Source of the DNA: Paramoeba atlantica | Taxonomy: Eukaryota; Protista; Discosea | NCBI GenBank assembly: GCA_977017575.1 | Contig: CDRNVI010000038.1 | Coordinates: forward strand, 62,001 to 126,000 | Reading direction: 5' to 3' | DNA: 64,000 bases | Shown: positions 1 through 64,000 of the stretch, piece after piece | Position numbering within the stretch: position 1 is the stretch's first letter | How the letters are laid out: the number at the start of each line of letters is the position of its first letter | Notes under the pieces: generated by a model | Database searches by the model: none | Told to the model about the DNA's origin: nothing | The model's input: the letters and a program-made list of their open reading frames with translations, nothing else | Translations under genes and position numbers: made by a program

Positions 1-228
1 GGGAGCCTCTCCGGCGATCTTGGCGGCTCTTTTTGCCCAGTGTTTGGGGATATGTTTGGGAATCGGTGTTGTGTACAAGAGTTCATCGTAGGAGCTCTGA
101 CCGGGAATTAAATGTGCGTTTCCTGCAAATTGGTCCCAAGCACCCGTGTTGTGCGAAATTTCTTCCTGACGGAAAGAGTCGTCGTCCATGGGTACTGCAT
201 TCGCATCGAAGAGGTCGTCGTGTGGCAT
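1..228 (-). CDS. Unknown ORF (5' part, runs off window) downstream of an SL-like sequence
   Basis: ATG at 228, 76 open codons to the window edge (MPHDDLFDANAVPM...), 44 nt after the SL-like 3' end; no recognisable motif. Confidence 0.4.
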   Translation of the reverse strand, partial: MPHDDLFDANAVPMDDDSFRQEEISHNTGAWDQFAGNAHLIPGQSSYDELLYTTPIPKHIPKHWAKRAAKIAGEAP

Positions 229-272
229 GGTGAGACCCTGCTAGGGAAAATAGTGGGTTAATAAAAATAATT

Positions 273-309
273 CAACAAGGTACAGAAACTGTATCTTTAT
301 CGTTACTTT
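273..309 (-). other. Spliced-leader (mini-exon)-like exon sequence, not followed by an intron GT
   Basis: AAAGTAACGATAAAGATACAGTTTCTGTACCTTGTTG shares TAACG, TACAGTTTCTGTAC and terminal TTG with kinetoplastid/diplonemid SL exons; followed by AATT, so not an SL RNA gene. Confidence 0.8.
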
Positions 310-534
310 ATCGTTTTTTTTTTTTTTTTTTTTTTTTTTGCGTGGTCTCAGCTTTCGGTTTTCAGAAAATATCACTTTTTTTTTCAATCAATCAAAACTT
401 TCAGCTGTGTAGGTCTACGAATTGATAGAACCTAGCCATGCGGCCTTTGGTAGGCTGTCGCGTAATTGCGTGATATAGTCTCCTAAATTTCCTCTCGTAT
501 ATTTCTTTATAAGTATACTTATAAAGAAATCAAC

Positions 535-1653
535 TTAATATGCACTTGCGTACATCCCAGTCTTGCCTTGCGAACTTCCCAGAAACTGGCGTAACTGGGC
601 GTAGACTTCGTTTCCATTTAAGTCTTGGAGTAATAACTTGAAGTCCATCTCCACTGTCTTCCTATCCAACATGGCTGCATCCGCAAGTGCATGTATCAGA
701 AATCTTGTGTTCTGGTGGAGAGAACCGCAAGAAAAGATCGGAAGGCATTGAAACGCGAACTCTGGAATCATACCGGTTGTAACGTAGGTATCTTTCTTCC
801 GTTTAATTACGTCTTGCATTAGTTTCACGCAAGTTTTAGATTGGTTCGATGGCGCAAGCTCGTGTATTATAGACACGTCGTAGAAGATTTCTCCGGTGCT
901 CCAGAAAATGGCCAGATCCGGCCCCGATCGGTATAGCTGTCGACCGGTGCAACATTTTTCATGAGTCATTTTATTCTCGGGTTCGACCTTTCGGCTACAC
1001 ACACCACACCGCCACGTACTGAAGGCTCGCGGCTCTTTTTCACACGGTATCCCCGCCTTATTGGCTAAGTCGAACAGGTATTTCACCAAGCTATTATGTT
1101 TTGTTGTGGCATTAAAACCGTAGCACTGCACGCATCCAGGTATGTGGTGTAGAGCAGATTGACTGTTCAGTATTGTTTTGCACCCGGGGCATAACAGCTT
1201 CTCAGGTAGACGAGGATGGGCTATTCCTAACCGCGTCATAATGGCCATCTCGAAGTGTCGCGATGGGACGAATCTAGCGGCAGACGTTAACCAGTCGTAA
1301 CTTCCCTTGCGAGTAGTGGCGCTCAGTATTTTGGAAATATTTGGATTCTGTCTCAGTCTCTCCAGTACTTCCTCATGCTCTAAGGCTGCGATCGTTTTGT
1401 CATCTGTCGGGGGCTTTCGGTTTTGACCTTCGTTGGCAAGCGCTATATGATTTTCCACTGATCCACTCTGAGCAGAAAAGGATTTTTGTCGCTCATATGA
1501 GGAATACAATGAAGCTTCATACGCTGCTGCGCGAATTTTACTGCAGGACGTCAAACCTAAACCTCCCTTTTTCGCTGGTAACCGAGCCATCTCGATCTGA
1601 TTCGCCGTTAGGGATCCAAGCCATGTGCTCAAAACGTCTTCAACTTTCTCATC
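535..1653 (-). CDS. Family A1 C-terminal part: thumb, CCHC finger, restriction-like endonuclease
   Basis: LPAKKGGLG, CPGC..HHIPGC, KH, GPD..YDVSIIH motifs. Confidence 0.88.
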   Translation of the reverse strand, partial: DEKVEDVLSTWLGSLTANQIEMARLPAKKGGLGLTSCSKIRAAAYEASLYSSYERQKSFSAQSGSVENHIALANEGQNRKPPTDDKTIAALEHEEVLERLRQNPNISKILSATTRKGSYDWLTSAARFVPSRHFEMAIMTRLGIAHPRLPEKLLCPGCKTILNSQSALHHIPGCVQCYGFNATTKHNSLVKYLFDLANKAGIPCEKEPRAFSTWRCGVCSRKVEPENKMTHEKCCTGRQLYRSGPDLAIFWSTGEIFYDVSIIHELAPSNQSKTCVKLMQDVIKRKKDTYVTTGMIPEFAFQCLPIFSCGSLHQNTRFLIHALADAAMLDRKTVEMDFKLLLQDLNGNEVYAQLRQFLGSSQGKTGMYASAY

Positions 1654-1928
1654 AGAAATCCACGGCGAGGGCATCCGGACATTAACATAATCAAATCACG
1701 AATATGATAAAGTAAAGAAGTATCTAATTGAAAACATAGCTAATGTTGAACGTCTACTTCTCGTTATGCTATGGTTCCTCTTATGATGCTAGTAGATTTC
1801 TCCTATTGCTGAATAACGCGCTGTATAAATATTCAAAAAGGGGCCCTGGTACCACACAATTAAACTCAGAATGTTGAAGAAAAGGGAATACTTTGTGAAG
1901 GGGCTTAGCCCCCCACGCTCCGCAGCCG
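1654..1928 (-). repeat. YR1 repeat B2 (copy of B1 at 2163-2437)
   Basis: 275-bp direct repeat, offset 509. Confidence 0.95.
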
Positions 1929-1950
1929 TGGCTGGGGGTTGGTGGGTGGG

Positions 1951-2163
1951 CTTCGAAAACGTGTAAATAAACTTTGAAGAATAGCCTTCACACAACACAA
2001 AATCAACAAACAGAACAATATTTCTACCAGAAACAATACATACATATTATCAATAATTTCACTTGAAATGTAATCATATAAAAGCTTAAAATACAGCGCG
2101 TACAATGCCCGCCGGCCACGTAAGTAAATAGCCCTCGCCTAAATTTCTTACCGTAAACTTTTA
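1951..2163 (-). repeat. YR1 repeat A2 (copy of A1 at 6422-6569 plus 65 nt)
   Basis: Matches 6422-6569 except for the extra segment 2079-2143. Confidence 0.93.
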
Positions 2164-2626
2164 GAAATCCACGGCGAGGGCATCCGGACATTAACATAAT
2201 CAAATCACGAATATGATAAAGTAAAGAAGTATCTAATTGAAAACATAGCTAATGTTGAACGTCTACTTCTCGTTATGCTATGGTTCCTCTTATGATGCTA
2301 GTAGATTTCTCCTATTGCTGAATAACGCGCTGTATAAATATTCAAAAAGGGGCCCTGGTACCACACAATTAAACTCAGAATGTTGAAGAAAAGGGAATAC
2401 TTTGTGAAGGGGCTTAGCCCCCCACGCTCCGCAGCCGCCAACCCGCTCACTCGTAATGAATTCCTTGTCACTGGTAACTAAAATCACTACCTGTATGAAG
2501 AATGCTCGAAAATTGACCAGACTTTCGTAGCGTCTCCAAAACCTAAACGAAACTATTTTTTTTTTTTTTTTTTTTTTATTATTATTCTATATAAACTAAA
2601 TTTCATATAAATACGGTTGAATCGAA

Positions 2627-5299
2627 CTATCGTGCAAAATTCCTACTGACCGGGTCTGCCGGGTTGTCTTTCGTTGAGACGTAATCGGCCTTGATGCAGA
2701 CGCCCCGGTCCTTCGCCCATTGCAAAACCTTACCGAGTTGGTTTGATATTCCTCCTGATTTTGAAATTTTTCTGTTTAGCGCTGCTTGGCACGAAGTGTT
2801 ATCTACCCATAATTGCAAGCACGTGCCCCGGGTGAAATGTCTCTCCAACTTCTGGAGGGAAAGTCTAACGGCTGTCGCTTCTGCCCTATTTACTTCGTAT
2901 TGCCAAGAGGATTTCCATTGCCCCCCCACGATGATCACTTCGCCTGAATCGAGGTAGAGGATGCCTCCCCATCCTTTCGCTGAGGCGTCTGTATACAAAT
3001 TATGCTCCCGGGGAGCTATTTCAGGATGCGGGAGAGGTTCAACCGGTATGTTCCTAACAAGTTCATTTCGCCACTGCCGTAGCATATCTCGTATTTTGTT
3101 CGGTAGATCCACTACCTCTTCGGCCATCTCCGGCATGCGGTTTAACAAGTTTATGCGGCGTTGACATATTTTAAGGGCGAAATAGTATTTTGGAATAATA
3201 ATTCCCACTACTGAGGAGCAGTACAGGAGGCGCCCCACCGTCGCCTCGAGCTCCAGAAATGTAGTACGTGTAAATTGATCCTTCTCCAATTTTGCGACAA
3301 CTTTGGGTCCCAGGTTGACCTTGTGTACGCGATGGTCGTACCTAACACCGTTAAATACGTACTCCTTCATGGGAAGGAGTCCCGAGTCTTTAAAGCGCGA
3401 TCCTGTCTCTTGCTCGCGGTCATCAACCCATTTCTTGTACTGACAGGCCTGCTGATCTGTACCAGCAAACCGTACACCGTCCACGTAGATATCTAATGCG
3501 CCTTGTGAAAAGGTTGATTTACAGTATCCCTTCATACCGGCGATCGTAGCCGTGACTGTGTGCATCAATTCCGGGGCGCACCGATGCCCCATCGGCAAAA
3601 CGCGCATTTCATACAACACCCCCGTGTCTGAATAAAACCGAAATTTTTGACGACATTCCTGCGGAATCGAGATTTGATAAAAACCACATACTAGGTCCCT
3701 CTTCAGACCTGACTGCGCCTTAACTCTATGCAAATATTTAGATGGATGTAGTAGGGGTACCTGAGGAACGTATTCACTCAGCCGAGCGTTGTCAGAACGC
3801 GTCCAAGAAATAAATCGTCGACGTTGCTTGCCCTCATCGTCCGTTTCAATTACCGTGAAAGGAACCAGAAATTGCATTGAGGGACGTTTGTTTTCTTCCT
3901 TTTCGGATACCGCAGAAATAATACCATGCTTAAGTAAGAGCTCGTGATCTGTATGGCTCAAACTTCCTTTCATACGAGGAGATGTTTCAGGGCAAGATGG
4001 CATGCGTAATAATTCTTTCCAAACCTGTTCGAATCTTGAGGCGGTAGCTGTAGACATCCAGCTTCGAATTTTATTCATGTCAATAGTTGGAACTCCCGGC
4101 TTGACGTGTAACGGAATATGAAAGTCCTTCGGCTTTGCTAACTTAGAACTCCGGCGTGCACAAACTAATGTATGTCGTTTTAAGTAAGGGACTTCTTTAT
4201 AACACTCTTGCATTTCTACTGGAGAAAGGGTCCGGGCAATCGCGCTGACACTCGGTGCGTACCCAGTGCTCTTGCTGTCGTCAACTGCTGAGCATTGTAT
4301 CGGAGAAGACTCTCTAAGCTCAGATGCTTTGTGAGGATTTGCACCTCCGACAAGTTGAGGTGGCCGTTGGCGACTTCCTGAAGTAGATACGTTACAGCCC
4401 CCAGTTTTATAGAGTGGGTGCCATACCCGTTTCCTAGCACCCTTCTTATTTCGTGGTACATCTCTCGAACTGTGGTCCTGCACAGTTTTTGGTTTTTCGG
4501 AAGGCGTCTCAAGTAATTCGCTATTTGCTCTGTCCCCGGTCCTGATATTATGGCGTGCATGTATGGGCGGTATGGATTGAGACGTGTTGTCTTTGTGCTT
4601 CTTCCCCAATAAATCACGATTTCCTGCTCGGCAATGCTCAGAAATTGGTCGGCCTGTAGCTCGGCGACTTCCGTCCAGCGCGCTGCAGCCTTCCAGCAAA
4701 TCAAGATTGCGATGGCCTGTGATGGCGTGACGCTTTTGTAAAGTTTCGTTAGCAGATACTGTGTTAGAGGTTGCATCTGTCGATGAGGTTCGAGAGCTCC
4801 CTGCGCTTGCAGCGCCTTTGAGTATAATTTCAGAGGAATTGTGTTTTCGTTCATTAGAGTGTACATCGTATGCAACCCGCGGGCGTACGCTAATCTTGTC
4901 GACATTGCCAATTTTTGTGCATCGAGGAATAAAACGGCGTTGAGAGCGGAAGGCTGTATCATTTTTACTCGACAAAAGTCCTCCATTCGACTCCATATTG
5001 CCTCTCTCGACCTCCACGTAGTGTGAGCCCACATGGGACGAATTGCGTCTCGTAACACCGGAGCGTTCGCGTCCTCGGTCTGGATCCCTAACATTTTGTT
5101 TGTCAACATAACGCGTCTCACTCTTGCTGTCATCGGCAACTCGGCGCGGTTCGAACTTCTCTTCACACATATATGATCCGTCAAGCTTGCGTTTTGACTT
5201 GTCTGTGTCACGAGTAACGGCCTCCTGGCCCTCTTCTGATTTCCGTCGGTGCTCACATATCGAGCACCGTTCCATACAAACTTTATGCGCGAAGCGCAC
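2627..5299 (-). CDS. YR1 reverse transcriptase-RNase H (frame open upstream to about 5508)
   Basis: RDLVCGFYQ, LPMG, YVDG; RNase H TDAS..GWG, NRAE, VDNTS, NPAD..SR; listed start is GTG. Confidence 0.92.
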   Translation of the reverse strand: MRFAHKVCMERCSICEHRRKSEEGQEAVTRDTDKSKRKLDGSYMCEEKFEPRRVADDSKSETRYVDKQNVRDPDRGRERSGVTRRNSSHVGSHYVEVERGNMESNGGLLSSKNDTAFRSQRRFIPRCTKIGNVDKISVRPRVAYDVHSNERKHNSSEIILKGAASAGSSRTSSTDATSNTVSANETLQKRHAITGHRNLDLLEGCSALDGSRRATGRPISEHCRAGNRDLLGKKHKDNTSQSIPPIHARHNIRTGDRANSELLETPSEKPKTVQDHSSRDVPRNKKGARKRVWHPLYKTGGCNVSTSGSRQRPPQLVGGANPHKASELRESSPIQCSAVDDSKSTGYAPSVSAIARTLSPVEMQECYKEVPYLKRHTLVCARRSSKLAKPKDFHIPLHVKPGVPTIDMNKIRSWMSTATASRFEQVWKELLRMPSCPETSPRMKGSLSHTDHELLLKHGIISAVSEKEENKRPSMQFLVPFTVIETDDEGKQRRRFISWTRSDNARLSEYVPQVPLLHPSKYLHRVKAQSGLKRDLVCGFYQISIPQECRQKFRFYSDTGVLYEMRVLPMGHRCAPELMHTVTATIAGMKGYCKSTFSQGALDIYVDGVRFAGTDQQACQYKKWVDDREQETGSRFKDSGLLPMKEYVFNGVRYDHRVHKVNLGPKVVAKLEKDQFTRTTFLELEATVGRLLYCSSVVGIIIPKYYFALKICQRRINLLNRMPEMAEEVVDLPNKIRDMLRQWRNELVRNIPVEPLPHPEIAPREHNLYTDASAKGWGGILYLDSGEVIIVGGQWKSSWQYEVNRAEATAVRLSLQKLERHFTRGTCLQLWVDNTSCQAALNRKISKSGGISNQLGKVLQWAKDRGVCIKADYVSTKDNPADPVSRNFAR

Positions 5300-5373
5300 A
5301 AGTATCCTGGCAATTTCGCTCGCTGCCTCTTCAAGGCTCGAGCACGAGTAGGAATTTTTGGGGTGGGGGACAA
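4216..5373 (-). CDS. YR1 tyrosine recombinase
   Basis: AAARW (Arg I), STKT (Lys), HSIK, TKH..LLRY; in frame with gag; listed start is TTG. Confidence 0.88.
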   Translation of the reverse strand: MSPTPKIPTRARALKRQRAKLPGYLCASRIKFVWNGARYVSTDGNQKRARRPLLVTQTSQNASLTDHICVKRSSNRAELPMTARVRRVMLTNKMLGIQTEDANAPVLRDAIRPMWAHTTWRSREAIWSRMEDFCRVKMIQPSALNAVLFLDAQKLAMSTRLAYARGLHTMYTLMNENTIPLKLYSKALQAQGALEPHRQMQPLTQYLLTKLYKSVTPSQAIAILICWKAAARWTEVAELQADQFLSIAEQEIVIYWGRSTKTTRLNPYRPYMHAIISGPGTEQIANYLRRLPKNQKLCRTTVREMYHEIRRVLGNGYGTHSIKLGAVTYLLQEVANGHLNLSEVQILTKHLSLESLLRYNAQQLTTARALGTHRVSARLPGPFLQ

Positions 5374-5376
5374 TCC

Positions 5377-6420
5377 CTATTGGATCGTCCGTCTTTCGCC
5401 GCGACGGAACGTTGTCTGCGTCTGTGCAGCGCCACTCGCCACCCCCCGGGAGAAAACCGGTTGACGTAGCTGGGGACAGTTCGCCCGTATATGCCCAGGA
5501 GCACGACAGTTATAGCACAGTTGCTGCTGCCCTTGGCGACGATTTATACGTGTTTGCTTCAATTGCTCTTCGAGCATCGTTTTACCATAAACGTCTTCGG
5601 GGGTAGAGACCTGGTGGAGTCTTTGCTGTACGCGCTCTACCGGCGCACCCGCAGCAGCCCAGTAATGATTACGGAGTTCTTCAATCAAGCCAGTTGCAAT
5701 TTCATAAAAATATCCTGTTGACCAGTCTTGCAGCTGACGAGCTGCGTAGATCCACTTTGTCAGAAGTTGGAACAGTCGTTCTCGCGCAGGCGGGGGATTA
5801 AAACGAACTCCTAACTCCGGGGTGTCCCGTAACTCGCGGATCAACTCACGCGGTTTAAACTCATCTTCTGACTCCACCCAAGGGCCCCACGTCTTCGGAA
5901 TCACCGGGGAAAAATCCTTGGGGCCCGACACCGGTACGCGCGCGATGGAAGTTACAGGGTTTTCCACATGCTCCCCCCCGGGCATCCTGGCCTGGACCTT
6001 CGCAAGTTCGATGGAGAAATAGTGTATGTCAGGAAACGGAAACCCGTACTCAACATCAGGCTCGTCGTCCCACCGGGCCTTCAACTCACTCCCCACCGGG
6101 TCTTCGGGATTGAGAAAATAAACTCGTCCCGTGACAGTGTGGCGCGCGTTGTCGTCCTTGTGTCCCCAAATAGCGCGAATCCATACGCGGTGGACCCGGG
6201 TAAGTAAAAAACGGACTTTTTGCGAAAAATCGGACTTTGCGGAATCACTAAGCGGGGTCGCTATATCCTCTCCTTGCAATATACCCTCAACCTGGTCAGG
6301 GTTGAGAGTATGACGGGTCGCCCGAGGAGAACTGCGAGGAGACTCAGGAGGTACCGGATCAGGGCTGCGTGCACGTCCGAGTGATATCGCTCTAGAAACC
6401 GCGCTCACAATGCGTGACAT
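5377..6420 (-). CDS. YR1 gag-like protein with CCHC zinc knuckle
   Basis: ATG 1 nt after repeat A1; CYNCRAPGHIRANC. Confidence 0.88.
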   Translation of the reverse strand: MSRIVSAVSRAISLGRARSPDPVPPESPRSSPRATRHTLNPDQVEGILQGEDIATPLSDSAKSDFSQKVRFLLTRVHRVWIRAIWGHKDDNARHTVTGRVYFLNPEDPVGSELKARWDDEPDVEYGFPFPDIHYFSIELAKVQARMPGGEHVENPVTSIARVPVSGPKDFSPVIPKTWGPWVESEDEFKPRELIRELRDTPELGVRFNPPPARERLFQLLTKWIYAARQLQDWSTGYFYEIATGLIEELRNHYWAAAGAPVERVQQRLHQVSTPEDVYGKTMLEEQLKQTRINRRQGQQQLCYNCRAPGHIRANCPQLRQPVFSRGVASGAAQTQTTFRRGERRTIQ

Positions 6421-6568
6421 TCTTCGAAAACGTGTAAATAAACTTTGAAGAATAGCCTTCACACAACACAAAATCAACAAACAGAACAATATTTCTACCA
6501 GAAACAATACATACATATTATCAATAATTTCACTTGAAATGTAATCATATTTCTTACCGTAAACTTTT

Positions 6569-9500
6569 AAAACAGTCAGCGATCTGCTCAGTGATGTCAG
6601 GCGGATGTACACGCACTGCGTACTGCATCTTCACGTTTATGCTGTGGGATAATAAACTGAGCGACACATTGTTAAGCCCCATGATCTTCAGCCGACTGAA
6701 AGCTAAGTTATGTTGTTCAAGTTGGCCCGTCAGCCTCTCCGCCACCGTTGTATTCTTGCCAATGAATGCTCCCAACACCTTTGTGGCTTCATTTTCGTTG
6801 ATGACTCCCGCATTCTCGAGACATGGCGGAATCGCAATTTGGTTCCACCCGCCGAACCATACACATTTCTTGGCAGCAAGCTCTATAGATTGTTCCCTGA
6901 CGATTTCTTGGAGTCTGCCGAATGCTTTTTCGATGTCGGAGGCATTCAGAGATGATATTGTGACGTCATCGATGTATGCGTGTAATTCCACGTTCGGAAA
7001 TTCCTGGGCCAGCGTCTCTAAAATGGGTTGCATATAGATACAAAAATAAAGAGAAGCTAACGGCGATCCCTGCCTGAGTCCCGACGAACTTGGCACGACT
7101 CCAAACAATTTGTTTTCCGATCCGTAGAATAGAAGTTCAGAGGTGCCAGAGTATTCGACCTGGAAGAATCTTTGAAATGGTCGCAACGCGCTAAAGGCGA
7201 AAACGTGCTTTGCTATTTCTTTCCTGCATGGAGAATTAAACGCATTTTTAAAATCAATTGCGAGCATCGAATGACCTTTATTGTAACGCTCACGAAGTTT
7301 GTGGACTATTCGTTCGCATCCAGCCCAAGCAAATACTCCCTGTTGCATTGGAGTGAAGAGTGGTGCCAGAGTGTGTTCATACCGTTGCATGAGTACTATT
7401 CCAGCCAGTTTGTTGAGAACCTCGCCCATTGCTACGGGACGCACTCCTCTGCCCCCCTTCGGTATGGCGACCAGCCGAGCCCGGTTTAGACGCTGAGTTA
7501 CATCCTTCGAGAGAAAGCCGTTTAGAAGATCGCATATCATGTGACACAAGCTTCCGCAGGACACCTCGTCATCGGTCATGAGGCGCACAATACCGTCGGT
7601 CATTCCCGTAGGCCCGGGGCTGACTCCTTTCGCCAGCCTTTTGGCAGCGCTACGTAGCTCTTCAGGTGTGACCCCAGCCAAGGTGGGCGCGTCTTCGGGT
7701 GCCTCAAAGTCACATGGTTTTTGAGGATGCAACTCTGTTAACTTGTCCAAAACCTCCTCGTCGGACAAATTGATTGATTTAAACTTTTGACTCAATGTTT
7801 TTGCCGCTTTAGACGCGCACCCTTCCAAAACTAGTCTCTTTGCTTTGTTAATGGCACGTAAATCCTGGGCAGCATCGCTGTCAACCGTCGCCTTCGGAGT
7901 GAAAGGTTTACGTCTTTTGCTGCGTTTATCCACATCTCGTATTGTCGCCAATGATAGTTTCATCGCTGACAATAGCCGATGCCAAATCTGGTTTCGTTGC
8001 GCAAAATCGACATTTGCGTAGTTCCGTATAATATCCCGCAGTGTGGCGACGACGCACGGAATAAATTCTGGACTCACCGTTCGCATGGTTGGGATCGGGA
8101 GATGATCAATTCCCTCGTTTCCGCAAGTCAAATGCTCCGCTAGTTGATGATTTTCCATGAAAGAGTCTCGCCGTACGGTCTCGTCTATCGAGGGAGGGGC
8201 CTGGTGCCATAATATACGATAAACTCTTACGGCTTCTTGTGGCGGAAGCGTTCCTTTGAATTCGTCGCCGACGCTGTACCCACGAACTCCTTGATACAAC
8301 ATAGATAATTTCCCCAGACCTCCACGTTTGCTGTGTGTCCGTGTGACTTTCCCGATCGATACGTTGATCTCGTCGTTGCGATCGAATGTCCACACAATGG
8401 TGCATTTTGTTCCCGCTTTGATCTGTTTAGATTGCTTCCATATCTCGTCCCCTGGTATCGGAAATTGGGTTTTAATATTGGTGGTTCCTTCCAAGCTCTC
8501 TGCCCATGCTTCGTCTATATGCCTCATATCTTCCTCCGCTCCATTTTCTCCGATAAATCGAATTCGCTGCTGCGGAACACTCTTCTCGGCATTTGCTGGC
8601 TCACCGTGTACTATGTTGCTGATCCTTGCCAGCTCGGTCAAACGTATTCCGTCTCCCGTGTTGTCGTCAATCAAGTTTGTTGGAGTTGTCAGTCTGGCAT
8701 TTTCAATATTTCCTTGCACGTGATTAGTGGTTTCGTTCCCTATCTGCCTCACGTCGATCTGCTTAAGCAGGTCTTGTGGAGATTCGCAGTCGTGGTAGAC
8801 AATGTCCTCTCGCGATGTGATTTCGTCATCCCCCGAGGTTGTACCGCTGATCTTGGTGGGAGTAATCTCGCTAATTTTCTGCGGCGTTGCTCCCTTAGTT
8901 AGTCGCGTCACGTGGTCGTCCTTTCTTGCGTTGATATCACTTTTCCGGATGTTCTTGGGAGATTCCTCGTTCTTCTGATGTGTTGTGTGTGCCTCTGTAT
9001 TCCTTCCGATTCTTGCCAAAATCTCCTCATTAACTAAGTTGAGCTTCGGTCTGCGCTTCGGACGGTTCAGAAACTTTGGCTTTCGTGGGGCAGTATTGAT
9101 CTCCCCTTCTATGTCTCTTACTCGGTTTTCTTCTGCTCGACTGTCTGGGGTCCGATTATTGCAGTTTTTGTTACTTCCTGGCGTTGTTGCTCCTGGCCTT
9201 GTTCCGCACATCTTTCCTTCCTCGTCCCTCTCTCGGTCCTTTCTCGATCCCACGTCGTCCGCAGTCGTCGCATTTCGTGTGGCCCGATTTCGGCTGAAGT
9301 TGATCAATTCGCGCGTAGATGATACGATTTTAATTTTTCTGGGTACTGGCAATGGCAGTGGCAACTGGTTATCCACTTTGGACTTTGAGTTTTCTTCCGT
9401 GGAAAGCGTCGCAAGCGGATGGCGACTCGGTGATTGTGACAAAGGCAGCGCGGCTGGAGGGGGAGAAGGCGCGGCGGGAGGAGAAGGCGGCGCTAAGGGG

Positions 9501-9820
9501 GGAGTAGAAGGTGGCGCGGCGGGAGGAGGGGAAGTCGATCGCGTCGTAGGGAACGACAGCGCGCGCGGCAGAGGAGGAGGCGACATTGGGAGCGGCAGCG
9601 CTGGAGGTGGTGATGGCGCACGCAGCGGAGTAGGAGGAGGTGACGGTAGAGGAATTGACGGCTCGCGCGGCGGCGGTGGAGGCGACGTCGGTGGAGGAGA
9701 AGCGTCCGACGATGGCGCCAGCCCTAAAGGGTATTTTTTCTTCCGGCGGGTCGGCGGCAGCGGCTGGACAACGGGGGCTACTCCCGTCTCCTTCGCGCGG
9801 CTCCGGGTGAACATGCCCAT
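6569..9820 (-). CDS. Family A1 N-terminal part: Pro-rich region, beta-rich domain, reverse transcriptase
   Basis: GPTG, RPVAMGE, IDFKNAFNS, GLRQGSPL, YIDD, LGAFIG. Confidence 0.92.
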
Positions 9821-10420
9821 GAAGGGTGAGAGAATAAGAAAAGGAAAATTTTTTTTTTTTTGTGTTAAGATTTCTGTACCTTGTTGAATTTTTCTACTTG
9901 GTCTTACAGAAAACGATGGTCTTTTTTATGGATGTCTAAGGAGACACGTGAGAGATTCACCGGAATTTGGGATCTATTAATATTAAAATTCTTTTCGTAA
10001 ACTCTTATAATATACTCGTCTAAATTTCATCACGTAAACTAATAATAATTATAATTAAACCTCCATGTACTTCTGTGCTCGAGACTAAGCTCTTGCTCAA
10101 CATGAATCGGACAATATTGATATTTCCTCTTAGGAATACCCCATCTTCAATCTTCGAAAGAGACACTTGTGATTGTATTTCAAGAAGGCATTAGTAAGTA
10201 AACTTATAATCATTGCACGTTTCGGACCGGGTCTTTCGAGAAAAAAAAACCTGATCCTACCTACCTCACGTTGGGGAACCTCACTCGAAAGAGCAAGGCG
10301 TGAGAGTAAGCACTGTCGGCACGATCAACTCCCGTAACGACCACATTTCGGAGGCACAGGTCGTAAAGTAAAAGGCATAAGATGGGAGTGCTGTCGGAGA
10401 GTCGAGAAAACCGACTACAT

Positions 10421-12808
10421 TCAGAGTCTGAGGCCTCCTAGCCACTTTTCGCCCTTGATGTGATTTCGCAGCTGCGACACGATTGTGTATGCTGCGAACT
10501 TTTCGTTTTCCAATTGGAAGGCTTCCCGTATCACTTTGGGGTCTAAGTCAGCGCGTTTCGAGAGGGCTTTAATCAGCTCCTTCGTATTTTCGTGCAGCAT
10601 TCCACAATCAGTTAGCGCTATGCATCGAAAATAGTTTGGATCCACTCCTTTCTCCACTATGTATTTTCGATGTTTTCTTTCTATGGAACTCTCTAGAAGG
10701 GCTGTGCTGGACTGTTTCTGGTAGCTGCTGCAGAGTGTGTGTACGACTGTGACATCGTAGAGGACTTCTCCAATATCTGGCCACATTATGGCCAGATCGG
10801 GGCCCGAACGTATACGACGAGCTCTGCATGGGTGTCTCTCCGCTGCTTCTGGTGAAATAGAGCACTTACACTTCGTGCAAAAGAACGATGAATACAGACG
10901 CGGTTCCACCGCACATGGGAGTCCAGCTTTTCCACATAGATTTGAAAGGTATCGAACAATGTGTGAGTGTTTTCTCGTACAGTTCATCCCAGCACATTTC
11001 GAGCAACCTGCAACGTGTGGAAATATTCCGGAGGGCGATTCACTGACCCCGCATCCAGGACAGGAGATATTACTCGAAGAAGGGAGACTGACGGCCAGCC
11101 TCATCTTGAGCGTTTGCTGGAAGAGGTACGGGTTTACGTAGTTGTTGGTCGAGAGGAGATGAAAATTTGCTTCCTTCGAGCGCTTCATAACTCCACTGAA
11201 ACGTGGTTTTGTTTTCAGCTCTGCCGCAAGTTTTTCGTGCTCGTCGTTGACTAGTTTCTTCAGTGCCGTGCGTACTCCTTGTGTCCCTGTGGTCTTGTTG
11301 CCTTTTTGTTGCTTCTCAGAGTTTTCTATCGGAGCTTCATATGGGTTGAAATGCTCATCAATAGATTGACGGGAAGCTTCAAAAAGATAGCGATGTTTCA
11401 GAACTGTGGAGGTTATTCCCAATCCTCCCATTTTGCACGGCAAAGAGGCAAGTGCTAAGGCATCTTCGTCAGCATCGCACCACTTTCTTAAGACTTTTTG
11501 GATCTCTTTGTCAAAAGTCTGAGCTAGAAGGAATGATGCGCCCGGTTTATGTACTCGCAGGTGATAATCGTGGCGCGGTATCGTGCAACGCTTTAAAATT
11601 GCGAGGGAAAGATTACTTGGCCCCATGCGGCTGAGTCTTCGAAACAGACAGTTATGCTTCTCCAATTTTTCGAGAAGTTTGCGTTCTACGGCTTTGTTGT
11701 TGCCTAGGTATCCTCCGAGCACTTTGATTGTATCTACGCAGTCTTGAACCCCAAGTTCCCGAAGAGAGGAATCTTTGATGTGTAATGCCCTGGATCCTTG
11801 AAAGATTTCGCATTTGCGGTAGTTTATTTCTAAGTTCAGATCGCTCGTAAGCTCTTTGAAATGCAAGAATGCAACCTCGAGAGATGCCTCGTTTTTAGAA
11901 CTCATCGTTACATCATCCTGGTACGCGCGTACGGTGACCTCGGGGTAAGCATCAGCTACTTCTTTCAAAGCTCCATGCAACACAGCGCAGAAATAAAGCG
12001 ATGACAGCGCGGATCCTTGCCAAACCCCAGAGGAGCTCTCTATGACTGAATGCAGCGAGTTGTTAGCAAAGAAGAGAAGTTCGGTTGGCTGGCCATATTC
12101 TAAATAAAAAATCCGCATGAAATGTTTGAAGATGGGATATTGAGTTAGAGCTCTTTCTATTGCTGTTCGATGAGGTGTATTATACGCGTTTTTGAAGTCA
12201 ATGGTGAGCACCGTATTTCCAGCTTCATACTCAGAAAGTAACTCGTGTACAATTGATTCACAGGCATTCTTCTGCAAGATCCCTCGCTGGATAGGTTGGA
12301 AGAGCGATTTTAGCGCAGCCTCATGACGCTGAAGAAGAATTGTGCCACATATTTTAATTATGGTATCCCCCATCGCTACAGGTCTTACGCCGTTGTTCGG
12401 TTTGGCTAGAGCAATGATTCTGCAACGAGTCAGACGTTTGCGTACACTGTGAGCGATTTCCCCGTTGATTACGTCGCGGAACATATGACACAAGGCGAGT
12501 CATGATTCTTCGTCTTCTGCTAAGAGCCGCATCATACATTCGCTAAAACCAGTGGGTCCGGGAGATGCTCCTCGGGATAATTTTGCTGTCGCTAGGCGCA
12601 ATTCGGAGCATTCGACCACTGCAATTCTCGGTAGCTCTTGGTCCGTCCCTTGAGGTGAGGGTCCGTTTGGGTGAAGTGATTTTAGTGCCTGAGCTTTTTC
12701 TTCTGCCGTGAGAGGTGAATCTCGATACACGTTGTCTAGTATTCGCGTTGCTTTGCTTAGATTTCCTGCTCGTCCCGCTTGCAAAGCGTTGCTAATAGAA
12801 CGGCGGTC
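10421..12808 (-). pseudogene. Family B1 RT-RLE with one in-frame TGA (12500-12502)
   Basis: RPVAMGD, YQDD, GGLG, CPGC, GPD; EES*LALC versus EESCLAIC in B2. Confidence 0.85.
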
Positions 12809-13939
12809 GGGTAGGGGGGACCTTCGATGAAGCTTCATCGAAAGTGTACAACTTTCGATGAAGCACATTGAAAGTTGTACACTTTCGATGAATCTTCATC
12901 GAAGGTGTTTTTGACTTTTTTTTTTTCAAATCTTCACGCAAACGTTTTTCGCGGATCCATATAGACATTTTGACTTTTTTGGTGCTCCATCGAAGTGTTT
13001 TGTGAAGGCTCGTAGAGGAATTTCACCGTTTCTTCAGTTTATCTTCATCGAAGCGTTTTTGACTGATCCATATACATATTTTGAGCGACAATCCTGCGGA
13101 AGGGGTAAACACAGGATTTTCGTTGAGTACTCAACGAAGTGCCGGATTTTCGTTGAGTACTCAACGAACGGAAATTCACGGTGGAAATCAAGGACTTTTG
13201 CATAAGTCAAGGACTTTTGTGGAACATCCAAGAATTTTTTTTTGATTTTCATTTTCCGTGCGTTCAGTATCCTACACTTCGCTATATACGTTGACAACGC
13301 CTGCGTAGCGAAAACTACGAAATTCAGTGAGCTTCGCAAATTGCTTCCCACTAACGACGCACAGGGGAACCCTACGCGGGGTACGGCTCAGGCCCGCTCA
13401 CGCGGGCCCTCGCCGTTTCGCGGCCGCGCGCACCCCCGCTCACGCGGGGGCCCCCGCGCGGCCAAAATGGGTACTAAAATTTGTTATCAAGGTAGTTGGG
13501 CTTCGCAAATTGCTTCCCACGAATGGATACTAAAATTTGTTATCAAGGTAGTTGGTCAAGATTATCAAGATTATCAAGTAGTTATCAGTTAGGCCTTTCT
13601 TCCTCCTCCCTCTAAGGTCCTGCAGATTTTTTACGGTCACAGGGTACGTTCGTTGAGAAATCAACGAACGTACCCCCAAGCCAAAATGTGAAAGAAAACG
13701 GAAAGTCAGAATTCAGACAAAAAAACAAAAAATTATTGAATTTAAAATGAAATTATATGTTTCATGCAACGTGTTTTCAACAGCCAATGGAAAAATTCGT
13801 TCAAAAACAAAAAGTTAAAAAAGTCAAAAAAAGTCAAAAACACCTTCGATGAAGATTCATCGAAAGTGTACAACTTTCGATGTGCTTCATCGAAAGTGTA
13901 CAACTTTCGATGAAGATTCATCGAAGGTCCCCCCTAGCC
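12809..13939. mobile_element. Non-autonomous TIR element (MITE), GG termini, 8-bp TSD, Merlin-like
   Basis: TSD CGGCGGTC at 12801-12808 and 13940-13947; ends GG(G/C)TAGGGGGGACCTTCG; about 110-bp TIRs; no transposase ORF. Confidence 0.85.
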
Positions 13940-14904
13940 CGGCGGTCCATGTCTAATTCTAAGCGGTCATGCTCGCTCAGTTTTGAGTCATCTTCCTCCA
14001 TCCAGTTCTTGCGGGATTTTCTAACTGAGCTCTGACGTCGGATTAAGTTCTGATGTACTGTTGCTAAAGAATCCCTGGGAGAATTTAAAAGTTTGTGCCA
14101 GATAGCGGATTTCTCTGATTCTGTCTTGGCTTTCGGATAAGCACCAATAATCGAGCGAAAAATTGCAACAACGTGTACTGAGAACGAAGAATCAATTAGC
14201 GAAAATCTGGGGAGGGGATCTAGGTCGCACCCATCGTCCGCTGTCTCAAAGCTTTCATTCAGGTCTGAGTTCTTCTCTTCTACGGATTCAACGGAGGGAG
14301 TCTTGATTTTGTTAATCTTCACTTCGTTAATCGACCAAATTTTGATCTTCGCGGATTGCGGAAGGTGAAGAAGACCAGCGGGTCCTTCGCTACCCTCTTT
14401 AGGTTTGTATGCAATCGTGAGCTTCACTAAACCTCGACGCACCGTTCTCTTGGACACCGCACCTTCACTGGTATATGTCTCTTTCTCATTGAATCCCCAT
14501 CGTATTTCGCACGTGCTACCCTTTCCCCAGTCCTTTATGATGTCGAGAACGCGATCCGGCGCCTTGGGAAACCTTCCGCTCGTTGCTAGCTGGTCACCGT
14601 CCGTGGACATCGTATCTGAGGTATCGCTGCCAAAGCTGTCTCGTGAATCGGCATCTGAGCTTACATTCGACGTGCAATCTATTGGAGACAAATATATTTC
14701 GGCATCATCGCGTGCTCTGGCCTTGATTCGTTCTCGAGGTGGAAAGTCGTACGCTCCATGGTCTGCCCATGATTTCGAAAGTTCCTTCTCACTCGTCACT
14801 ATTCTGATTCGCGGAATCTTCTTGGGATTGGATTGTAAGCTATTCTTCCGATCAGGGTGTGAAAAGTTCACCCCTGGGAGAGTGTTGCCGTGGGGGGTGG
14901 ACAT
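13940..14904 (-). CDS. Family B1 N-terminal ORF part
   Basis: Continues in frame into 12808 after MITE removal; homologous to 29761-30219 and to the B2 N-terminus. Confidence 0.8.
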
Positions 14905-14930
14905 AATTGTAAGAGTAAGAAAACAACAAG

Positions 14931-14970
14931 CAACAAGGTACAGAAAAGAAAAGAAAACAAGGTACAGAAA
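14931..14970 (-). repeat. Two SL 3'-half relics (TTTCTGTACCTTGTT[G])
   Basis: Copies at 14931-14946 and 14956-14970 match the SL 3' end. Confidence 0.8.
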
Positions 14971-15013
14971 AGAAACTCGCGAAATGCAAAAGTTTTTGTT
15001 GAATTATAACGTT

Positions 15014-18000
15014 TTTTTTTTTTTTTTTTAAAGTAATAATTTATAATTCTCAGAAATCAAAATTTCCATTGTACAATTCTTTTCGTAAACTTTTAATAGA
15101 TAAATAGATAATTTAAGTTTTCTGGTTTGTTGATTTTTTTGTTGAAGCTTACGCGTCTTTGTAAGCTTATGTATTAAATATATAATTTTACTAAAGTATT
15201 AATCTGTTTGACTCAAAAACCATAATTTTCTGTTCCATTCGACGCTAAGTATTTGCGGAGTTGCGAGTATACAGCAGCTCCGTTGAGGTCCTGTAATAGA
15301 AGTTTAAAGTCGGCCTCTACGGTTTTTCTATTTTGCACTGTTGCGTCGGCCAAAGCGTAGAGGAGATTTCTTGTTGTTGTGCTCAGTCCTCCGCTGGATA
15401 AAACTGGTAGGCACTGAAATGCTCCTGATGAAATTAGTCCGCTTGCGACATAATGTCCATGTTTTCGTTCTGTGGCTTCCTTCATTAGTTTCGAGCAATT
15501 AGAGTTGATGTGCGACGGAGAAAGGTCATGGACAACGGTAAGGTCGTAGAAAATTTCCCCGCTGGCCCAGTAAATCAAGAGATCAGGTCCTGATCGATGG
15601 AAAGTTCGTCCAGCACATGTTCTTTGATGAATGACCTTGTTCTCGTAGTTAACATTTGCGTTGCATGCTTGACACGTCCACATGGTGAAGGCCCGAGGTT
15701 CGATCTCACATGGAATTCCAGCCCGAATACATAGGTCACCAATGTACTTGACAAGAGCGTTGTGTTTTACGGTTGCGTTGAGTCCGGAGCATCGGACACA
15801 TCCAGGGATGTGGGTGAGGGCCGTGTTGCCGTCTAATATAATCTTGCACCCGGGGCAGGTGAGGTTTCGAGGTAATTTGGGATGGACAATTCCAAGTCGC
15901 GGCATGATCGTAAGTTCAAAGTTCCGTGGAGGTACGAGTCTGGTGTTTGACATGAGCCAGTCGTTATTGCCTTTGTATGAGGTAACTTTGAGAATGGCGG
16001 CAAGCTTTGGTTCGTGCATGAGTTTTTCCCAAGTTTTATTGTGCAGCTTAACAGTTTCTGTTATATCGTCTTCGGGAGGTCGTAGTACCGTCATTTTTCT
16101 TTCGTGTATGAGATGTTCGGCTTGTGTCGTAGTCTTCTTCATTGTGTGAGCTCGAGCAGAAAAGGAATTTTGGCGCTCTTGAGCTGCATACTTTGAAGAA
16201 GTGTGTGCGGCTTCTCGTAGTGGATGCGTGGCGGTTAATCCTAGCCCTCCTTTCTTAACTGGCAATCGCGCGATTTCAACCTGTTGATTCTGTAAAGGTC
16301 CTAACCAATGTGTCAAAACCCCTTCAATTTCTTTGTCAAACTGCGATGTGAGAGCATCTGTGGTACTTGGGTGTTGAACTCTCATCAGATACTGCTGTCG
16401 TACATTAACACAACGCGTCAGTATATTAAGTGAGACGTTGCTGAGGCCCATTTTCTTAAGCCGTCGGAAGATGTCATCGTGTTTTTGCAACTTTTTGAGT
16501 AATTGTTCACTAATGGTTTCATCTTCTCCAACATAAGCACCTAGGATCTTCGTAACAGTTGTCTCCTCTGCAAGACCGAGCGATGATAGTTTGGCGGGTA
16601 TCGCATGTCGTGTTTGTCCTCCAAACCACACGCACTTTTGCAGTGAGAAGTTCAATTGACGTTCCGACATTAAAGCTTGCAGTCGTATAAAGGCTTTTTC
16701 TAATTGGTCTGGATCCGTTGATACGAGCGTTATGTCATCGATGAACGCAGAGATTTCAATGGTCGGGAACTCCATTGACAGCGTTTCCAATATCGGCTGC
16801 AAGAATGCGCAGAAATATAGAGTAGCCAATGGTGAACCTTGGCGTACCCCGGCAGTGCTAGAAACGATACCTTCCAATTTGCCTCCATGTCCGTAGTACA
16901 GCATTTCAGATGCCTCAGAATATTCCATAGCAAAGAAACGCTGAAAGGGGCGGAGGGTGCTCATTCCGAATACGTGTTTCGCTATGTCATCTCGACTGGG
17001 TGAATTGAATGCGTTCTTTATATCGACCGTTAAGATGCAATGTCCACTTGTGTATTTTTCATGTAGCTTGTGAACGATTTTTTCGCAGCCAGCTTTGGAT
17101 AATATGCCTTACTGCATTGGCTCGAATAGACATCCTAAGGTGGCTTCGTAGCGTTGCAGTAATGTAATCCCAGCTAGCTTTCCAAGAACTTCACCCATCG
17201 CGACTGGCCTGACGCCTCCATCCGGTTTCGGAATTGCCACTAGACGAGCGCGATTAATTCGTGTTCGGACTTCTTTAGAGACAAATCCGTTTATCAAGTC
17301 CGCGATCATATGACACAAGTTTAGACAACACACTTCATCGTCCAATAGGATTCGAATTATACCATCTGTTGTTCCCGTCGGACCGGGGCTAACGCCTTTC
17401 GCTAGTCTTCTGCCTGCTTCTCGAAGTTCATTAGTGGATATTCCCACAATAATGGGAGCGTCATTGGGGACTGTAAAAGTGCAGGCTTTCTGTGGATGAA
17501 GGAGCTCTAGTTTTCCTAACGTTTCTTGATTGGTCAAGGTGTTTGGTTTGAACTTTCTGTCCAGTACTTTCGCAGCCTTTGACACGCAGCCTTCAAGGAC
17601 CAGTTTCGTCGCTCGCTTGATGGCGCGTGTGTCGTCAGTCGTGTTCGTATTTTCTGAACTCGTTTCATTCGTTTCCGGCAATGGTCTCCGTCGTCTTTGT
17701 CGCTCACTCATTTGTCGTACGTTCGCTAGTGAGAGTTTCATAGCTGACAGGATTCTATGCCATATCTGATTGCGCTGATCGTAGTTGCTGTCTCCGTAAT
17801 CGCGTACTATGTTGCGGTATGTTGCCGTCACGCACGGTATTATTTCAGGGGTGAGAGTGCGCGCTGTGGGTATGGGTTGAAAATCAGTATCTTCATCCGA
17901 CCAAAATGTGTTTATTTCCCCCATTGGATGATGCAACATTTCGAGTTCACTGTTCTTCGGTTCAATGCCATCAATGGGAGGCGGAGCACGATGCCAGAGA

Positions 18001-18409
18001 ATTTTATAGATTCTTACACTTTCTTGGCTCGGCAACGATCCAGAGAATTCTTCTCCAACTTGATGTCCGTGCACTCCGGTGTACTGTATGAACAATTTTC
18101 GAGTTCCTTTTCGAGAATACGTTCTTGTGACCTTTCCGAGCGCGATGTTCATTTCTTCCTGCCTGTCAAACGCCCACGCTACAGTACAGATCGTTCCTGT
18201 TTTTATGTCTTGTAGATGTCTTTGGATTTCATCTGGTGGAATCGGAAATTGAGAAACAGGGTCAGTCGTTGTCAGTATTTTGTTTATCTCTTCTGTGCTA
18301 TAGCCGATGTTGTCTCCAACGTAGCTGATTCCTCGTGAATTTCCGTCATTCGACGTAATTGAAACATACGCATTGGAAATTTCTTGCGCTGTGGATGGAG
18401 TGTGGATCG
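15014..18409 (-). mobile_element. CRE-like element family C, 5'-truncated
   Basis: Poly(A) at about 15014-15029; TSD ATTATAACGTT at 15003-15013 and 18410-18420. Confidence 0.87.
15213..18409 (-). pseudogene. Family C RT-RLE ORF with one in-frame TAA (17109-17111)
   Basis: RPVAMGE, GVRQGSPL, FIDD, GGLG, GPD; PMQ*GIL versus PMQQGVF in family A. Confidence 0.85.
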
Positions 18410-18778
18410 ATTATAACGTTATAACGCTTTAGAGCGTTGTTGTTTCTGAATTTAAAAGAGATACCTATTTACATTCAGAAATATTTAAATTCGTAAACAG
18501 GTATATTCATCAAATTTAGCATTTCAGAAACACCAACAAAACAAAATCGTTGATTTTTTACATATAAAAAATCCTTTTATGAATAAAATATCTTTTTCAT
18601 ATGAATACGATCTCCATGCGAAGCGATCGAAACATGTTAGAACCCAATAAGTAAAACCTATAAATTTACGATTTTGTATGTTGGAGATAATACATCCTTA
18701 CACTAAATGGTAAGATTTTCTTGATAAAGAAACTCGCGAAATGCAAAAGTTTTTGTTGAATTATAACGTTATAACGCT

Positions 18779-21676
18779 TTAGAGCGTTGTTGTTTCTGAA
18801 TTTAAAAGAGATACATGGCCATGCCTGTCGCTCTCGTTCCCATGGCGTGAGGGTTCATCTGCTATGTTTTTCTCGGAGCAAATCCAACGGACCTCCTTGA
18901 GATAACCAGGTAGGAAAAACACGTGGTATAACCGGCGTAGCCACTCCATAATTAGCGGGGGTCCTGCCTTCCATTTGGACAGCCATGCCACAACGTTCTT
19001 ATTATCTGATATCAGTGTACAAGCCTTGATTTTTCTTTCCTTTACCAGTTTTAAGCCCATCTCTGCTGCGAATAGCTCCTTATATGCAATAGGCTTATCT
19101 CTGAGCCAGGCCGCAAAATTTCCAGAGCGATACTGAAGACTTCCGCCCTGCAGCCATGCTAGTCCCCACCCCTTCTCGGAAGCATCACAATACAATTCAA
19201 AGGTACTGGTTTCTCCCCTCTCCAATTTTCTAGGGGTGTTTGCCTCCACTCTATCGATTAGCGTAATAAGGCTCGAGATGAATTTCTGGGACATCTGGCA
19301 TGGTAAATCCCATAAGACTGGCTTAGCTGCCAATCTGCGTGCTCTCCCCTTCAGCCAATACATCACAGTTGGAAATTCGCACTGAGTAATACCTAACACT
19401 CTAGTTGCCCAGAACAGGGTCCCCAACACTTTCCAGATTAGTCGGTGCGTCGGCAAGCGATGCTGTTGCGCTAGTAACTTGAATGCCTCGCGTAAGTGTT
19501 TTAATTTATCAATAAACTGAACCGGCAGTGAGAGTTTCTTTTCCTCTAGATTTACCTCAATGCCTAATACTGTGCCCTTACTGGTGGGCTTCGTGGTGAC
19601 CGCAATTTCGGCGCCAACCTGCTTCGCACGTTGCAAAGTTTGGCTCAGGTCATCCTCTACATCCTCCTGGCTGGTTCCAAAACGGTAACAATTGTCAATA
19701 AAAGTCAGTGGATGTGAATTACTAACCGGAAGGTTGTGGATCAAGCTTGTAGCCGCATGACCAATTTTTACCGAAGAATGCCATCCCATGGGCAATGTGG
19801 CCCAACCATATGTCCTTCCCTTAATGCGAACGGCCAAGTAGGGCAGAACATCTTCTGGAAGCCCAAACTGATGGTACCAATTTCTTCCATCCGTCTCCCC
19901 GAAGAATTTGTTTTCCAGGACCGCCTTTTCAATATCCTGCAAGCTCGCTAACGTTAAAGGTCCTGGGACTATAGATTGTATCTCGTTGAGAGGAATCGCA
20001 TTCAAGATCACACGCATGGTTTTCTTCTTCGGCTTGGGAATCAAAAATGCTGTCATCCATATTTTTGCGGTTCTCCGTGGGATTCTCTTTATTACCCCGG
20101 ACCTCACCATCTCCTCCACGAAAGGTTCCAGCCTCTTCGATTCACCGCGATAACGAGGATCGTAATCCTTCCTCAACAAGCCCTTAAACTTATTCGCGTC
20201 CTGCACGAAACCGAATATTTTCTTTTCTTCTCTCACATCGCTTCCAGTTTTCAGTAGAAGTAGTTCTTCTACATTTACCCGTTTTACATCAATCGGATCG
20301 ATTGGCCAGTTCTCTTTTCTGGGATGGTTTCTCTCTCCAAAAAACGTCCTGCGCATAAAACTCGCATAGGTATAGGATACAAAATCACAGAGTATCCTCC
20401 AAGGAGAGGTGCCGGCACCGACAGGTGCGGCGACGCCAGCTCGCCCGTGGTGCTGAGCCGCGTTTAATGAGGACTCTTCCTGAGCCCTATTCCCATACCC
20501 GCGTGGCATGAGTAATCGCCCGGGTTCCTTCCCGGCGCCCTGAATCATGTCGTCCGATTTACCTTGTTTGGTATCCTCCATGTGGGACTTTTTCTTCCCC
20601 ACAATATTTCTGCGTCTCAGGGGTCTTTTCTTCCCTTCTTTTGTCGCTTCCACGCCTATGCTCGTGCGATGGGAAACATTCTCACCTAAACTCTTAAATT
20701 TCTTGGGAAAATCATCCTTACCTGGGTAAATAGATAGACTGGTCTCATCACGTGCTTTACCAGTACCATCTCCCGGAAATGTTTCACTAGGTGATTTTCC
20801 AGAATCGTCTCGAACAGAAACTCTAATAAGGCCCGTTCCATAATTTCCTTGGCTCGGTATGTGTCGAGAACGCCTACCTTGAATCCCTTTCCTACTGGAG
20901 CTGTTTCCTTTTGAGGGCTGAGTCTTACGCGAAAGCGGAGGCCGGACTTTAAGGTTATGCGACCTCGGTACGGTTTCTCTTTCCGAGGCGAGCTTCGTGC
21001 ATTTTCTTTCGTAGAAAAGGGCCCGCGGGAGAGTTTGATCTTTCTCGAGGCGCCTTAATTCCATGTGCCCCCTTTTAAGCCCCCTTGGAGGTGGATTTTC
21101 CTGCGCGTATCTCCTTCGCACTCGAGCGCGCCGGCGGTTCTTCCCATCTCTCCTCGCGATGACGTTAGCCTCGTGAAACCTCATCATTTCACGCTGAGCC
21201 TGAAGATATTTCCCCTCGAGGGTATCAGCTCTAAGAGCCTCCTTCCAGTAGTCGCCAAATTTCCGACCCATTCTGTGTTTTATTCGCAAATAATGTATCA
21301 CCTCCATAGATGGTTCAATCGAACGCATCGTGATAAACAAACCCGCCCTCGCACGAGAACAGCAATCAGCTAGGTGAGCTGCAATGGTATCAAGCGCCAG
21401 ATCTAGACTTACGATATCTCTCGATACTGATGAGGGATCTGCAGAGTGCCCGAAACACTTTCGCACCTCGTGCCTAAGCTTTCCAATAAGATTCTTTCTA
21501 TAAAGATCACTGCAAAAATGTTCGAACTTCCAATTTTGCGGCTTGAGGAGGATATCGGTCGACAGGTCGTGACAACTAGGGTCATAACTTCCGAATAACT
21601 TTTTTGGTGAGCTCACCCCTGAAACTCGCAATCCAACTCCTGAGATTTCTCCTTCACCATTAGTGTAGCACGCCAT
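18779..21676 (-). CDS. YR3 gag-linker-RT-RNase H single ORF
   Basis: N-terminus aligns to YR4 gag (HFCSDLY..NLIG); TDG..WYHQF, LPMGW, FIDN, CDAS..GWG, KELFAAE, ISDN, NIAD.PSR. Confidence 0.88.
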   Translation of the reverse strand: MACYTNGEGEISGVGLRVSGVSSPKKLFGSYDPSCHDLSTDILLKPQNWKFEHFCSDLYRKNLIGKLRHEVRKCFGHSADPSSVSRDIVSLDLALDTIAAHLADCCSRARAGLFITMRSIEPSMEVIHYLRIKHRMGRKFGDYWKEALRADTLEGKYLQAQREMMRFHEANVIARRDGKNRRRARVRRRYAQENPPPRGLKRGHMELRRLEKDQTLPRALFYERKCTKLASERETVPRSHNLKVRPPLSRKTQPSKGNSSSRKGIQGRRSRHIPSQGNYGTGLIRVSVRDDSGKSPSETFPGDGTGKARDETSLSIYPGKDDFPKKFKSLGENVSHRTSIGVEATKEGKKRPLRRRNIVGKKKSHMEDTKQGKSDDMIQGAGKEPGRLLMPRGYGNRAQEESSLNAAQHHGRAGVAAPVGAGTSPWRILCDFVSYTYASFMRRTFFGERNHPRKENWPIDPIDVKRVNVEELLLLKTGSDVREEKKIFGFVQDANKFKGLLRKDYDPRYRGESKRLEPFVEEMVRSGVIKRIPRRTAKIWMTAFLIPKPKKKTMRVILNAIPLNEIQSIVPGPLTLASLQDIEKAVLENKFFGETDGRNWYHQFGLPEDVLPYLAVRIKGRTYGWATLPMGWHSSVKIGHAATSLIHNLPVSNSHPLTFIDNCYRFGTSQEDVEDDLSQTLQRAKQVGAEIAVTTKPTSKGTVLGIEVNLEEKKLSLPVQFIDKLKHLREAFKLLAQQHRLPTHRLIWKVLGTLFWATRVLGITQCEFPTVMYWLKGRARRLAAKPVLWDLPCQMSQKFISSLITLIDRVEANTPRKLERGETSTFELYCDASEKGWGLAWLQGGSLQYRSGNFAAWLRDKPIAYKELFAAEMGLKLVKERKIKACTLISDNKNVVAWLSKWKAGPPLIMEWLRRLYHVFFLPGYLKEVRWICSEKNIADEPSRHGNESDRHGHVSLLNSETTTL

Positions 21677-21927
21677 GGGCACGGGGGCTGACCCTCGGAC
21701 GGTTCGATGAAAAGACGGTACTCTAGGAGTTTCGAGAACAGGACGATGTGTTGTTGTTTCTGAATTTAAAAGAGATACCTATTTACATTCAGAAATATTT
21801 AAATTCGTAAACAGGTATATTCATCAAATTTAGCATTTCAGAAACACCAACAAAACAAAATCGTTGATTTTTTACATATAAAAAATCCTTTTATGAATAA
21901 AATATCTTTTTTTTTTTTTTTTTTTTT

Positions 21928-21980
21928 GCCATATTCCAAATAAAAAATCCGCATGAAATGTTTGAAGATGGGATATTGAA
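21928..21980 (-). mobile_element. About 52-bp fragment of the family B1 RT region
   Basis: Near-identical to about 12091-12143. Confidence 0.75.
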
Positions 21981-21984
21981 AACT

Positions 21985-22078
21985 TCCGCGAAAAACGTTT
22001 GCGTGAAGATTTGAAAAAATAAAATAAAAAAGGTCAAAAACACCTTCGATGAAGCTTCATCGAAGGTCCCCACTACCC
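21985..22078. mobile_element. Terminal fragment of the same MITE family
   Basis: Reverse complement of about 12809-12955 but with one palindromic unit instead of three. Confidence 0.8.
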
Positions 22079-25000
22079 AACATCATCTGGTATTTTTATC
22101 TTATGTGCCGTCATTACTGTTTTTTTTGTGTTATCTTGTGTGCTTTTGGCCCGATTTCCGGAGTAACTTCAAAGATTCAGCATTGTAGACTTCCTACCCA
22201 ATGTTCTTGGGCCATATATATAAACTTTTACAACTTGATAAAATTGATAACCATTGCACATACTCAGTTTCACTTTTTATCTATCTTTATCACCAATGTC
22301 TGTCCTAAGATGTTGCAACGTCTTGAGATTAAAACCAAATCATCATCTGGCATTTTAGCTTATGTGCCGTCATCACTGTTTTTTTGTGTGTTATCTTGTG
22401 TGCTTTTGGCACGATTTCCGGAGCAACTTCAAAGATTCAGCATTGCAGACTTCCTACCCAATGTTCTTGGGCCATATATTGCCGCAGTTGCGAGAAGATA
22501 GTGTATGCGGAGAATTTTTCAATTTCCAATTGGAATGCTTCTCGAGTGTTTTCTACGTCTAGGCCTGCCCTATTTGCCAGTGTCTTGAGGAGTTCCTTAG
22601 TTTCCTTGTGAAGAAGACCACAATCTGTTACTAGTATGCAGCGAAAGTATTCTTGGTCCAATCCTTTTTCCTGCACATATTTCCGTTGCTTACGGTCTAC
22701 CGCATTTTGGAGGAGGGCAACGCTTGTCTGCCGCTTGTAGCTCCCACAACAAGTGTGCACCACTGTCACATCGTAGAGTATCTCCCCAACATTTGGCCAC
22801 ATTATGGCCAGATCAGGGCCTGAACGAATTCTCCGAGCACGACAAGGATGATGTTCTGCAGCTTCAGGTGAAATGGAACATTTGCACTTCGTGCAGAAGA
22901 AGGAAGAATGAAGGCGTGGTTCTATAGCGCAGGGTACTCCAGCTTTGGCACAAAGATCGGAAAGGTAGCGCACGATGTGGGAGTGCTTTCTCGTACAGTT
23001 CATCCCTGCACATCTTGAACACCCAGCTACATGTGAAATGATTCCATGTGGTGTTTCCGTGGCGCCGCATCCTGGACAAGTAATTTCATTCGGCGCACCT
23101 TGGAGTGCGATACCAAGCCGCATCATGAGTGTATATCGGAAGAGATACGGATTCACGTAATTATTTGTCGCTGCCAAGTGGAGATTTGCTTCTTTTGATC
23201 GCTTCATAATGCCCGCAAATCTATCCTTTTGCATCAGTTCTGAAGCCAGTGTTTCATGTTCTAACTTAATCTGCTTTTTGAAATCAGTACGTGCAGCTTG
23301 GCTGGAAATTTTCTTGTGGTTGGCACCTTTCCGCTCTCCCGTGATATCTACTGGAGCGTTAGTGGGTTTAAGTTGCTCATCAATAGATTTACGGGAAATC
23401 GCAAAAAGATAGCGTTGCTTCAATATCGTCGATGTTATGCCTAAGCCGCCCATCTTACATGGTAGAGAAGCTAGTCGGAGGGCTTCATCATCTGCATTGC
23501 ACCATCGTCTCAACACTTTGTGGATTTCTTTATCAAATACCTCAGCGAGGGAAAACGTTGCCTCTGGAACGTGCACTCTAAGATGATAATCGTGACGTGG
23601 AAGAGTACACCGACGCAGGATTGCTAGCGACAGGTTACTTGGCCCCATCACCCGTAGACGACGAAAAAGGCATTCATGTTTACTCAGCTTTTCAATCAGT
23701 TTATGTTCCACAACTTTCGCACTTCCTATGTATCCACCTAACACTTTGATGGACTGTTCGCATGTTGTGACGCCAAGCTCCTTGAGGTTGGTTTTATTTA
23801 ATACTTCGTTTGTGTTTCGGAACCACTCGCATTTTCCGTAGTTTATATGTAAATTCAAATCCTGGGTAAGTTCACGTAAATGATGAAAAGCTGCCTCCAG
23901 TGACTTTACATTCTTTGAGCTCATTGTAACGTCGTCTTGGTACGCTCGAATTTTTACTTCGGGATAATTTTTGGAGACCTCCTTCAACGGTTGTTGCAGG
24001 AGAGAGCAAAAATAGAGCGATGAAAGTGCTGATCCCTGTCTTACTCCTGAAGAACTTTCTATAATCGAGTGTAATGCATTATTGGCGAAGAAAAGGAGTT
24101 CGGAAGGCTGGCCATATTCTAGATAAAAAAGCCGCATGAAGTGTTTAAAGATCGGCTCCTTAAGCAGTGATTTCGCTATTTCCGTACGATGTGGCGTATT
24201 ATAAGCATTCTTGAAATCAACTGTGAGTATAGTGTATCCGTCTTTTCGTTCCTCTAACAACTCATGCACTATTGACTCACAGGCTCTTTCTTGTAGAATA
24301 CCCCGTTGGATTGGCTGGAAAAGGGTTTTGAGGGAGCTTTCGTGTCTGTTTAAGAGAATCGAACCGCATATTTTTAGAATTGTGTCGCCCATTGCAACTG
24401 GTCGTATGCCGTTTTGCGGCTTTGCTAGAGCAATTATTCTGCAGCGTGTCAGTCGTTTACGTACGCTTTCTGCCACATCACCATTTATGACGTCACGAAA
24501 CATGTGGCAAATCGCTAGGCAGGATTCCTCATCTTCCACTAAAAGTCGCATCATGCTTTCGCTGAAGCCTGTTGGTCCCGGCGCTGCTCCTCGAGATAGT
24601 TTTTCTGTTGCCACCCGAAGCTCTGATTGCTCAACTACCCCAATTCGTGGAAAATCTTCTTCTAAACGTTTGGGAGTGGGTCCTGTAGGATGGAGCTTTT
24701 CAACTTGAAAACTTTCTCTTGCGGTTCTAGAGATGACTCTCGGTATACATTGTCCAAAATCCGTGTTGCTTTACTCAAATTTCCTGCTTTTGCTGCTGTC
24801 AGTGCGTTTCTTATTGACCGCTGATCGATTGCAAGTTCTTGGCGTTGTTCTTCACTCAGATTTTGGTCATCTAAGAGCTCGCGGTGTCTACGGCGGTGGG
24901 ATGAACTCTGTTTTCTTTTCAAAGTGAGACGAACTGTGGCCAGCGAATCCCTTGGAGCATCCAGTAATTTGTGCCATATGGCAGTTTTCTCTGATTCTAA

Positions 25001-25137
25001 AATGGTTTTAGGGTAGTCTCGTACAATGGATCGGAAGATGGCTACTACATGAACTGCAAATGATGGATCGATTTGAACGAATGTCGGTAGAGGTTCATAG
25101 TCTTGGTTATTCTCGGCGCTTTCTTCTTCTTCTTCGT
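22079..25137 (-). mobile_element. CRE-like element family B copy 2 (divergent), 5' part cut by A2
   Basis: ORF about 25125 to 22437 with a 1-nt deletion near 24695; YQDD, GPD; 139-bp 3' duplication at 22081-22219 and 22341-22479. Confidence 0.85.
22437..24614 (-). CDS. Family B2 RT-RLE
   Basis: GPTG, RPVAMGD, GVRQGSAL, YQDD, GGLG, CPGC, GPD. Confidence 0.88.
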   Translation of the reverse strand: MATEKLSRGAAPGPTGFSESMMRLLVEDEESCLAICHMFRDVINGDVAESVRKRLTRCRIIALAKPQNGIRPVAMGDTILKICGSILLNRHESSLKTLFQPIQRGILQERACESIVHELLEERKDGYTILTVDFKNAYNTPHRTEIAKSLLKEPIFKHFMRLFYLEYGQPSELLFFANNALHSIIESSSGVRQGSALSSLYFCSLLQQPLKEVSKNYPEVKIRAYQDDVTMSSKNVKSLEAAFHHLRELTQDLNLHINYGKCEWFRNTNEVLNKTNLKELGVTTCEQSIKVLGGYIGSAKVVEHKLIEKLSKHECLFRRLRVMGPSNLSLAILRRCTLPRHDYHLRVHVPEATFSLAEVFDKEIHKVLRRWCNADDEALRLASLPCKMGGLGITSTILKQRYLFAISRKSIDEQLKPTNAPVDITGERKGANHKKISSQAARTDFKKQIKLEHETLASELMQKDRFAGIMKRSKEANLHLAATNNYVNPYLFRYTLMMRLGIALQGAPNEITCPGCGATETPHGIISHVAGCSRCAGMNCTRKHSHIVRYLSDLCAKAGVPCAIEPRLHSSFFCTKCKCSISPEAAEHHPCRARRIRSGPDLAIMWPNVGEILYDVTVVHTCCGSYKRQTSVALLQNAVDRKQRKYVQEKGLDQEYFRCILVTDCGLLHKETKELLKTLANRAGLDVENTREAFQLEIEKFSAYTIFSQLRQYMAQEHWVGSLQC

Positions 25138-28100
25138 TTTTTTTTTTTCTTTTTCTTTTGTTTTTGTTGTCTTTTATCTATTATAAAGGTTTACATCAAT
25201 CAATCAATCAAAACTTTCAGCTGTGTAGGTCTACGAATTGATAGAACCTAGCCATGCGGCCTTTGGTAGGCTGTCGCGTAATTGCGTGATATAGTCTCCT
25301 AAATTTCCTCTCGTATATTTCTTTATAAGTATACTTATAAAGAAATCAACTTAATATGCACTTGCGTACATCCAAGTCTTGCCTTGCGAACTTCCCAGAA
25401 ACTGGCGTAACTGGGCGTAGACTTCGTTTCCATTTAAGTCTTGGAGTAATAACTTGAAGTCCATCTCCACTGTCTTCCTATCCAACATGGCTGCATCCGC
25501 AAGTGCATGTATCAGAAATCTTGTGTTCTGGTGGAGAGAACCGCAAGAAAAGATCGGAAGGCATTGAAACGCGAACTCTGGAATCATACCGGTTGTAACG
25601 TAGGTATCTTTCTTCCGTTTAATTACGTCTTGCATTAGTTTCACGCAAGTTTTAGATTGGTTCGATGGCGCAAGCTCGTGTATTATAGACACGTCGTAGA
25701 AGATTTCTCCGGTGCTCCAGAAAATGGCCAGATCCGGCCCCGATCGGTATAGCTGTCGACCGGTGCAACATTTTTCATGAGTCATTTTATTCTCGGGTTC
25801 GACCTTTCGGCTACACACACCACACCGCCACGTACTGAAGGCTCGCGGCTCTTTTTCACACGGTATCCCCGCCTTATTCGCTAAGTCGAACAGGTATTTC
25901 ACCAAGCTATTATGTTTTGTTGTGGCATTAAAACCGTAGCACTGCACGCATCCAGGTATGTGGTGTAGACCAGATTGACTGTTCAGTATTGTTTTGCACC
26001 CGGGGCATAACAGCTTCTCAGGTAGACGATGATGGGCTATTCCTAACCGCGTCATAATGGCCATCTCGAAGTGTCGCGATGGGACGAATCTAGCGGCAGA
26101 CGTTAACCAGTCGTAACTTCCCTTGCGAGTAGTGGCGCTCAGTATTTTGGAAATATTTGGATTCTGTCTCAGTCTCTCCAGTACTTCCTCATGCTCTAAG
26201 GCTGCGATCGTTTTGTCATCTGTCGGGGCTTTCGGTTTTGACCTTCGTTGGCAAGCGCTATATGATTTTCCACTGATCCACTCTGAGCAGAAAAGGATTT
26301 TTGTCGCTCATATGAGGAATACAATGAAGCTTCATACGCTGCTGCGCGAATTTTACTGCAGGACGTCAAACCTAAACCTCCCTTTTTAGCTGGTAACCGA
26401 GCCATCTCGATCTGATTCGCCGTTAGGGATCCAAGCCATGTGCTCAAAACGTCTTCAACTTTCTCATCAAAACAGTCAGCGATCTGCTCAGTGATGTCAG
26501 GCGGATGTACACGCACTGCGTACTGCATCTTCACGTTTATGCTGTGGGATAATAAACTGAGCGACACATTGTTAAGCCCCATGATCTTCAGCCGACTGAA
26601 AGCTAAGTTATGTTGTTCAAGTTGGCCCGTCAGCCTCTCCGCCACCGTTGTATTCTTGCCAATGAATGCTCCCAACACCTTTGTGGCTTCATTTTCGTTG
26701 ATGACTCCCGCATTCTCGAGACATGGCGGAATCGCAATTTGGTTCCACCCGCCGAACCATACACATTTCTTGGCAGCAAGCTCTATAGATTGTTCCCTGA
26801 CGATTTCTTGGAGTCTGCCGAATGCTTTTTCGATGTCGGAGGCATTCAGAGATGATATTGTGACGTCATCGATGTATGCGTGTAATTCCACGTTCGGAAA
26901 TTCCTGGGCCAGCGTCTCTAAAATGGGTTGCATATAGATACAAAAATAAAGAGAAGCTAACGGCGATCCCTGCCTGAGTCCCGACGAACTTGGCACGACT
27001 CCAAACAATTTGTTTTCCGATCCGTAGAATAGAAGTTCAGAGGTGCCAGAGTATTCGACCTGGAAGAATCTTTGAAATGGTCGCAACGCGCTAAAGGCGA
27101 AAACGTGCTTTGCTATTTCTTTCCTGCATGGAGAATTAAACGCATTTTTAAAATCAATTGCGAGCATCGAATGACCTTTATTGTAACGCTCACGAAGTTT
27201 GTGGACTATTCGTTCGCATCCAGCCCAAGCAAATACTCCCTGTTGCATTGGAGTGAAGAGTGGTGCCAGAGTGTGTTCATACCGTTGCATGAGTACTATT
27301 CCAGCCAGTTTGTTGAGAACCTCGCCCATTGCTACGGGACGCACTCCTCCGTCCCCCTTCGGTATGGCGACCAGCCGAGCCCGGTTTAGACGCTGAGTTA
27401 CATCCTTCGAGAGAAAGCCGTTTAGAAGATCGCATATCATGTGACACAAGCTTCCGCAGGACACCTCGTCATCGGTCATGAGGCGCACAATACCGTCAGT
27501 CATTCCCGTAGGCCCGGGGCTGACTCCTTTCGCCAGCCTTTTGGCAGCGCTACGTAGCTCTTCAGGTGTGACCCCAGCCAAGGTGGGCGCGTCTTCGGGT
27601 GCCTCAAAGTCACATGGTTTTTGAGGATGCAACTCTGTTAACTTGTCCAAAACCTCCTCGTCGGACAAATTGATTGATTTAAACTTTTGACTCAATGTTT
27701 TTGCCGCTTTAGACGCGCACCCTTCCAAAACTAGTCTCTTTGCTTTGTTAATGGCACGTAAATCCTGGGCAGCATCGCTGTCAACCGTCGCCTTCGGAGT
27801 GAAAGGTTTACGTCTTTTGCTGCGTTTATCCACATCTCGTATTGTCGCCAATGATAGTTTCATCGCTGACAATAGCCGATGCCAAATCTGGTTTCGTTGC
27901 GCAAAATCGACATTTGCGTAGTTCCGTATAATATCCCGCAGTGTGGCGACGACGCACGGAATAAATTCTGGACTCACCGTTCGCATGGTTGGGATCGGGA
28001 GATGATCAATTCCCTCGTTTCCGCAAGTCAAATGCTCCGCTAGTTGATGATTTTCCATGAAAGAGTCTCGCCGTACGGTCTCGTCTATCGAGGGAGGGGC

Positions 28101-29760
28101 CTGGTGCCATAATATACGATAAACTCTTACGGCTTCTTGTGGCGGAAGCGTTCCTTTGAATTCGTCGCCGACGCTGTACCCACGAACTCCTTGATACAAC
28201 ATAGATAATTTCCCCAGACCTCCACGTTTGCTGTGTGTCCGTGTGACTTTCCCGATCGATACGTTGATCTCGTCGTTGCGATCGAATGTCCACACAATGG
28301 TGCATTTTGTTCCCGCTTTGATCTGTTTAGATTGCTTCCATATCTCGTCCCCTGGTATCGGAAATTGGGTTTTAATATTGGTGGTTCCTTCCAAGCTCTC
28401 TGCCCATGCTTCGTCTATATGCCTCATATCTTCCTCCGCTCCATTTTCTCCGATAAATCGAATTCGCTGCTGCGGAACACTCTTCTCGGCATTTGCTGGC
28501 TCACCGTGTACTATGTTGCTGATCCTTGCCAGCTCGGTCAAACGTATTCCGTCTCCCGTGTTGTCGTCAATCAAGTTTGTTGGAGTTGTCAGTCTGGCAT
28601 TTTCAATATTTCCTTGCACGTGATTAGTGGTTTCGTTCCCTATCTGCCTCACGTCGATCTGCTTAAGCAGGTCTTGTGGAGATTCGCAGTCGTGGTAGAC
28701 AATGTCCTCTCGCGATGTGATTTCGTCATCCCCCGAGGTTGTACCGCTGATCTTGGTGGGAGTAATCTCGCTAATTTTCTGCGGCGTTGCTCCCTTAGTT
28801 AGTCGCGTCACGTGGTCGTCCTTTCTTGCGTTGATATCACTTTTCCGGATGTTCTTGGGAGATTCCTCGTTCTTCTGATGTGTTGTGTGTGCCTCTGTAT
28901 TCCTTCCGATTCTTGCCAAAATCTCCTCATTAACTAAGTTGAGCTTCGGTCTGCGCTTCGGACGGTTCAGAAACTTTGGCTTTCGTGGGGCAGTATTGAT
29001 CTCCCCTTCTATGTCTCTTACTCGGTTTTCTTCTGCTCGACTGTCTGGGGTCCGATTATTGCAGTTTTTGTTACTTCCTGGCGTTGTTGCTCCTGGCCTT
29101 GTTCCGCACATCTTTCCTTCCTCGTCCCTCTCTCGGTCCTTTCTCGATCCCACGTCGTCCGCAGTCGTCGCATTTCGTGTGGCCCGATTTCGGCTGAAGT
29201 TGATCAATTCGCGCGTAGATGATACGATTTTAATTTTTCTGGGTACTGGCAATGGCAGTGGCAACTGGTTATCCACTTTGGACTTCGAGTTTTCTTCCGT
29301 GGAAAGCGTCGCAAGCGGATGGCGACTCGGTGATTGTGACAAAGGCAGCGCGGCTGGAGGGGGAGAAGGCGCGGCGGGAGGAGAAGGCGGCGCTAAGGGG
29401 GGAGTAGAAGGTGGCGCGGCGGGAGGAGGGGAAGGCGATCGCGTCGTAGGGAACGACAGCGCGCGCGGCAGAGGAGGAAGCGACATTGGGAGCGGCAGCG
29501 CTGGAGGTGGTGATGGCGCACGCAGCGGAGTAGGAGGAGGTGACGGTAGAGGAATTGACGGCTCGCGCGGCGGCGGTGGAGGCGACGTCGGTGGAGGAGA
29601 AGCGTCTGACGATGGCGCCCGCCCTAAAGGGTATTTTTTCTTCCGGCGGGTCGGCGGCAGCGGCTGGACAACGGGAGCTACTCCCGTCTCCTTCGCGCGG
29701 CTCCGGGTGAACATGCCCATGAAGGGTGAGAGAATAAGAAAAGGAAAAAAGACAACAAGG
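25138..29760 (-). mobile_element. CRE-like family A copy 2, full length
   Basis: A-rich tail about 25138-25164; 5' end CCTTGTTG; ORF 29720 to 25351 with a 1-G deletion in a G run at about 26225. Confidence 0.92.
25351..29720 (-). pseudogene. Family A2 RT-RLE ORF with homopolymer frameshift (real or sequencing error)
   Basis: GGGG versus GGGGG in A1 and A3. Confidence 0.8.
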
Positions 29761-30269
29761 GGCGAAACATGGGTTGCTCTTGTTTTCTTCACCGTCTGTC
29801 GACATAGAATCTGATTGTGTCGCTTTTTCGTCTTCGGACTTTGAGGCGTTCGATTCATCATTTTCCGAAGTTTCTATATCGATATTTCCTCGTTCAATTC
29901 TGTTTCGCATCGTGTATCTCTTCAACTTGATGAGATTCGAATTCTTCGCTTCCACTTGATCATGAATTTCGTGGTCAGCCCAAATTGGAGAAATGTCTTT
30001 TCCTGTGCTTTGACTGATAACCCTAATTCGTGGTGTCTTCTTGGGTTTCGGTGCGGTCTCACTTTTATTGTAGCTCGGCTCGGTGATTCTGGTGTTCGGA
30101 GAAGCGCTACAGCGTCCTTCGCTACAATCATCCTTCCGGGTAGCTTGCAGAAAATTTCCCGATGTCGCCCCGATGTCGTCCGTGAAGTGTTTTCCAAATC
30201 TCGCTTGACGAGCGAACATGTTTAAGTAATCTCAATTAAAAAAAAACAACAAGCAACAAGGTACAGAAA
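29761..30269 (-). mobile_element. 5' end of a family-B-like element with SL relic (30254-30269); ORF from 30219
   Basis: KTPRIRV, WADH and MSTDG shared with the B1 N-terminus; possibly the 5' end of B2 with a deletion at the A2 site. Confidence 0.72.
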
Positions 30270-30849
30270 GTCTGTGCAAGTTATGAATCGCTTGAAAAGA
30301 GCGCGTCTAATTGGCATCCCGAAACAAGGTGGGGGAGTGCGTCCCATCTCGGTAGGAGAAGTATTCTTGAAGTTAGCCGACCTCTTGCTTGTGATGCGAC
30401 ATGAACATACCCTGGAAAAGCTTTTCGCGCCGTTGCAGTTCGGGGTCTCGGTGAAGTCCGGTTGCGAGAAGGTCGTGCATCGTCTCCATGACCACTTTCT
30501 GGCAGGAAACGCAATACTCTCTATCGACCTGGCCAACGCCTTCAATTCACCGCCGCGAAGCGAAATAGCGAAAGCAGTTTTCGGTTTACACACCTTGCGC
30601 CCTTTTCACCGCCTTTTCCACGCGGAATACTCCGAAGCGTCTGAGCTACTCTTCTACGGAAGGGATGGCCATTATCATGGCTCTGTCGAAAGTACGGCGG
30701 GTGTACGCCAAGGATCCCCCCTCTCGACATTGTTCTTCTGCGCATTTCTTCAACCTATACTAGAAACAATCGCCTCCGAGTTTCCAGACGTTAAACTATT
30801 TGCTTATGTGGATGATATCAATTTGGTCTCAGAAAATACGAATTCCATT
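30270..30849 (+). pseudogene. Family E (plus-strand CRE), piece 1: RT core
   Basis: RPISVGE, IDLANAFNS, GVRQGSPL, YVDD; ends at AATTCCATT. Confidence 0.85.
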
Positions 30850-31007
30850 TTTTTTTTTTTTTTTTTTTCCCCGAGTCATTTCTTGGAGGCATTTCTCCTG
30901 TGAAATCCTATGACAGGAAGCCACGGGCGAAACATCACCTTCCCCCCTTCTCTCGTGAGAGAAACTACCTCCAAAAATAACTAGAACAGAACTTACAAGT
31001 AAATGAA

Positions 31008-31918
31008 TAAATTTTCTTTTTTAGGCTCTTCGTTAAACGCGGTGGTTGCTTTCAACTTAGAAGTCACTCATGCTGCGCGCTTCGCGTTGAAAACTACCGC
31101 CGCGTTTAACGAAGAGCCTAAAAAAGAAAATTTAGCCTGGAAAACGGAAAGATTATAGCCAAAAATAGCCGAATTTCGGGTACAAATGGGGTCATTTTCG
31201 CATATTTTTGCTCTCAGAGCACTAAATCCGACATTTGCGCGTGGGAAATCACTCGCAGGCATGAATGAAAGCCTACCGAACGTATTGGGTAGAGAATACG
31301 ACTCCAACCATACCATTCTTTCGACACAAAAATGCCCCTTTAGGTCCGAAAAATACTTTTTCACCTTTTTTAGTCAAAAGTGGGTCATTTTGAGGGGCGC
31401 ACCACAGTTCGAAGAAGTGATACCTTGCGAAAACAACTGCGTAGAAAGCTAGTGTAGGTCCCAAACTATCAAAATACAATAGGGGAAACGATTTTGGAAA
31501 AATATTTTTTTTGTCATTTTTTTCGCCAAGTTGAATTTTTTTTCGAAAAAATTTTTCCGAAAAAATCCGAACTTGGCGGACCCGTCCTGCGGATACGCGG
31601 GGGGTTCACCCCAGGGTAGGGGGGTGGAAAATGCGCGCCAAGACCCCGGCTACCCTTTCTGCGGTTTTTTTTCGAAAACTAATTTTTTCGAAAAAATTTG
31701 ATCGACCATGCCCCCCCCCCCTGGACCCCCCCCCTGGACCCCCCCCCTGGACCCCCCATTTTTTTCAAAAAAATTTTTCAGTTTTGGACCACCGGAGCCC
31801 CCTTTTATATTTTTTTCTTCTATTATATTACTGTGTTCCTCTTTATATTTTCACTGTTTTTGTTCACTTTTTTTTCAATAATCGAGTGTAGAGCGGTAGT
31901 TTTACAACCACCGCAATA
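31008..31918 (+). mobile_element. Helentron/HINE-like non-coding repeat
   Basis: 49-bp-arm hairpin at the left end, CCCCCCTGGA repeats, terminal stem-loop 31893-31914; second copy inverted at 63613-64000. Confidence 0.5.
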
Positions 31919-32061
31919 AATAGATAAATAAATACGCTAACCTGGAAATGTCTATAAGTATTTCGTATTGGCGCTACCCCCCATTGTATGGGGGTAGTTC
32001 TAACTAAGCTTACGCGTCTTTGTAAGCTAAATCTTATAATTCTATATATTTAATATTTGAC

Positions 32062-34799
32062 CTACGATAGTGCTTTGCTCATTTGAGAACACAGCACAGT
32101 GCCGTTTAACTCCTGGAGGTGCATTATGAAATCTTGCACAACGATATCGCGATCACGCCCGCTAGCATCGGCCAGAGATTTCAGGAGAGCCAGGCCACTT
32201 TTGTTCATTGCTCCTCCGGCGAGTATTGATACGCATGTAAATTTTTCATGAGGCATTAGATCCGAGTTAACATACGTGTCGACTTTGCGTTTTTCGGCTT
32301 CCTGCATTAGCTGATTGCTCCGTTTACCGAGATTCGTCTTGGATATTTCATTTATGATAGTGAGGTCATAGAATATCTCACCGGACGCCCAGTAAATTGC
32401 TAAGTCTGGTCCGCTGCGATGGAATGATGCGGTTCCACACTTTTTCTGATGTTCATGTTTGCGCTGTTCATTCACCGATTCATTACATTTCAGGCATCGA
32501 TAAGTGGTGAATTGTCTCGGTTCCCGCTCGCATGGGATTCCGGTCTGAAGACAGAGGTCGTAAATATGACGAACGAGAGCATGATGTCGCGTTGTCGCAT
32601 TTGCGCCTGTGCATTTAACGCAACCGAGCAAGTGTGCTAGAAAGTGTTTTGATTCGAGAATCATTTTGCATCCAGGGCATATGATTTTGTCCGGCATACT
32701 CTTGTGCGCAAGACCAAGTCGTGCCATCACCATTAGAGAGAATTGAGATGATGGAATATATCTCGTTTTTCCTTGCAACCAATCGTGATTACCCTTTTCA
32801 CTGCACGCCTTTACCAAAGGTGCCAACTCCTCGTTTTTCTTTGTCAGCTCTTGATACGTCTTCTGATTGAGCATAGCCTCCGTTGCGGGGCCATCATTTA
32901 CTGATTCGCTGTCCTGCGCTATACCTTCGTCGCACGTTAATCGAGCTGATTTTGGTTTACATTGCTCAAGAGAAACGCGTTTAGAAGAGTTGTACGCGGA
33001 CGTACGAGAGTCAGTAGATGATGGCAGGCCGAGCCCACCTTTCTTCATCGGCAACCGGCACCAAGCGATGTGTTTATCTGTCATTTTGCCAAGCCATGTG
33101 TTCAACACCGCTTCAACATCGCTGTCGAATTTTTTGCATAGTTTTTCCGATGCTATTGGTGTGTGTACCCGGGTGTGGTACCTATGTCTAATGTTTACGC
33201 TTTTCGATAGTAGAAGTAGTGATATGTTGTTTAAACCCATGCGCTTGAGACGTCGGAATATGGCTTCGTGCTTTTCAAGCTTCTGTGTCAGACATTCACT
33301 GACTACTTCGTCGTTGCCTATGTATGCACCTAGGGTCTTTGTCGCTGAATGCTTGATTTTCACTCCTTCTGCTTCAAGTTCTGCTGGGATTGGTATATCA
33401 TGCTTTCCGCCAAACCACACGCATTTGTGTTTGGCCATTTTGACTCGTTTCTCCGCTAGGAGGCCGTGTAGACGACTGAATGCATCAGCTAACGCTTGTT
33501 GGTCCTCAGATGCTAGGTTTATGTCGTCGATGAATGCGAAGATTTTTACTTGTGGAAATTCCATTGCCGGGGTTTCTATGATAGGCTGCATAAATGCGCA
33601 AAAGTACAAGGTAGATAACGGAGATCCTTGTCGTACTCCAGCTGAGCTATATATCGTCTCGTAATGCTCACCGTTTTTTCCGTAATATAAAAGCTCAGAG
33701 GCCTCCGAATATTCCGCGTGAAAGAATCTACGAAAAGGGCGCAATGTGCATAGGCCGAAAACGACTTTTGAGATGTCGCTACGCATAGGCGAGTTAAAGG
33801 CATTAGCGAGATCGATTGATAGAATGGCTTTGCCTTCTTGATAATGGCTATGAAGACGGTGCACTACTTTTTCGCATCCAGACTGTACAGATACTCCAAA
33901 TTGTAACGGGGCGAAGAGTTTTTCGAGTGTATGTTCGTGCCGTGCTACTAATACGATTCCCGCCAGTTTCAGGAAGACTTCGCCTACGCAGATTGGTCTG
34001 ACGCCTTTGTCTGCCTTTGGTAACGCTACCAAGCGTGCTCGTTTCAGACGATTCATTACTTGTTTTGACAGAAGTCCATTTATCAGATCCGCAAACATAT
34101 AACACATGGAGACGCAACAAATTTCGTCGTCCAAGAGGAGCCGAATTATTGTGTCAGTGGTTCCCGTAGGTCCTGGTGCCGATCCTTTGGCAAGACGCCG
34201 ACCTGCGTCCCTGAGTTCTTCGGTGGAAATGATGGCTATCTCAGGAGAGTCATCCGGGAGCTCAAAGTTTTCATGATTCTGCGGATGCAGGTCCCGTAGT
34301 TTGGCGCATACATCGTCGTCTGTTAGTTCCTGTGGTCGCACTTCCTGATCTAGCACTTTTGTTGCCTTAGAGACACACCCTTCTAGGGCCAGGCGGGTCG
34401 CTTTTTTTATGGTGCGTGCTTCTGTTTTGCTCAGTTCCTCCGCATCTCCAGCGTTTTCATCCGGGATCGGCCGTTTTCTTCTTCGTCGAATCGACGCGGT
34501 TCTCACTACTGTTAACGAGTGCTTCATTGCGGATAGGACCCTATTCCAAATGTCGTTTCTGTCATCATACGAGTTGGTGGCGTAATTCCGCATAATGTCC
34601 CGGTAAATTGCTACGACACATGGTGCGAAATCGGCATGAATCGCTCGGAGCTTCGGCATCGGCGCTAAATCCAAATCTTCTTCAGTGTGTTGTGTGACGG
34701 GTGGGCTGGCAACCGGTATTGAGTTCATATGTTTATCCATAGCGGACTGTTTTTTAAGCCACTGAATCTTATATATTCGAACATTCGCTTGCGGGGGAA
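32062..34799 (-). CDS. Family D RT-RLE (3' part)
   Basis: RPICVGE, GVRQGSPL, FIDD, GGLG, CPGC, RH, GPD; frame open up to the YR2 junction. Confidence 0.9.
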
Positions 34800-35593
34800 T
34801 TGCTCATCATCCGATGGTAGAAAGGTAACAAAAATAAACTCTCAAAACTTAACAAGCATACACTTTCTATAAAGCTCACACTACTGTTCGAAACCAAGAA
34901 TCCATATTCAAACACTATAATTAACTCATAAACAAGACGTCATGACTATAACCAAAGAAAACAAAGTAACCTTCCCATCACACAACTTCTCACCTCTCAG
35001 CTTGCGAACGGGTCACGCGGGGAGTGGTTTGGGGGTTGGTGGGTGGGGAAACTTTAATCGCGAATAAATCAAACAGACGCTAAAATGAATCAAAATCTCA
35101 AATTCAATGTCAAATATATATCATCACTATATCATCTTTCGCCACTATATCATATTATATTTCGGGGACAATAATTCGGGGGGAGATTTGTTTCGGGGGG
35201 AAAACCCCCGGTAGGGGGCATCCTGAATAATGACGCCCCATCTCCTTTGATCAATTCTTATCGTAAACTTTAAGAATTGCTCATCATCCGATGGTAGAAA
35301 GGTAACAAAAATAAACTCTCAAAACTTAACAAGCATACACTTTCTATAAAGCTCACACTACTGTTCGAAACCAAGAATCCATATTCAAACACTATAATTA
35401 ACTCATAAACAAGACGTCATGACTATAACCAAAGAAAACAAAGTAACCTTCCCATCACACAACTTCTCACCTCTCAGCTTGCGAACGGGTCACGCGGGGA
35501 CCACCCATTCGCACGTACTCCAATCACCCAATCGCTTGTATGGCAGATAAATCCGGTGCCTACTCCAGACGTACCTCCCATTACAAAACATTT

Positions 35594-35650
35594 TTATATA
35601 TATATATATATATATACATTTTTATATATATATATATATTTATATATAGA
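35594..35650. repeat. (AT)n microsatellite in the YR2 3' region
   Basis: Interrupted TA runs. Confidence 0.85.
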
Positions 35651-35723
35651 GATATAGATGTAATATGAACTATATGCTAGAACTACTTTTTTTTTTTTAA
35701 TCTTATGTTGTCCAAAGTCTCTG

Positions 35724-38486
35724 CTACAATCTACTATACGGATCCGCAGGGTTATCCTCAGAACGAATATACTGCGCTTGGACTGCGATACCTCTCTTCT
35801 GCAAATAATTCAACAACCTACGAAGCTCTTCCGTGATCCCATCCGAGCTTGATACTTTCCGATTGACTGCAGCAACGCAAGATGTATTATCCACAAACAG
35901 GTCTACACACGTTCCTTTCTCAAAATGTTGCCCGTACTTTTCAAATGCCAATCGCACTGCGCGGGCCTCCGCTCTGTTTACTTCATACTCAAATTCCTGA
36001 GGCCACTGTGCACCTGTGCACAACATCTGACCGTAGTCAAGATACAAAACTGCGCCCCACCACGTGGACGATGCGTCAGTACACAAAACATGCTGATGCG
36101 GAACTGTGTCCGGATGACACGGTGGATCAACAGGAGATCGATGTAATAGAGCATCACGCCATTCCGTAAGAGTAACCCGCACAGGGGTCGGTAAAGGTAC
36201 TTGCTGGTCAAGAAGAGACGGTTCTCTGTTCAGCCGATTAATTCTACGGCGTACAATTTTTAATTCGAGATGAAACTGTGGTAAATGCATACCCATCACC
36301 GCTGACGCAAAAATCATTCGACCCAACGCTGACTCCAAAGAACCATACGTTGCTGTAGCAAAATCGTCCTGCGTTAGACGGCGCGTTAATTTTGGACCTA
36401 ACGATACCTTTCCTAGGCCATGGTGATACGTGATACCATTAAACGTGTAGGTCTGCGATGGAGGGGCTCCGGCATCCTTAAAACGCGCATTGACTTCCCT
36501 AGCCCGGTTGTCTACGAACCTGACGTATTGTTCAGCGATCACTTCGCTCCCCGCAAAACGGATACCATCTATATAAACATCGGCATTATCTGAAGAAAAC
36601 GCGGCATCCGCGGTACAAAATTGCTTATCCCCTTCCAGCGTCGCTGTTAGTACATGCATTATTTCGGGTGCACACCGATGCCCCATAGGCATTACATTCA
36701 TTTCAAACAAATCGCCTTTCGCATCCTTAAATCGAAACTTCTCTCTACATGTTAAAGGAATAACCACTTGCCAAAATCCACACGCTAAGTCGCGCTTCAC
36801 CGCCGTTTGTTCTTTTACACGATGCAAATAGTACGCTGCATGCTTTAACTCAACATGAGGATGATACGTTTCCTTAATTCGCTCGTTGTCACCTTGCGTC
36901 CAAGCAATGAAACGCCGTCGCTCCGACCCATCTTCGGCGGGCTCAACTACCGTAAAAGGAATTACCCAATCCCGAGACGGGCGCTTTGCAGCCTCGGCGG
37001 TAGTAACTCGTGTAATGAAGCCTTGGGCTTCCAACAATTCTACGTCACTAGCTGGTAAAAAAGATTTAAATTTCGGAGCGGGAGCTCGCTCATCGGGAAC
37101 TTCTAACATCATTTTCCACGTCTGATCAAAACGCATACGTTGCTCTTCGTTCATCATTCCTCGTAGTTTACGAATATCCATCTGTGGAATCCCACTTTTG
37201 ATATGCAAAGGAAGACCAAAATCTTTCGTGGTCGCCACTTTAGACGTGCGACGCGTGCGTGTTATAGTATGTCTTACCTTTTCTGCTGGAACATCATCAA
37301 TGTACTTGCTAAAAACAAGTTCCTCTTCTACCATATGTGCAGCTTTCTGGTCGCTTTCTGGGTCCCGAGGGCTAACGCCGTTGTCACTGGGTCGGAATTG
37401 TACCGGAGTAACGATTCGATTGACTGGTGCTTTGCGAGGTGCTGTACCTCGTCGAGACGGACGTTGCCGTCGGCAACCTGCTTTAACAACTGCGTAATGG
37501 CCCCACGCTTTGCCGAATGAGTCCCGTATCCGCTGCCGAGAATTTTGCGTATCTTCGAATCCGCCTCCGTCACCGTTGCGCGTGACATTGGTTGGAGGTG
37601 TCCGAGTTTGTGTATGTATAACGCCAGGCGATTTGTTCCCTCGCCCTCTACCACCGTATACATTGAGGGCCGATACGGGTTCAGACGGGACGTCTTTGTC
37701 TTCCGTCCCCACCAAATTACAATTCGCGTTGCGGATACCTCGTAAAAACGATCCCTGGTGAGCGTTGCTGTCTCCGTCCAACGGCTTGCCGCTTACCAAC
37801 ACAGCAGCAATGTATGTTTTTCGCTTGACGGTAGGTGGATCCATAACATGTTCAATTGCGTGGTGGTGAGGGGGGACATCTGTCGGAACGGCTCTGCCGC
37901 TCCCTCGGCCATGAGGGATTTGATGTAAAAACGCAGGGGATTGGTTTGCATGCCGGCCATGCTTAATATCGCCGCTACGCTCCGCGCGTAAGTCAACTTT
38001 CCCTGAATTTTGATCGGCATTTCGGCGATGAAAGTCACGGCGTGCAACGGAGTTATTGGAATTCCCTTCCAATTGCAGAATGTTGTTAGACGCTCCCACA
38101 GCCTGGCTCTGGCCTGCCACGTGGAGACGCTCCACATCTCCGACATTGCGTCCAATGCAGTGCGTACTTCTGGTGTGAGCACATTCACTCCCATTAGCAA
38201 CTTCATGAGGCTTAGTCGCGCTGGAGCGGTCTGTTGAAGACTCAAAGTACCGTTGTATAATTCTCCTGAGGTGATCAATCTCCCTTTTAAGTTCACCGAG
38301 TTGGGCGTATACTCCATGCTGCATATTTTCCTTCTCTTCATCACTTGCGTAGAAATTACTGTAATTCGACGTTTGAATTTTATGACAGTACTGGCCGTTA
38401 GTGTGGGGTCGTTTCAAAGACTCTTGCTGCTTGAAGCAGGGCCAGCCACCCGCGCCCGAAAACCCTGCTGGAAACGTTTTGGGCAA
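35724..38486 (-). CDS. YR2 RT-RNase H
   Basis: RDLACGFWQ, MPMG, YIDG, TDAS, NRAE, VDNTS, NPAD..SR. Confidence 0.9.
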   Translation of the reverse strand: MPKTFPAGFSGAGGWPCFKQQESLKRPHTNGQYCHKIQTSNYSNFYASDEEKENMQHGVYAQLGELKREIDHLRRIIQRYFESSTDRSSATKPHEVANGSECAHTRSTHCIGRNVGDVERLHVAGQSQAVGASNNILQLEGNSNNSVARRDFHRRNADQNSGKVDLRAERSGDIKHGRHANQSPAFLHQIPHGRGSGRAVPTDVPPHHHAIEHVMDPPTVKRKTYIAAVLVSGKPLDGDSNAHQGSFLRGIRNANCNLVGTEDKDVPSEPVSALNVYGGRGRGNKSPGVIHTQTRTPPTNVTRNGDGGGFEDTQNSRQRIRDSFGKAWGHYAVVKAGCRRQRPSRRGTAPRKAPVNRIVTPVQFRPSDNGVSPRDPESDQKAAHMVEEELVFSKYIDDVPAEKVRHTITRTRRTSKVATTKDFGLPLHIKSGIPQMDIRKLRGMMNEEQRMRFDQTWKMMLEVPDERAPAPKFKSFLPASDVELLEAQGFITRVTTAEAAKRPSRDWVIPFTVVEPAEDGSERRRFIAWTQGDNERIKETYHPHVELKHAAYYLHRVKEQTAVKRDLACGFWQVVIPLTCREKFRFKDAKGDLFEMNVMPMGHRCAPEIMHVLTATLEGDKQFCTADAAFSSDNADVYIDGIRFAGSEVIAEQYVRFVDNRAREVNARFKDAGAPPSQTYTFNGITYHHGLGKVSLGPKLTRRLTQDDFATATYGSLESALGRMIFASAVMGMHLPQFHLELKIVRRRINRLNREPSLLDQQVPLPTPVRVTLTEWRDALLHRSPVDPPCHPDTVPHQHVLCTDASSTWWGAVLYLDYGQMLCTGAQWPQEFEYEVNRAEARAVRLAFEKYGQHFEKGTCVDLFVDNTSCVAAVNRKVSSSDGITEELRRLLNYLQKRGIAVQAQYIRSEDNPADPYSRL
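37328..38413 (-). pseudogene. YR2 tyrosine recombinase with one TAA (37793-37795)
   Basis: LLCW*AASRW versus ICWKAAARW in YR1; KTKT, HSAK, AKH..LLRY. Confidence 0.87.
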
Positions 38487-39540
38487 TTACGCCACAAGTG
38501 CTCTGGGGATTGACACCCGAAACATAATAACTTGCGTTGAGAGAAATTAGACGGACGCGGTTGGGCTTGACCATAACGTGCGGTAGAATAAACGTGAGCA
38601 GATGAATGAGCGACTGCGCGGGAGTGTTGCTTTTGACGTTCCACCAATTGTTCATTTACGTGGTGGTAAAACTTATCATTGGGCCGCACTTCTTTTTTCA
38701 GCTTCTGGTGAACCAATTCGACATCTACCTGGCGAGCCTGCCAATACGCGTCGCGAAGAGTCTGAATGATTGCACGTCCCATTTCCAGATAGGGTCCTTC
38801 GTTCCAATTAGGGATGATCCGGGCAAAAAGAATCCACTTGAAGAAAACATTATTAAAAAATCGCTCCTGGCGTATGACGAATCCTCGATCCTGGTAATAA
38901 TGATTTACACGGAGTCCATATTCCGGCGCGTCGCGGAGCTCACGCATCAAGTCTCTCGTTCGAAAGCCTCCATCATCGAAATAATTAATCCACGGACCAA
39001 AAGTAATAGGCTCATACGGATCTAATGCGTTAGGATCAACTCCTTCCGGGATTTGTGCATTGGGATCGCTACTCAGTTGCGACGTTGGACATATTGGCCG
39101 TGCCCCCAGTTCTTCACGTAGCTCTTGGGTCGGAGGTTCATTTACATCCTGCGCTTCCTGAGCACTTAGGGGTCTTCGCCGAGACAACTTTCGTTGTTCA
39201 ACGAGATTCACTTCAAAATAATCTAAGTCGGGGTGTGGAAACTCGTACTCCTTCGAAGGCTTATCTTCCCATACCCCCATAACTTTAAGCCCTCCTTACG
39301 TAACTTACCATATAACGTTTGTCGCTTGCCGGAAACATCATCCTTACGACGAAAGGTAGCCATCACATGGGCCGACGGATTATCTCCCTGCATACCTGTC
39401 AATGTTTCGCGGGCCATCGTGGCAACTAAACTAAGCTCTTGCGGATTAAGCGGCTCGGTAGGCTCGAGCTGCTGCCCCGCCGGGGAAGAACTACGGGAAG
39501 ATCGTAAGGTACGGGTATCCGGACCGTCGATGAGCGGCAT
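38414..39540 (-). pseudogene. YR2 gag with a 1-nt frameshift in a G run (about 39275)
   Basis: CFGCQSPEHLWRNC knuckle; EYEFPHPD aligns with YR1 EYGFPFPD; ATG close to repeat A1. Confidence 0.82.
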
Positions 39541-39769
39541 AAAGAAACTTTAATCGCGAATAAATCAAACAGACGCTAAAATGAATCAAAATCTCAAATT
39601 CAATGTCAAATATATATCATCACTATATCATCTTTCGCCACTATATCATATTATATTTAGGGGACAATAATTCGGGGGGAGATTTGTTTCGGGGGGAAAA
39701 CCCCCGGTAGGGGGCATCCTGAATAATGACGTCCCATCTCCTTTGATCAATTCTTATCGTAAACTTTAA

Positions 39770-41171
39770 GAAGAAAACCTTTGAAGGTGTTGTCGACCTT
39801 GTGACCTTGAACTCCGATATACTCCATAGACAGCTTCGTTCTTACATTCCTGCGATTTATTGTAGCTACGGTACCTTTTGAAACACTCAACGTGGTTTGG
39901 CAATCAAAGCCCCAGGTCAGAAAACATACATCACCAGTTTTGGCATTGCCAATGGCATTGGAAATTCCTTCCGACGTCATTGGGAAGTTGTGTCGTGGGT
40001 CCATCGCGCTCGGGACTTCAGAATCGGGCTTCCTACTTACTCCGGTTTCGCTGGATAGATTTTCGGAGTCGGGATCGATCGGGTGTGGGGAGTGGCATTC
40101 ATGAAAAACATGGGACGTATTAGGAGATTCGGTTTCGCTTTCGATGTCCTGTGGGATCGCGTGGGTATCAACTGGTAGCGGCGATGGGAGCCGATTTTCT
40201 TCTGCCGCGTTTTGCGCATGACCGGTAGTTTGTGGCGTCGCATTAACGTCTGCAGTTTCCGCGAAGATGTCAAAGGCGCGTACGTCGTGTACATAACCTT
40301 CCCCATTGTAGGTGTAGCCTCTACTCATCATTTTCGTGTGAAATGCTTTGCGCTCGTGTGTCCAAGGAGATTCTCTTTGTGACTGAAGTGTTTCCGCAGG
40401 CTCGTTTCCGGTGTTGAAAACTGCTCCGATGGCTTGTGCGGCGACAGCGCACGTCTTCTTAATTCGGATACGCCATTTTCCTGTTTCTTTTGGCTCTCCT
40501 GACGACAGATCCGCGGGTGGTTGTTGCTCTGCGGACGGCAGCTGGGTCTCTTTGTTCGCAGGTGTTAGCGTTCGGTCTGTTCTATGTGTTATCTGTGGCG
40601 TGGGCGCCGACTGTGTAGGTTCCGATTGTGGACGTGGAGGTTCCGGTTGTGGAGATGACGGTTCTCGCTGATCTCGCGCTGGCCCTGGGGAAGGAATGAG
40701 CGGTAGACGGGGTGGTGATGGCGATTTCGGCGCTTCGGAATCGGCCGAGGACATCTGCAGAGCTCTCGTTCGCGCTTTACGCGAGAATGCGTGCATGCTG
40801 GGACGTGGGGCGGGTGGAGACGAGGACAGCACACCCGACGGAGGCGAAGTCGGTCCACATCGTGGAGGTGAAGGGTGCGAAGGAGATTGCACGTGGGGCG
40901 CAAATGGCAACTGTTGCGGAGGTGGTGGTGGCGGTGGCAGGGGCGATGGTGGTGGCGGCGATGGGGGCGGCGGTGAGGGCGGCGATGGGGGCGGCGGTGA
41001 GGGCGGCGATGGGGGCGGCGGTGAGGGCGGCGATGGGGGCGGCGGTGAGGGCGGCGATGGGGGCGGCGGTGGCGGGTCCTTTGGGAGCTTCTTGCGGCGC
41101 GTGGGGGGAAGCGATTGAACAACGGGAGCTACCCCCGTATTCTTCGCCATGGCACGCGTGAGCATGCCCAT
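39770..41171 (-). CDS. Family D N-terminal part (Pro-rich, beta-rich domain)
   Basis: MGMLTRAMAKNTGVAPVVQSLPPTRRKK; PPPSP repeats; in frame with 34799 after YR2 removal. Confidence 0.85.
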
Positions 41172-41199
41172 TTAATAAAATTTAATAAAAAGAGTCAAC

Positions 41200-41522
41200 A
41201 ATTCCATTGTGAAGGCCTTCGAGAGACTACACACGCTACTTATTGAAAAGCAGGTAAAAATGGCGAAACAAAAGTGTGTGTGGTTTGGTGGTCTAAACAT
41301 GATACCGGTGCCTGACAAACTGAAGTCCGAAGGAGTCATAACTGCATCTAAAACAACCAAAACGCTCGGGGCATACATTGGCGATTCTTCCGCAGTAAGC
41401 CTGCAATTACAAGACAAGCTCAAAAAATATTCTACGTGTTTCACAAAGATTTGTTGAAAGACAAGGACCTCTCACCACTAGTTCAAGTCTGCAGCGAAAA
41501 GGGCAATAATGACTGGCTCCAC
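41200..41522 (+). pseudogene. Family E piece 2 (internally deleted)
   Basis: KCVWFGG, TLGAYIG, then a jump to KGNNDWL; continues piece 1 at the TSD. Confidence 0.8.
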
Positions 41523-42200
41523 ATCTCTTTATTCCTGCTAAATCCCCATCGCACCTCGCAAGTCGTACCTTTGCCCCATTCTCTAATAATTTGTTGGACT
41601 TGGTCAGGGGCTTTTGCGAAACTTTTTTTTTTTTTTTTGGAGTAATCTCCCACAATAAAGCGGGAAGTTGAAATGTTGTCTTTTATCTATTATAAAGGTT
41701 TACATCAATCAATCAATCAAAACTTTCAGCTGTGTAGGTCTACGAATTGATAGAACCTAGCCATGCGGCCTTTGGTAGGCTGTCGCGTAATTGCGTGATA
41801 TAGTCTCCTAAATTTCCTCTCGTATATTTCTTTATAAGTATACTTATAAAGAAATCAACTTAATATGCACTTGCGTACATCCCAGTCTTGCCTTGCGAAC
41901 TTCCCAGAAACTGGCGTAACTGGGCGTAGACTTCGTTTCCATTTAAGTCTCGGAGTAATAACTTGAAGTCCATCTCCACTGTCTTCCTATCCAACATGGC
42001 TGCATCCGCAAGTGCATGTATCAGAAATCTTGTGTTCTGGTGGAGAGAACCGCAAGAAAAGATCGGAAGGCATTGAAACGCGAACTCTGGAATCATACCG
42101 GTTGTAACGTAGGTATCTTTCTTCCGTTTAATTACGTCTTGCATTAGTTTCACGCAAGTTTTAGATTGGTTCGATGGCGCAAGCTCGTGTATTATAGACA

Positions 42201-42877
42201 ACGGGGAAGTACTGATGCTGGAAAGTAAACGAAAGACAGGTCTGAATCAGGGACCCCGCTTAACTAAGACCCAATGTAAGCGACAAGGTTTCAAAATAGA
42301 ACAATCTCAAAGCCCAAAGTCAGTCAGCCCAAATACAATTATATTAGAAAAAGCGCGTTCGAATCATTCGCAAAAGAAGCGATTAAAAGATACAGGAGAG
42401 GAAGATACCCAAGTGACAAAAGGCGAAAAACACAACGAAAGTCGACAGAAGACTACGGAAATCAATAAGACAACGAAGACATTGTCAAGTTCGCGATCAA
42501 CTACGGGCAATAAGAAAGTAAACGTGACAGAGCATGAAAAGTGACCTTTCATACTAATGCTTATGCAAAAATGAATTTCACATAGGAGGTGCATTTAGTT
42601 CCAATATTTTTCTTTGTATCGTTGCAAGTTTCAGAAAAAGTGGATTGAACCGTTTGCTGTCGTGCTCACATCGGCAAGTGACTTATACAGCAGACGAAGG
42701 CTAAGTACTGAAGTGTCATAGGAATCGAATGATTAGGATACATAAAATAAAAAGTCTGTTTGTTTTCGAAAAAATTTCTGCAAGTTAGTTCCGCGCGGTT
42801 GGATTGAAAGGTTAAATGTTCAGGAGAAAATTGTAAATCCTTTAACTGGGCAAATTCTCCCAGTGTTGGTTGGTTGG
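42201..42877. mobile_element. Unclassified 677-bp insertion with 10-bp TSD
   Basis: TSD ATTATAGACA at 42191-42200 and 42878-42887; no TIR; right end (TTGG)3. Confidence 0.82.
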
Positions 42878-45800
42878 ATTATAGACACGTCGTAGAAGAT
42901 TTCTCCGGTGCTCCAGAAAATGGCCAGATCCGGCCCCGATCGGTATAGCTGTCGACCGGTGCAACATTTTTCATGAGTCATTTTATTCTCGGGTTCGACC
43001 TTTCGGCTACACACACCACACCGCCACGTACTGAAGGCTCGCGGCTCTTTTTCACACGGTATCCCCGCCTTATTCGCTAAGTCGAACAGGTATTTCACCA
43101 AGCTATTATGTTTTGTTGTGGCATTAAAACCGTAGCACTTCACGCATCCAGGTATGTGGTGTAGACCAGATTGACTGTTCAGTATTGTTTTGCACCCGGG
43201 GCATAACAGCTTCTCAGGTAGACGATGATGGGCTATTCCTAACCGCGTCATAATGGCCATCTCGAAGTGTCGCGATGGGACGAATCTAGCGGCAGACGTT
43301 AACCAGTCGTAACTTCCCTTGCGAGTAGTGGCGCTCAGTATTTTGGAAATATTTGGATTCTGTCTCAGTCTCTCCAGTACTTCCTCATGCTCTAAGGCTG
43401 CGATCGTTTTGTCATCTGTCGGGGGCTTTCGGTTTTGACCTTCGTTGGCAAGCGCTATATGATTTTCCACTGATCCACTCTGAGCAGAAAAGGATTTTTG
43501 TCGCTCATATGAGGAATACAATGAAGCTTCATACGCTGCTGCGCGAATTTTACTGCAGGACGTCAAACCTAAACCTCCCTTTTTAGCTGGTAACCGAGCC
43601 ATCTCGATCTGATTCGCCGTTAGGGATCCAAGCCATGTGCTCAAAACGTCTTCAACTTTCTCATCAAAACAGTCAGCGATCTGCTCAGTGATGTCAGGCG
43701 GATGTACACGCACTGCGTACTGCATCTTCACGTTTATGCTGTGGGATAATAAACTGAGCGACACATTGTTAAGCCCCATGATCTTCAGCCGACTGAAAGC
43801 TAAGTTATGTTGTTCAAGTTGGCCCGTCAGCCTCTCCGCCACCGTTGTATTCTTGCCAATGAATGCTCCCAACACCTTTGTGGCTTCATTTTCGTTGATG
43901 ACTCCCGCATTCTCGAGACATGGCGGAATCGCAATTTGGTTCCACCCGCCGAACCATACACATTTCTTGGCAGCAAGCTCTATAGATTGTTCCCTGACGA
44001 TTTCTTGGAGTCTGCCGAATGCTTTTTCGATGTCGGAGGCATTCAGAGATGATATTGTGACGTCATCGATGTATGCGTGTAATTCCACGTTCGGAAATTC
44101 CTGGGCCAGCGTCTCTAAAATGGGTTGCATATAGATACAAAAATAAAGAGAAGCTAACGGCGATCCCTGCCTGAGTCCCGACGAACTTGGCACGACTCCA
44201 AACAATTTGTTTTCCGATCCGTAGAATAGAAGTTCAGAGGTGCCAGAGTATTCGACCTGGAAGAATCTTTGAAATGGTCGCAACGCGCTAAAGGCGAAAA
44301 CGTGCTTTGCTATTTCTTTCCTGCATGGAGAATTAAACGCATTTTTAAAATCAATTGCGAGCATCGAATGACCTTTATTGTAACGCTCACGAAGTTTGTG
44401 GACTATTCGTTCGCATCCAGCCCAAGCAAATACTCCCTGTTGCATTGGAGTGAAGAGTGGTGCCAGAGTGTGTTCATACCGTTGCATGAGTACTATTCCA
44501 GCCAGTTTGTTGAGAACCTCGCCCATTGCTACGGGACGCACTCCTCCGTCCCCCTTCGGTATGGCGACCAGCCGAGCCCGGTTTAGACGCTGAGTTACAT
44601 CCTTCGAGAGAAAGCCGTTTAGAAGATCGCATATCATGTGACACAAGCTTCCGCAGGACACCTCGTCATCGGTCATGAGGCGCACAATACCGTCAGTCAT
44701 TCCCGTAGGCCCGGGGCTGACTCCTTTCGCCAGCCTTTTGGCAGCGCTACGTAGCTCTTCAGGTGTGACCCCAGCCAAGGTGGGCGCGTCTTCGGGTGCC
44801 TCAAAGTCACATGGTTTTTGAGGATGCAACTCTGTTAACTTGTCCAAAACCTCCTCGTCGGACAAATTGATTGATTTAAACTTTTGACTCAATGCTTTTG
44901 CCGCTTTAGACGCGCACCCTTCCAAAACTAGTCTCTTTGCTTTGTTAATGGCACGTAAATCCTGGGCAGCATCGCTGTCAACCGTCGCCTTCGGAGTGAA
45001 AGGTTTACGTCTTTTGCTGCGTTTATCCACATCTCGTATTGTCGCCAATGATAGTTTCATCGCTGACAATAGCCGATGCCAAATCTGGTTTCGTTGCGCA
45101 AAATCGACATTTGCGTAGTTCCGTATAATATCCCGCAGTGTGGCGACGACGCACGGAATAAATTCTGGACTCACCGTTCGCATGGTTGGGATCGGGAGAT
45201 GATCAATTCCCTCGTTTCCGCAAGTCAAATGCTCCGCTAGTTGATGATTTTCCATGAAAGAGTCTCGCCGTACGGTCTCGTCTATCGAGGGAGGGGCCTG
45301 GTGCCATAATATACGATAAACTCTTACGGCTTCTTGTGGCGGAAGCGTTCCTTTGAATTCGTCGCCGACGCTGTACCCACGAACTCCTTGATACAACATA
45401 GATAATTTCCCCAGACCTCCACGTTTGCTGTGTGTCCGTGTGACTTTCCCGATCGATACGTTGATCTCGTCGTTGCGATCGAATGTCCACACAATGGTGC
45501 ATTTTGTTCCCGCTTTGATCTGTTTAGATTGCTTCCATATCTCGTCCCCTGGTATCGGAAATTGGGTTTTAATATTGGTGGTTCCTTCCAAGCTCTCTGC
45601 CCATGCTTCGTCTATATGCCTCATATCTTCCTCCGCTCCATTTTCTCCGATAAATCGAATTCGCTGCTGCGGAACACTCTTCTCGGCATTTGCTGGCTCA
45701 CCGTGTACTATGTTGCTGATCCTTGCCATCTCGGTCAAACGTATTCCGTCTCCCGTGTTGTCGTCAATCAAGTTTGTTGGAGTTGTCAGTCTGGCATTTT

Positions 45801-46917
45801 CAATATTTCCTTGCACGTGATTAGTGGTTTCGTTCCCTATCTGCCTCACGTCGATCTGCTTAAGCAGGTCTTGTGGAGATTCGCAGTCGTGGTAGACAAT
45901 GTCCTCTCGCGATGTGATTTCGTCATCCCCCGAGGTTGTACCGCTGATCTTGGTGGGAGTAATCTCGCTAATTTTCTGCGGCGTTGCTCCCTTAGTTAGT
46001 CGCGTCACGTGGTCGTCCTTTCTTGCGTTGATACCACTTTTCCGGATGTTCTTGGGAGATTCCTCGTTCTTCTGATGTGTTGTGTGTGCCTCTGTATTCC
46101 TTCCGATTCTTGCCAAAATCTCCTCATTAACTAAGTTGAGCTTCGGTCTGCGCTTCGGACGGTTCAGAAACTTTGGCTTTCGTGGGGCAGTATTGATCTC
46201 CCCTTCTATGTCTCTTACTCGGTTTTCTTCTGCTCGACTGTCTGGGGTCCGATTATTGCAGTTTTTGTTACTTCCTGGCGTTGTTGCTCCTGGCCTTGTT
46301 CCGCACATCTTTCCTTCCTCGTCCCTCTCTCGGTCCTTTCTCGATCCCACGTCGTCCGCAGTCGTCGCATTTCGTGTGGCCCGATTTCGGCTGAAGTTGA
46401 TCAATTCGCGCGTAGATGATACGATTTTAATTTTTCTGGGTACTGGCAATGGCAGTGGCAACTGGTTATCCACTTTGGACTTCGAGTTTTCTTCCGTGGA
46501 AAGCGTCGCAAGCGGATGGCGACTCGGTGATTGTGACAAAGGCAGCGCGGCTGGAGGGGGAGAAGGCGCGGCGGGAGGAGAAGGCGGCGCTAAGGGGGGA
46601 GTAGAAGGTGGCGCGGCGGGAGGAGGGGAAGGCGATCGCGTCGTAGGGAACGACAGCGCGCGCGGCAGAGGAGGAGGCGACATTGGGAGCGGCAGCGCTG
46701 GAGGTGGTGATGGCGCACGCAGCGGAGTAGGAGGAGGTGACGGTAGAGGAATTGACGGCTCGCGCGGAGGCGGTGGAGGCGACGTCGGTGGAGGAGAAGC
46801 GTCCGACGATGGCGCCCGCCCTAAAGGGTATTTTTTCTTCCGGCGGGTAGGCGGCAGCGGCTGGACAACGGGAGCTACTCCCGTCTCCTTCGCGCGGCTC
46901 CGGGTGAACATGCCCAT
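42878..46917 (-). CDS. Family A3 RT-RLE ORF, open up to the insertion
   Basis: Same motifs as A1. Confidence 0.9.
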
Positions 46918-46952
46918 GAAGGGTGAGAGAATAAGAAAAGGAAAAAAGACAA

Positions 46953-47666
46953 CAAGCGAAGTCAAGATACATCCCATCCCCACAGTTCACGTTGATGATC
47001 ATGGCTCGTCTAGGGTTGGCTCACAGCGAGATGCCCAATACAATACTGTGCCCCGGATGCAAAATGATACTCGAAGCGAAAAATGCGTTACCACACTTCC
47101 TGGGATGTGTGAAATGTTTCGGCTCAAATGCTACTACACGGCACAATGCCTTAGTTCGACACATATACGATCTGTGCCTGAAAGCTGGTCTTCCGTGCGA
47201 GCGAGAGCCTCGGCAGTTCTCGACATTTCGTTGTGTGAAGTGTGCAGAAACGGTGGCTGATGGCCAAAAACTACATCATCAGAGGAAATGTGGCACACAT
47301 TCGTTTCACCGCAGTGGACCTGACTTAGTTGTGTTCTGGGCGACAGGCGAAGTTTATTACGATCTCACAGTAGTCAACGAACTTGCGAAATCACACTTGG
47401 GAAAAAAAGCGAGTCACCTATTACAAGAGGCTCAAAAAAAGAAAGTCGCAACATATGTGGACTCCAATTTAATTCCGCGCGAGCAATTCGTATGCCTACC
47501 GCTTTTGACAGGTGGTGCCATGAACAAGAGCACTATAAATTTCCTCCATAGCCTCGCGGATGCAAACGGATTCGAACGCCGTCATATTCTTGAGGACTTC
47601 AAGTTGCTTCTTTAAGAATTGAACGGAGCTCTCCTGGCTTCGCAACTGCGAAAGACAATGCAATAA
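46953..47666 (+). pseudogene. Family E piece 3: CCHC finger and RLE
   Basis: QAKSRYIP follows NDWL of piece 2; CPGC, RH, GPD; premature TAA at 47613-47615. Confidence 0.83.
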
Positions 47667-48189
47667 AACAGGTCATCTCATATTACAAGATGTTAATATT
47701 GAGGGAGATACGGAGTATCTAACTCGCTTACTAAGGTTAATTCCAAAACTTGAAAATGCCCCTCAAAGAAGCGAGAGATCGAGTTTTTTCAAAATTTTAA
47801 AACGTAGCAGTAGCTCATTAGATGAACTCTTTAATACTCAAAAAATCATCTACAACGACCTCATTTCCCAAATTGTAGAACACTTTTGGTAAAAAAAGTG
47901 CGTCTGCAAAGGTCTGCGATACGACAAACTGGTTGACTAAGGAGAGTCCTTTGAGTAGTCCAGTTGGTAAAGGGGTTCCATTTTGACGCTGGATGTCCGC
48001 GGTTCGGTTCCCGGCATCGACATTTTTGAACAAAAAAATTTATGTGCTCAAAATCGCGAAAAAAACAAATTCGGAACGATTTTTTTTTCAGATTTTTTTT
48101 TCTTGAAAAAAGTGGCCAGCTGGCCACCAAAAACACGGTTTGCATTTTGTATATATATAGAGAGAAAAATAATGTGCAGGTCCGAATGG

Positions 48190-49600
48190 TACAGTGTAGC
48201 TACAGTGGACCTTGAGAGAGTGAGAGCAGTGCCACGTGAGGCAGTGATTGCACAGTGATGCAGTGCAGCTGCAGTGGCACGTGCCAGAGTAAGTGCACTG
48301 CCACGTGAGGCAGTGACTGCAGTGATGCAGTGTAGCTGCAGTGGCACGTGAGAGAGTGAGAGTACTGCCACGTGAGGCAGTGACTGCAGTGTAGCTGCAG
48401 TAGCACGTGAGAGAGTGAGAGTACTGCCACGTGAGGCAGTGACTGCATCGGCACTGTACCTACAGTGGCACGTGAGAGAGTGAGAGCAGTGCCCCGTGAG
48501 GCAGTGATGCAGTGTAGCTGCAGTGGCACGTGCGAGAGTAAGAGTAGTGCCACGTGAGGCAGTGACTGCAGTGTAGCTACAGTGGCACGTGAGAGAGTAA
48601 GATTACTGCCACGTGAGGCAGTGACTGCAGTGATGCAGTGCAGCTGCAGTAGCACGTGAGAGAGTAAGTGTGCTGCCACGTGAGGCAGTGATTGCAGTGT
48701 AGATACAGTGGCAGAGTGACAGGCAGTGCCACGTGAGGCAGTGACTGCAGTGATGCAGTGCAGCTGCAGTAGCACGTGAGAGAGTGAGAGTACTGCCACG
48801 TGAGGCAGTGACTGCAGTGTACCTGCAGTAGCACGTGAGAGAGTGAGAGTACTGCCACGTGAGGCAGTGACTGCATCGGCACTGTACCTACAGTGGCACG
48901 TGAGAGAGTGAGAGCAGTGCCCCGTGAGGAAGTGATGCAGTGTAGCTGCAGTGGCACGTGCGAGAGTAAGAGTAGTGCCACGTGAGGCAGTGACTGCAGT
49001 GTAGCTGCAGTAGCATGTGAGAGAGTGAGAGTACTGCCACGTGAGGCAGTGACTGCAGTGTAGATACAGTGGCAGAGTGAGAGAGTAAGATTACTGCCAC
49101 GTGAGGCAGTGACTGCAGTGATGCAGTGCAGCTGCAGTAGCACGTGAGAGAGTAAGTGTGCTGCCACGTGAGGCAGTGATTGCAGTGTAGATACAGTGGC
49201 AGAGTGACAGGCAGTACCACGTGAGGCAGTGACTGCAGTGATGCAGTGCAGCTGCAGTAGCACGTGAGAGAGTGAGAGTACTGCCACGTGAGGCAGTGAC
49301 TGCAGTGTAGCTGCAGTAGCACGTGAGAGAGTGAGAGTACTGCCACGTGAGGCAGTGACTGCATCGGCACTGTACCTACAGTGGCACGTGAGAGAGTGAG
49401 AGCAGTGCCCCGTGAGGCAGTGTAGCTGCAGTGGCACGTGCGAGAGTAAGAGTAGTGCCACGTGAGGCAGTGACTGCAGTGTAGCTGCAGTAGCACGTGA
49501 GAGAGTGAGAGTGCTGCCACGTAAGGTAGTGACTGCATCGGCACTGTACCTACAGTGGCACGTGAGAGAGTCAGAGCACTGCCACGTGGGGCAGTGACTC
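48190..49600. repeat. Tandem array of about 59-64-bp variant units with CACGTG palindromes
   Basis: Unit such as GCAGTAGCACGTGAGAGAGTGAGAGTACTGCCACGTGAGGCAGTGACTGCAGTGTAGCT, over 20 copies. Confidence 0.93.
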
Positions 49601-49639
49601 ACGTTGAGTGAGTCCACTGAGTGAGTCCCACGGGGGTGG

Positions 49640-49830
49640 GAGAGTGTTGTGGAAGAGTGGCCAGCTGGCCATGTTGTGGAAGTGACCATGTTTTGGAAGT
49701 GGCCATGTTGTGGAAGTGACCATGTTTTAGAAGTGGCCAATTTGTGGAAGGGTGGCCAGCTGGCCATGTTGTGGAAGGGTGGCCAGCTGGCCACCAAAAA
49801 CACGGTTTGTGCTTCGTCGAAAAGTGGCCA
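49640..49830. repeat. About 17-bp GTGGAAGTG(A/G)CCATGTT repeats with GTGGCCAGCTGGCCA palindromes
   Basis: Visible tandem units. Confidence 0.85.
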
Positions 49831-49901
49831 CCTGGCCTTTCTGTTCCTGGGAAACCTGTGATGTGCCTAGTCAACCTATGCCCGCAGAGGCGACCCCACT
49901 C

Positions 49902-49984
49902 GCACATTGATAATGCATAACGTGCCGCACATTGATAATGCATATAGCACATTGATGATGCATATAGCACATTGATGATGCATT
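49902..49984 (-). repeat. Four copies of a 20-bp repeat, inverted relative to 50410-50656
   Basis: GCACATTGAT(A/G)ATGCAT. Confidence 0.88.
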
Positions 49985-50409
49985 ATTTGGAAATTAAAGG
50001 TGTTTTCAAGAAATAGTGAACACTCGTCTCTGCTCCCGGTGAGGCCCCGGAGTTGCGAGAGGCCTCCATACCCCACAACTACCACCTCCCCCCCCTATTT
50101 AGCGGGGGTCGCGCGAGCGGGGTGAGGCCCTGCTACATAGGGGGGGAAGGTGGTAGTTGTTTTGGGGAATATGAGAGGCCGAACGCACGGAGGGGCCGGC
50201 CGGGCCAATGAACCCAGACACCATACCCAACCCCTAGCAAAGCCTAGACCTTGTTTACCCGTTTGCAAGACAAGAATGTGTGTCGTTAGTGGGAAGCAAT
50301 TTGCGAAGTCGAAAGGCTGTGTGATATTAGTGTAACGCGCATAAGTACATGCCCGTGTGTATATAAAGGACGCACATTTATGGATAAGAATCGGATGTCT
50401 TTGTCACTC

Positions 50410-50656
50410 TTATCAATGTGCTATATGCATTATCAATGTGCTATATGCATTATCAATGTGCTATATGCATTATCAATGTGCCGCTTAATATGCATTATCA
50501 ATGTGCCGCTTAGTATGCATTATCAATGTGCTATATGCATTATCAATGTGCTATATGCATTATCAATGTGCTATATGCATTATCAATGTGCTATATGCAT
50601 TATCAATGTGCTATATGCATTATCAATGTGCCGCTTAGTATGCATTATCAATGTGC
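50410..50656 (+). repeat. Twelve copies of a 20/25-bp repeat
   Basis: TATCAATGTGCTATATGCAT. Confidence 0.93.
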
Positions 50657-51895
50657 GGGCGCCGACTAGTGAATGGTACGCTAATGATTGAAGATGAAAT
50701 CATTGTAAAGAACGAGAAGACCAAAGAAGAATTAAGCTCATACATTAAAGAAAATGGAAGGCCTGGTAAAATTTTGGATTGCACAGCCTTCTCAATAGCT
50801 GGCATCTCGGCCTCAACAGTAGACGGAAATCTTTCGGCTGAATTTCGAAAAAGTGATATTGATGATGAGCTTGAAATTGGGTGCGGCTTCTCTTACACCA
50901 TTCACAAAGTACAGGGAGCTACTCTTACAGAAAATGTCTGCATAGACTTGAACCGCAGACCAACATGCTATCACAGCAAGATGTTGTGTCATGCCTCGGT
51001 GTACGTGGCCCTCTCAAGAGTAAAAAGTGTGAGTCAACTTTGGTTACTCCCTGAAAGAAGTGATGGAGGCTTTAGCTACTTGGAAAACTTGCGACCCAAC
51101 GCCGACGTTTCGAAATTCGTGAAACTTATGACGCAGAAGGAAGGCAATGAAAAATACGTACCTGAAAAAACTCTGTACCGTTGCCCTCCGCCATCTAAGA
51201 AAAAGAAACTGCAAATAAAGGGGGAATACCCTATGTCGCGCGAAAGTGAAACTTACACGCGACCCCAGTTAAAAGATCGGACGCAAGACAATCAGTGGAC
51301 ACAACCTGGACAATTTATACCGGACACAGTTATAAACACTTTAGGTTCAGTACTTTCAAGCCCGTCTGAAAGATATCAAGTATTGGATAGTTCTGTGACA
51401 ACTACGATTTTTAAGAGATATGCCACATCAGTAGGGGATTTACCGGCAGAAATAAGAACAAGAATTTTCTTGGCTGACCGCACTGCCGTTCCATTCTTTT
51501 TCAATCAACACTTCGCTCTATGTGTTATCGTACCGCATGAAAATAAAGAAGGCGGAAAGTTACTTTGGTTCGATTCCCTGCCTAACCACAATCCGAGGAG
51601 AAGAACTGAAGTGCTCTTAGATGTGCAAACTGTTGCGCAAAATATCTTTCACGGAGCACATGGCTGGGAGATTATACAGGGCTCAACCTTGGTGCAAGAT
51701 GATGGCACCAATGACTGTGCTTTATTCGTTTGCCGTTGGATGATTCAGTGCGCAACTCCAGGTCTCGAAACACCTCCTGAACTGTCTCGTACGGAACTTG
51801 CTCAGATCGTCAGCCGGGAATCGGTAGAAGCGGTATGGGCAAAAGAGCGAAGAACAAGAAATACAGTGGAACAAGAAATGTACAGTGGAAAATAG
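50651..51895 (+). CDS. 5'-truncated PIF1-family helicase C-terminus fused to a Ulp1/C48-like cysteine protease
   Basis: LVNGT, TIHKVQGATL, YVALSRV; protease HFAL, FDSL, QDDGTNDC; ATG supplied by the last repeat unit. Confidence 0.78.
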   Translation: MCGRRLVNGTLMIEDEIIVKNEKTKEELSSYIKENGRPGKILDCTAFSIAGISASTVDGNLSAEFRKSDIDDELEIGCGFSYTIHKVQGATLTENVCIDLNRRPTCYHSKMLCHASVYVALSRVKSVSQLWLLPERSDGGFSYLENLRPNADVSKFVKLMTQKEGNEKYVPEKTLYRCPPPSKKKKLQIKGEYPMSRESETYTRPQLKDRTQDNQWTQPGQFIPDTVINTLGSVLSSPSERYQVLDSSVTTTIFKRYATSVGDLPAEIRTRIFLADRTAVPFFFNQHFALCVIVPHENKEGGKLLWFDSLPNHNPRRRTEVLLDVQTVAQNIFHGAHGWEIIQGSTLVQDDGTNDCALFVCRWMIQCATPGLETPPELSRTELAQIVSRESVEAVWAKERRTRNTVEQEMYSGK

Positions 51896-52240
51896 AAAAG
51901 AAATTAGAGTAAATTGATACGAAAATCACATTCATTTTGAATACCTTCTTCGTGAGAAGAGGGTCCTCAGACAATTATCTCTCGCATTGACGTGGCGTCT
52001 GAGCTTAATGCCTGTTGGCTAACCAAGCAGAGATACATAAAGAACTGTCAACGAACGAAATGTTCCGTATGCACGACCTGGTGTAAGTGTTGGGGGAACC
52101 TCGGTTCCGTCTCACTGAGCCAGTGAACGTGCCCATAGGTGCACTTTTGCATTATTAAAGTACAACATAAAGGGCTCAATGCTTAACATAAACAAGACGT
52201 AAGTAGAATCGAACATAGACCTCCCAGAGGCAAAATGTTA

Positions 52241-52804
52241 GCCGGGCGGGCCCCTCAAAAAAAAGATTTCAGAAGCCTGTTTTCTTCAAGATTACCTGCC
52301 ACGAGGTAAAGCACTCCCCGCGCCAGCGGGTCTGCACCGCCTCGAAGGGCCCGCCGGGCGGGCCCTTCAAAAAAAAGATTTCAGAAGCTTGTTTCCTTCA
52401 AGATTACCTGTCACGAGGTAAAGCACTCCACGCGCCAGCAGGTCTGCACCGCCTCGAAGGGCCCGCCGGGCGGGCCCTTCAAAAAAAAGATTTCAGAAGC
52501 TTGTTTCCTTCAAGATTACCTGTCACGAGGTAAAGCACTCCACGCGCCAGCAGGTCTGCACCGCCTTGAAGGGCCCGCCGGGCGGGCCCTTCAAAAAAAA
52601 GATTTCAGAAGCTTGTTTCCTTCAAGATTACCTGTCACGAGGTAAAGCACTCCACGCGCCAGCAGGTCTGCACCGCCTCGAAGGGCCCGCCGGGCGGGCC
52701 CTTCAAAAAAAAGATTTCAGAAGCTTGTTTCCTTCAAGATTACTTGTCACGAGGTAAAGCACCACCTGCGCCAGCGGGTCCGCACCGCCTCGAACGGCCC
52801 GCCG
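52241..52804. repeat. 112-bp tandem repeat x5 with a 25-bp GC palindrome
   Basis: Units at 52241, 52353, 52465, 52577, 52689; GAAGGGCCCGCC-G-GGCGGGCCCTTC. Confidence 0.95.
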
Positions 52805-52806
52805 TA

Positions 52807-53013
52807 TAACCCAGATTGAAAGGGGCGAGGGAGATACGAAGCAACAGGCGTGGCAGATTCCCACTGAAAAGAAATGGTATCTCCCGCACGAAGTTTGTCT
52901 CCGAGCTAGAAAGCACAAAGGCTTTGCTCGTGCGGGGAGATACCATTTCTTTTCAGTGGGAATCTGCCACGCCTGTTGCTTCGTATCTCCCTCGCCCCTT
53001 TCAATCTGGGTTA
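52807..53013. repeat. 207-bp foldback (85-bp arms, 36-nt loop)
   Basis: 52807-52891 is the reverse complement of 52928-53013 with one indel. Confidence 0.93.
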
Positions 53014-53039
53014 GAAGATTTTATCATTACTAAGATCAC

Positions 53040-53205
53040 TATCAGATTACAACCAAACATTAAAATCCTACAAAATCCTGCAAACCATGGTAGTGGGACA
53101 TCCTCAGACAGCAGTAAAAATATTAGGCGCATACATCGGTCAGGATAGAATGGTAAATGAATGCTTATTAAAGAAGTTCGACAAACACGATGTATGCGTA
53201 AACGA
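53040..53205 (+). pseudogene. Short plus-strand CRE RT fragment
   Basis: Translates VKILGAYIGQDRMVNECLLKKFDKH. Confidence 0.65.
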
Positions 53206-53209
53206 GGCG

Positions 53210-54090
53210 GTTTATGCAATGACACTACCGGCATTCGCGTACTGCGATACGTTAGCCTGGTGGTAATTTCCGTCGTCGATTCCGTCGAACCTCTTGTTTC
53301 CGTCGTTCCTCTATGCGCGTCTTCGCCTCGATCTAACGGTTCTTGACTTGTAGGTTGTGGCATTGATTGCAGTGCCATCGGTGCTGGTGGTGGTGCTGAA
53401 GGTTGGCATGTTATTTCGTTTGGTGGTGATATCAGTTTCGACGACGAATGCGGCGGTGAAGGGGCTTGACGACGATTACGTGCTGCTCGGGTGGGAAAGT
53501 GGGAAGGGAAATGAGCGGCTAGCGTATCGTAAAAGGATGAGGTTTTCTTGGCCGTCTGTTGTGGTGTTGATCGAGGTGGGCTCAATGGTGGAGGCAAAGA
53601 GGGTGGAGATGGTGCGATCGGAGTTGGCATCGGTTCAGGTGGTGATATCTTTCGCAGTGTCGACTGTTTCGCTTGGACTGTTGATCGAGGTGGGCTCAAT
53701 GGTGGAGGCAAGGGCGGCGGAGATGGTGGGTGCGGTGTCGGAGTTGGCATCGGTTCAGGTGGTGACGTCGTTCGCAGTGCCGACTGTCGTTGTGCTGGCG
53801 AAGATTTTGGTGTTGATCGTGGTGGTGACGGCACGGCCTGTGGCCCCAATGATGACGGAGCTGGTGGTGTTAGCGGTGGTTCCGGCGGTGACTGTGGCGC
53901 CGTTCTTGACTGTGGCGTTCTTGACTGTGGCGTCGCTGCCTTTTCCGCGTGGCGCTGGCTTTTCGTCCGACGTGTGGGGGGGAGCGACTGGACGACGGGA
54001 GCTACTCCCGTCTCTTTCGCTTTGGCACGCGTGAGCATGCCCATTTTTAGAAAAGAGTAGGAAAAAACAACAACAACAACAAACTAGACA
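53210..54090 (-). mobile_element. 5' fragment of CRE family G (ORF from 54044)
   Basis: MGMLTRAKAKETGVAPVVQSLPPTRR, Pro-rich; (TTG)n-pyrimidine 5' UTR. Confidence 0.78.
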
Positions 54091-54271
54091 CCTCTACCCC
54101 CAACAGCGCAAACAAACACCACAACCTCGCCATGCAGCACACCATTGTATTATATATAGGAGGTATATATTGTATTGTATATAGGAGGTAGCTTAGGAGC
54201 ATGGATTGATCGCTGATTTCTTCGGTTATACCTCTCCGGCTTGGCATCGGTGAAAAAGATGACTACATGGA

Positions 54272-54560
54272 CCAATGGCCCTCGAGCGCCCAAAAACCCC
54301 ATTCAGCTCGGGCCCCTCTTCCACGTAGTTTGCATTTTTCGGACCAGTTTCGAATGCGTGAAAAGTGGAATGAAACGGAGCAACGGCCCTCGAGCGCCCA
54401 AAAACCCCTTTCAGCTCGGGTCTTTATTCCACGAAGTTCGCCTTTTTCGCACCAGTTTCGTATGCATGAAAAGTAGAATGAAACGGGGCAATGGCTCTCG
54501 AACGCCCAAAAACCCTATTCAGCTCGAGCCCTTATTCCACGAAGTTCGACTTCACCGCAC
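54272..54560. repeat. About 108-bp degenerate tandem repeat, about 2.7 copies
   Basis: CAAYGGCYCTCGARCGCCCAAAAACCC recurs at about 54273, 54381 and 54489. Confidence 0.85.
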
Positions 54561-55132
54561 GAAACCTAAAACTGGCGTGTGCATAGCCTCGGGGTTTACA
54601 CGAGAGACATGCAGGAGCGGAAAGTTGAAGTTGTTTCGGGAATGTTGAGAATAGTTAAAGGCTGCAAGTTGCAGCTAAAAGGTTGTATGCCCTTCTAAAG
54701 CTGAAGGTGATTTTCCGGCATTATAAAAAAAGAGATATATCCGCTTTATTGTATTCCACCTCATTCCGCCTGTTTCTCCATCACACCTTTCAATTTACTC
54801 GGCGACACTCGATGCTCCACGATTTTGTGGGCGGGTGATCTGTTCGCTCGTTTCGTATTCACGTTCCCAAATGCACCTCTCTCAGGTAAAGGGTGTTTTC
54901 TGTGGGCTGTCCCGGAAAAAAACGGGGGCCTTCAATCAAGGCAATATCGATCTTTTTTATATCGGATCCAATCTCCATGCGAAGCGATCATATACAGAAG
55001 TAACAAAAATGAAATTCAACTAGTAGTAGATATTTCTGTTGGTGTTTCAATACTACATAAGAAGTGTACAAAAGCTATCACTATAAATTCCTTTTCGAAA
55101 GAATCGTAGATTGATATATCTTTTTGACTAGC

Positions 55133-58100
55133 CTATATTGCGTTAGTAGTTTTCCGAAAACGAAAGCGTTCAACGCCACGTCTGTCGCCACCTTGAGAAG
55201 GGATGTCATCCAGCCTAATGCACCTGGAGGGCTTATCTTCTAGGTTTCTATCCGAGGGACACCACATAACTTCTGTAATGTACCCCTTCACTTTGAACCA
55301 AAAAAGTTTCTTAAGCCAACTCATCACTTTTGGTGGGCCTGCCCGCCAACGCGTTAGCCATGAAACCACATTCTTGTTGTCGGAAATTAAAGTGCTATTC
55401 CGTAAGTTTTTTTGTCTAACTAAATTCATCCCCTGCTCCGCGGCATACAATTCTTTATATGCAATCGATGAATCTTTCAACCAAAAGGGAAACCTTCCAG
55501 CCTTATATTTTAGGTCGCCGTGCTCTGTCCAAGCCAAACCCCACCCTTGATCAGAGGCATCCACAAAAATTTCAAAAGAAGCGACGCTTTTTTCGTTTAC
55601 TTTTCGAGGGCGATTCTCCTCTACTGTGTCAATAAGCTCTACAAGATCTGCAATGAACGCCTTTGACATAAAACAGGGTTTGTCCCATAAAGATTGATCG
55701 AATGCTAGCCTACGGGATCGACCCCGGACCCACAACATGACGCCTAAGAACTGACATTGCTGGATACCTAGAATTCGTGTGGCCCAGAAAAGAGTACCCA
55801 GTACCTTCCAAATTAGGCGATGAGAGGGAAAGAAACGACGTCGCTGCAAACATTGAAATGCCTCGCGTAGTGCAGCTAACTTTTGAAGAAAAAGTACGGG
55901 GAGTGAAAGAGTTTTCTGCTGGAGATCCACGTGTACTCCCAATATTGTGCCGCTCACCGTTGGTTGTGTAGTTACCAATATTTCGGCACCAGCACGGTCG
56001 GCTCGCTGCTGAATGTTTTGCAAATCCCCCGTGAGAGTTTCCGTATCATTCGCAAAACTATAGCCGTTATCTATAAATGTCAAAATTCGCTGTTTTTCTA
56101 TTCCCTGGTACAAGACATTTGTCGCGGCATGGCCTATTTTCACCGACGCCTGCCAACCCATCGGGAGCGTAGCCCATCCGTATGTTCGCCCTTTGACACG
56201 GACTGCGAAGTAAGGGAGCAGCTTTGGCGGCAAGACGAATTGATGGTACCAACTCTTGCCATCCGTTTCGCAAAAGAAATTGTATTTGGCTACCATGGTC
56301 TCTATATCTTTCAAAGATGCAAGGTCTAGAGGGCCTGGTACCATCTCTTGCATAGAGTTTAGCGGAATCGCGTTTAAGATGACACGCATAGATTGCTTCT
56401 TCACTTTGGGTATCAAAAATGATGTCATCCATACTCTTACCGCTCGTCGTGGAATACGCTTCAAAATACCTGCTTGGAGCATCTCGCGGAGCACGCGTCC
56501 TAATTTTTTTGATTCGCCCCGATAACGCAGATCACGGAACTTTTTCAACAATTGCATAAACTTTTCTGGATTAATAATATAATCAAACAGTTCTGCCTCT
56601 TCACTCATATCTTCTTCCTTAGCCATTCTGACTAACTCGGTCAGATTGATTCTGGCGGACGAGACGGCGTCCAGCGGCCAATCTCGTTCACAGGGACGGG
56701 TTCTCTCTCCACGCTGGATTCGTCGATTGTCAGGGAAGTGTATATTGACGTAGGTGGGGTAGGCGACGAATTCATACAGTATTTCCCACGGAGAGGTGCT
56801 CGCACCGACAGGTGCGGCGACGCAGGCTCGCCCATTACGGTGCTGAGCCTCGTCTTCTTTAAGTGACGCGCGTTTAGCGCTGTCTGAACTTCGTACTGGT
56901 CCTCTAGCGATGTTCCCTCCCCCACTGCGTTCACGTAGTCCGCAAGTTCTTTCTCCATAGCTCGCTTCCTTTTTCTGGTTTGTAACGGGGCGGTTAAGTC
57001 GGCTTTCAGCGGGTCTACTAGGTATCTCGGGACCCGGGACTTCGGAGGACTTGTGTCCGTGATAGAACCCTTCGGAAGCATGTGAACTACTCCTCGAGAG
57101 AAATCTTTTCGACACCATGTGGGGTTTTCGCCTTCGCCCATTTCGCGTAGCACCTCGCGCTCTGTGGTCAGGTACGGATAAGGTAGCGTCTGTTGAGGGA
57201 TATGCCGATGAGGAGTGTAATAAGGGGTGGGAAGGTGGTGAGAGTCGAATTTCTGAAGTCGAGAAACGGGAGTTCGTGGATGATCTTCGTCCATCGGGAT
57301 GGGGGGTAGCATTGCTCCTGCCTCGCGTGGTTGTTGTTGTTGTTGGAATGCCTCGAGTGGTGTGGGGAGGGATGGCGGGATTGATTCGCGAGGATCGGGA
57401 GTTTCTGAATGATCTTCCATCATCACGGGAGTTAACAAAGGTTCTTCCTCGCGTGACGTGAGGAGGGACGGCGGGATCGTGTTTGTTGGCTCGGGAAAAC
57501 GTGATTCGAGAGGTGTCTGCAGCCGATGACTCACGCCTGTTGGTACGGGGAGTATTGGTGGGTCTGTACGAGGGGTTCGGCTGGGGCAGAGCGGAGTGGA
57601 AATTACTCGTATGTTGTTTACACAGCTTGAAAAGCTTAGGCGTCTGGGGAGGCTCGCCCTCTGCAGGATTCCCCACCGATCTTTTGGTGTTGAGCAATTC
57701 GATTGAGTGACCACTCCCATCGTTTGATCGACGGATAGAATTGATCTGGGTCCGTTCGTCGGTCTTACCTCTTTCCTCAATGACTCGGGAGTACTTTCCT
57801 GCTGTATTTGAATGCTTCCCGTCTCCACGATAGTTTCGAGCGGCAGGAGTGTCTCTTCGGATGGTGTGAATCCTCTTTTCTCTTCCGACAGGGTAGTTCT
57901 TGGCTCGTCGAGATCTGGCTTTTCTTCTCTCCGGGATGTCGTGGCTTGATTGTGACAAATTTCCCGGGTCTGCGTCGTAGGATGCTCGAAAGGCACGGCT
58001 ACGTATTGTCCTAGTTTTCGAGACACCTCTAATCCCGCTATCGCTCTTGGGTCTAGAAACGAGCCGAGATACGCCCGCAGGGAAGCTTCGGAAACGTGCC

Positions 58101-59323
58101 GAGTCAGTTGCTGTATCGCTACTGCATCTTCCCCAGCCGCCGCGAGATGCTGGAGCGCGCTGCGTCTGATGGAGTACAAGGTGTGTTTTTCTTTTAGAAG
58201 AGGGTGACGAGTAACAACTGGGATTTTTCTCAATCGCTGATCGATTTGGTGTAGCTTCACCCCGGGGAATAATTGCTGTTCGTTTGCCTCTCGTCTCCGC
58301 CATATCTGCTTCACCACAAGGTCGCTCCAAAATGCCGGAACGTACATTCTTACACAACGCGGACTTAAGCGTTCCGTGGTCGTGGTGTTTTTGCACATTT
58401 GGTACATCCATATACTTAATTGCAATTCGTGGTTGTTCTCCATCATCGCTATATCGCATACTTTCTGGTTTATCAGGTCTCCTGGTCGCTGGCCCGAAAG
58501 CCAGTAGATTATCAGGAATGTTTTTTCCTCGTCGCAGAGACCCGGTCCGGCGAGGAAACTCTTCAAACCGGCTAGATCCATGGGACACGCTCTTATTGCT
58601 GGACTCGCCCTCCTGTGCATCGCTCCTTTGAGGGCTTCTATTTTCTTTAATGGGAGCGGCGATCCTCGCAAAGCGTATTCGTTCCCCAAATGGCAAAGGT
58701 ATTGAGCAACGGTTTGTCCCTTTAAACCTTCTGTTTCGTTCAGATGCACCGCAAATGCGGCTAGGTATATCACCTCCTCGAGGTAATGTCCGTAGTCTCG
58801 GAGCCGCCCCACATAACTTTGATACCGTAGCCATATGCGACGCATAATGTCCCTTGTTCCTTCCGCGAACTTCTCGCGAAAGACATTTTCGGCTTTCAAA
58901 ACTTCTTGGCAGACTGTTTCTTCTGATAATTGCTGTATAACTATATTTTTTGGTATTTTTGTTTGTAATAATGACCCCTCTTTTGGGAAAGATCGGCCGG
59001 CGCCGAGGAAACTTTGCATTAGGTGCACTGTACGGTCTTCTCCCTCCCCGTACAGTTTGATGGGGCGTCCGGCCCCGGGGCCGAGTCACTGAGACCCGGC
59101 GATGTTGTGGCCGTTTCGGGAGGCCATTCCCCGTCCGCCTCGGGCGCGCCCTACGCCTCGGAAAGGTCCTCGAAAACGCTCTCCGTACCCGCGCCCTCCT
59201 CCGTTTTTTGCGTTCATAGCGGCTCCTTGCGCGATCGACATATTTTGGTAATACGACATGGTCGCCTCGTGCGCCTGGGTATATTGATCGTCCATCGGGG
59301 CGCTCTGCGCAGTTTCTTTCCAA
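55133..59323 (-). CDS. YR4 long linker plus RT-RNase H
   Basis: TDGKSWYHQF, LPMGW, FIDN, VDAS..GWG, KELYAAE, ISDN. Confidence 0.9.
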   Translation of the reverse strand: MERNCAERPDGRSIYPGARGDHVVLPKYVDRARSRYERKKRRRARVRRAFSRTFPRRRARPRRTGNGLPKRPQHRRVSVTRPRGRTPHQTVRGGRRPYSAPNAKFPRRRPIFPKRGVIITNKNTKKYSYTAIIRRNSLPRSFESRKCLSREVRGRNKGHYASHMATVSKLCGAAPRLRTLPRGGDIPSRICGASERNRRFKGTNRCSIPLPFGERIRFARIAAPIKENRSPQRSDAQEGESSNKSVSHGSSRFEEFPRRTGSLRRGKNIPDNLLAFGPATRRPDKPESMRYSDDGEQPRIAIKYMDVPNVQKHHDHGTLKSALCKNVRSGILERPCGEADMAETRGKRTAIIPRGEATPNRSAIEKNPSCYSSPSSKRKTHLVLHQTQRAPASRGGWGRCSSDTATDSARFRSFPAGVSRLVSRPKSDSGIRGVSKTRTIRSRAFRASYDADPGNLSQSSHDIPERRKARSRRAKNYPVGREKRIHTIRRDTPAARNYRGDGKHSNTAGKYSRVIEERGKTDERTQINSIRRSNDGSGHSIELLNTKRSVGNPAEGEPPQTPKLFKLCKQHTSNFHSALPQPNPSYRPTNTPRTNRRESSAADTSRITFSRANKHDPAVPPHVTRGRTFVNSRDDGRSFRNSRSSRINPAIPPHTTRGIPTTTTTTRGRSNATPHPDGRRSSTNSRFSTSEIRLSPPSHPLLHSSSAYPSTDATLSVPDHRARGATRNGRRRKPHMVSKRFLSRSSSHASEGFYHGHKSSEVPGPEIPSRPAESRLNRPVTNQKKEASYGERTCGLRERSGGGNIARGPVRSSDSAKRASLKEDEAQHRNGRACVAAPVGASTSPWEILYEFVAYPTYVNIHFPDNRRIQRGERTRPCERDWPLDAVSSARINLTELVRMAKEEDMSEEAELFDYIINPEKFMQLLKKFRDLRYRGESKKLGRVLREMLQAGILKRIPRRAVRVWMTSFLIPKVKKQSMRVILNAIPLNSMQEMVPGPLDLASLKDIETMVAKYNFFCETDGKSWYHQFVLPPKLLPYFAVRVKGRTYGWATLPMGWQASVKIGHAATNVLYQGIEKQRILTFIDNGYSFANDTETLTGDLQNIQQRADRAGAEILVTTQPTVSGTILGVHVDLQQKTLSLPVLFLQKLAALREAFQCLQRRRFFPSHRLIWKVLGTLFWATRILGIQQCQFLGVMLWVRGRSRRLAFDQSLWDKPCFMSKAFIADLVELIDTVEENRPRKVNEKSVASFEIFVDASDQGWGLAWTEHGDLKYKAGRFPFWLKDSSIAYKELYAAEQGMNLVRQKNLRNSTLISDNKNVVSWLTRWRAGPPKVMSWLKKLFWFKVKGYITEVMWCPSDRNLEDKPSRCIRLDDIPSQGGDRRGVERFRFRKTTNAI
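56641..59028 (-). CDS. YR4 tyrosine recombinase with long C-terminal extension
   Basis: SGQRPGD, CKN, YSIRR, TRH..LRAY. Confidence 0.85.
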   Translation of the reverse strand: MHLMQSFLGAGRSFPKEGSLLQTKIPKNIVIQQLSEETVCQEVLKAENVFREKFAEGTRDIMRRIWLRYQSYVGRLRDYGHYLEEVIYLAAFAVHLNETEGLKGQTVAQYLCHLGNEYALRGSPLPLKKIEALKGAMHRRASPAIRACPMDLAGLKSFLAGPGLCDEEKTFLIIYWLSGQRPGDLINQKVCDIAMMENNHELQLSIWMYQMCKNTTTTERLSPRCVRMYVPAFWSDLVVKQIWRRREANEQQLFPGVKLHQIDQRLRKIPVVTRHPLLKEKHTLYSIRRSALQHLAAAGEDAVAIQQLTRHVSEASLRAYLGSFLDPRAIAGLEVSRKLGQYVAVPFEHPTTQTREICHNQATTSRREEKPDLDEPRTTLSEEKRGFTPSEETLLPLETIVETGSIQIQQESTPESLRKEVRPTNGPRSILSVDQTMGVVTQSNCSTPKDRWGILQRASLPRRLSFSSCVNNIRVISTPLCPSRTPRTDPPILPVPTGVSHRLQTPLESRFPEPTNTIPPSLLTSREEEPLLTPVMMEDHSETPDPRESIPPSLPTPLEAFQQQQQPREAGAMLPPIPMDEDHPRTPVSRLQKFDSHHLPTPYYTPHRHIPQQTLPYPYLTTEREVLREMGEGENPTWCRKDFSRGVVHMLPKGSITDTSPPKSRVPRYLVDPLKADLTAPLQTRKRKRAMEKELADYVNAVGEGTSLEDQYEVQTALNARHLKKTRLSTVMGEPASPHLSVRAPLRGKYCMNSSPTPPTSIYTSLTIDESSVEREPVPVNEIGRWTPSRPPESI

Positions 59324-59871
59324 TAGCGGCCGTATTCTCGACCAAACTTATGTTTGTAACGAAGATAGTGCAAATTCTCAAACGCGGGCTCCACTGAAAC
59401 CATCGAAAACGGACGTCCTGCTCGCGCGTGCAACCCGCAATCTTGGAGGTGTTTCGAGATCGTGTCGAGACTTTCTCTCAAACTTATGGCATCCCCCGCA
59501 ACCGCACCAGGATCTTTTGAGTTTCCAAATTGTTTGCGAATTTCATGCTCCAATCGTCCAATTAAATTGTCCCGGTATAGATCACTGCAGAAATGTCGGT
59601 ATTCCCATTCTTTTGGTCGGAAAAGCTTTTCGTGGGGGAGGTCATGGGCCGCAGGATCATACCCGCCCGGCGCCGACACACTCTTTGCTGCCATTCCCAG
59701 AGCTTCCCGAATTTGCGCGGATTGCCGCTCCACCGTAGCTTCCAACATACCGATGCGCTCTTGATCAATCTTCGTTGACGCCATGAGTTCCTCCATACGC
59801 TGCATCATTCTGGTATTATCCCCCAACTGCTGGATCACATCTCTCGGAGAGGGTGGCTGACCTTCGGCCAT
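59086..59871 (-). CDS. YR4 gag-like protein with RGG-rich tail
   Basis: Position, homology to the YR3 N-terminus; no CCHC knuckle. Confidence 0.75.
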   Translation of the reverse strand: MAEGQPPSPRDVIQQLGDNTRMMQRMEELMASTKIDQERIGMLEATVERQSAQIREALGMAAKSVSAPGGYDPAAHDLPHEKLFRPKEWEYRHFCSDLYRDNLIGRLEHEIRKQFGNSKDPGAVAGDAISLRESLDTISKHLQDCGLHARAGRPFSMVSVEPAFENLHYLRYKHKFGREYGRYWKETAQSAPMDDQYTQAHEATMSYYQNMSIAQGAAMNAKNGGGRGYGERFRGPFRGVGRARGGRGMASRNGHNIAGSQ

Positions 59872-60017
59872 GGAAATGGACGATTAGTTAGTAGTTTTCC
59901 GAAAACGAAAGCGTTCTAAAATATATATATATCTTTCGGAAAACCCCAACAGAAATACTCTGATTTTTTTATGCTATAAAAAATCCATTTATACTAAATT
60001 ATCTTTTTTTTTTTTTT

Positions 60018-61570
60018 CCAAGCCGTTACTAGGGCAATTTCACGATCTAGAGACACTAGGTAAAGCTTTTCATTTTTTTTTTTCTTTTTTCTTCTCTCAA
60101 TTTACGAAGAGAAATCTACACCTACAACAGGCGAACAGCAACCCAACTATCCAAGAACTATCCAATAAGATTTTCTTTCTCTTTTTCTTTTTCTCTTTAT
60201 GATGATGAAACATGGACTTTATATATTTTGTTTTGTAATTTTATCGCTTCAATGGAAGTTTGCAGCTCGGGTGGCGAGGTGCGCTAAGCCCCAACGCTTC
60301 TACTCTAAACTAACAGCCTAAACTACTGATTTACACTAGAAGCGCCCCTGGCCATATCGACGTGGATTTCGCTAAGTTCGTCAACCATCCGTTCGAAATA
60401 ATACATTTTTTATATCTTTCTTCATCAATAGGATACCTTTCTTTTTATTATAAGTAACGATAATCTCTGGAGTAAATCTCCCACAATAAAGCGGGAAGTT
60501 GAAATGTTGTCTTTTATCTATTATAAACTAAATTCTAGAGTGTCACGGTTTCCATCAAGATATTTTCGAAGTTGAGAGTATACTTCGATACCGTTCAACT
60601 CCTGCACCAAAAGCTTGAAATCCAATTCCGCCAGTTGACGATCAATTCCTGCTGCATCAGCTAGAACTTGGATTAGTCTTTGAGTGTTTCGGTGGAGAGC
60701 ACCCCCGGACAACACTGGCAGACACTCGAAGCATTCCTCCCTTATGAGTTCGGTTTTAACGTATGTGTTGATTTTCTTTTTGATAGCTTCGTTCATTAGT
60801 TGGGTGCACTTTTTGGAGCGATTCGTGACTGAGAGCTCGTGTATGACCGTAAGGTCATAAAAGACTTCGCCAGTATTCCAGTAAATGACCAGGTCCGGAC
60901 CAGAGCGGCATAGACGCCTTCCAGCGCATACTTTCTGGTGCGTTGATCGATTTTCTGGGTTAATGCTAATTCCGCATGTCAGACATTTCCAGGAAGAGAA
61001 AGCTCTGGGCTCTTTTTCGCAGGGTAAACCCGCTTTGTGGCAAAGACGTTGTATAAAAGTTACGAGCGAATTGTGTTTCATCGTTGTGTTAAATCCGGAG
61101 CATTGGGAGCAGCCTGGGATATGAAAAAGAGCGCTTCGATTATTCAGTATCATACTGCATCCGGGGCATAGAAGGCTTGAGGGAAGGTCTTGATGGTGAG
61201 CATTAAGTCTGGGCATAATGGCAAGCTTGAACAGATGAGACGGTATGTATCGGGCGTGTGACAGAAGCCAGTCGTTATTTCCTTTAAATGAGTTCGCTTG
61301 CAAGATTGGTTTGAGTTCGGGGTCCTGTTGCAACTCTTTCAGAGCTTCATCGTGGTGAATTGCGTTGGCTGTCTGGTTGTCAACTGGTGTAATTTTTAGG
61401 TTAGTTGCTTTCGGAATGCAAGGGTGTGCGGTTGCCATGTCTTTGTCGGTCCGAACTGAAGATGAACTTTGGTGCTCAAGAACCGAAAAGCGCGAGGCCT
61501 CATAAGCATTCTCAAGATGAGGGTTGTACGCCGTTAAACCGAAACCGTCTCACAGTTTCTCCTTGTATTA
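60018..61570 (-). mobile_element. CRE family H, 5'-truncated (ORF about 61560 to 60521)
   Basis: KGNNDWL, CPGC, KH, GPD..YDLTVIH. Confidence 0.85.
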
Positions 61571-63015
61571 TTCACAATCGAAGAATTCGTGTTGCGATCC
61601 GTAATACAGCTGATTTATTTTCGCTGCTTTTTGTATTAAGACAGATAAGTGCGCGGACTATTCCTTTTAAATCCGAGTACAAGGACATTACCATCCTAGT
61701 AAGCGCTGGTCCGACATGAAAAGCATTCAAGGAAAAACAAAAAAAAACGAAACACATTCCTGCCATTGTTCCTTCATATCGCATAGTCTGTACCCCGTTT
61801 GTCCTTCTCAAGAAAGGATCTCAGCTGCGAATATACAACAGCTCCATTCAACTCTTGAAGACAGAGTTGAAACTCCATCTGCGTCTGTTTTCGAGGCAGG
61901 CAACCGAAACCTCCCTTTTTGACTGGTAAGCGCATAATTTTCTTCTGTGACGAGGAAAGGGATCCCACCCAAGCTTCCACAATACTTTCAACCTGGTGGT
62001 CGAACTGCAAGGATGCTTTATCCGTTGCATTCGCTTCATGCACCCTCATCAAATACTGTAGCCTAACGTTTACGCATTTGGATAACAACAACAGGGAGAT
62101 GTTGTTTATTCCCATTTTCTTTAGTCGCCGAAACCCGGTTTCGTATTTGCTAATTTGCCGAAGCAGACGTTCACTGACCGTTTCGTTGTCGCCGATATGA
62201 GCTCCCAGTATTTTTATGGCCTCCGTCTCTGTCTTGACTCCCTGTTCGTGGAGGGCCATTGGGATTCCATGATCTGAAGTTCCTTGATACCACACGCATT
62301 TTGATTCAGCTAATAGTACTCGTTTATCTTTCAACAGGTCTTTTAATCTGAAGAACGCCTTCTCCAGATTAGAAGGGTCACGAGAAACAAGCGTAATGTC
62401 GTCGATGTACGCGTTTATTTCTACTGCGGGGTATTCTGAAGCGAGCGTTTCGAGTATGGGTTGGCAGAAGACACAGAAATACAGACTTGCCAGAGCAGAG
62501 CCCTGTCTCACACCAGCCGAACTCGGAATAATGCCAGCCAAATTCCCATCAGACCCGTAGTAGAGTAGATCGGAAGGCTTTGAGTATTCTGCTGCGAAGA
62601 ATCTTTGGAAGGGTTTTAGGGTTGCAAAAGCGAAAACGCTTTTTGCCAGTTCGTTTCTGGATGGTGTATTAAATGCATTTTTCATATCAACTGATAATAT
62701 TGTATGTCCATCTAGGTAGCGATCGCGTAACTTGTGTACAATTCTCTCGCATCCGGCTTGCGAAAAGACTCCCTGTTGCATGGGTGAGAATAACGGCTCA
62801 AGCGTTTTTTCATATCTTTGAAGAAGTATTAAGCCCGCCAGTTTGCCGAAAATTTCGCCGATAGCTACGGGGAACTCCACCGTCTGGCTTTGCAATTGCT
62901 ACGAGACGAGCCCTATTCAGTCGCTGCATCACTTGGCGCGAGAGAAACCCGTTGATAAGGTCTCCCATCATGTGGCACAGACTGTTGCAACAAGGTTCAT
63001 CGTCAATGAGCAACC
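61571..63015 (-). mobile_element. CRE family I, degenerate (frameshift about 62875, RLE deleted at about 61890)
   Basis: GVRQGSAL, YIDD, LPVKKGGFG joined directly to terminal LQELNG. Confidence 0.82.
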
Positions 63016-63046
63016 TAATAACGCTATTTATATACTATTTCGTATT

Positions 63047-63083
63047 AAGAATCCTTTTATAAATAAAATATCTTTTTTTTTTT
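63047..63083 (-). repeat. Remnant resembling the YR3/YR4 5' terminus
   Basis: AATCCTTTTATAAATAAAATATC(T)n versus AATCCTTTTATGAATAAAATATC(T)n. Confidence 0.6.
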
Positions 63084-63612
63084 GACGAAGCTGACTATAT
63101 TTAGATATATTCGCCATCATTTGTGCAAAGGGGCGATTATTCGAAATTTTTGATTTTGCTAATTTTTTTTTTCTAATTATGTAAAGGGAAGGGTAGTGGT
63201 CCAAAATTTTCGAGTTGCAAAGTAAAGCAAAAGCTTTATTAACTTTTGCAAAAAGTTTTAACTCATGGAAATTGTTTCTAATGTTCAATAAAATAAAATC
63301 TTATATTTCGTCTGAACGATTACCTGACTTTCCGAGTATAATTACTAACACAAGTTTACATTTTTGTCATTGTGATATTTGTCCTTCAGGAATATAACCA
63401 TAAAGTAAAGTGCTCAGTTTGCGTTTACTGGGAAAGATTAGTTGTGTTAATAAAACCGTTTAAGGAAAGATTAGTTACTTAGTCCGCCTATCCAGTTGCA
63501 GTGTGGGATCACGTCTCTTAGTATGGAGCATAATGTTTGCCCTCCTGAATTTCAAATCGTAAACTTATAGAAATCCAGGTCGGGCTGCTCATAAAACATC
63601 TAGTAGAACTAG

Positions 63613-64000
63613 TATTGCGGTGGTTGTAAAACTACCGCTCTACACTCGATTATTGAAAAAAAAGTGAACAAAAACAGTGAAAATATAAAGAGGAACACAG
63701 TAATATAATAGAAGAAAAAAATATAAAAGGGGGCTCCGGTGGTCCAAAACTGAAAAAAAAATTTGAAAAAAATGGGGGGTCCATGGGGGGGGTCCATGGG
63801 GGGGGTCCAGGGGGGGGGTCCAGGGGGGGGGTCCAGGGGGGGGGGGCATGGTCGAGCAAATTTTTTCGAAAAAATTAGTTTTCGAAAAAAAACCGCAGAA
63901 CGGGTAGCCGGGGTCTTGGCGCGCATTTTCCACCCCCCTACCCGGGGGTGACCCCCCCGCGTATCGGCAGGACGGGTCCGCCAAGTTCGGATTTTTTCGG
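63613..64000 (-). mobile_element. Second copy of the HINE-like repeat (runs off window)
   Basis: Reverse complement of about 31557-31918 with extra C-rich units. Confidence 0.6.

Follow-up and report, generated by a model that had tools for sequence, protein, structure and literature searches.

A single in-frame stop between gag and the tyrosine recombinase of VIPER-like retroelements as a candidate three-way translational exit

Retroelements of the window

The window (the whole 64,000-nt stretch of DNA analysed) is a retroelement array, with almost every element on the minus strand, and comprises CRE/SLACS-like non-LTR elements with Pfam RVT_1 matches and four elements of the tyrosine recombinase (YR) type, YR1 to YR4. 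The order gag, YR and RT/RNase H, with YR and RT overlapping, holds in YR1, YR2 and YR4; split direct repeats of the form A1...B1-A2-B2 are present in YR1, YR2 and YR3. The features of these elements are as follows.

1654..6568, minus strand: YR1 element, inside a CRE/SLACS-like non-LTR element; empty-site joint 1653-6569 in three runs
6422..6550 (A1), 1951-2079 (A2), 2163-2437 (B1) and 1654-1928 (B2), minus strand: YR1 repeats, 100% identical by self-BLAST
5380..6420, minus strand: YR1 gag, putative start the ATG at 6420; CCHC knuckle at 5476-5517 (Pfam zf-CCHC, E = 1.6e-5)
5452..5458, minus strand: candidate YR1 slippery heptamer G GTT TTC, imperfect, 72 nt ahead of the stop
5360..5445, minus strand: predicted YR1 stem-loop joining a G-run past the slip site to a C-run beyond the stop, with the stop at the hairpin tip (fold z = -2.55; 1 of 200 shuffles equally good)
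5377..5379, minus strand: YR1 gag stop TAG (CAA-TAG-GGA-TTG), the same in run contigs
4216..5376, minus strand: YR1 tyrosine recombinase ORF in the gag frame, first ATG at 5133
2627..5509, minus strand: YR1 RT-RNase H ORF in the -1 frame, overlapping the whole of YR
34797..39769, minus strand: YR2 element with A1...B1-A2-B2 repeats; empty-site joint in three runs
38417..39295, minus strand: YR2 gag, 3' part; CCHC at 38483-38524
38459..38465, minus strand: YR2 slippery heptamer G GGT TTT, 42 nt ahead of the stop
38414..38416, minus strand: YR2 gag stop TGA (CTT-TGA-AAC), spanned by run contigs
37328..38413, minus strand: YR2 recombinase ORF in the gag frame, first ATG at 38341 (Pfam Phage_integrase, E = 0.002)
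35724..38486, minus strand: YR2 RT-RNase H ORF in the -1 frame
59089..59871, minus strand: YR4 gag-like ORF, lacking a CCHC and homologous to the YR3 N-terminus
59203..59209, minus strand: YR4 slippery heptamer A AAA AAC, 114 nt ahead of the stop
59086..59088, minus strand: YR4 gag stop TGA (CAG-TGA-CTC), read from the window sequence alone
56641..59085, minus strand: YR4 recombinase ORF of 814 codons in the gag frame, first ATG at 59019
55133..59347, minus strand: YR4 RT-RNase H ORF in the -1 frame (Pfam RVT_1, E = 1.2e-6)
18779..21676, minus strand: YR3, a relative of YR4 lacking the recombinase; its gag and RT form a single in-frame fusion, the junction peptide lying at 21113-21142

Insertions are nested at 1654-6568 and 34797-39769, where runs show empty sites for YR1 and YR2. 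YR1 interrupts a CRE/SLACS-like ORF that is present in whole copies at 26196-29873 and 42820-46986. The modelled YR1 recombinase (pLDDT 95.6) matched a Cre-like fold (E = 1.7e-7), and the R-K-HxxR/K-H-Y set (R152, K181, H240, H270 and Y279) is conserved across 86 sequences. The motifs MWA..TW, ASRW and HSIKRGA of YR1 and YR2 match T. cruzi VIPER by eye, and both elements fit the structural definition of VIPER-like elements (DIRS order), a placement made by structure. YR4 was left unplaced. Its identity as a tyrosine recombinase was assigned from alignment and from Atlas features, which matched Phage_integrase clusters with a score of 0.98; it was not matched by the VIPER-type YR profile and, judged by sequence, is of another, more distant YR lineage than YR1 and YR2. 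The initial annotation had counted three full YR elements; this stands for YR1 and YR2, whose repeats are complete, whereas YR4 is not demonstrably full because it has only a 30-nt A pair and no B repeat.

YR3 has intact split repeats and its RT is 58% identical to that of YR4; it may be a non-autonomous element that takes its recombinase in trans. A peptide following the TAA at 21055-21057 had been read as the vestige of a YR in this element. We rejected this candidate, as it failed a shuffle test: the 121-codon stretch scored 28 against the YR of YR4 by comparison with a shuffle mean of 30.8, with 365 of 500 shuffles as high, and only its first 15 residues, chosen post hoc, stood out (1/2000). 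The TAA itself closes no gag ORF.

No Pfam match to a methyltransferase domain was found in the elements, the 18 inverted repeats listed include none that flanks an element as terminal repeats would, and Rfam returned no matches. Homologues come from Papus and Diplonema. A motif resembling a spliced leader (SL), TTTCTGTACCTTGTT, occurs in five copies beside retroelement ends (272-291 and 14930-14969 on the minus strand; 9872 and 30268 on the plus strand); the copies may represent spliced-leader sequence that was captured, or else targets of insertion. The window also holds tandem arrays at 48190-49684, 50390-50656, 52129-52800 and 54236-54560 (units of ~59-67 nt, 20 nt, 112 nt and 108 nt) and a pair of long inverted repeats, 31557-31918 and 63613-64000, which are 96-98% identical, are built of G/C-run units and lie 32 kb apart.

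The stop between gag and the recombinase

As initially annotated, gag, one stop and YR share a frame in YR1, YR2 and YR4, with the stops at 5377-5379, 38414-38416 and 59086-59088 on the minus strand. These stops close ORFs of 417, 293 and 265 codons respectively, counted from stop to stop. The RT-RNase H ORF opens in the -1 frame 129 (YR1), 69 (YR2) and 258 nt (YR4) before the gag stop and overlaps all of YR. The first ATG lies at codon 82, 25 and 23 respectively, bearing out the earlier observation that it is at least 20 codons past the stop. A single leaky stop followed by an open frame was found in YR1 (TAG-G) and YR4 (TGA-C); the stop in YR2 is TGA-A. The further claim that the frame continues open into the YR domain was upheld for YR1 and YR4 but not for YR2, where a second in-frame TAA (37793-37795) falls inside the domain; as all four of four runs read Lys (AAA) there, this TAA is a window error or a private variant.

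The YR1 TAG is spanned by contigs of the public runs X1 and X2 with no listed change, and the YR2 TGA by contigs of runs X1, X2 and X3 with no change among the differences listed, which rules out assembly error as the source of these two stops. Elsewhere the window differs from the run contigs by many single bases at 1400-7000 and 34700-39900, often with A in the window, and some of these touch conserved YR residues (4403, Leu versus Arg; 37795, stop versus Lys). In the window the 5' part of YR2 gag is out of frame by a single base; runs X1 and X2 have an additional base at 39273. Other stops and frameshifts of this window may be assembly errors. Reassignment of UGA to Trp in the host was rejected, as TGA ends the YR ORF in 16 of 29 elements and also ends other ORFs of the window.

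A profile search returned 878 YR relatives, and a motif-based scan gave 44 loci, of which 36 were assessable; the remaining eight (L009, L020, L030, L031, L037, L040, L041 and L044) begin inside YR and were dropped. In 30 of the 36, gag, a single stop and YR share one frame with RT at -1, including five in which the contig ends within 77 codons upstream (L001, L002, L019, L024 and L038). The layout pattern across relatives exceeds chance; random gag/YR phase or several intervening stops among relatives, which the initial annotation had named as the outcome that would tell against its proposal, were not what we found. The six misfits matter because the set was defined by the gag-stop-YR layout itself, but they amount to 6/36: L032 and L039 are swapped, L035 probably carries an indel, and an in-frame gag is missing from L006, L023 and L025. 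These six were excluded from the stop and spacer statistics. The 30 loci and the three window elements fall into 21 clusters at 50% identity, and the p-values below overstate independence because clusters share ancestry.

L032 (62-70) and L039 (850-858) form a sister pair in which gag ends in GGG ACC TGA, with RT in frame behind the single TGA and YR at +1; they have the peptide GPE(L/M)L in common, and the same phases occur in two B. saltans table rows. Because ACC-UGA resembles the antizyme-type shifty stop, +1 shifting and readthrough may share one stop here. L043 and L044 are VIPER-type eukaryotic retroelements lying within two bacterial MAG assemblies, a placement that is probably binning contamination. 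Scans of viral contigs and a first metagenome scan found nothing. A search for longer Gag-YR fusions gave a sole protein, P0006, which was discarded as a frameshifted YR-RT chimera; gag-YR-RT gene models of Diplonema were not counted as natural fusions, as the gene predictor may have skipped the stop. The CCHC knuckle was absent from all 151 collected proteins.

Among the 21 clusters the gag stop is TGA in 19, TAG-G in two and TAA in none. The YR's own stop, taken as a control with the same overlap geometry, is TGA in nine, TAG in eight and TAA in three of 20 clusters (Fisher p = 0.0025). A neutral set of 378 frame-0 stops in the RT-only region contained 49% TGA, 7.9% TGA-C and 1.3% TGA-CT, versus 19/21, 11/21 and 9/21 at the gag stop (binomial p = 9e-5, 1e-7 and 3e-12 respectively). 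TGA-G and TGA-T were seen at none of the 19 gag TGA stops versus 71 of 187 neutral ones. TGA-A counts against readthrough: it occurs in 8/21 clusters, is not enriched (86/187 neutral TGA), and is also the context in YR2 and in all five published VIPER copies. TAG-G is found in YR1 and L011/L012. Readthrough contexts are classed, in the text available of PMC3159437, as Type II (UGA-CUA/CGG) and Type III (UAG-G), and the gag-stop contexts resemble both types.

The spacer between the gag stop and the first ATG adds up to 862 codons over the 21 clusters and contains no stop. At the control rate 33.8 would be expected, and 12.7 by synonymous shuffling of the RT frame, where the minimum was four and none of 2000 shuffles was stop-free; the third frame of the spacer contains 54. 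Leaky-type stops and a stop-free spacer among relatives support the earlier proposal, and readthrough of the gag stop to give Gag-YR is, on this comparative sequence evidence, probable. Amino-acid selection on the spacer is weak, with differences at codon positions 1, 2 and 3 of 157, 154 and 191 in one six-member family, and this counts against readthrough.

We considered whether a free YR is produced instead, either by reinitiation after termination of gag or through its own ATG, reached by leaky or internal initiation. Of 32 VIPER-type elements, 31 have an in-frame ATG ahead of the conserved W, and in 17 of 20 clusters one lies at least 30 codons ahead of it (11-15 expected by rate, p = 0.002-0.23). 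In the YR1 model the whole fold is encoded from its own ATG; TGA-ATG occurs in T. cruzi VIPER (by eye) and L013, with the ATG at codon 2 in L018 and L043; and the ORF2 start laps the ORF1 stop in two L. pyrrhocoris rows of the excerpted published table. These observations favour a free YR and weigh against readthrough. Initiation of this kind does not, however, predict the frame lock, the bias to UGA and UAG-G or the 862 stop-free codons. The first ATG scatters from codon 1 to 137, and out-of-frame ATGs come first in 8 of 33 elements, with no depletion of out-of-frame ATGs seen in the spacer. L028 has no ATG before the domain, its first being 33 codons inside the conserved part. In L004, L016 and L021 the first ATG is at most 15 codons from the conserved W, and the YR1 model predicts two helices in the 34 residues before this W. 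We therefore consider a free YR unlikely as the general explanation, while some lineages may make free YR from the YR ATG alongside readthrough.

Alternatively, YR could have its own trans-spliced or internally promoted mRNA, leaving the in-frame layout as a historical leftover. The host is probably euglenozoan, given the Papus and Diplonema homologues and the SL-like motif, and a minor promoter at the gag-pol junction of Tca2 (excerpts of PMC2194720) offers a precedent. The YR ATG, unlike the gag ATG, has no T-rich tract before it, with a median of 7 T per 20 nt (n = 21) versus 12 before gag ATGs (n = 11; p = 9e-5), in a comparison that draws on metagenomic loci. Further, a leftover would have gained stops over end branches with a median length of 0.63 changes per site (YR tree without YR4). 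A separate YR mRNA is thus highly improbable.

Readthrough of the gag stop, which we prefer, needs to be told from bypass of the stop without misreading, which would still yield Gag-YR: a -1 slip undone by a +1 slip, removal of a small intron, A-to-I editing that creates a Trp codon, or selenocysteine insertion. Every variant fits the open spacer; editing would also account for the absence of TAA because TAA needs two edits; and the Diplonema gene models join gag to YR, probably via predicted introns. Double slipping and splicing, on the other hand, predict no stop-codon bias, and selenocysteine cannot use the TAG of YR1 and L011. We rate bypass as very improbable. Stops that are misread receive near-cognate residues: W, C or R for UGA and Q, Y or K for UAG.

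The -1 frameshift and predicted RNA structure

Strict X XXY YYZ heptamers within 120 nt before the gag stop were found in the -1-competent phase in 13 of 21 clusters and in neither of the other phases (0 and 0). Before the YR's own stop, as a control, they numbered 0, 0 and 2 of 20 by phase, with 0/20 in the -1 phase. The heptamer is strict in YR2 and YR4 and imperfect in YR1, and the YR4 site lies just beyond the 120-nt span. The junction peptide of YR3, KNRRRARVRR, equals the predicted -1 product at the A AAA AAC of YR4 in 10 of 10 residues. Phase-specific heptamers and this fusion junction support the frameshift to RT that the initial annotation had assumed, and a -1 frameshift yielding Gag-RT is very likely on these grounds.

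The predicted folds often join the G-run that follows the slip site to a C-run immediately 3' of the stop, so that the stop comes to lie close to the tip of a hairpin. The segment from -15 to +35 gave z < -2 in 9 of 21 clusters versus 1 of 20 for each control window at the YR stop, although the offsets differ (-15 versus -30). The predicted z is -2.60 for YR4; structure downstream of the slip site is predicted in YR1 (z = -2.55) and not in YR2 (z = +0.88). No structure distinct from this fold was found 3' of the stop, where windows that begin at the stop codon gave z < -2 in 2, 1 and 1 of 21 (mean z about +0.4, offsets 0 to +10). VIPER-type gag stops differ in this from alphavirus and murine leukaemia virus (MuLV) signals, which have structure 3' of the stop. 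A GC palindrome had been described after the YR4 stop; it is present (59070-59083), but the best fold puts the stop at a hairpin tip paired with upstream sequence. If the stop lies within the frameshift stem-loop as predicted, the outputs of frameshifting and readthrough may be coupled.

These folds raise the alternative that the stop context is set by the frameshift structure or by coding in the RT frame and is uninformative on readthrough; the stop and the next bases are indeed often paired in the predicted fold. The pairing state of the stop differs from element to element, however, the control stops have the same RT-frame geometry, and a spacer that is stop-free up to 137 codons away is left unexplained. 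We regard this alternative as extremely improbable.

Comparison with known systems and the proposed three-way exit

VIPER of T. cruzi and other kinetoplastids, as described in excerpts of PMC6681497 and PMC5146736, resembles the window elements in the order gag-YR-RT/RH, the YR/RT overlap, the A1...B1-A2-B2 repeats and the CCHC box, and by eye in a heptamer A AAA AAC or G GGA AAC followed by a single TGA. It differs in that these papers give three separate ORFs, and in T. cruzi an ATG stands directly behind the stop, which is not so in the window elements. The coordinates given there (ORF1 169-1509, YR 1510-2517 and RT 1386-4214) already imply the gag/YR/RT phase. Five published copies (one from B. 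saltans, three from C. fasciculata and one from T. cruzi; PMC6681497) were read by eye, a procedure prone to error. The phase check suggested by the initial annotation came out in its favour in these copies: in each, a slippery heptamer and one TGA-A precede a frame that stays open into YR, and the first ATG falls near codon 120, 47, 37, 8 and 1. The coordinates of the published table put three rows for B. saltans and two for L. pyrrhocoris out of phase. For C. fasciculata 21_76128 a mismatch would follow from the table, whereas CCHC, TGA and YR are in frame in the sequence itself. Phase counts from published tables were discarded as a statistic, since one-base offsets affect many of the rows.

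TATE (excerpts of PMC6681497) is alike in gene order, repeats, a slippery A AAA AAC where gag ends and a YR that is apparently a Gag fusion. The arrangement differs here: the two copies read by eye end gag in TAA, and a second frame-0 stop follows within about 10 codons, yet YR is still joined to gag, the -1 frame leading to YR and not RT. In TATE of C. mellificae and T. theileri (PMC6681497, additional file 11, by eye), A AAA AAC at the gag end opens the YR ORF in -1; this is likely to be an unreported frameshift. Three TATE rows of the table list gag and YR as one ORF (PMC6681497). Because two copies join YR via -1 and three rows list one ORF, a Gag-YR fusion looks like a normal product in the group.

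Further parallels were drawn from excerpts of PMC3159437 and PMC2194720. Gammaretroviral gag-pol of MuLV (Type III, UAG-G; both sources) likewise has a single in-frame stop after gag, and UAG-G is the context in YR1 and L011/L012; unlike MuLV, the downstream product here is a recombinase, no compact 3' structure was found, and a -1 exit lies at the same place. As in the Type II signals of alphaviruses and tobraviruses (UGA-CUA/CGG; PMC3159437), C comes directly after UGA in 11 of 21 clusters, usually as CU, but the third base is free here (CUC commonest; CUA and CGG once each among the 21 representatives) and no stem-loop signal extends 3' of the stop. One in-frame stop also parts ORFs of the retrotransposons Tca2 (gag-UGA-pol) and SIRE1 (pol-stop-env; PMC2194720), but both are of the LTR type and have a single recoding event at that site. 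The Tca2 junction alone gave no readthrough in an S. cerevisiae reporter (PMC2194720), which counts against readthrough here; Tca2 also has the minor junction promoter mentioned above.

The best explanation for these data is probably a three-way exit at the end of gag, with ribosomes either terminating, slipping -1 into RT or passing the stop by readthrough into YR. On the full-length RNA, a ribosome terminating at the gag stop would release Gag; one slipping -1 ahead of the stop would make the predicted Gag-RT/RNase H; and one misreading the leaky stop would make the predicted Gag-recombinase. Fusion to Gag would serve to package both enzymes in fixed minor ratios. If so, the long YR/RT overlap follows, because both enzymes must start at the gag end. 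We lean, with some reservation, towards the broader reading that in widespread eukaryotic retrotransposons one RNA element at the gag end acts as a three-way translational switch, with frameshift and readthrough 3-115 nt apart, two enzymes in overlapping frames, and lineages rewired by exit; the latter would include the YR of TATE, reached via -1, and L032/L039, with RT behind the stop and YR at +1.

In the texts available to the literature search we found no explanation for the expression of the overlapping recombinase and RT genes of YR retrotransposons, and no proposal of readthrough or programmed frameshifting for them, although an earlier remark is possible in Lorenzi 2006 or the Poulter reviews. 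The term-searched texts, each in part, were PMC6681497, PMC5146736, PMC7192593, PMC12278014, PMC8547959 (for terms other than 'readthrough'), PMC5814959, PMC3783388 and PMC3266345; within the portions of the main texts of PMC6681497 and PMC5146736 that were available, 'readthrough' occurs 0 times and 'frameshift' refers to mutations only. Both recoding modes and the family were known before; what appears to be new is the combination of the two modes at a single stop to supply two overlapping enzymes.

The three-way exit is a specific, testable answer with exact sites, and it explains a YR/RT overlap of more than 1 kb. If true, it would be a rare case of two recoding modes at one stop and would add a large natural collection of protist readthrough and frameshift signals. 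That collection would take in VIPER, the most abundant retroelement family of T. cruzi (1764 copies with SIRE, according to excerpts of PMC12278014), and VIPER annotations with three free ORFs would then be likely to mis-state the actual proteins.

Follow-up and report, generated by a model that had tools for sequence, protein, structure and literature searches.

The reverse transcriptase (RT) of three retroelements, here termed YR1, YR2 and YR4, is very probably made as a fusion to Gag, by -1 ribosomal frameshifting at a conserved site before the gag stop codon. The elements lie in a DNA stretch of 64,000 nucleotides, which was analysed as a whole and is called the window in the following. 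The geometry of the shift sites, their conservation, the covariation of the helices behind them and the open -1 frame are observed features of these elements and their relatives.

The window is dense in retroelements on the minus strand, and YR1, YR2 and YR4 follow a common plan (Table 1): gag is closed by a single stop codon, beyond which its frame is taken up by a second ORF, and the -1 frame is occupied by a very long one. This -1 ORF opens upstream of both the heptamer of the shift site (by 21-138 nt) and the gag stop (by 70-259 nt), and terminates past RT and RNase H (RH). The ORF in the gag frame exhibits the tyrosine-recombinase pattern R..K..HxxR..H..Y common to ten aligned homologues, and the recombinase profile matches the phage integrase chains 5dor and 5c6k (E=9e-4); matches to PF00589 are below threshold (E=2e-4 in the relative L008, E=0.015 in YR4). 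Concerning the RT, the RVT_1 match of YR4 reaches the Pfam cut-off (31.2 bits vs. 29.6) and that of YR1 is below threshold, as are the RT_RNaseH matches, that of YR1 included. The gag of YR4 possesses an RGG-rich tail and no CCHC knuckle, and the recombinase ORF of YR2 contains an internal stop.

The split direct repeats of YR1 and YR2 are arranged in the order A1-[ORFs]-B1A2B2 and are 99-100% identical, such that both elements were inserted recently. Repeats of similar form are found in YR3, a relative of YR4; around YR4 itself, no split direct repeats were found, only a 30-nt repeat. A contig joint from 2437 to 6422 with 22 nt between, considered as an empty site, was rejected, since the repeat map identifies it as the B2-22nt-A2 junction of YR1. 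As judged by RT and RNase H, recombinase and split repeats, the window elements are tyrosine-recombinase retrotransposons of the VIPER/Ngaro type (DIRS order). A sequence resembling a spliced leader (SL) is situated at 273-291, and the spliced leader of the host is of the kinetoplastid/diplonemid type.

Table 1. Coordinates of the elements, their reading frames, the putative shift sites and the predicted RNA helices in the window
Feature	Position	Strand	Remarks
YR1 element, split direct repeats	1700..6550	-	A1 6422-6550, ORFs, B1 2209-2437, A2 1951-2079, B2 1700-1928; repeats 100% identical
YR1 gag ORF	5377..6516	-	first ATG 6516, TAG 5379-5377
YR1 CCHC zinc knuckle	5476-5517	-	Pfam zf-CCHC E=1.6e-5
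YR1 tyrosine-recombinase ORF	4216..5376	-	gag frame, immediately past the single gag stop
YR1 -1 frame continuation	2627..5458	-	about 410 codons of unconstrained linker over the recombinase gene, followed by RT and RNase H; TAG 2629-2627
YR1 putative shift site G_GUU_UUC	5452..5458	-	72 nt before TAG; P-site codon GUU, A-site codon UUC
YR1 downstream RNA domain	5345..5445	-	begins after 6-nt spacer; two crossing helices
YR1 S1	5445-5439 with 5366-5360	-	GGGGUGG with CCACCCC
YR1 S2	5438-5432 with 5351-5345	-	CGAGUGG with CUACUCG
YR2 element, split direct repeats	34797..39772	-	A1 39544-39772, B1 35274-35500, A2 35048-35276, B2 34797-35023
YR2 gag	39280-38414	-	TGA 38416-38414; CCHC knuckle 38524-38483
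YR2 -1 ORF	38486-35724	-	stop-free 38486->35726 (frame map)
YR2 putative shift site G_GGU_UUU, canonical	38459..38465	-	reads GGGTTTT, 42 nt before TGA; identical heptamer in L005b
YR2 downstream helices	38391..38451	-	after 7-nt spacer
YR2 S1	38451-38446 with 38406-38401	-	GGGUGG with CCACAC, one G.A mismatch
YR2 S2	38445-38440 with 38396-38391	-	CUGGCC with GGCCAG
YR3, relative of YR4	18779..21778	-	gag and RT fused in one ORF of 999 codons, recombinase absent
YR4 coding region	55133..59871	-	gag 59871-59086 (TGA 59088-59086); recombinase-frame ORF 59085-56641 (814 codons)
YR4 -1 ORF	59347-55133	-	1404 codons, RT at the C-terminal end; stop-free 59347->55135
YR4 putative shift site A_AAA_AAC, canonical	59203..59209	-	reads AAAAAAC, 114 nt before TGA
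YR4 predicted stem-loop	59142..59196	-	6 nt past the site; GGGCGCG 59196-59190 with CGCGCCC 59148-59142, inner hairpin; MFE folds

The original prediction had named three heptamers in gag phase, about 40-115 nt before the gag stop, with the RT frame at -1 to gag and overlapping its end. Sequence and frame maps place all three on the minus strand and in this phase (in YR1, 5458..5452 reads GGTTTTC, gag codon starts being 0 mod 3), and the -1 frame is already open at each of them; in YR1 it is stop-free from 5509 to 2629, i.e., over 960 codons. The distances from the gag stop agree, the YR1 and YR2 sites follow just after the CCHC knuckle as described, and the RT ORFs of these two elements begin in the ORF list with GTG and TTG. 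The canonical form X_XXY_YYZ holds for YR2 and YR4; YR1 departs from the strict form, its heptamer allowing perfect re-pairing in the A site and imperfect, near-cognate re-pairing in the P site. YR2 contains a second canonical heptamer in phase (C_CCA_AAA, 38483-38477), which is absent from its relatives. By calculation, the expectation is 0.05-0.17 canonical in-phase heptamers per overlap, so that a single site is only mildly improbable; since they are conserved across homologous elements, the window sites are far beyond chance.

Relatives were obtained by protein searches with the -1 ORFs, and stem from one ENA assembly (probably the genome of the window), from Logan contigs of other samples and from a transcriptome of Papus ankaliazontas, a prokinetoplastid according to the literature and its EukProt label. 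Many further homologues are represented as proteins only (238 with E<=1e-30). Eleven loci were fetched, and eleven elements of the YR1/YR2 type from fetched loci were compared together with the two window elements (13 in total; protein identity 30-59%). Wherever all three ORFs could be mapped among the relatives, gag and recombinase share one frame and RT lies in -1, with the exception of the degraded copy L011, the long RT ORF of which is in another frame than the one open at the site. In 12 of the 13 elements (both window elements and ten of the eleven from fetched loci), the gag stop is preceded at a distance of 27-72 nt by an in-phase G_GNU_UUY, namely GGAUUUU in six, GGAUUUC in one (L010), GGGUUUU in two, GGUUUUU in one and GGUUUUC in two, L011 being identical to YR1 in heptamer and phase. 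The exception is L009, where only G_GGG_GGG, within a run of eight G, is found at the expected place. Together with two elements of the YR4 type (see below), the heptamer is thus kept in phase across copies, which had been suggested as a check.

The conservation is strongest where the protein leaves a choice. The codon before the P site ends in G in all 12 elements, across five amino acids (P, Q, K, R, E), and the P-site codon, followed by a Phe codon, is GAU in 7/7, GGU in 2/2 and GUU in 3/3 cases for the amino acids D, G and V, respectively. Given the codon usage of the elements themselves, the joint probability of these forced synonymous choices is around 1e-10. Third-position identity among the copies is only 0.31-0.33, and synonymous sites are therefore nearly independent. 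Protein constraint as the reason for the conservation of the heptamer was rejected, because the amino acids vary and the synonymous bases are fixed. Three of the copies (L011, L004b and L003) are degraded.

Concerning transcription, P0021, a protein derived from a Papus ankaliazontas transcript, begins upstream of the -1-frame motif GFS..GG.W, and the site is therefore transcribed in a relative. Inspecting the N-termini of 54 long homologues from databases for the GFS motif gave no information, because gene callers let these ORFs begin at later Met codons. One candidate RNA run contained none of the stretch, and the Logan contigs holding the stretch are DNA-like. Scanning metagenomes for the pattern of the site with the S1/S2 arm yielded 43 matches, all of them due to chance and with no homologous proteins, and a scan of viral contigs with the RT part gave no match.

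In the YR1/YR2 family, the site is followed by a spacer of 5-7 nt, then by a G-rich arm S1 (variants GGGGUGG, GGGUGG, GGGGGA and CGGGGG) and, directly adjoining, by S2. The partner of S1 is a C-rich segment a few nt beyond the gag stop and that of S2 is situated 4-9 nt further on, such that the order S1-S2-S1'-S2' implies two crossing helices. RNAalifold independently selects S2 as a long-range helix, with compensatory changes in five of ten predicted pairs. Helix counts were made on an alignment of nine sequences, in which the crossing two-helix model has 94% of the cells paired vs. 41-53% in slid controls, a value reached by none of 500 shuffles; four of the six S2 pairs exhibit double-sided changes. 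An alignment of all 12 sites with MAFFT was discarded, its distant members being misaligned. S1 does not vary among the nine most closely related copies and coincides with peptides that are conserved in the two frames (PTP and PHP); a compensating two-sided change of S1 is found in L008, L010 and L011, which were treated by constrained search. A strict pseudoknot search was passed by 10 of 12 elements vs. 0-6% of composition shuffles, and S1 carries a mismatch in YR2 and L005a.

With a first loop (L1) of 0-2 nt, a middle loop of 24-65 nt and, in the YR2 subgroup, a third loop (L3) of only 4 nt, the geometry departs from the textbook H-type knot, and the structure is therefore called pseudoknot-like here. 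The long loop separating the arms of this structure contains the gag stop, which is frequently exposed in the loop of a small hairpin; in YR1, whose long loop measures 65 nt, a 9-bp hairpin (5390-5368) carries the stop in its loop. Folding of the 80 nt downstream, proposed as a further check, gave no sign of unusual stability, and folds over 80-150 nt were no more stable than shuffles (MFE z-scores -0.46 to +1.0); the support for the structure accordingly comes from covariation and not from energy. The energy of the predicted YR4 stem is not unusual compared with shuffles, and no pseudoknot was found in YR4 under the search constraints used.

The YR4 family comprises only two putatively frameshifting members, YR4 and L007, the latter on a Logan contig of another sample. 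Gag identity between the two is only 27%, and in L007 A_AAA_AAC is found in phase at 715-721, 123 nt before the stop. The frame-0 codons of the YR4 junction specify AKN and the frame -1 codons after them RRRARVRRAF; in L007, the respective peptides are GKN and PQRRRWRTRRQF. YR3 reads through the homologous point in its single ORF as GKN-RRRARVRRRY (codons 21142-21113 correspond to KN-RRRARVRR), and all eight codons shared with the YR4 junction differ synonymously. The conserved -1-frame peptide RRRxRxRR begins immediately past the heptamer, around 100 nt before the stop. Taken together, the junctions of YR3, YR4 and L007 show that the -1 frame is under selection at the protein level from the heptamer on. 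On this comparison, YR3 is a natural single-ORF gag-RT, which reproduces the transframe junction predicted for YR4.

Further downstream, the -1 frame remains open across the whole recombinase ORF (206-814 codons): 12 of 13 elements have no stop there, compared with 5-27 expected from synonymous-codon shuffles (in YR1 none vs. 12.2; none in the 814-codon ORF of YR4). Stops in the +1 frame over the same ORF occur at the expected number. In the recombinase, third positions are no less free than in gag and RT (identity 0.325 vs. 0.314 and 0.316), and the -1 frame across it has no Pfam match; the linker is accordingly selected for staying open and for nothing else. A product with an unconstrained linker of 360-810 residues is odd in itself. 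No AUG is conserved in the -1 frame: 10 of 14 elements lack one in the open stretch before the site, and the first AUG after the site is found anywhere between codon 16 and codon 372 among the 14 elements. For want of a conserved AUG, translation would have to enter the -1 frame near the end of gag. The possibility that ribosomes change from the recombinase frame to that of RT at the 3' end of the recombinase was considered and rejected, as it would not need an open -1 frame across the entire gene.

The RT/RH might instead be translated from an mRNA of its own, for example one to which an SL is trans-spliced within the element, or from an internal start codon, the heptamers then being incidental. 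The host does trans-splice (cf. the SL-like sequence at 273-291) and gene-called RT ORFs often start at internal Met codons, but such an origin gives no reason for a -1 frame without stops upstream of RT over 206-814 codons in 12 of 13 elements, leaves the conservation of synonymous sites in the heptamer and the absence of a conserved AUG unexplained, and sits badly with YR3, in which gag and RT are joined at precisely the junction predicted; we regard it as very unlikely. Nor are the heptamers likely to be chance occurrences or relics in decaying copies with no working recoding signal. The mild improbability of each single site, the internal stop in the YR2 recombinase and the degraded state of L011, L004b and L003 would fit this explanation; their conservation over 12 elements, strongest at synonymous positions, the covarying helices, the 99-100% identity of the YR1 and YR2 terminal repeats, indicating recent insertion, and long ORFs that are all intact count against it, and its probability is judged lower still.

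Termination-reinitiation at the gag stop through an overlapping start (AUGA or GUGA) is a mechanism known from victoriviruses, where an upstream pseudoknot assists. Here, AUGA is found in L007 and L004b and GUGA in YR4 and L010, 13 of the 54 long database homologues start with 'MT', implying AUG-AC over UGA-C, and a conserved structure adjoins the stop. However, all seven UAG-type stops lack an overlapping start, AUGA occurs at only two of seven UGA-type stops (two of 14 elements), which is near the chance rate of one in four, and the open -1 frame before the stop, the in-phase heptamer and the RRRxRxRR peptide would find no explanation, so that reinitiation is rated below both explanations discussed before. 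Least probable of all is a change of frame at the RNA level, by editing or because the polymerase slips on the run of four U or six A. Both types of site do contain a short homopolymer, and L009 has its run of eight G, but such a process needs neither the conserved G_G prefix nor the 5-7 nt spacer and the downstream helices, and in the DNA contigs the length of 5452-5458 does not vary. Such short runs are also below the length of known transcriptional-slippage sites.

Under -1 frameshifting, with which site conservation, helices, open frame, missing AUG and the YR3 junction all agree as the original prediction of a Gag-RT/RH product would have it, a ribosome translating gag would, on arriving at the shift site, have GNU (or AAA) positioned in its P site, with UUY (or AAC) occupying the A site. 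It would meet a G-rich helix arm 5-7 nt further on, belonging to the pseudoknot-like crossing helices in YR1/YR2 or to the GC stem in YR4, and a fraction of the ribosomes would slip back by one base. These would miss the gag stop 27-123 nt downstream, traverse the recombinase gene from end to end in the alternative frame and reach RT and RNase H, yielding a Gag-linker-RT/RH fusion, and the ribosomes that do not slip would terminate at the gag stop. The predicted junctions of the fusion are QPVF followed by LPGGGEWR in YR1, QQGF followed by SGAGGWPC in YR2 and NAKN followed by RRRAR in YR4. It is the slippage itself, its efficiency and the fate of the linker that we infer here from sequence.

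A more tentative proposal, which we consider possible though rather less than probable, is that one RNA domain at the end of gag steers two recodings, a -1 frameshift leading to Gag-linker-RT/RH and readthrough of the stop leading to Gag-recombinase. Three proteins would then be made from one start codon, and RT would be reached only through an unconstrained frame overprinted on the recombinase. The recombinase ORF begins directly past the gag stop in the same frame, and the stop contexts are all of a leaky kind (UAG-G or UGA-C/A): among 14 elements, UAA does not occur, all seven UAG stops are followed by G, and the seven UGA stops by C (five of them) or A. In murine leukaemia virus, gag-pol is expressed by readthrough of UAG-G with a pseudoknot after it. 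Equally to this virus, all UAG gag stops studied here precede a G, with an ORF in frame right after them; unlike there, this ORF encodes the recombinase and not the RT.

The proposed arrangement is most readily compared with the -1 frameshifting of retroviral and LTR-element gag-pol, for which A_AAA_AAC with a pseudoknot (MMTV/HTLV type), U_UUU_UUA with a stem-loop (HIV-1) and, in the L-A virus, G_GGU_UUA are known. Shared with the retroviruses are an in-phase heptamer near the 3' end of gag, which in YR4 is A_AAA_AAC itself, a spacer of 5-7 nt before a helix or pseudoknot, an RT in the -1 frame without a start of its own and the proposed fusion by a minority of ribosomes. Despite this general similarity there are differences: the elements possess a tyrosine recombinase and split direct repeats and neither protease nor integrase, the shifted frame has to pass through an entire second gene, as an unconstrained linker of 360-810 codons, before it reaches RT, and the long pseudoknot loop of YR1/YR2-type elements encloses the gag stop.

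Cardioviruses and arteriviruses use the site G_GUU_UUU, stimulated by a bound protein and not by RNA structure, whereas in the YR1/YR2 family, where G_GUU_UUY is found in three elements, a covarying RNA structure is situated 5-7 nt past the site. Pea enation mosaic virus 2 has its established shift site at G_GAU_UUU (PMC5009743), the commonest heptamer of the YR1/YR2 family (6 of 12, and G_GAU_UUC in L010). The viral heptamers and those of the family have in common a non-canonical form, with G_G, a third base that varies and a run of U. Unlike the sites described here, those of the plant virus, cardioviruses and arteriviruses are replicase signals of RNA viruses.

Among retrotransposons, the gag-like, recombinase and RT/RH ORFs and the repeat layout are most similar, by description, to those of VIPER/TATE and DIRS1/Ngaro elements. 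The A1-[ORFs]-B1A2B2 layout is described for Ngaro and VIPER-type elements (PMC8547959, PMC6681497), and an extensive overlap of the recombinase and RT ORFs for the DIRS order (PMC6681497, PMC3266345, PMC8547959); YR3 resembles the single-ORF copies reported for TATE of Bodo saltans (PMC6681497, PMC3266345, PMC8547959). The same publications on DIRS, Ngaro, VIPER and TATE describe the overlaps and mention no slippery site or frameshift signal, and a 2016 recoding review, in the part of it that was available, has no entry for these elements, the literature coverage being incomplete. The mechanism as such is thus known; its setting, -1 frameshifting into a long overprinted linker in tyrosine-recombinase retrotransposons, would be new.

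If this interpretation is true, it would explain how an RT ORF that lacks a start and overlaps the recombinase is translated, an overlap left unexplained in the reviews consulted. It would also provide a defined -1 frameshift signal for Euglenozoa, consisting of a family of non-canonical heptamers and a covarying pseudoknot, and a natural case of a frame kept open purely as a conduit, free of stops without constraint on its amino acids. For annotation, it would mean that the RT ORFs are to be joined to gag at the heptamer, and not begun at arbitrary GTG, TTG or internal ATG starts.

Around the YR1 shift site, i.e., the slippery heptamer near the gag 3' end at which a -1 frameshift into RT is proposed, the De Bruijn contigs from three runs were all broken or branching, and about 30 nt spanning this site and the helix arms that follow it (S1 and S2) match other copies of the family exactly, with divergent flanks. 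YR2 possesses a second in-phase canonical heptamer at the very beginning of the open -1 stretch; it was not found in the relatives and is probably due to chance. The related element on a Logan contig from a different sample (L009) shows the same arrangement of gag and -1 RT as the YR elements; at the expected place of the shift site (L009:609-700) the U-run heptamer is absent and a run of eight G is situated, forming an in-phase G_GGG_GGG, followed by GGGGCC...GGCCCC flanking the stop.

Coordinates of the features in the window
Feature	Position	Strand	Remark
Spliced-leader-like sequence (...ACAGTTTCTGTACCTTGTTG)	273-330	(-)	directly after long poly(A) run
Gag stop codon	5377-5379
Region of broken or branching contigs, YR1	5430-5463
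YR3	18410-21911	(-)	bounded by repeats
In-frame TAA, recombinase-frame ORF of YR2	37793-37795	(-)	after 206 codons
Gag stop codon	38414-38416
Second heptamer of YR2, C_CCA_AAA	38477-38483	(-)	18 nt upstream of YR2 site
Gag stop codon	59086-59088

The terminal repeats of YR2 are 99-100% identical despite the TAA within its recombinase-frame ORF. YR3 is without a recombinase gene and consists of one ORF of 999 codons, a fusion of gag and RT/RH; with identities of 43-46% in gag and 55% in RT, YR3 and YR4 are relatives as judged from their sequences. TATE copies with a single ORF are on record for Bodo saltans (PMC6681497). The spliced-leader-like sequence agrees with the kinetoplastid/diplonemid leader type.

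Concerning the related loci, the element of L010 (ENA contig ctg3704c, 20.9 kb) lies in a head-to-tail array with a period of 8124 bp, and the suffix of the contig name suggests that the assembler called it circular. The repeat unit also contains a minus-strand ORF of 360 aa and an ORF of 825 aa. In L005:153-3611, the -1 (RT) ORF of one element continues in the same frame, with no intervening stop, into the gag ORF of the following element (1153 codons in total), which suggests a tandem or recombinant pair of elements.

The stop separating gag from the in-frame recombinase ORF was compared among 14 elements (three in the window and loci L001-L011): UAG-G occurs in seven, UGA-C in five and UGA-A in two, and UAA in none. 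In 8 of 12 elements of the YR1/YR2 type, this stop is situated inside the loop of a hairpin of 4-9 bp, immediately 5' of the segment pairing with S1 (S1'). Stop context and hairpin position would agree with a possible readthrough into the recombinase ORF. Among 54 long homologues of the RT ORF (database proteins P0008-P0163), the N-terminus is called as 'MT' in 13, which implies that the AUG overlaps a gag stop of the UGA-C kind and shows this context to be common in the wider family.

What the first reader, a model, noticed from the sequence alone, without database searches (positions are those of the whole stretch)
14921..14970. Graded SL relics at CRE 5' ends: transposition through trans-spliced RNA and possible SL recycling
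Seen: full-length 5' ends begin with SL 3' sequence of 16 nt (B1 twice; 30254-30269), 8 nt (A2, 29753-29760), 7 nt (A3) or 4-6 nt (D), followed by a pyrimidine tract and ATG; the A, B1 and D leaders contain no AG. B1 and 30254 have a second CTTGTTG immediately after. Every 16-mer starts exactly after the last internal AG of the SL. Established: CRE1/SLACS/CZAR insert into SL RNA genes, and dinoflagellate retrocopies accumulate tandem SL relics by re-splicing at an AG within the integrated SL. Inference: these elements are copied from SL-capped RNA and may reuse the internal AG; alternatively AG|TTTCTG is an endonuclease cut site.
Basis: partly seen in the sequence, partly recalled or inferred. 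Interest (0 to 1): 0.8.

Follow-up and report, generated by a model that had tools for sequence, protein, structure and literature searches.

The report
Spliced-leader tags on retrotransposon 5' ends
In this kinetoplastid/diplonemid-type genome, many families of CRE-like retrotransposons begin with all or part of the cell's spliced-leader sequence, which shows they were copied from mature trans-spliced mRNAs; the proposed "leader recycling" at an internal AG is not supported.

Summary
TTTCTGTACCTTGTTG occurs 4 times exactly and once with 1 mismatch (0.04 expected). It is the last 16 nt of a 38-39-nt euglenozoan-type spliced leader (SL): (A)ATCTTTAACGATAAAGATACAG|TTTCTGTACCTTGTTG.

I fetched twelve more loci of the same assembly (283.7 kb scanned in all).
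- The near-full SL sits directly before the T-rich leaders of about 13 element families.
- One is a fourth A copy, whose full SL stands where A2 and A3 keep only 7-8 nt.
- A B2 copy has the full SL where the window copy has the 16-mer.
- Two insertions are bounded by target-site duplications in non-SL targets.

So the SL arrives with the RNA. Copying from SL-capped, polyadenylated mRNA is well supported, and the reading of the 16-mer as an endonuclease cut site or target-site duplication is rejected.

The 16-nt class is over-represented (5 lineages). However, no full SL is ever followed by a 16-mer, so AG re-splicing has no direct support. The favoured end points (7-8, 13 and 16 nt) coincide with the base, stem and loop borders of the SL palindrome TACAG-TTT-CTGTA.

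First-stage notes of this scan report the same phenomenon on other DNA of this genome. No RNA data could be obtained.

The parts
14955..14970 (-). Outer SL fragment of B1, TTTCTGTACCTTGTTT. It is 14-16 nt of SL nt 24-39; its first 2 T are shared with the target.
   Evidence: a read laying loose end at 14969 shows the uninterrupted target
14947..14954 (-). 8-nt spacer TCTTTTCT between the two SL fragments. It looks like a short piece of leader and is compatible with a template jump.
14931..14946 (-). Inner exact 16-mer, equal to SL nt 24-39
14924..14930 (-). Second CTTGTTG, a repeat of the last 7 nt of the SL
   Evidence: the same extra piece occurs in B2, L007:9022-9029 and L001(-)14618-14624
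14902..14923 (-). AG-free pyrimidine-rich leader of B1 and its start codon (14904-14902)
10202..14904 (-). Body of B1 (N-terminal region, RT, CCHC + RLE endonuclease), interrupted at 12801-13939. The 3' limit is uncertain; family homology reaches at least 10202.
12801..13939 (.). 1139-bp high-copy element with about 117-bp terminal inverted repeats, inserted in B1. It is absent from other B1 copies.
   Evidence: joint 12800>13940 in X1/X2, depth about 20x
14971..15011 (-). Target of the B1 insertion: a piece of the terminal repeat of a tyrosine-recombinase (YR) element, identical to 18770-18728
15012..18409 (-). Element C, a 5'-truncated CRE-like copy with an A18 tail. It is flanked by the 9-bp duplication CGTTATAAT (15003-15011 and 18410-18418) in a non-SL target.
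29762..30269 (-). 5' part of B2 (beta form): 16-mer 30254-30269, CTTGTTG 30247-30253, leader 30220-30246, ATG 30219
   Evidence: 99.4% identical to L007:9006-9513
21907..25135 (-). 3' part of the same B2 element, with an A21 tail at 21907-21927
25136..29760 (-). A2, inserted into B2 with loss of 304 bp of target. Its SL relic CCTTGTTG lies at 29753-29760.
41623..46956 (-). A3. SL relic CTTGTTG at 46950-46956; the poly(A) site lies 36 nt further downstream than in A2.
6569..9848 (-). 5' part of A1. It has no SL relic and starts at TTTTCC, directly after an A13 run (9849-9861). The 3' part is 376-1658; a YR element lies between the two parts.
273..339 (-). Near-full SL (273-305), a partial 5' SL duplicate CGATAAAG (306-313) and an A26 run (314-339). 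Together they head an element of another RT-bearing family (E; ATG at 228).
   Evidence: L005:19061-19098 heads an ORF (19144 onward) with RVT_1
9871..9886 (+). 16-mer heading a short plus-strand fragment with an E-like leader (AATTTTTC...)
41196..41201 (-). TTGTTG directly before the leader of an A-like N-terminal fragment (ATG at 41171)
54068..54083 (-). TTTG(TTG)4 directly before the leader of an A-like N-terminal fragment (ATG at 54044). The SL end has expanded here as a microsatellite, and an AG lies just upstream.

Best explanation
The window is a same-strand nest of CRE-like non-LTR retrotransposons. They carry an RT followed by a CCHC and restriction-enzyme-like endonuclease domain. 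They are dispersed, not confined to SL RNA genes.

Their transposition templates are mature mRNAs that were trans-spliced to the organism's spliced leader (38-39 nt as copied into DNA) and polyadenylated at variable sites. Target-primed reverse transcription copies the RNA up to, or part of the way into, the SL. Each new copy therefore carries a near-full SL (31-39 nt) or a 5'-truncated one.

The SL fragments at 14921-14970, 30247-30269, 29753-29760 and 46950-46956 are such truncated tags.

The favoured truncation points are not random. They fall at 16, 13 and 7-8 nt, which are the loop start, the 3'-arm start and the base of the small SL palindrome TACAG-TTT-CTGTA. I infer that the SL structure sets these ends, either in the RNA (RT pausing or run-off) or in the cDNA 3' end (fold-back and trimming). 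Splicing at the AG is then not needed; that AG simply happens to be the last two bases of the 5' arm. Once a truncated copy becomes a source, its tag is inherited, as in the two B2-beta copies and in A2/A3.

Shown: the identity of the SL, its presence in front of many families, the variable tag length within a family, insertions bounded by duplications in non-SL targets, and the excess of 16-mers.

Inferred: trans-splicing as the way the SL is attached, and the structure-based cause of the hot spots.
For: SL identity:
- The 16-mer is the 3' end of a 38-39-nt sequence containing CAGTTTCTGTAC, the kinetoplastid SL core (found in 55 papers; the 30 listed are nearly all on trypanosomatids).
- That sequence occurs 17 times at 31-39 nt in 283.7 kb. 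It is always 22-45 nt upstream of an element ATG, in about 13 families.

Same junction, different tag length:
- A4 (L001:9490-9525) has the full SL directly before TCTTTTTTCC, where A2 and A3 have 8 and 7 nt and A1 has none.
- B2-alpha (L004(-)22713) has a full SL. B2-beta has the 16-mer plus a 7/8-mer, although the two are 97% identical.
- The P0009 family has 38 nt; its sister families P0008 and P0010 have 16 nt.

SL conservation:
- The SL is almost invariant (2 mismatches in 17 copies), while proteins of different families are only about 30-70% identical where compared. This argues for repeated fresh acquisition.

Insertion sites:
- L007:9004-15034 is bounded by the duplication AATAAAT, relative to the uninterrupted paralog L004:1-1016, and starts AA + 16-mer.
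- Element C is flanked by CGTTATAAT inside a YR repeat.
- B1 lies in the same YR repeat, and A2 lies inside B2.

mRNA-like 3' ends:
- A1, A2 and A3 use three different poly(A) sites within one 3' UTR.

Hot spots:
- 5 of 11 independent partial tags are exactly 16 nt (P = 7e-5; P = 0.006 under a conservative count).
- Lengths of 17-30 nt are nearly empty (P = 1e-5).
- The SL folds with UACAG/CUGUA as stem and UUU as loop.

Other RT irregularities at SL ends:
- Partial 5' SL duplicates occur at window 306-313, L005:19053 and L001:9471.
- An inverted duplicate of SL plus leader occurs at L010:7396-7453.
- Arrays of TGTACCTTG pieces occur at L004(-)18946-18975 and L008:20806-20828.
Against: - There is no RNA evidence. 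The only RNA-labelled run held nothing, and the other runs are contigs of unknown kind.
- No SL RNA gene was found, so the SL is inferred from its retrocopies and from its resemblance to known SLs.
- None of the 27 copies that keep their N-terminus has a genomic AG|leader acceptor. The source genes that would yield SL+leader RNA were therefore not seen.
- The SL hairpin is weak (-6 kcal/mol, z = -1.6).
- Four of the five 16-nt lineages belong to one superfamily (B), so they are not fully independent.
- Two independent B2-beta insertions, and the inner junction in B1, all end at the same base. That fits an RNA that really begins at T24 as well as it fits a structural stop.
Confidence: 0.78

Rival explanations
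1. SL recycling. A genomic copy carrying a full SL is transcribed and trans-spliced again at the AG inside its SL. This leaves the 16-mer as a relic under a new SL, as in dinoflagellate retrogenes.
For: - The 16-nt class starts exactly after the last AG of the SL and is over-represented.
- SL-tagged copies have no AG at the SL|leader junction, so they would need another acceptor.
- Two short-relic copies do have an AG directly upstream of the relic (L001(-)14937 and window 54084-54085).
- Tandem SL pieces exist, as 16+7, 16+8 and 36+7.
Against: - None of 17 near-full SLs is followed by a 16-mer, none of 8 16-mers is preceded by any SL sequence, and a search for the SL end followed by the 16-mer with up to 2 mismatches found no true case. 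Yet near-full copying of the SL is the usual outcome within families (33/37/38, 34/38, 38/38, 39/31).
- In the tandems the short piece is the inner one and contains no AG.
- The sequence upstream of the internal AG is purine-rich, and often follows a poly(A) run, so it makes a poor acceptor.
Confidence: 0.12
2. Fixed RNA 5' end. In the B lineage the RNA really begins at T24. The cause would be an internal promoter or start site inherited with a once-truncated tag, or a short 16-17-nt SL isoform. Every full-length copy then starts with the 16-mer.
For: - Two independent B2-beta insertions (window 30269; L007:9006) and the inner junction in B1 all end at the same base.
- A2 and A3 likewise share one end.
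- There is precedent: the Pr77 internal promoter of L1Tc/ingi gives unspliced transcripts that start at the element's first base (PMC1874656, PMC8190864, abstracts).
- 16-mer starts never follow an A-run, whereas 9 of 17 near-full SLs do.
Against: - The 16-mer of B2-beta was gained after the split from B2-alpha and lies outside an older 7/8-mer. The same end point must therefore have arisen more than once.
- It also occurs on an E-like leader (9871).
- No promoter or ribozyme was detected; Rfam shows nothing at the 5' regions.
- No evidence for a short SL RNA exists.
Confidence: 0.25
3. The SL is attached by co-transcription, not trans-splicing. Source copies would sit in SL RNA genes exactly at the exon-intron border, an inheritance of the CRE clade's SL-gene targeting. 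They would be transcribed from the SL gene promoter as SL+element RNA.
For: - CRE-clade elements insert at one fixed position of SL RNA genes (PMC12278014).
- No AG|leader source copy was found.
- L004(-)19791 and L008(-)12823 share an upstream flank that is a high-copy repeat.
Against: - The flanks upstream of the other 15 near-full SLs are unrelated to one another or are poly(A) runs.
- Related families differ in the SL|leader junction by 8 nt (L009:5078 against L010:12108), as alternative acceptor sites would produce.
- No SL intron was seen in 283.7 kb.
Confidence: 0.12
4. AG|TTTCTG is the endonuclease cut site. On this view the 16-mer is target DNA, either a target-site duplication or the remainder of a genomic SL split by an insertion.
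For: - The elements descend from SL-gene-specific relatives.
- In two places an inverted, 5'-truncated element abuts an SL relic (30270 onward and 46957 onward).
Against: - In L007 the 16-mer lies inside an insert bounded by a 7-bp duplication, and the target (an RT gene) has no SL.
- The B1 target is a YR repeat without an SL.
- No 16-mer lies at any of the 3' ends examined.
- SL nt 1-23 is never found alone next to an element end, except as short duplicates directly upstream of a full SL.
Confidence: 0.03

Closest known systems
CRE clade of non-LTR retrotransposons (CRE1/CRE2, SLACS, CZAR) of trypanosomatids
   Same: A single long ORF with an RT followed by a CCHC zinc finger and a restriction-enzyme-like endonuclease (RSGPD...YD...K), a poly(A) tail, a euglenozoan host, and an association with the SL sequence.
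   Different: Known members sit at one fixed position inside SL RNA genes, and their RNA starts with the first bases of the SL because it is transcribed from the SL gene. Here the copies are dispersed in other repeats. They carry the 3' end or the whole of the SL exon at their own 5' end, and they make short (7-9 bp) duplications of non-SL targets.
DinoSL-tagged retrogenes of dinoflagellates ('recycled' processed cDNAs; Slamovits and Keeling 2008, reviewed in PMC6050394)
   Same: A trans-spliced leader is fixed in genomic DNA at the 5' end of retrocopies and serves as a tag of passage through mRNA. Tandem leader pieces occur.
   Different: In dinoflagellates cellular genes are tagged, and the relics lie downstream of a newer full leader, each cut at the leader's internal AG. 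Here the tagged units are autonomous retrotransposons, no full SL is followed by an AG-cut relic, and the inner pieces are 7-10 nt without an AG.
L1Tc/ingi with the Pr77 internal promoter (trypanosomatids)
   Same: Non-LTR elements of a trans-splicing host whose full-length copies share a precise 5' end.
   Different: Pr77 elements yield unspliced transcripts and carry no SL, and they use an APE-type endonuclease. Here the 5' end is SL-derived and no Pr77-like promoter was shown.
End-to-end template jumping and 5'-junction heterogeneity of R2-type reverse transcriptases
   Same: Partial duplications, an inverted duplicate and head-to-tail poly(A)-SL junctions at the template's 5' end are what a jumping RT would leave.
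   Different: This rests on my own knowledge of R2 biochemistry. Nothing here shows the enzyme's behaviour directly.

Membership tests
CRE clade (SLACS/CZAR/CRE1-type non-LTR retrotransposons) | Non-LTR-type reverse transcriptase in one long ORF | tested here: met
   Pfam RVT_1 with E-values of 1e-17 to 1e-21 in A, B1, B2, C, D and others
CRE clade (SLACS/CZAR/CRE1-type non-LTR retrotransposons) | C-terminal CCHC finger plus restriction-enzyme-like (PD-(D/E)xK) endonuclease | tested here: met
   An alignment of six families shows invariant CPGC...H..GC..C, EPR, a second C..C...H...C, RSGPDL, YD and K. This is motif-level evidence only.
CRE clade (SLACS/CZAR/CRE1-type non-LTR retrotransposons) | Insertion at one fixed position inside SL RNA genes | tested here: not met
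   The targets are a YR-element repeat (B1, C), another element's RT gene (L007) and B2 (A2). No SL RNA gene occurs in 283.7 kb.
CRE clade (SLACS/CZAR/CRE1-type non-LTR retrotransposons) | Poly(A) tail at the 3' end | tested here: met
   A1 has A9, A2 an A-rich tail, A3 A16, C A18 and the window copy of B2 A21
CRE clade (SLACS/CZAR/CRE1-type non-LTR retrotransposons) | Phylogenetic grouping of the RT with SLACS/CZAR/CRE1 | not tested
   No named reference sequences were returned by the protein searches. The D. papillatum genome paper annotates 'SLACS reverse transcriptases' in a diplonemid (PMC10161547).
Dinoflagellate-type SL recycling (re-splicing at the AG inside a retroposed leader) | Leader sequence fixed at the 5' end of genomic retrocopies | tested here: met
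   17 near-full tags and more than 20 partial tags before element leaders
Dinoflagellate-type SL recycling (re-splicing at the AG inside a retroposed leader) | AG-truncated relic lying directly downstream of a newer full leader (tandem leader + relic) | tested here: not met
   0 of 17 near-full SLs are followed by the 16-mer, and a pattern search with 2 mismatches finds none. The tandems are 16+7, 16+8, 36+7 and 13+10, with the short piece inside.
Dinoflagellate-type SL recycling (re-splicing at the AG inside a retroposed leader) | Transcripts carrying leader + relic | not testable with these tools

The most novel reading that the evidence does not exclude
In this euglenozoan, autonomous retrotransposons use fully processed, SL-capped mRNAs as their obligate transposition templates, and the SL itself shapes integration. 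Two effects would follow. First, jumps from the SL 5' end onto poly(A) tails would build the same-strand head-to-tail arrays; 9 of 17 full SLs lie within 16 nt of an A-run. Second, the conserved SL palindrome would act as a built-in signal that sets the 5' ends (16, 13 and 7-8 nt), with repeated rounds stacking SL pieces. The SL would then be a natural, countable barcode of retrotransposition cycles outside dinoflagellates.
Probability: 0.2. Interest if true: 0.8.

Novelty: new variant of a known kind. Interest (0 to 1): 0.6.

Why it matters
CRE-type elements are the textbook case of retrotransposons that live inside spliced-leader RNA genes. Here their relatives have left that niche and instead carry the leader on their own 5' ends, in more than a dozen families.

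This matters for three reasons.
- It shows directly that mature trans-spliced, polyadenylated mRNA is the template.
- Every new copy gets a datable 5' tag. This offers a way to study how far a non-LTR reverse transcriptase reads into a capped leader and how 5' junctions are made, a poorly understood step of target-primed reverse transcription.
- It poses a concrete puzzle: tagged copies have no acceptor AG at the leader junction, so it is unclear where the source genes are and how they are expressed.

I found no paper in the searched library that describes SL-tagged retrotransposons in Euglenozoa.

Tried and rejected
- RNA evidence. The single reads call returned only contigs. The RNA-labelled run X5 had nothing, and X1, X2 and X4 are of unknown kind (X1 and X2 behave like DNA assemblies). 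No splice junctions could be read.
- HDV-like or other 5' ribozymes as the cause of the precise 16-mer end. Rfam gave no hit at gathering score in the window and only noise at E <= 10 in the B1 and B2 5' regions.
- The 36-nt stretch plus poly(A) after A3 as a template-jump product. Rejected: it is the normal continuation of the 3' UTR, as seen in the element at 60475-60505. A1, A2 and A3 simply use different poly(A) sites.
- The A13 run before the SL in L001(-)14661 as untemplated or jumped sequence. This cannot be told apart from the tail of an upstream element that uses an early poly(A) site.
- More B1 5' ends. The only other B1-like N-terminal protein (P0040, in L009) comes from a 5'-truncated copy.
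- An approximate-match search for the 36-mers timed out and was redone with BLAST.
- The protein atlas search gave only generic RT clusters.
- SL RNA genes. None of the SL ends in 283.7 kb is followed by GT or an intron.
- The 'unknown ORF' behind the full SL at 1-313 as a cellular retrogene. Rejected: it is the N-terminus of another RT-bearing element family.

Full report
**What is at the coordinates**

On the minus strand, 14981-14902 reads:
- GAGTTTCT(TT), which is target DNA
- TTTCTGTACCTTGTTT (14970-14955)
- TCTTTTCT
- TTTCTGTACCTTGTTG (14946-14931)
- CTTGTTG (14930-14924)
- TTTTCTTACTCTTACAATT
- ATG

The 16-mer occurs exactly at 273-288(-), 9871-9886(+), 14931-14946(-) and 30254-30269(-). 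It occurs once more with one mismatch at 14955-14970(-). That is 5 hits against 0.04 expected. A2 carries CCTTGTTG and A3 carries CTTGTTG directly before the shared leader TCTTTTTTCCTTTTC. A1 starts 4 nt inside that leader, after an A13 run.

**The surroundings**

The window is a nest of retroelements, almost all on the minus strand.
- Self-comparison gives three 99.7%-identical copies of a 4.6-kb element A. A1 is 376-1658 plus 6569-9848, split by a tyrosine-recombinase (YR) element. A2 is 25136-29760 and A3 is 41623-46956.
- ORF comparison and Pfam show further, divergent RT-bearing families: B1, B2, C, D and others.
- An alignment of six C-terminal regions shows an invariant CCHC finger, a second Cys/His cluster, and EPR...RSGPDL...YD...K. 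This is a restriction-enzyme-like endonuclease of the R2/CRE type.
- B1 is interrupted at 12801-13939 by a high-copy element with inverted ends. Other B1 copies lack it, as shown by the contig joint 12800>13940.
- The element that starts at 30269 is not a separate family fragment. It is the 5' 508 bp of B2, whose remainder lies at 25135-21907 beyond the A2 insertion. Both parts are 99% identical to one continuous copy in L007.

**Is the 16-mer really spliced leader?**

At 273-305 the 16-mer is the end of TAACGATAAAGATACAGTTTCTGTACCTTGTTG. The core CAGTTTCTGTAC is the kinetoplastid SL core. It occurs in 55 papers of the library, and the 30 listed are nearly all on trypanosomatids.

I used protein searches and contig look-ups to fetch twelve loci from one ENA assembly. 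They come from the same species: A4 is 98.8% identical to the window's A copies, a B1 copy 99.1% and a B2 copy 99.4%.

In 283.7 kb the sequence (A)ATCTTTAACGATAAAGATACAGTTTCTGTACCTTGTTG occurs 17 times at 31-39 nt, with only two mismatches overall. Each time it lies 22-45 nt upstream of the start codon of a retroelement ORF, in about 13 different families, each with its own SL|leader junction. None is followed by GT or an intron, and in 15 of the 17 the upstream flanks are unrelated to one another or are poly(A) runs. These are therefore not SL RNA genes.

**The decisive comparisons**

- A4 (L001:9490-9525) has the full SL directly in front of TCTTTTTTCC. That is exactly where A2 and A3 keep 8 and 7 nt and A1 keeps none.
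- A B2 copy in L004 (minus strand, 22713 onward) has a full SL joined to TTGAATATTTATTGAGATTAC.
- The window copy and the L007 copy have 16-mer + (C)CTTGTTG + T9 + (A)ATTGAGATTAC, although all three are 97-99% identical downstream.
- The sister families P0009, P0008 and P0010 have 38, 16 and 16 nt.

Copies of one family thus differ only in how much SL they retain. The SL stays near-invariant while proteins of different families are about 30-70% identical where compared. This is what repeated copying of freshly SL-capped RNA predicts.

Family A also ends at three different poly(A) sites within one 3' UTR, like mRNAs.

**Is the 16-mer target DNA?**

No, for four reasons.
- In L007 the B2 copy is part of an insert (9004-15034) that interrupts the RT gene of another element.
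- The uninterrupted paralog is L004:1-1016, and the 7 bp AATAAAT are duplicated at both sides of the insert. The insert begins AA + TTTCTGTACC....
- Element C in the window is flanked by the 9-bp duplication CGTTATAAT inside a YR-element repeat. B1 sits 44 nt further on in the same repeat. A contig loose end at 14969, and the copy at 18770-18721, show the uninterrupted target ...GAGTTTCTTT|(A/G)TCAAG.
- No 16-mer lies at any of the 3' ends examined.

These elements also fail the CRE-clade criterion of fixed insertion into SL RNA genes.

**Why 16 nt?**

Exact SL-suffix lengths in the 283.7 kb are as follows:

| Length (nt) | Count | Note |
|---|---|---|
| 9 | 3 | |
| 10 | 2 | |
| 12 | 4 | |
| 13 | 4 | |
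| 16 | 8 | five lineages: B1, B2-beta, the P0008 array, P0010, and the plus-strand fragment at 9871 |
| 18 | 1 | 23-24 nt if 1 mismatch is allowed |
| 27 | 1 | |
| 31-39 | 17 | |

- Five of 11 independent partial tags at one pre-specified length gives P = 7e-5, or P = 0.006 if the B superfamily is counted conservatively.
- The near-emptiness of 17-30 nt gives P = 1e-5.

So the class is real, and it does begin right after the last AG.

The signature of re-splicing is absent, however. No near-full SL is followed by a 16-mer, no 16-mer is preceded by SL sequence, and a search with two mismatches found no true case. Yet within families near-full copying is the usual outcome (33/37/38, 34/38, 38/38, 39/31), so a re-spliced RNA should often have left SL+16. 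In the tandems that do exist (16+7, 16+8, 36+7, 13+10) the short piece is the inner one and has no AG.

An alternative landmark coincides with the AG. The SL contains the palindrome TACAG-TTT-CTGTA (nt 19-31). The 16-mer starts at the first loop base, the 13-mer at the first base of the 3' arm, and the 8- and 7-mers just outside the stem. In the cDNA, SL nt 2-19 form a second 7-bp fold-back.

Other signs of irregular reverse transcription at SL ends are common:
- partial 5' SL duplicates directly upstream of full SLs (window 306-313, L005:19053, L001:9471)
- an inverted duplicate of SL plus leader (L010:7396-7453)
- arrays of TGTACCTTG pieces
- the 24-nt periodic structure of B1 itself

I therefore rank structure-dependent ends first, followed by inheritance within a subfamily. 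A true RNA start at T24 comes next; this would explain why two B2-beta insertions and the inner B1 junction end at the same base. AG re-splicing ranks last. The hairpin is weak (z = -1.6), and this ranking is an inference.

**Further regularities**

- Nine of 17 near-full SLs lie within 16 nt downstream of an A>=8 run, against a background of 0.7% of positions (P = 1e-15). None of the eight 16-mer starts does (Fisher P = 0.048). Near-full SLs may be inner junctions of head-to-tail units, formed either by insertion into A-tails or by jumps from an SL 5' end to a poly(A) tail. Truncated SLs would then mark the outer junction with target DNA. I could not decide between these.
- None of the 27 copies that keep their N-terminus has an AG directly before its leader, so the source genes remain unseen. 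They could lie elsewhere, or inside SL RNA genes.

**Comparison with the known**

The protein architecture matches the CRE clade (PMC12278014), but the defining site specificity is not met. The phenomenon works like the DinoSL tagging of dinoflagellate retrogenes (PMC6050394). It differs in three ways: the tagged units are autonomous retrotransposons, the host is a euglenozoan, and AG-cut tandem relics are lacking.

The D. papillatum genome paper lists SLACS-type RTs and SL RNA genes but says nothing of SL-tagged copies. Literature searches found no description of this in Euglenozoa.

First-stage notes of this scan had already recorded the same phenomenon on other pieces of this genome and at 1-314 of this window. 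I checked those notes here only through my own loci.

**Limits**

- There is no RNA evidence.
- There is no SL RNA gene, and the organism is not identified.
- About 284 kb of a repeat-rich genome was sampled.
- Several lineages are related, so the counts are not fully independent.

Noticed in passing
window 12801-13939: A 1139-bp element with about 117-bp terminal inverted repeats (12808-12922 and 13826-13941) is inserted in B1. Other B1 copies lack it. Its core (13050-13800) has about 20 times the depth of B1 in the DNA-like runs, so it looks like a MITE-like DNA transposon.
   Followed up: partly
window 1-313; L009:5106-7877; L010:7487-11476; L001:14077-14517: The 'unknown ORF' behind the full SL at 273-305 is the N-terminus of another RT-bearing family. 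Several such ORFs carry weak or faint Pfam LsmAD hits (a domain of ataxin-2/Pbp1-type proteins) fused upstream of the RT. An N-terminal domain linked to poly(A)-binding proteins would be unusual in a retrotransposon.
   Followed up: no
L010:7396-7453: An inverted duplication: the antisense of SL nt 20-39 plus 13 nt of leader is joined to a sense SL plus the same leader, directly after an A11 run. It looks like a snap-back or strand-switch product of reverse transcription.
   Followed up: partly
window 265-272(-); L004:2447; L005:19099; L006:9964; L009:447; L010:6742; L010:12108: The 8-mer AATTATTT lies directly between the SL end and otherwise different leaders in at least 5 families. L010:12108 has SL+AATTATTT+TCTTTTCTTTATC, while its sister family at L009:5078 has SL+TCTTTTCTTTATC. 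This could be an alternative acceptor site or a longer SL isoform.
   Followed up: no
L002 (ctg3698c), L012 (ctg3688c), L011 (ctg3812c): These contigs are marked circular by the assembler and consist of tandem units that contain an element (period 5371 bp in L002, about 10,992 bp in L012). Each unit starts with the same truncated SL tag. They may be tandem arrays or extrachromosomal circles.
   Followed up: no
window 15003-15011 and 18410-18418; 18415-18468 and 18757-18810: Element C is flanked by the 9-bp duplication CGTTATAAT inside the split direct repeats of a YR (DIRS/VIPER-like) element. The same 54-bp repeat unit occurs twice, about 340 bp apart.
   Followed up: partly
window 376-384, 25136-25164, 41623-41638 (3' ends of A1, A2, A3); 60475-60505: The three A copies are polyadenylated at three different sites of one 3' UTR. 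The longest version is shared with the element at 60524-62898.
   Followed up: yes
L004(-)19792-19814 and L008(-)12824-12846; window 13524: Two SL-tagged copies share the flank CTAGAGAGAAGCACACGTACAAT upstream of the SL. The same letters form a contig loose end at window 13524 in three runs. Either a composite repeat was amplified after insertion, or a conserved region lies upstream of an SL.
   Followed up: partly
whole window: Nearly all retroelement ORFs, both non-LTR and YR, lie on the minus strand. The exceptions are two short 5'-truncated plus-strand fragments (30270-30847 and 46957-47612), and both abut the SL-tagged 5' end of a minus-strand element.
   Followed up: no
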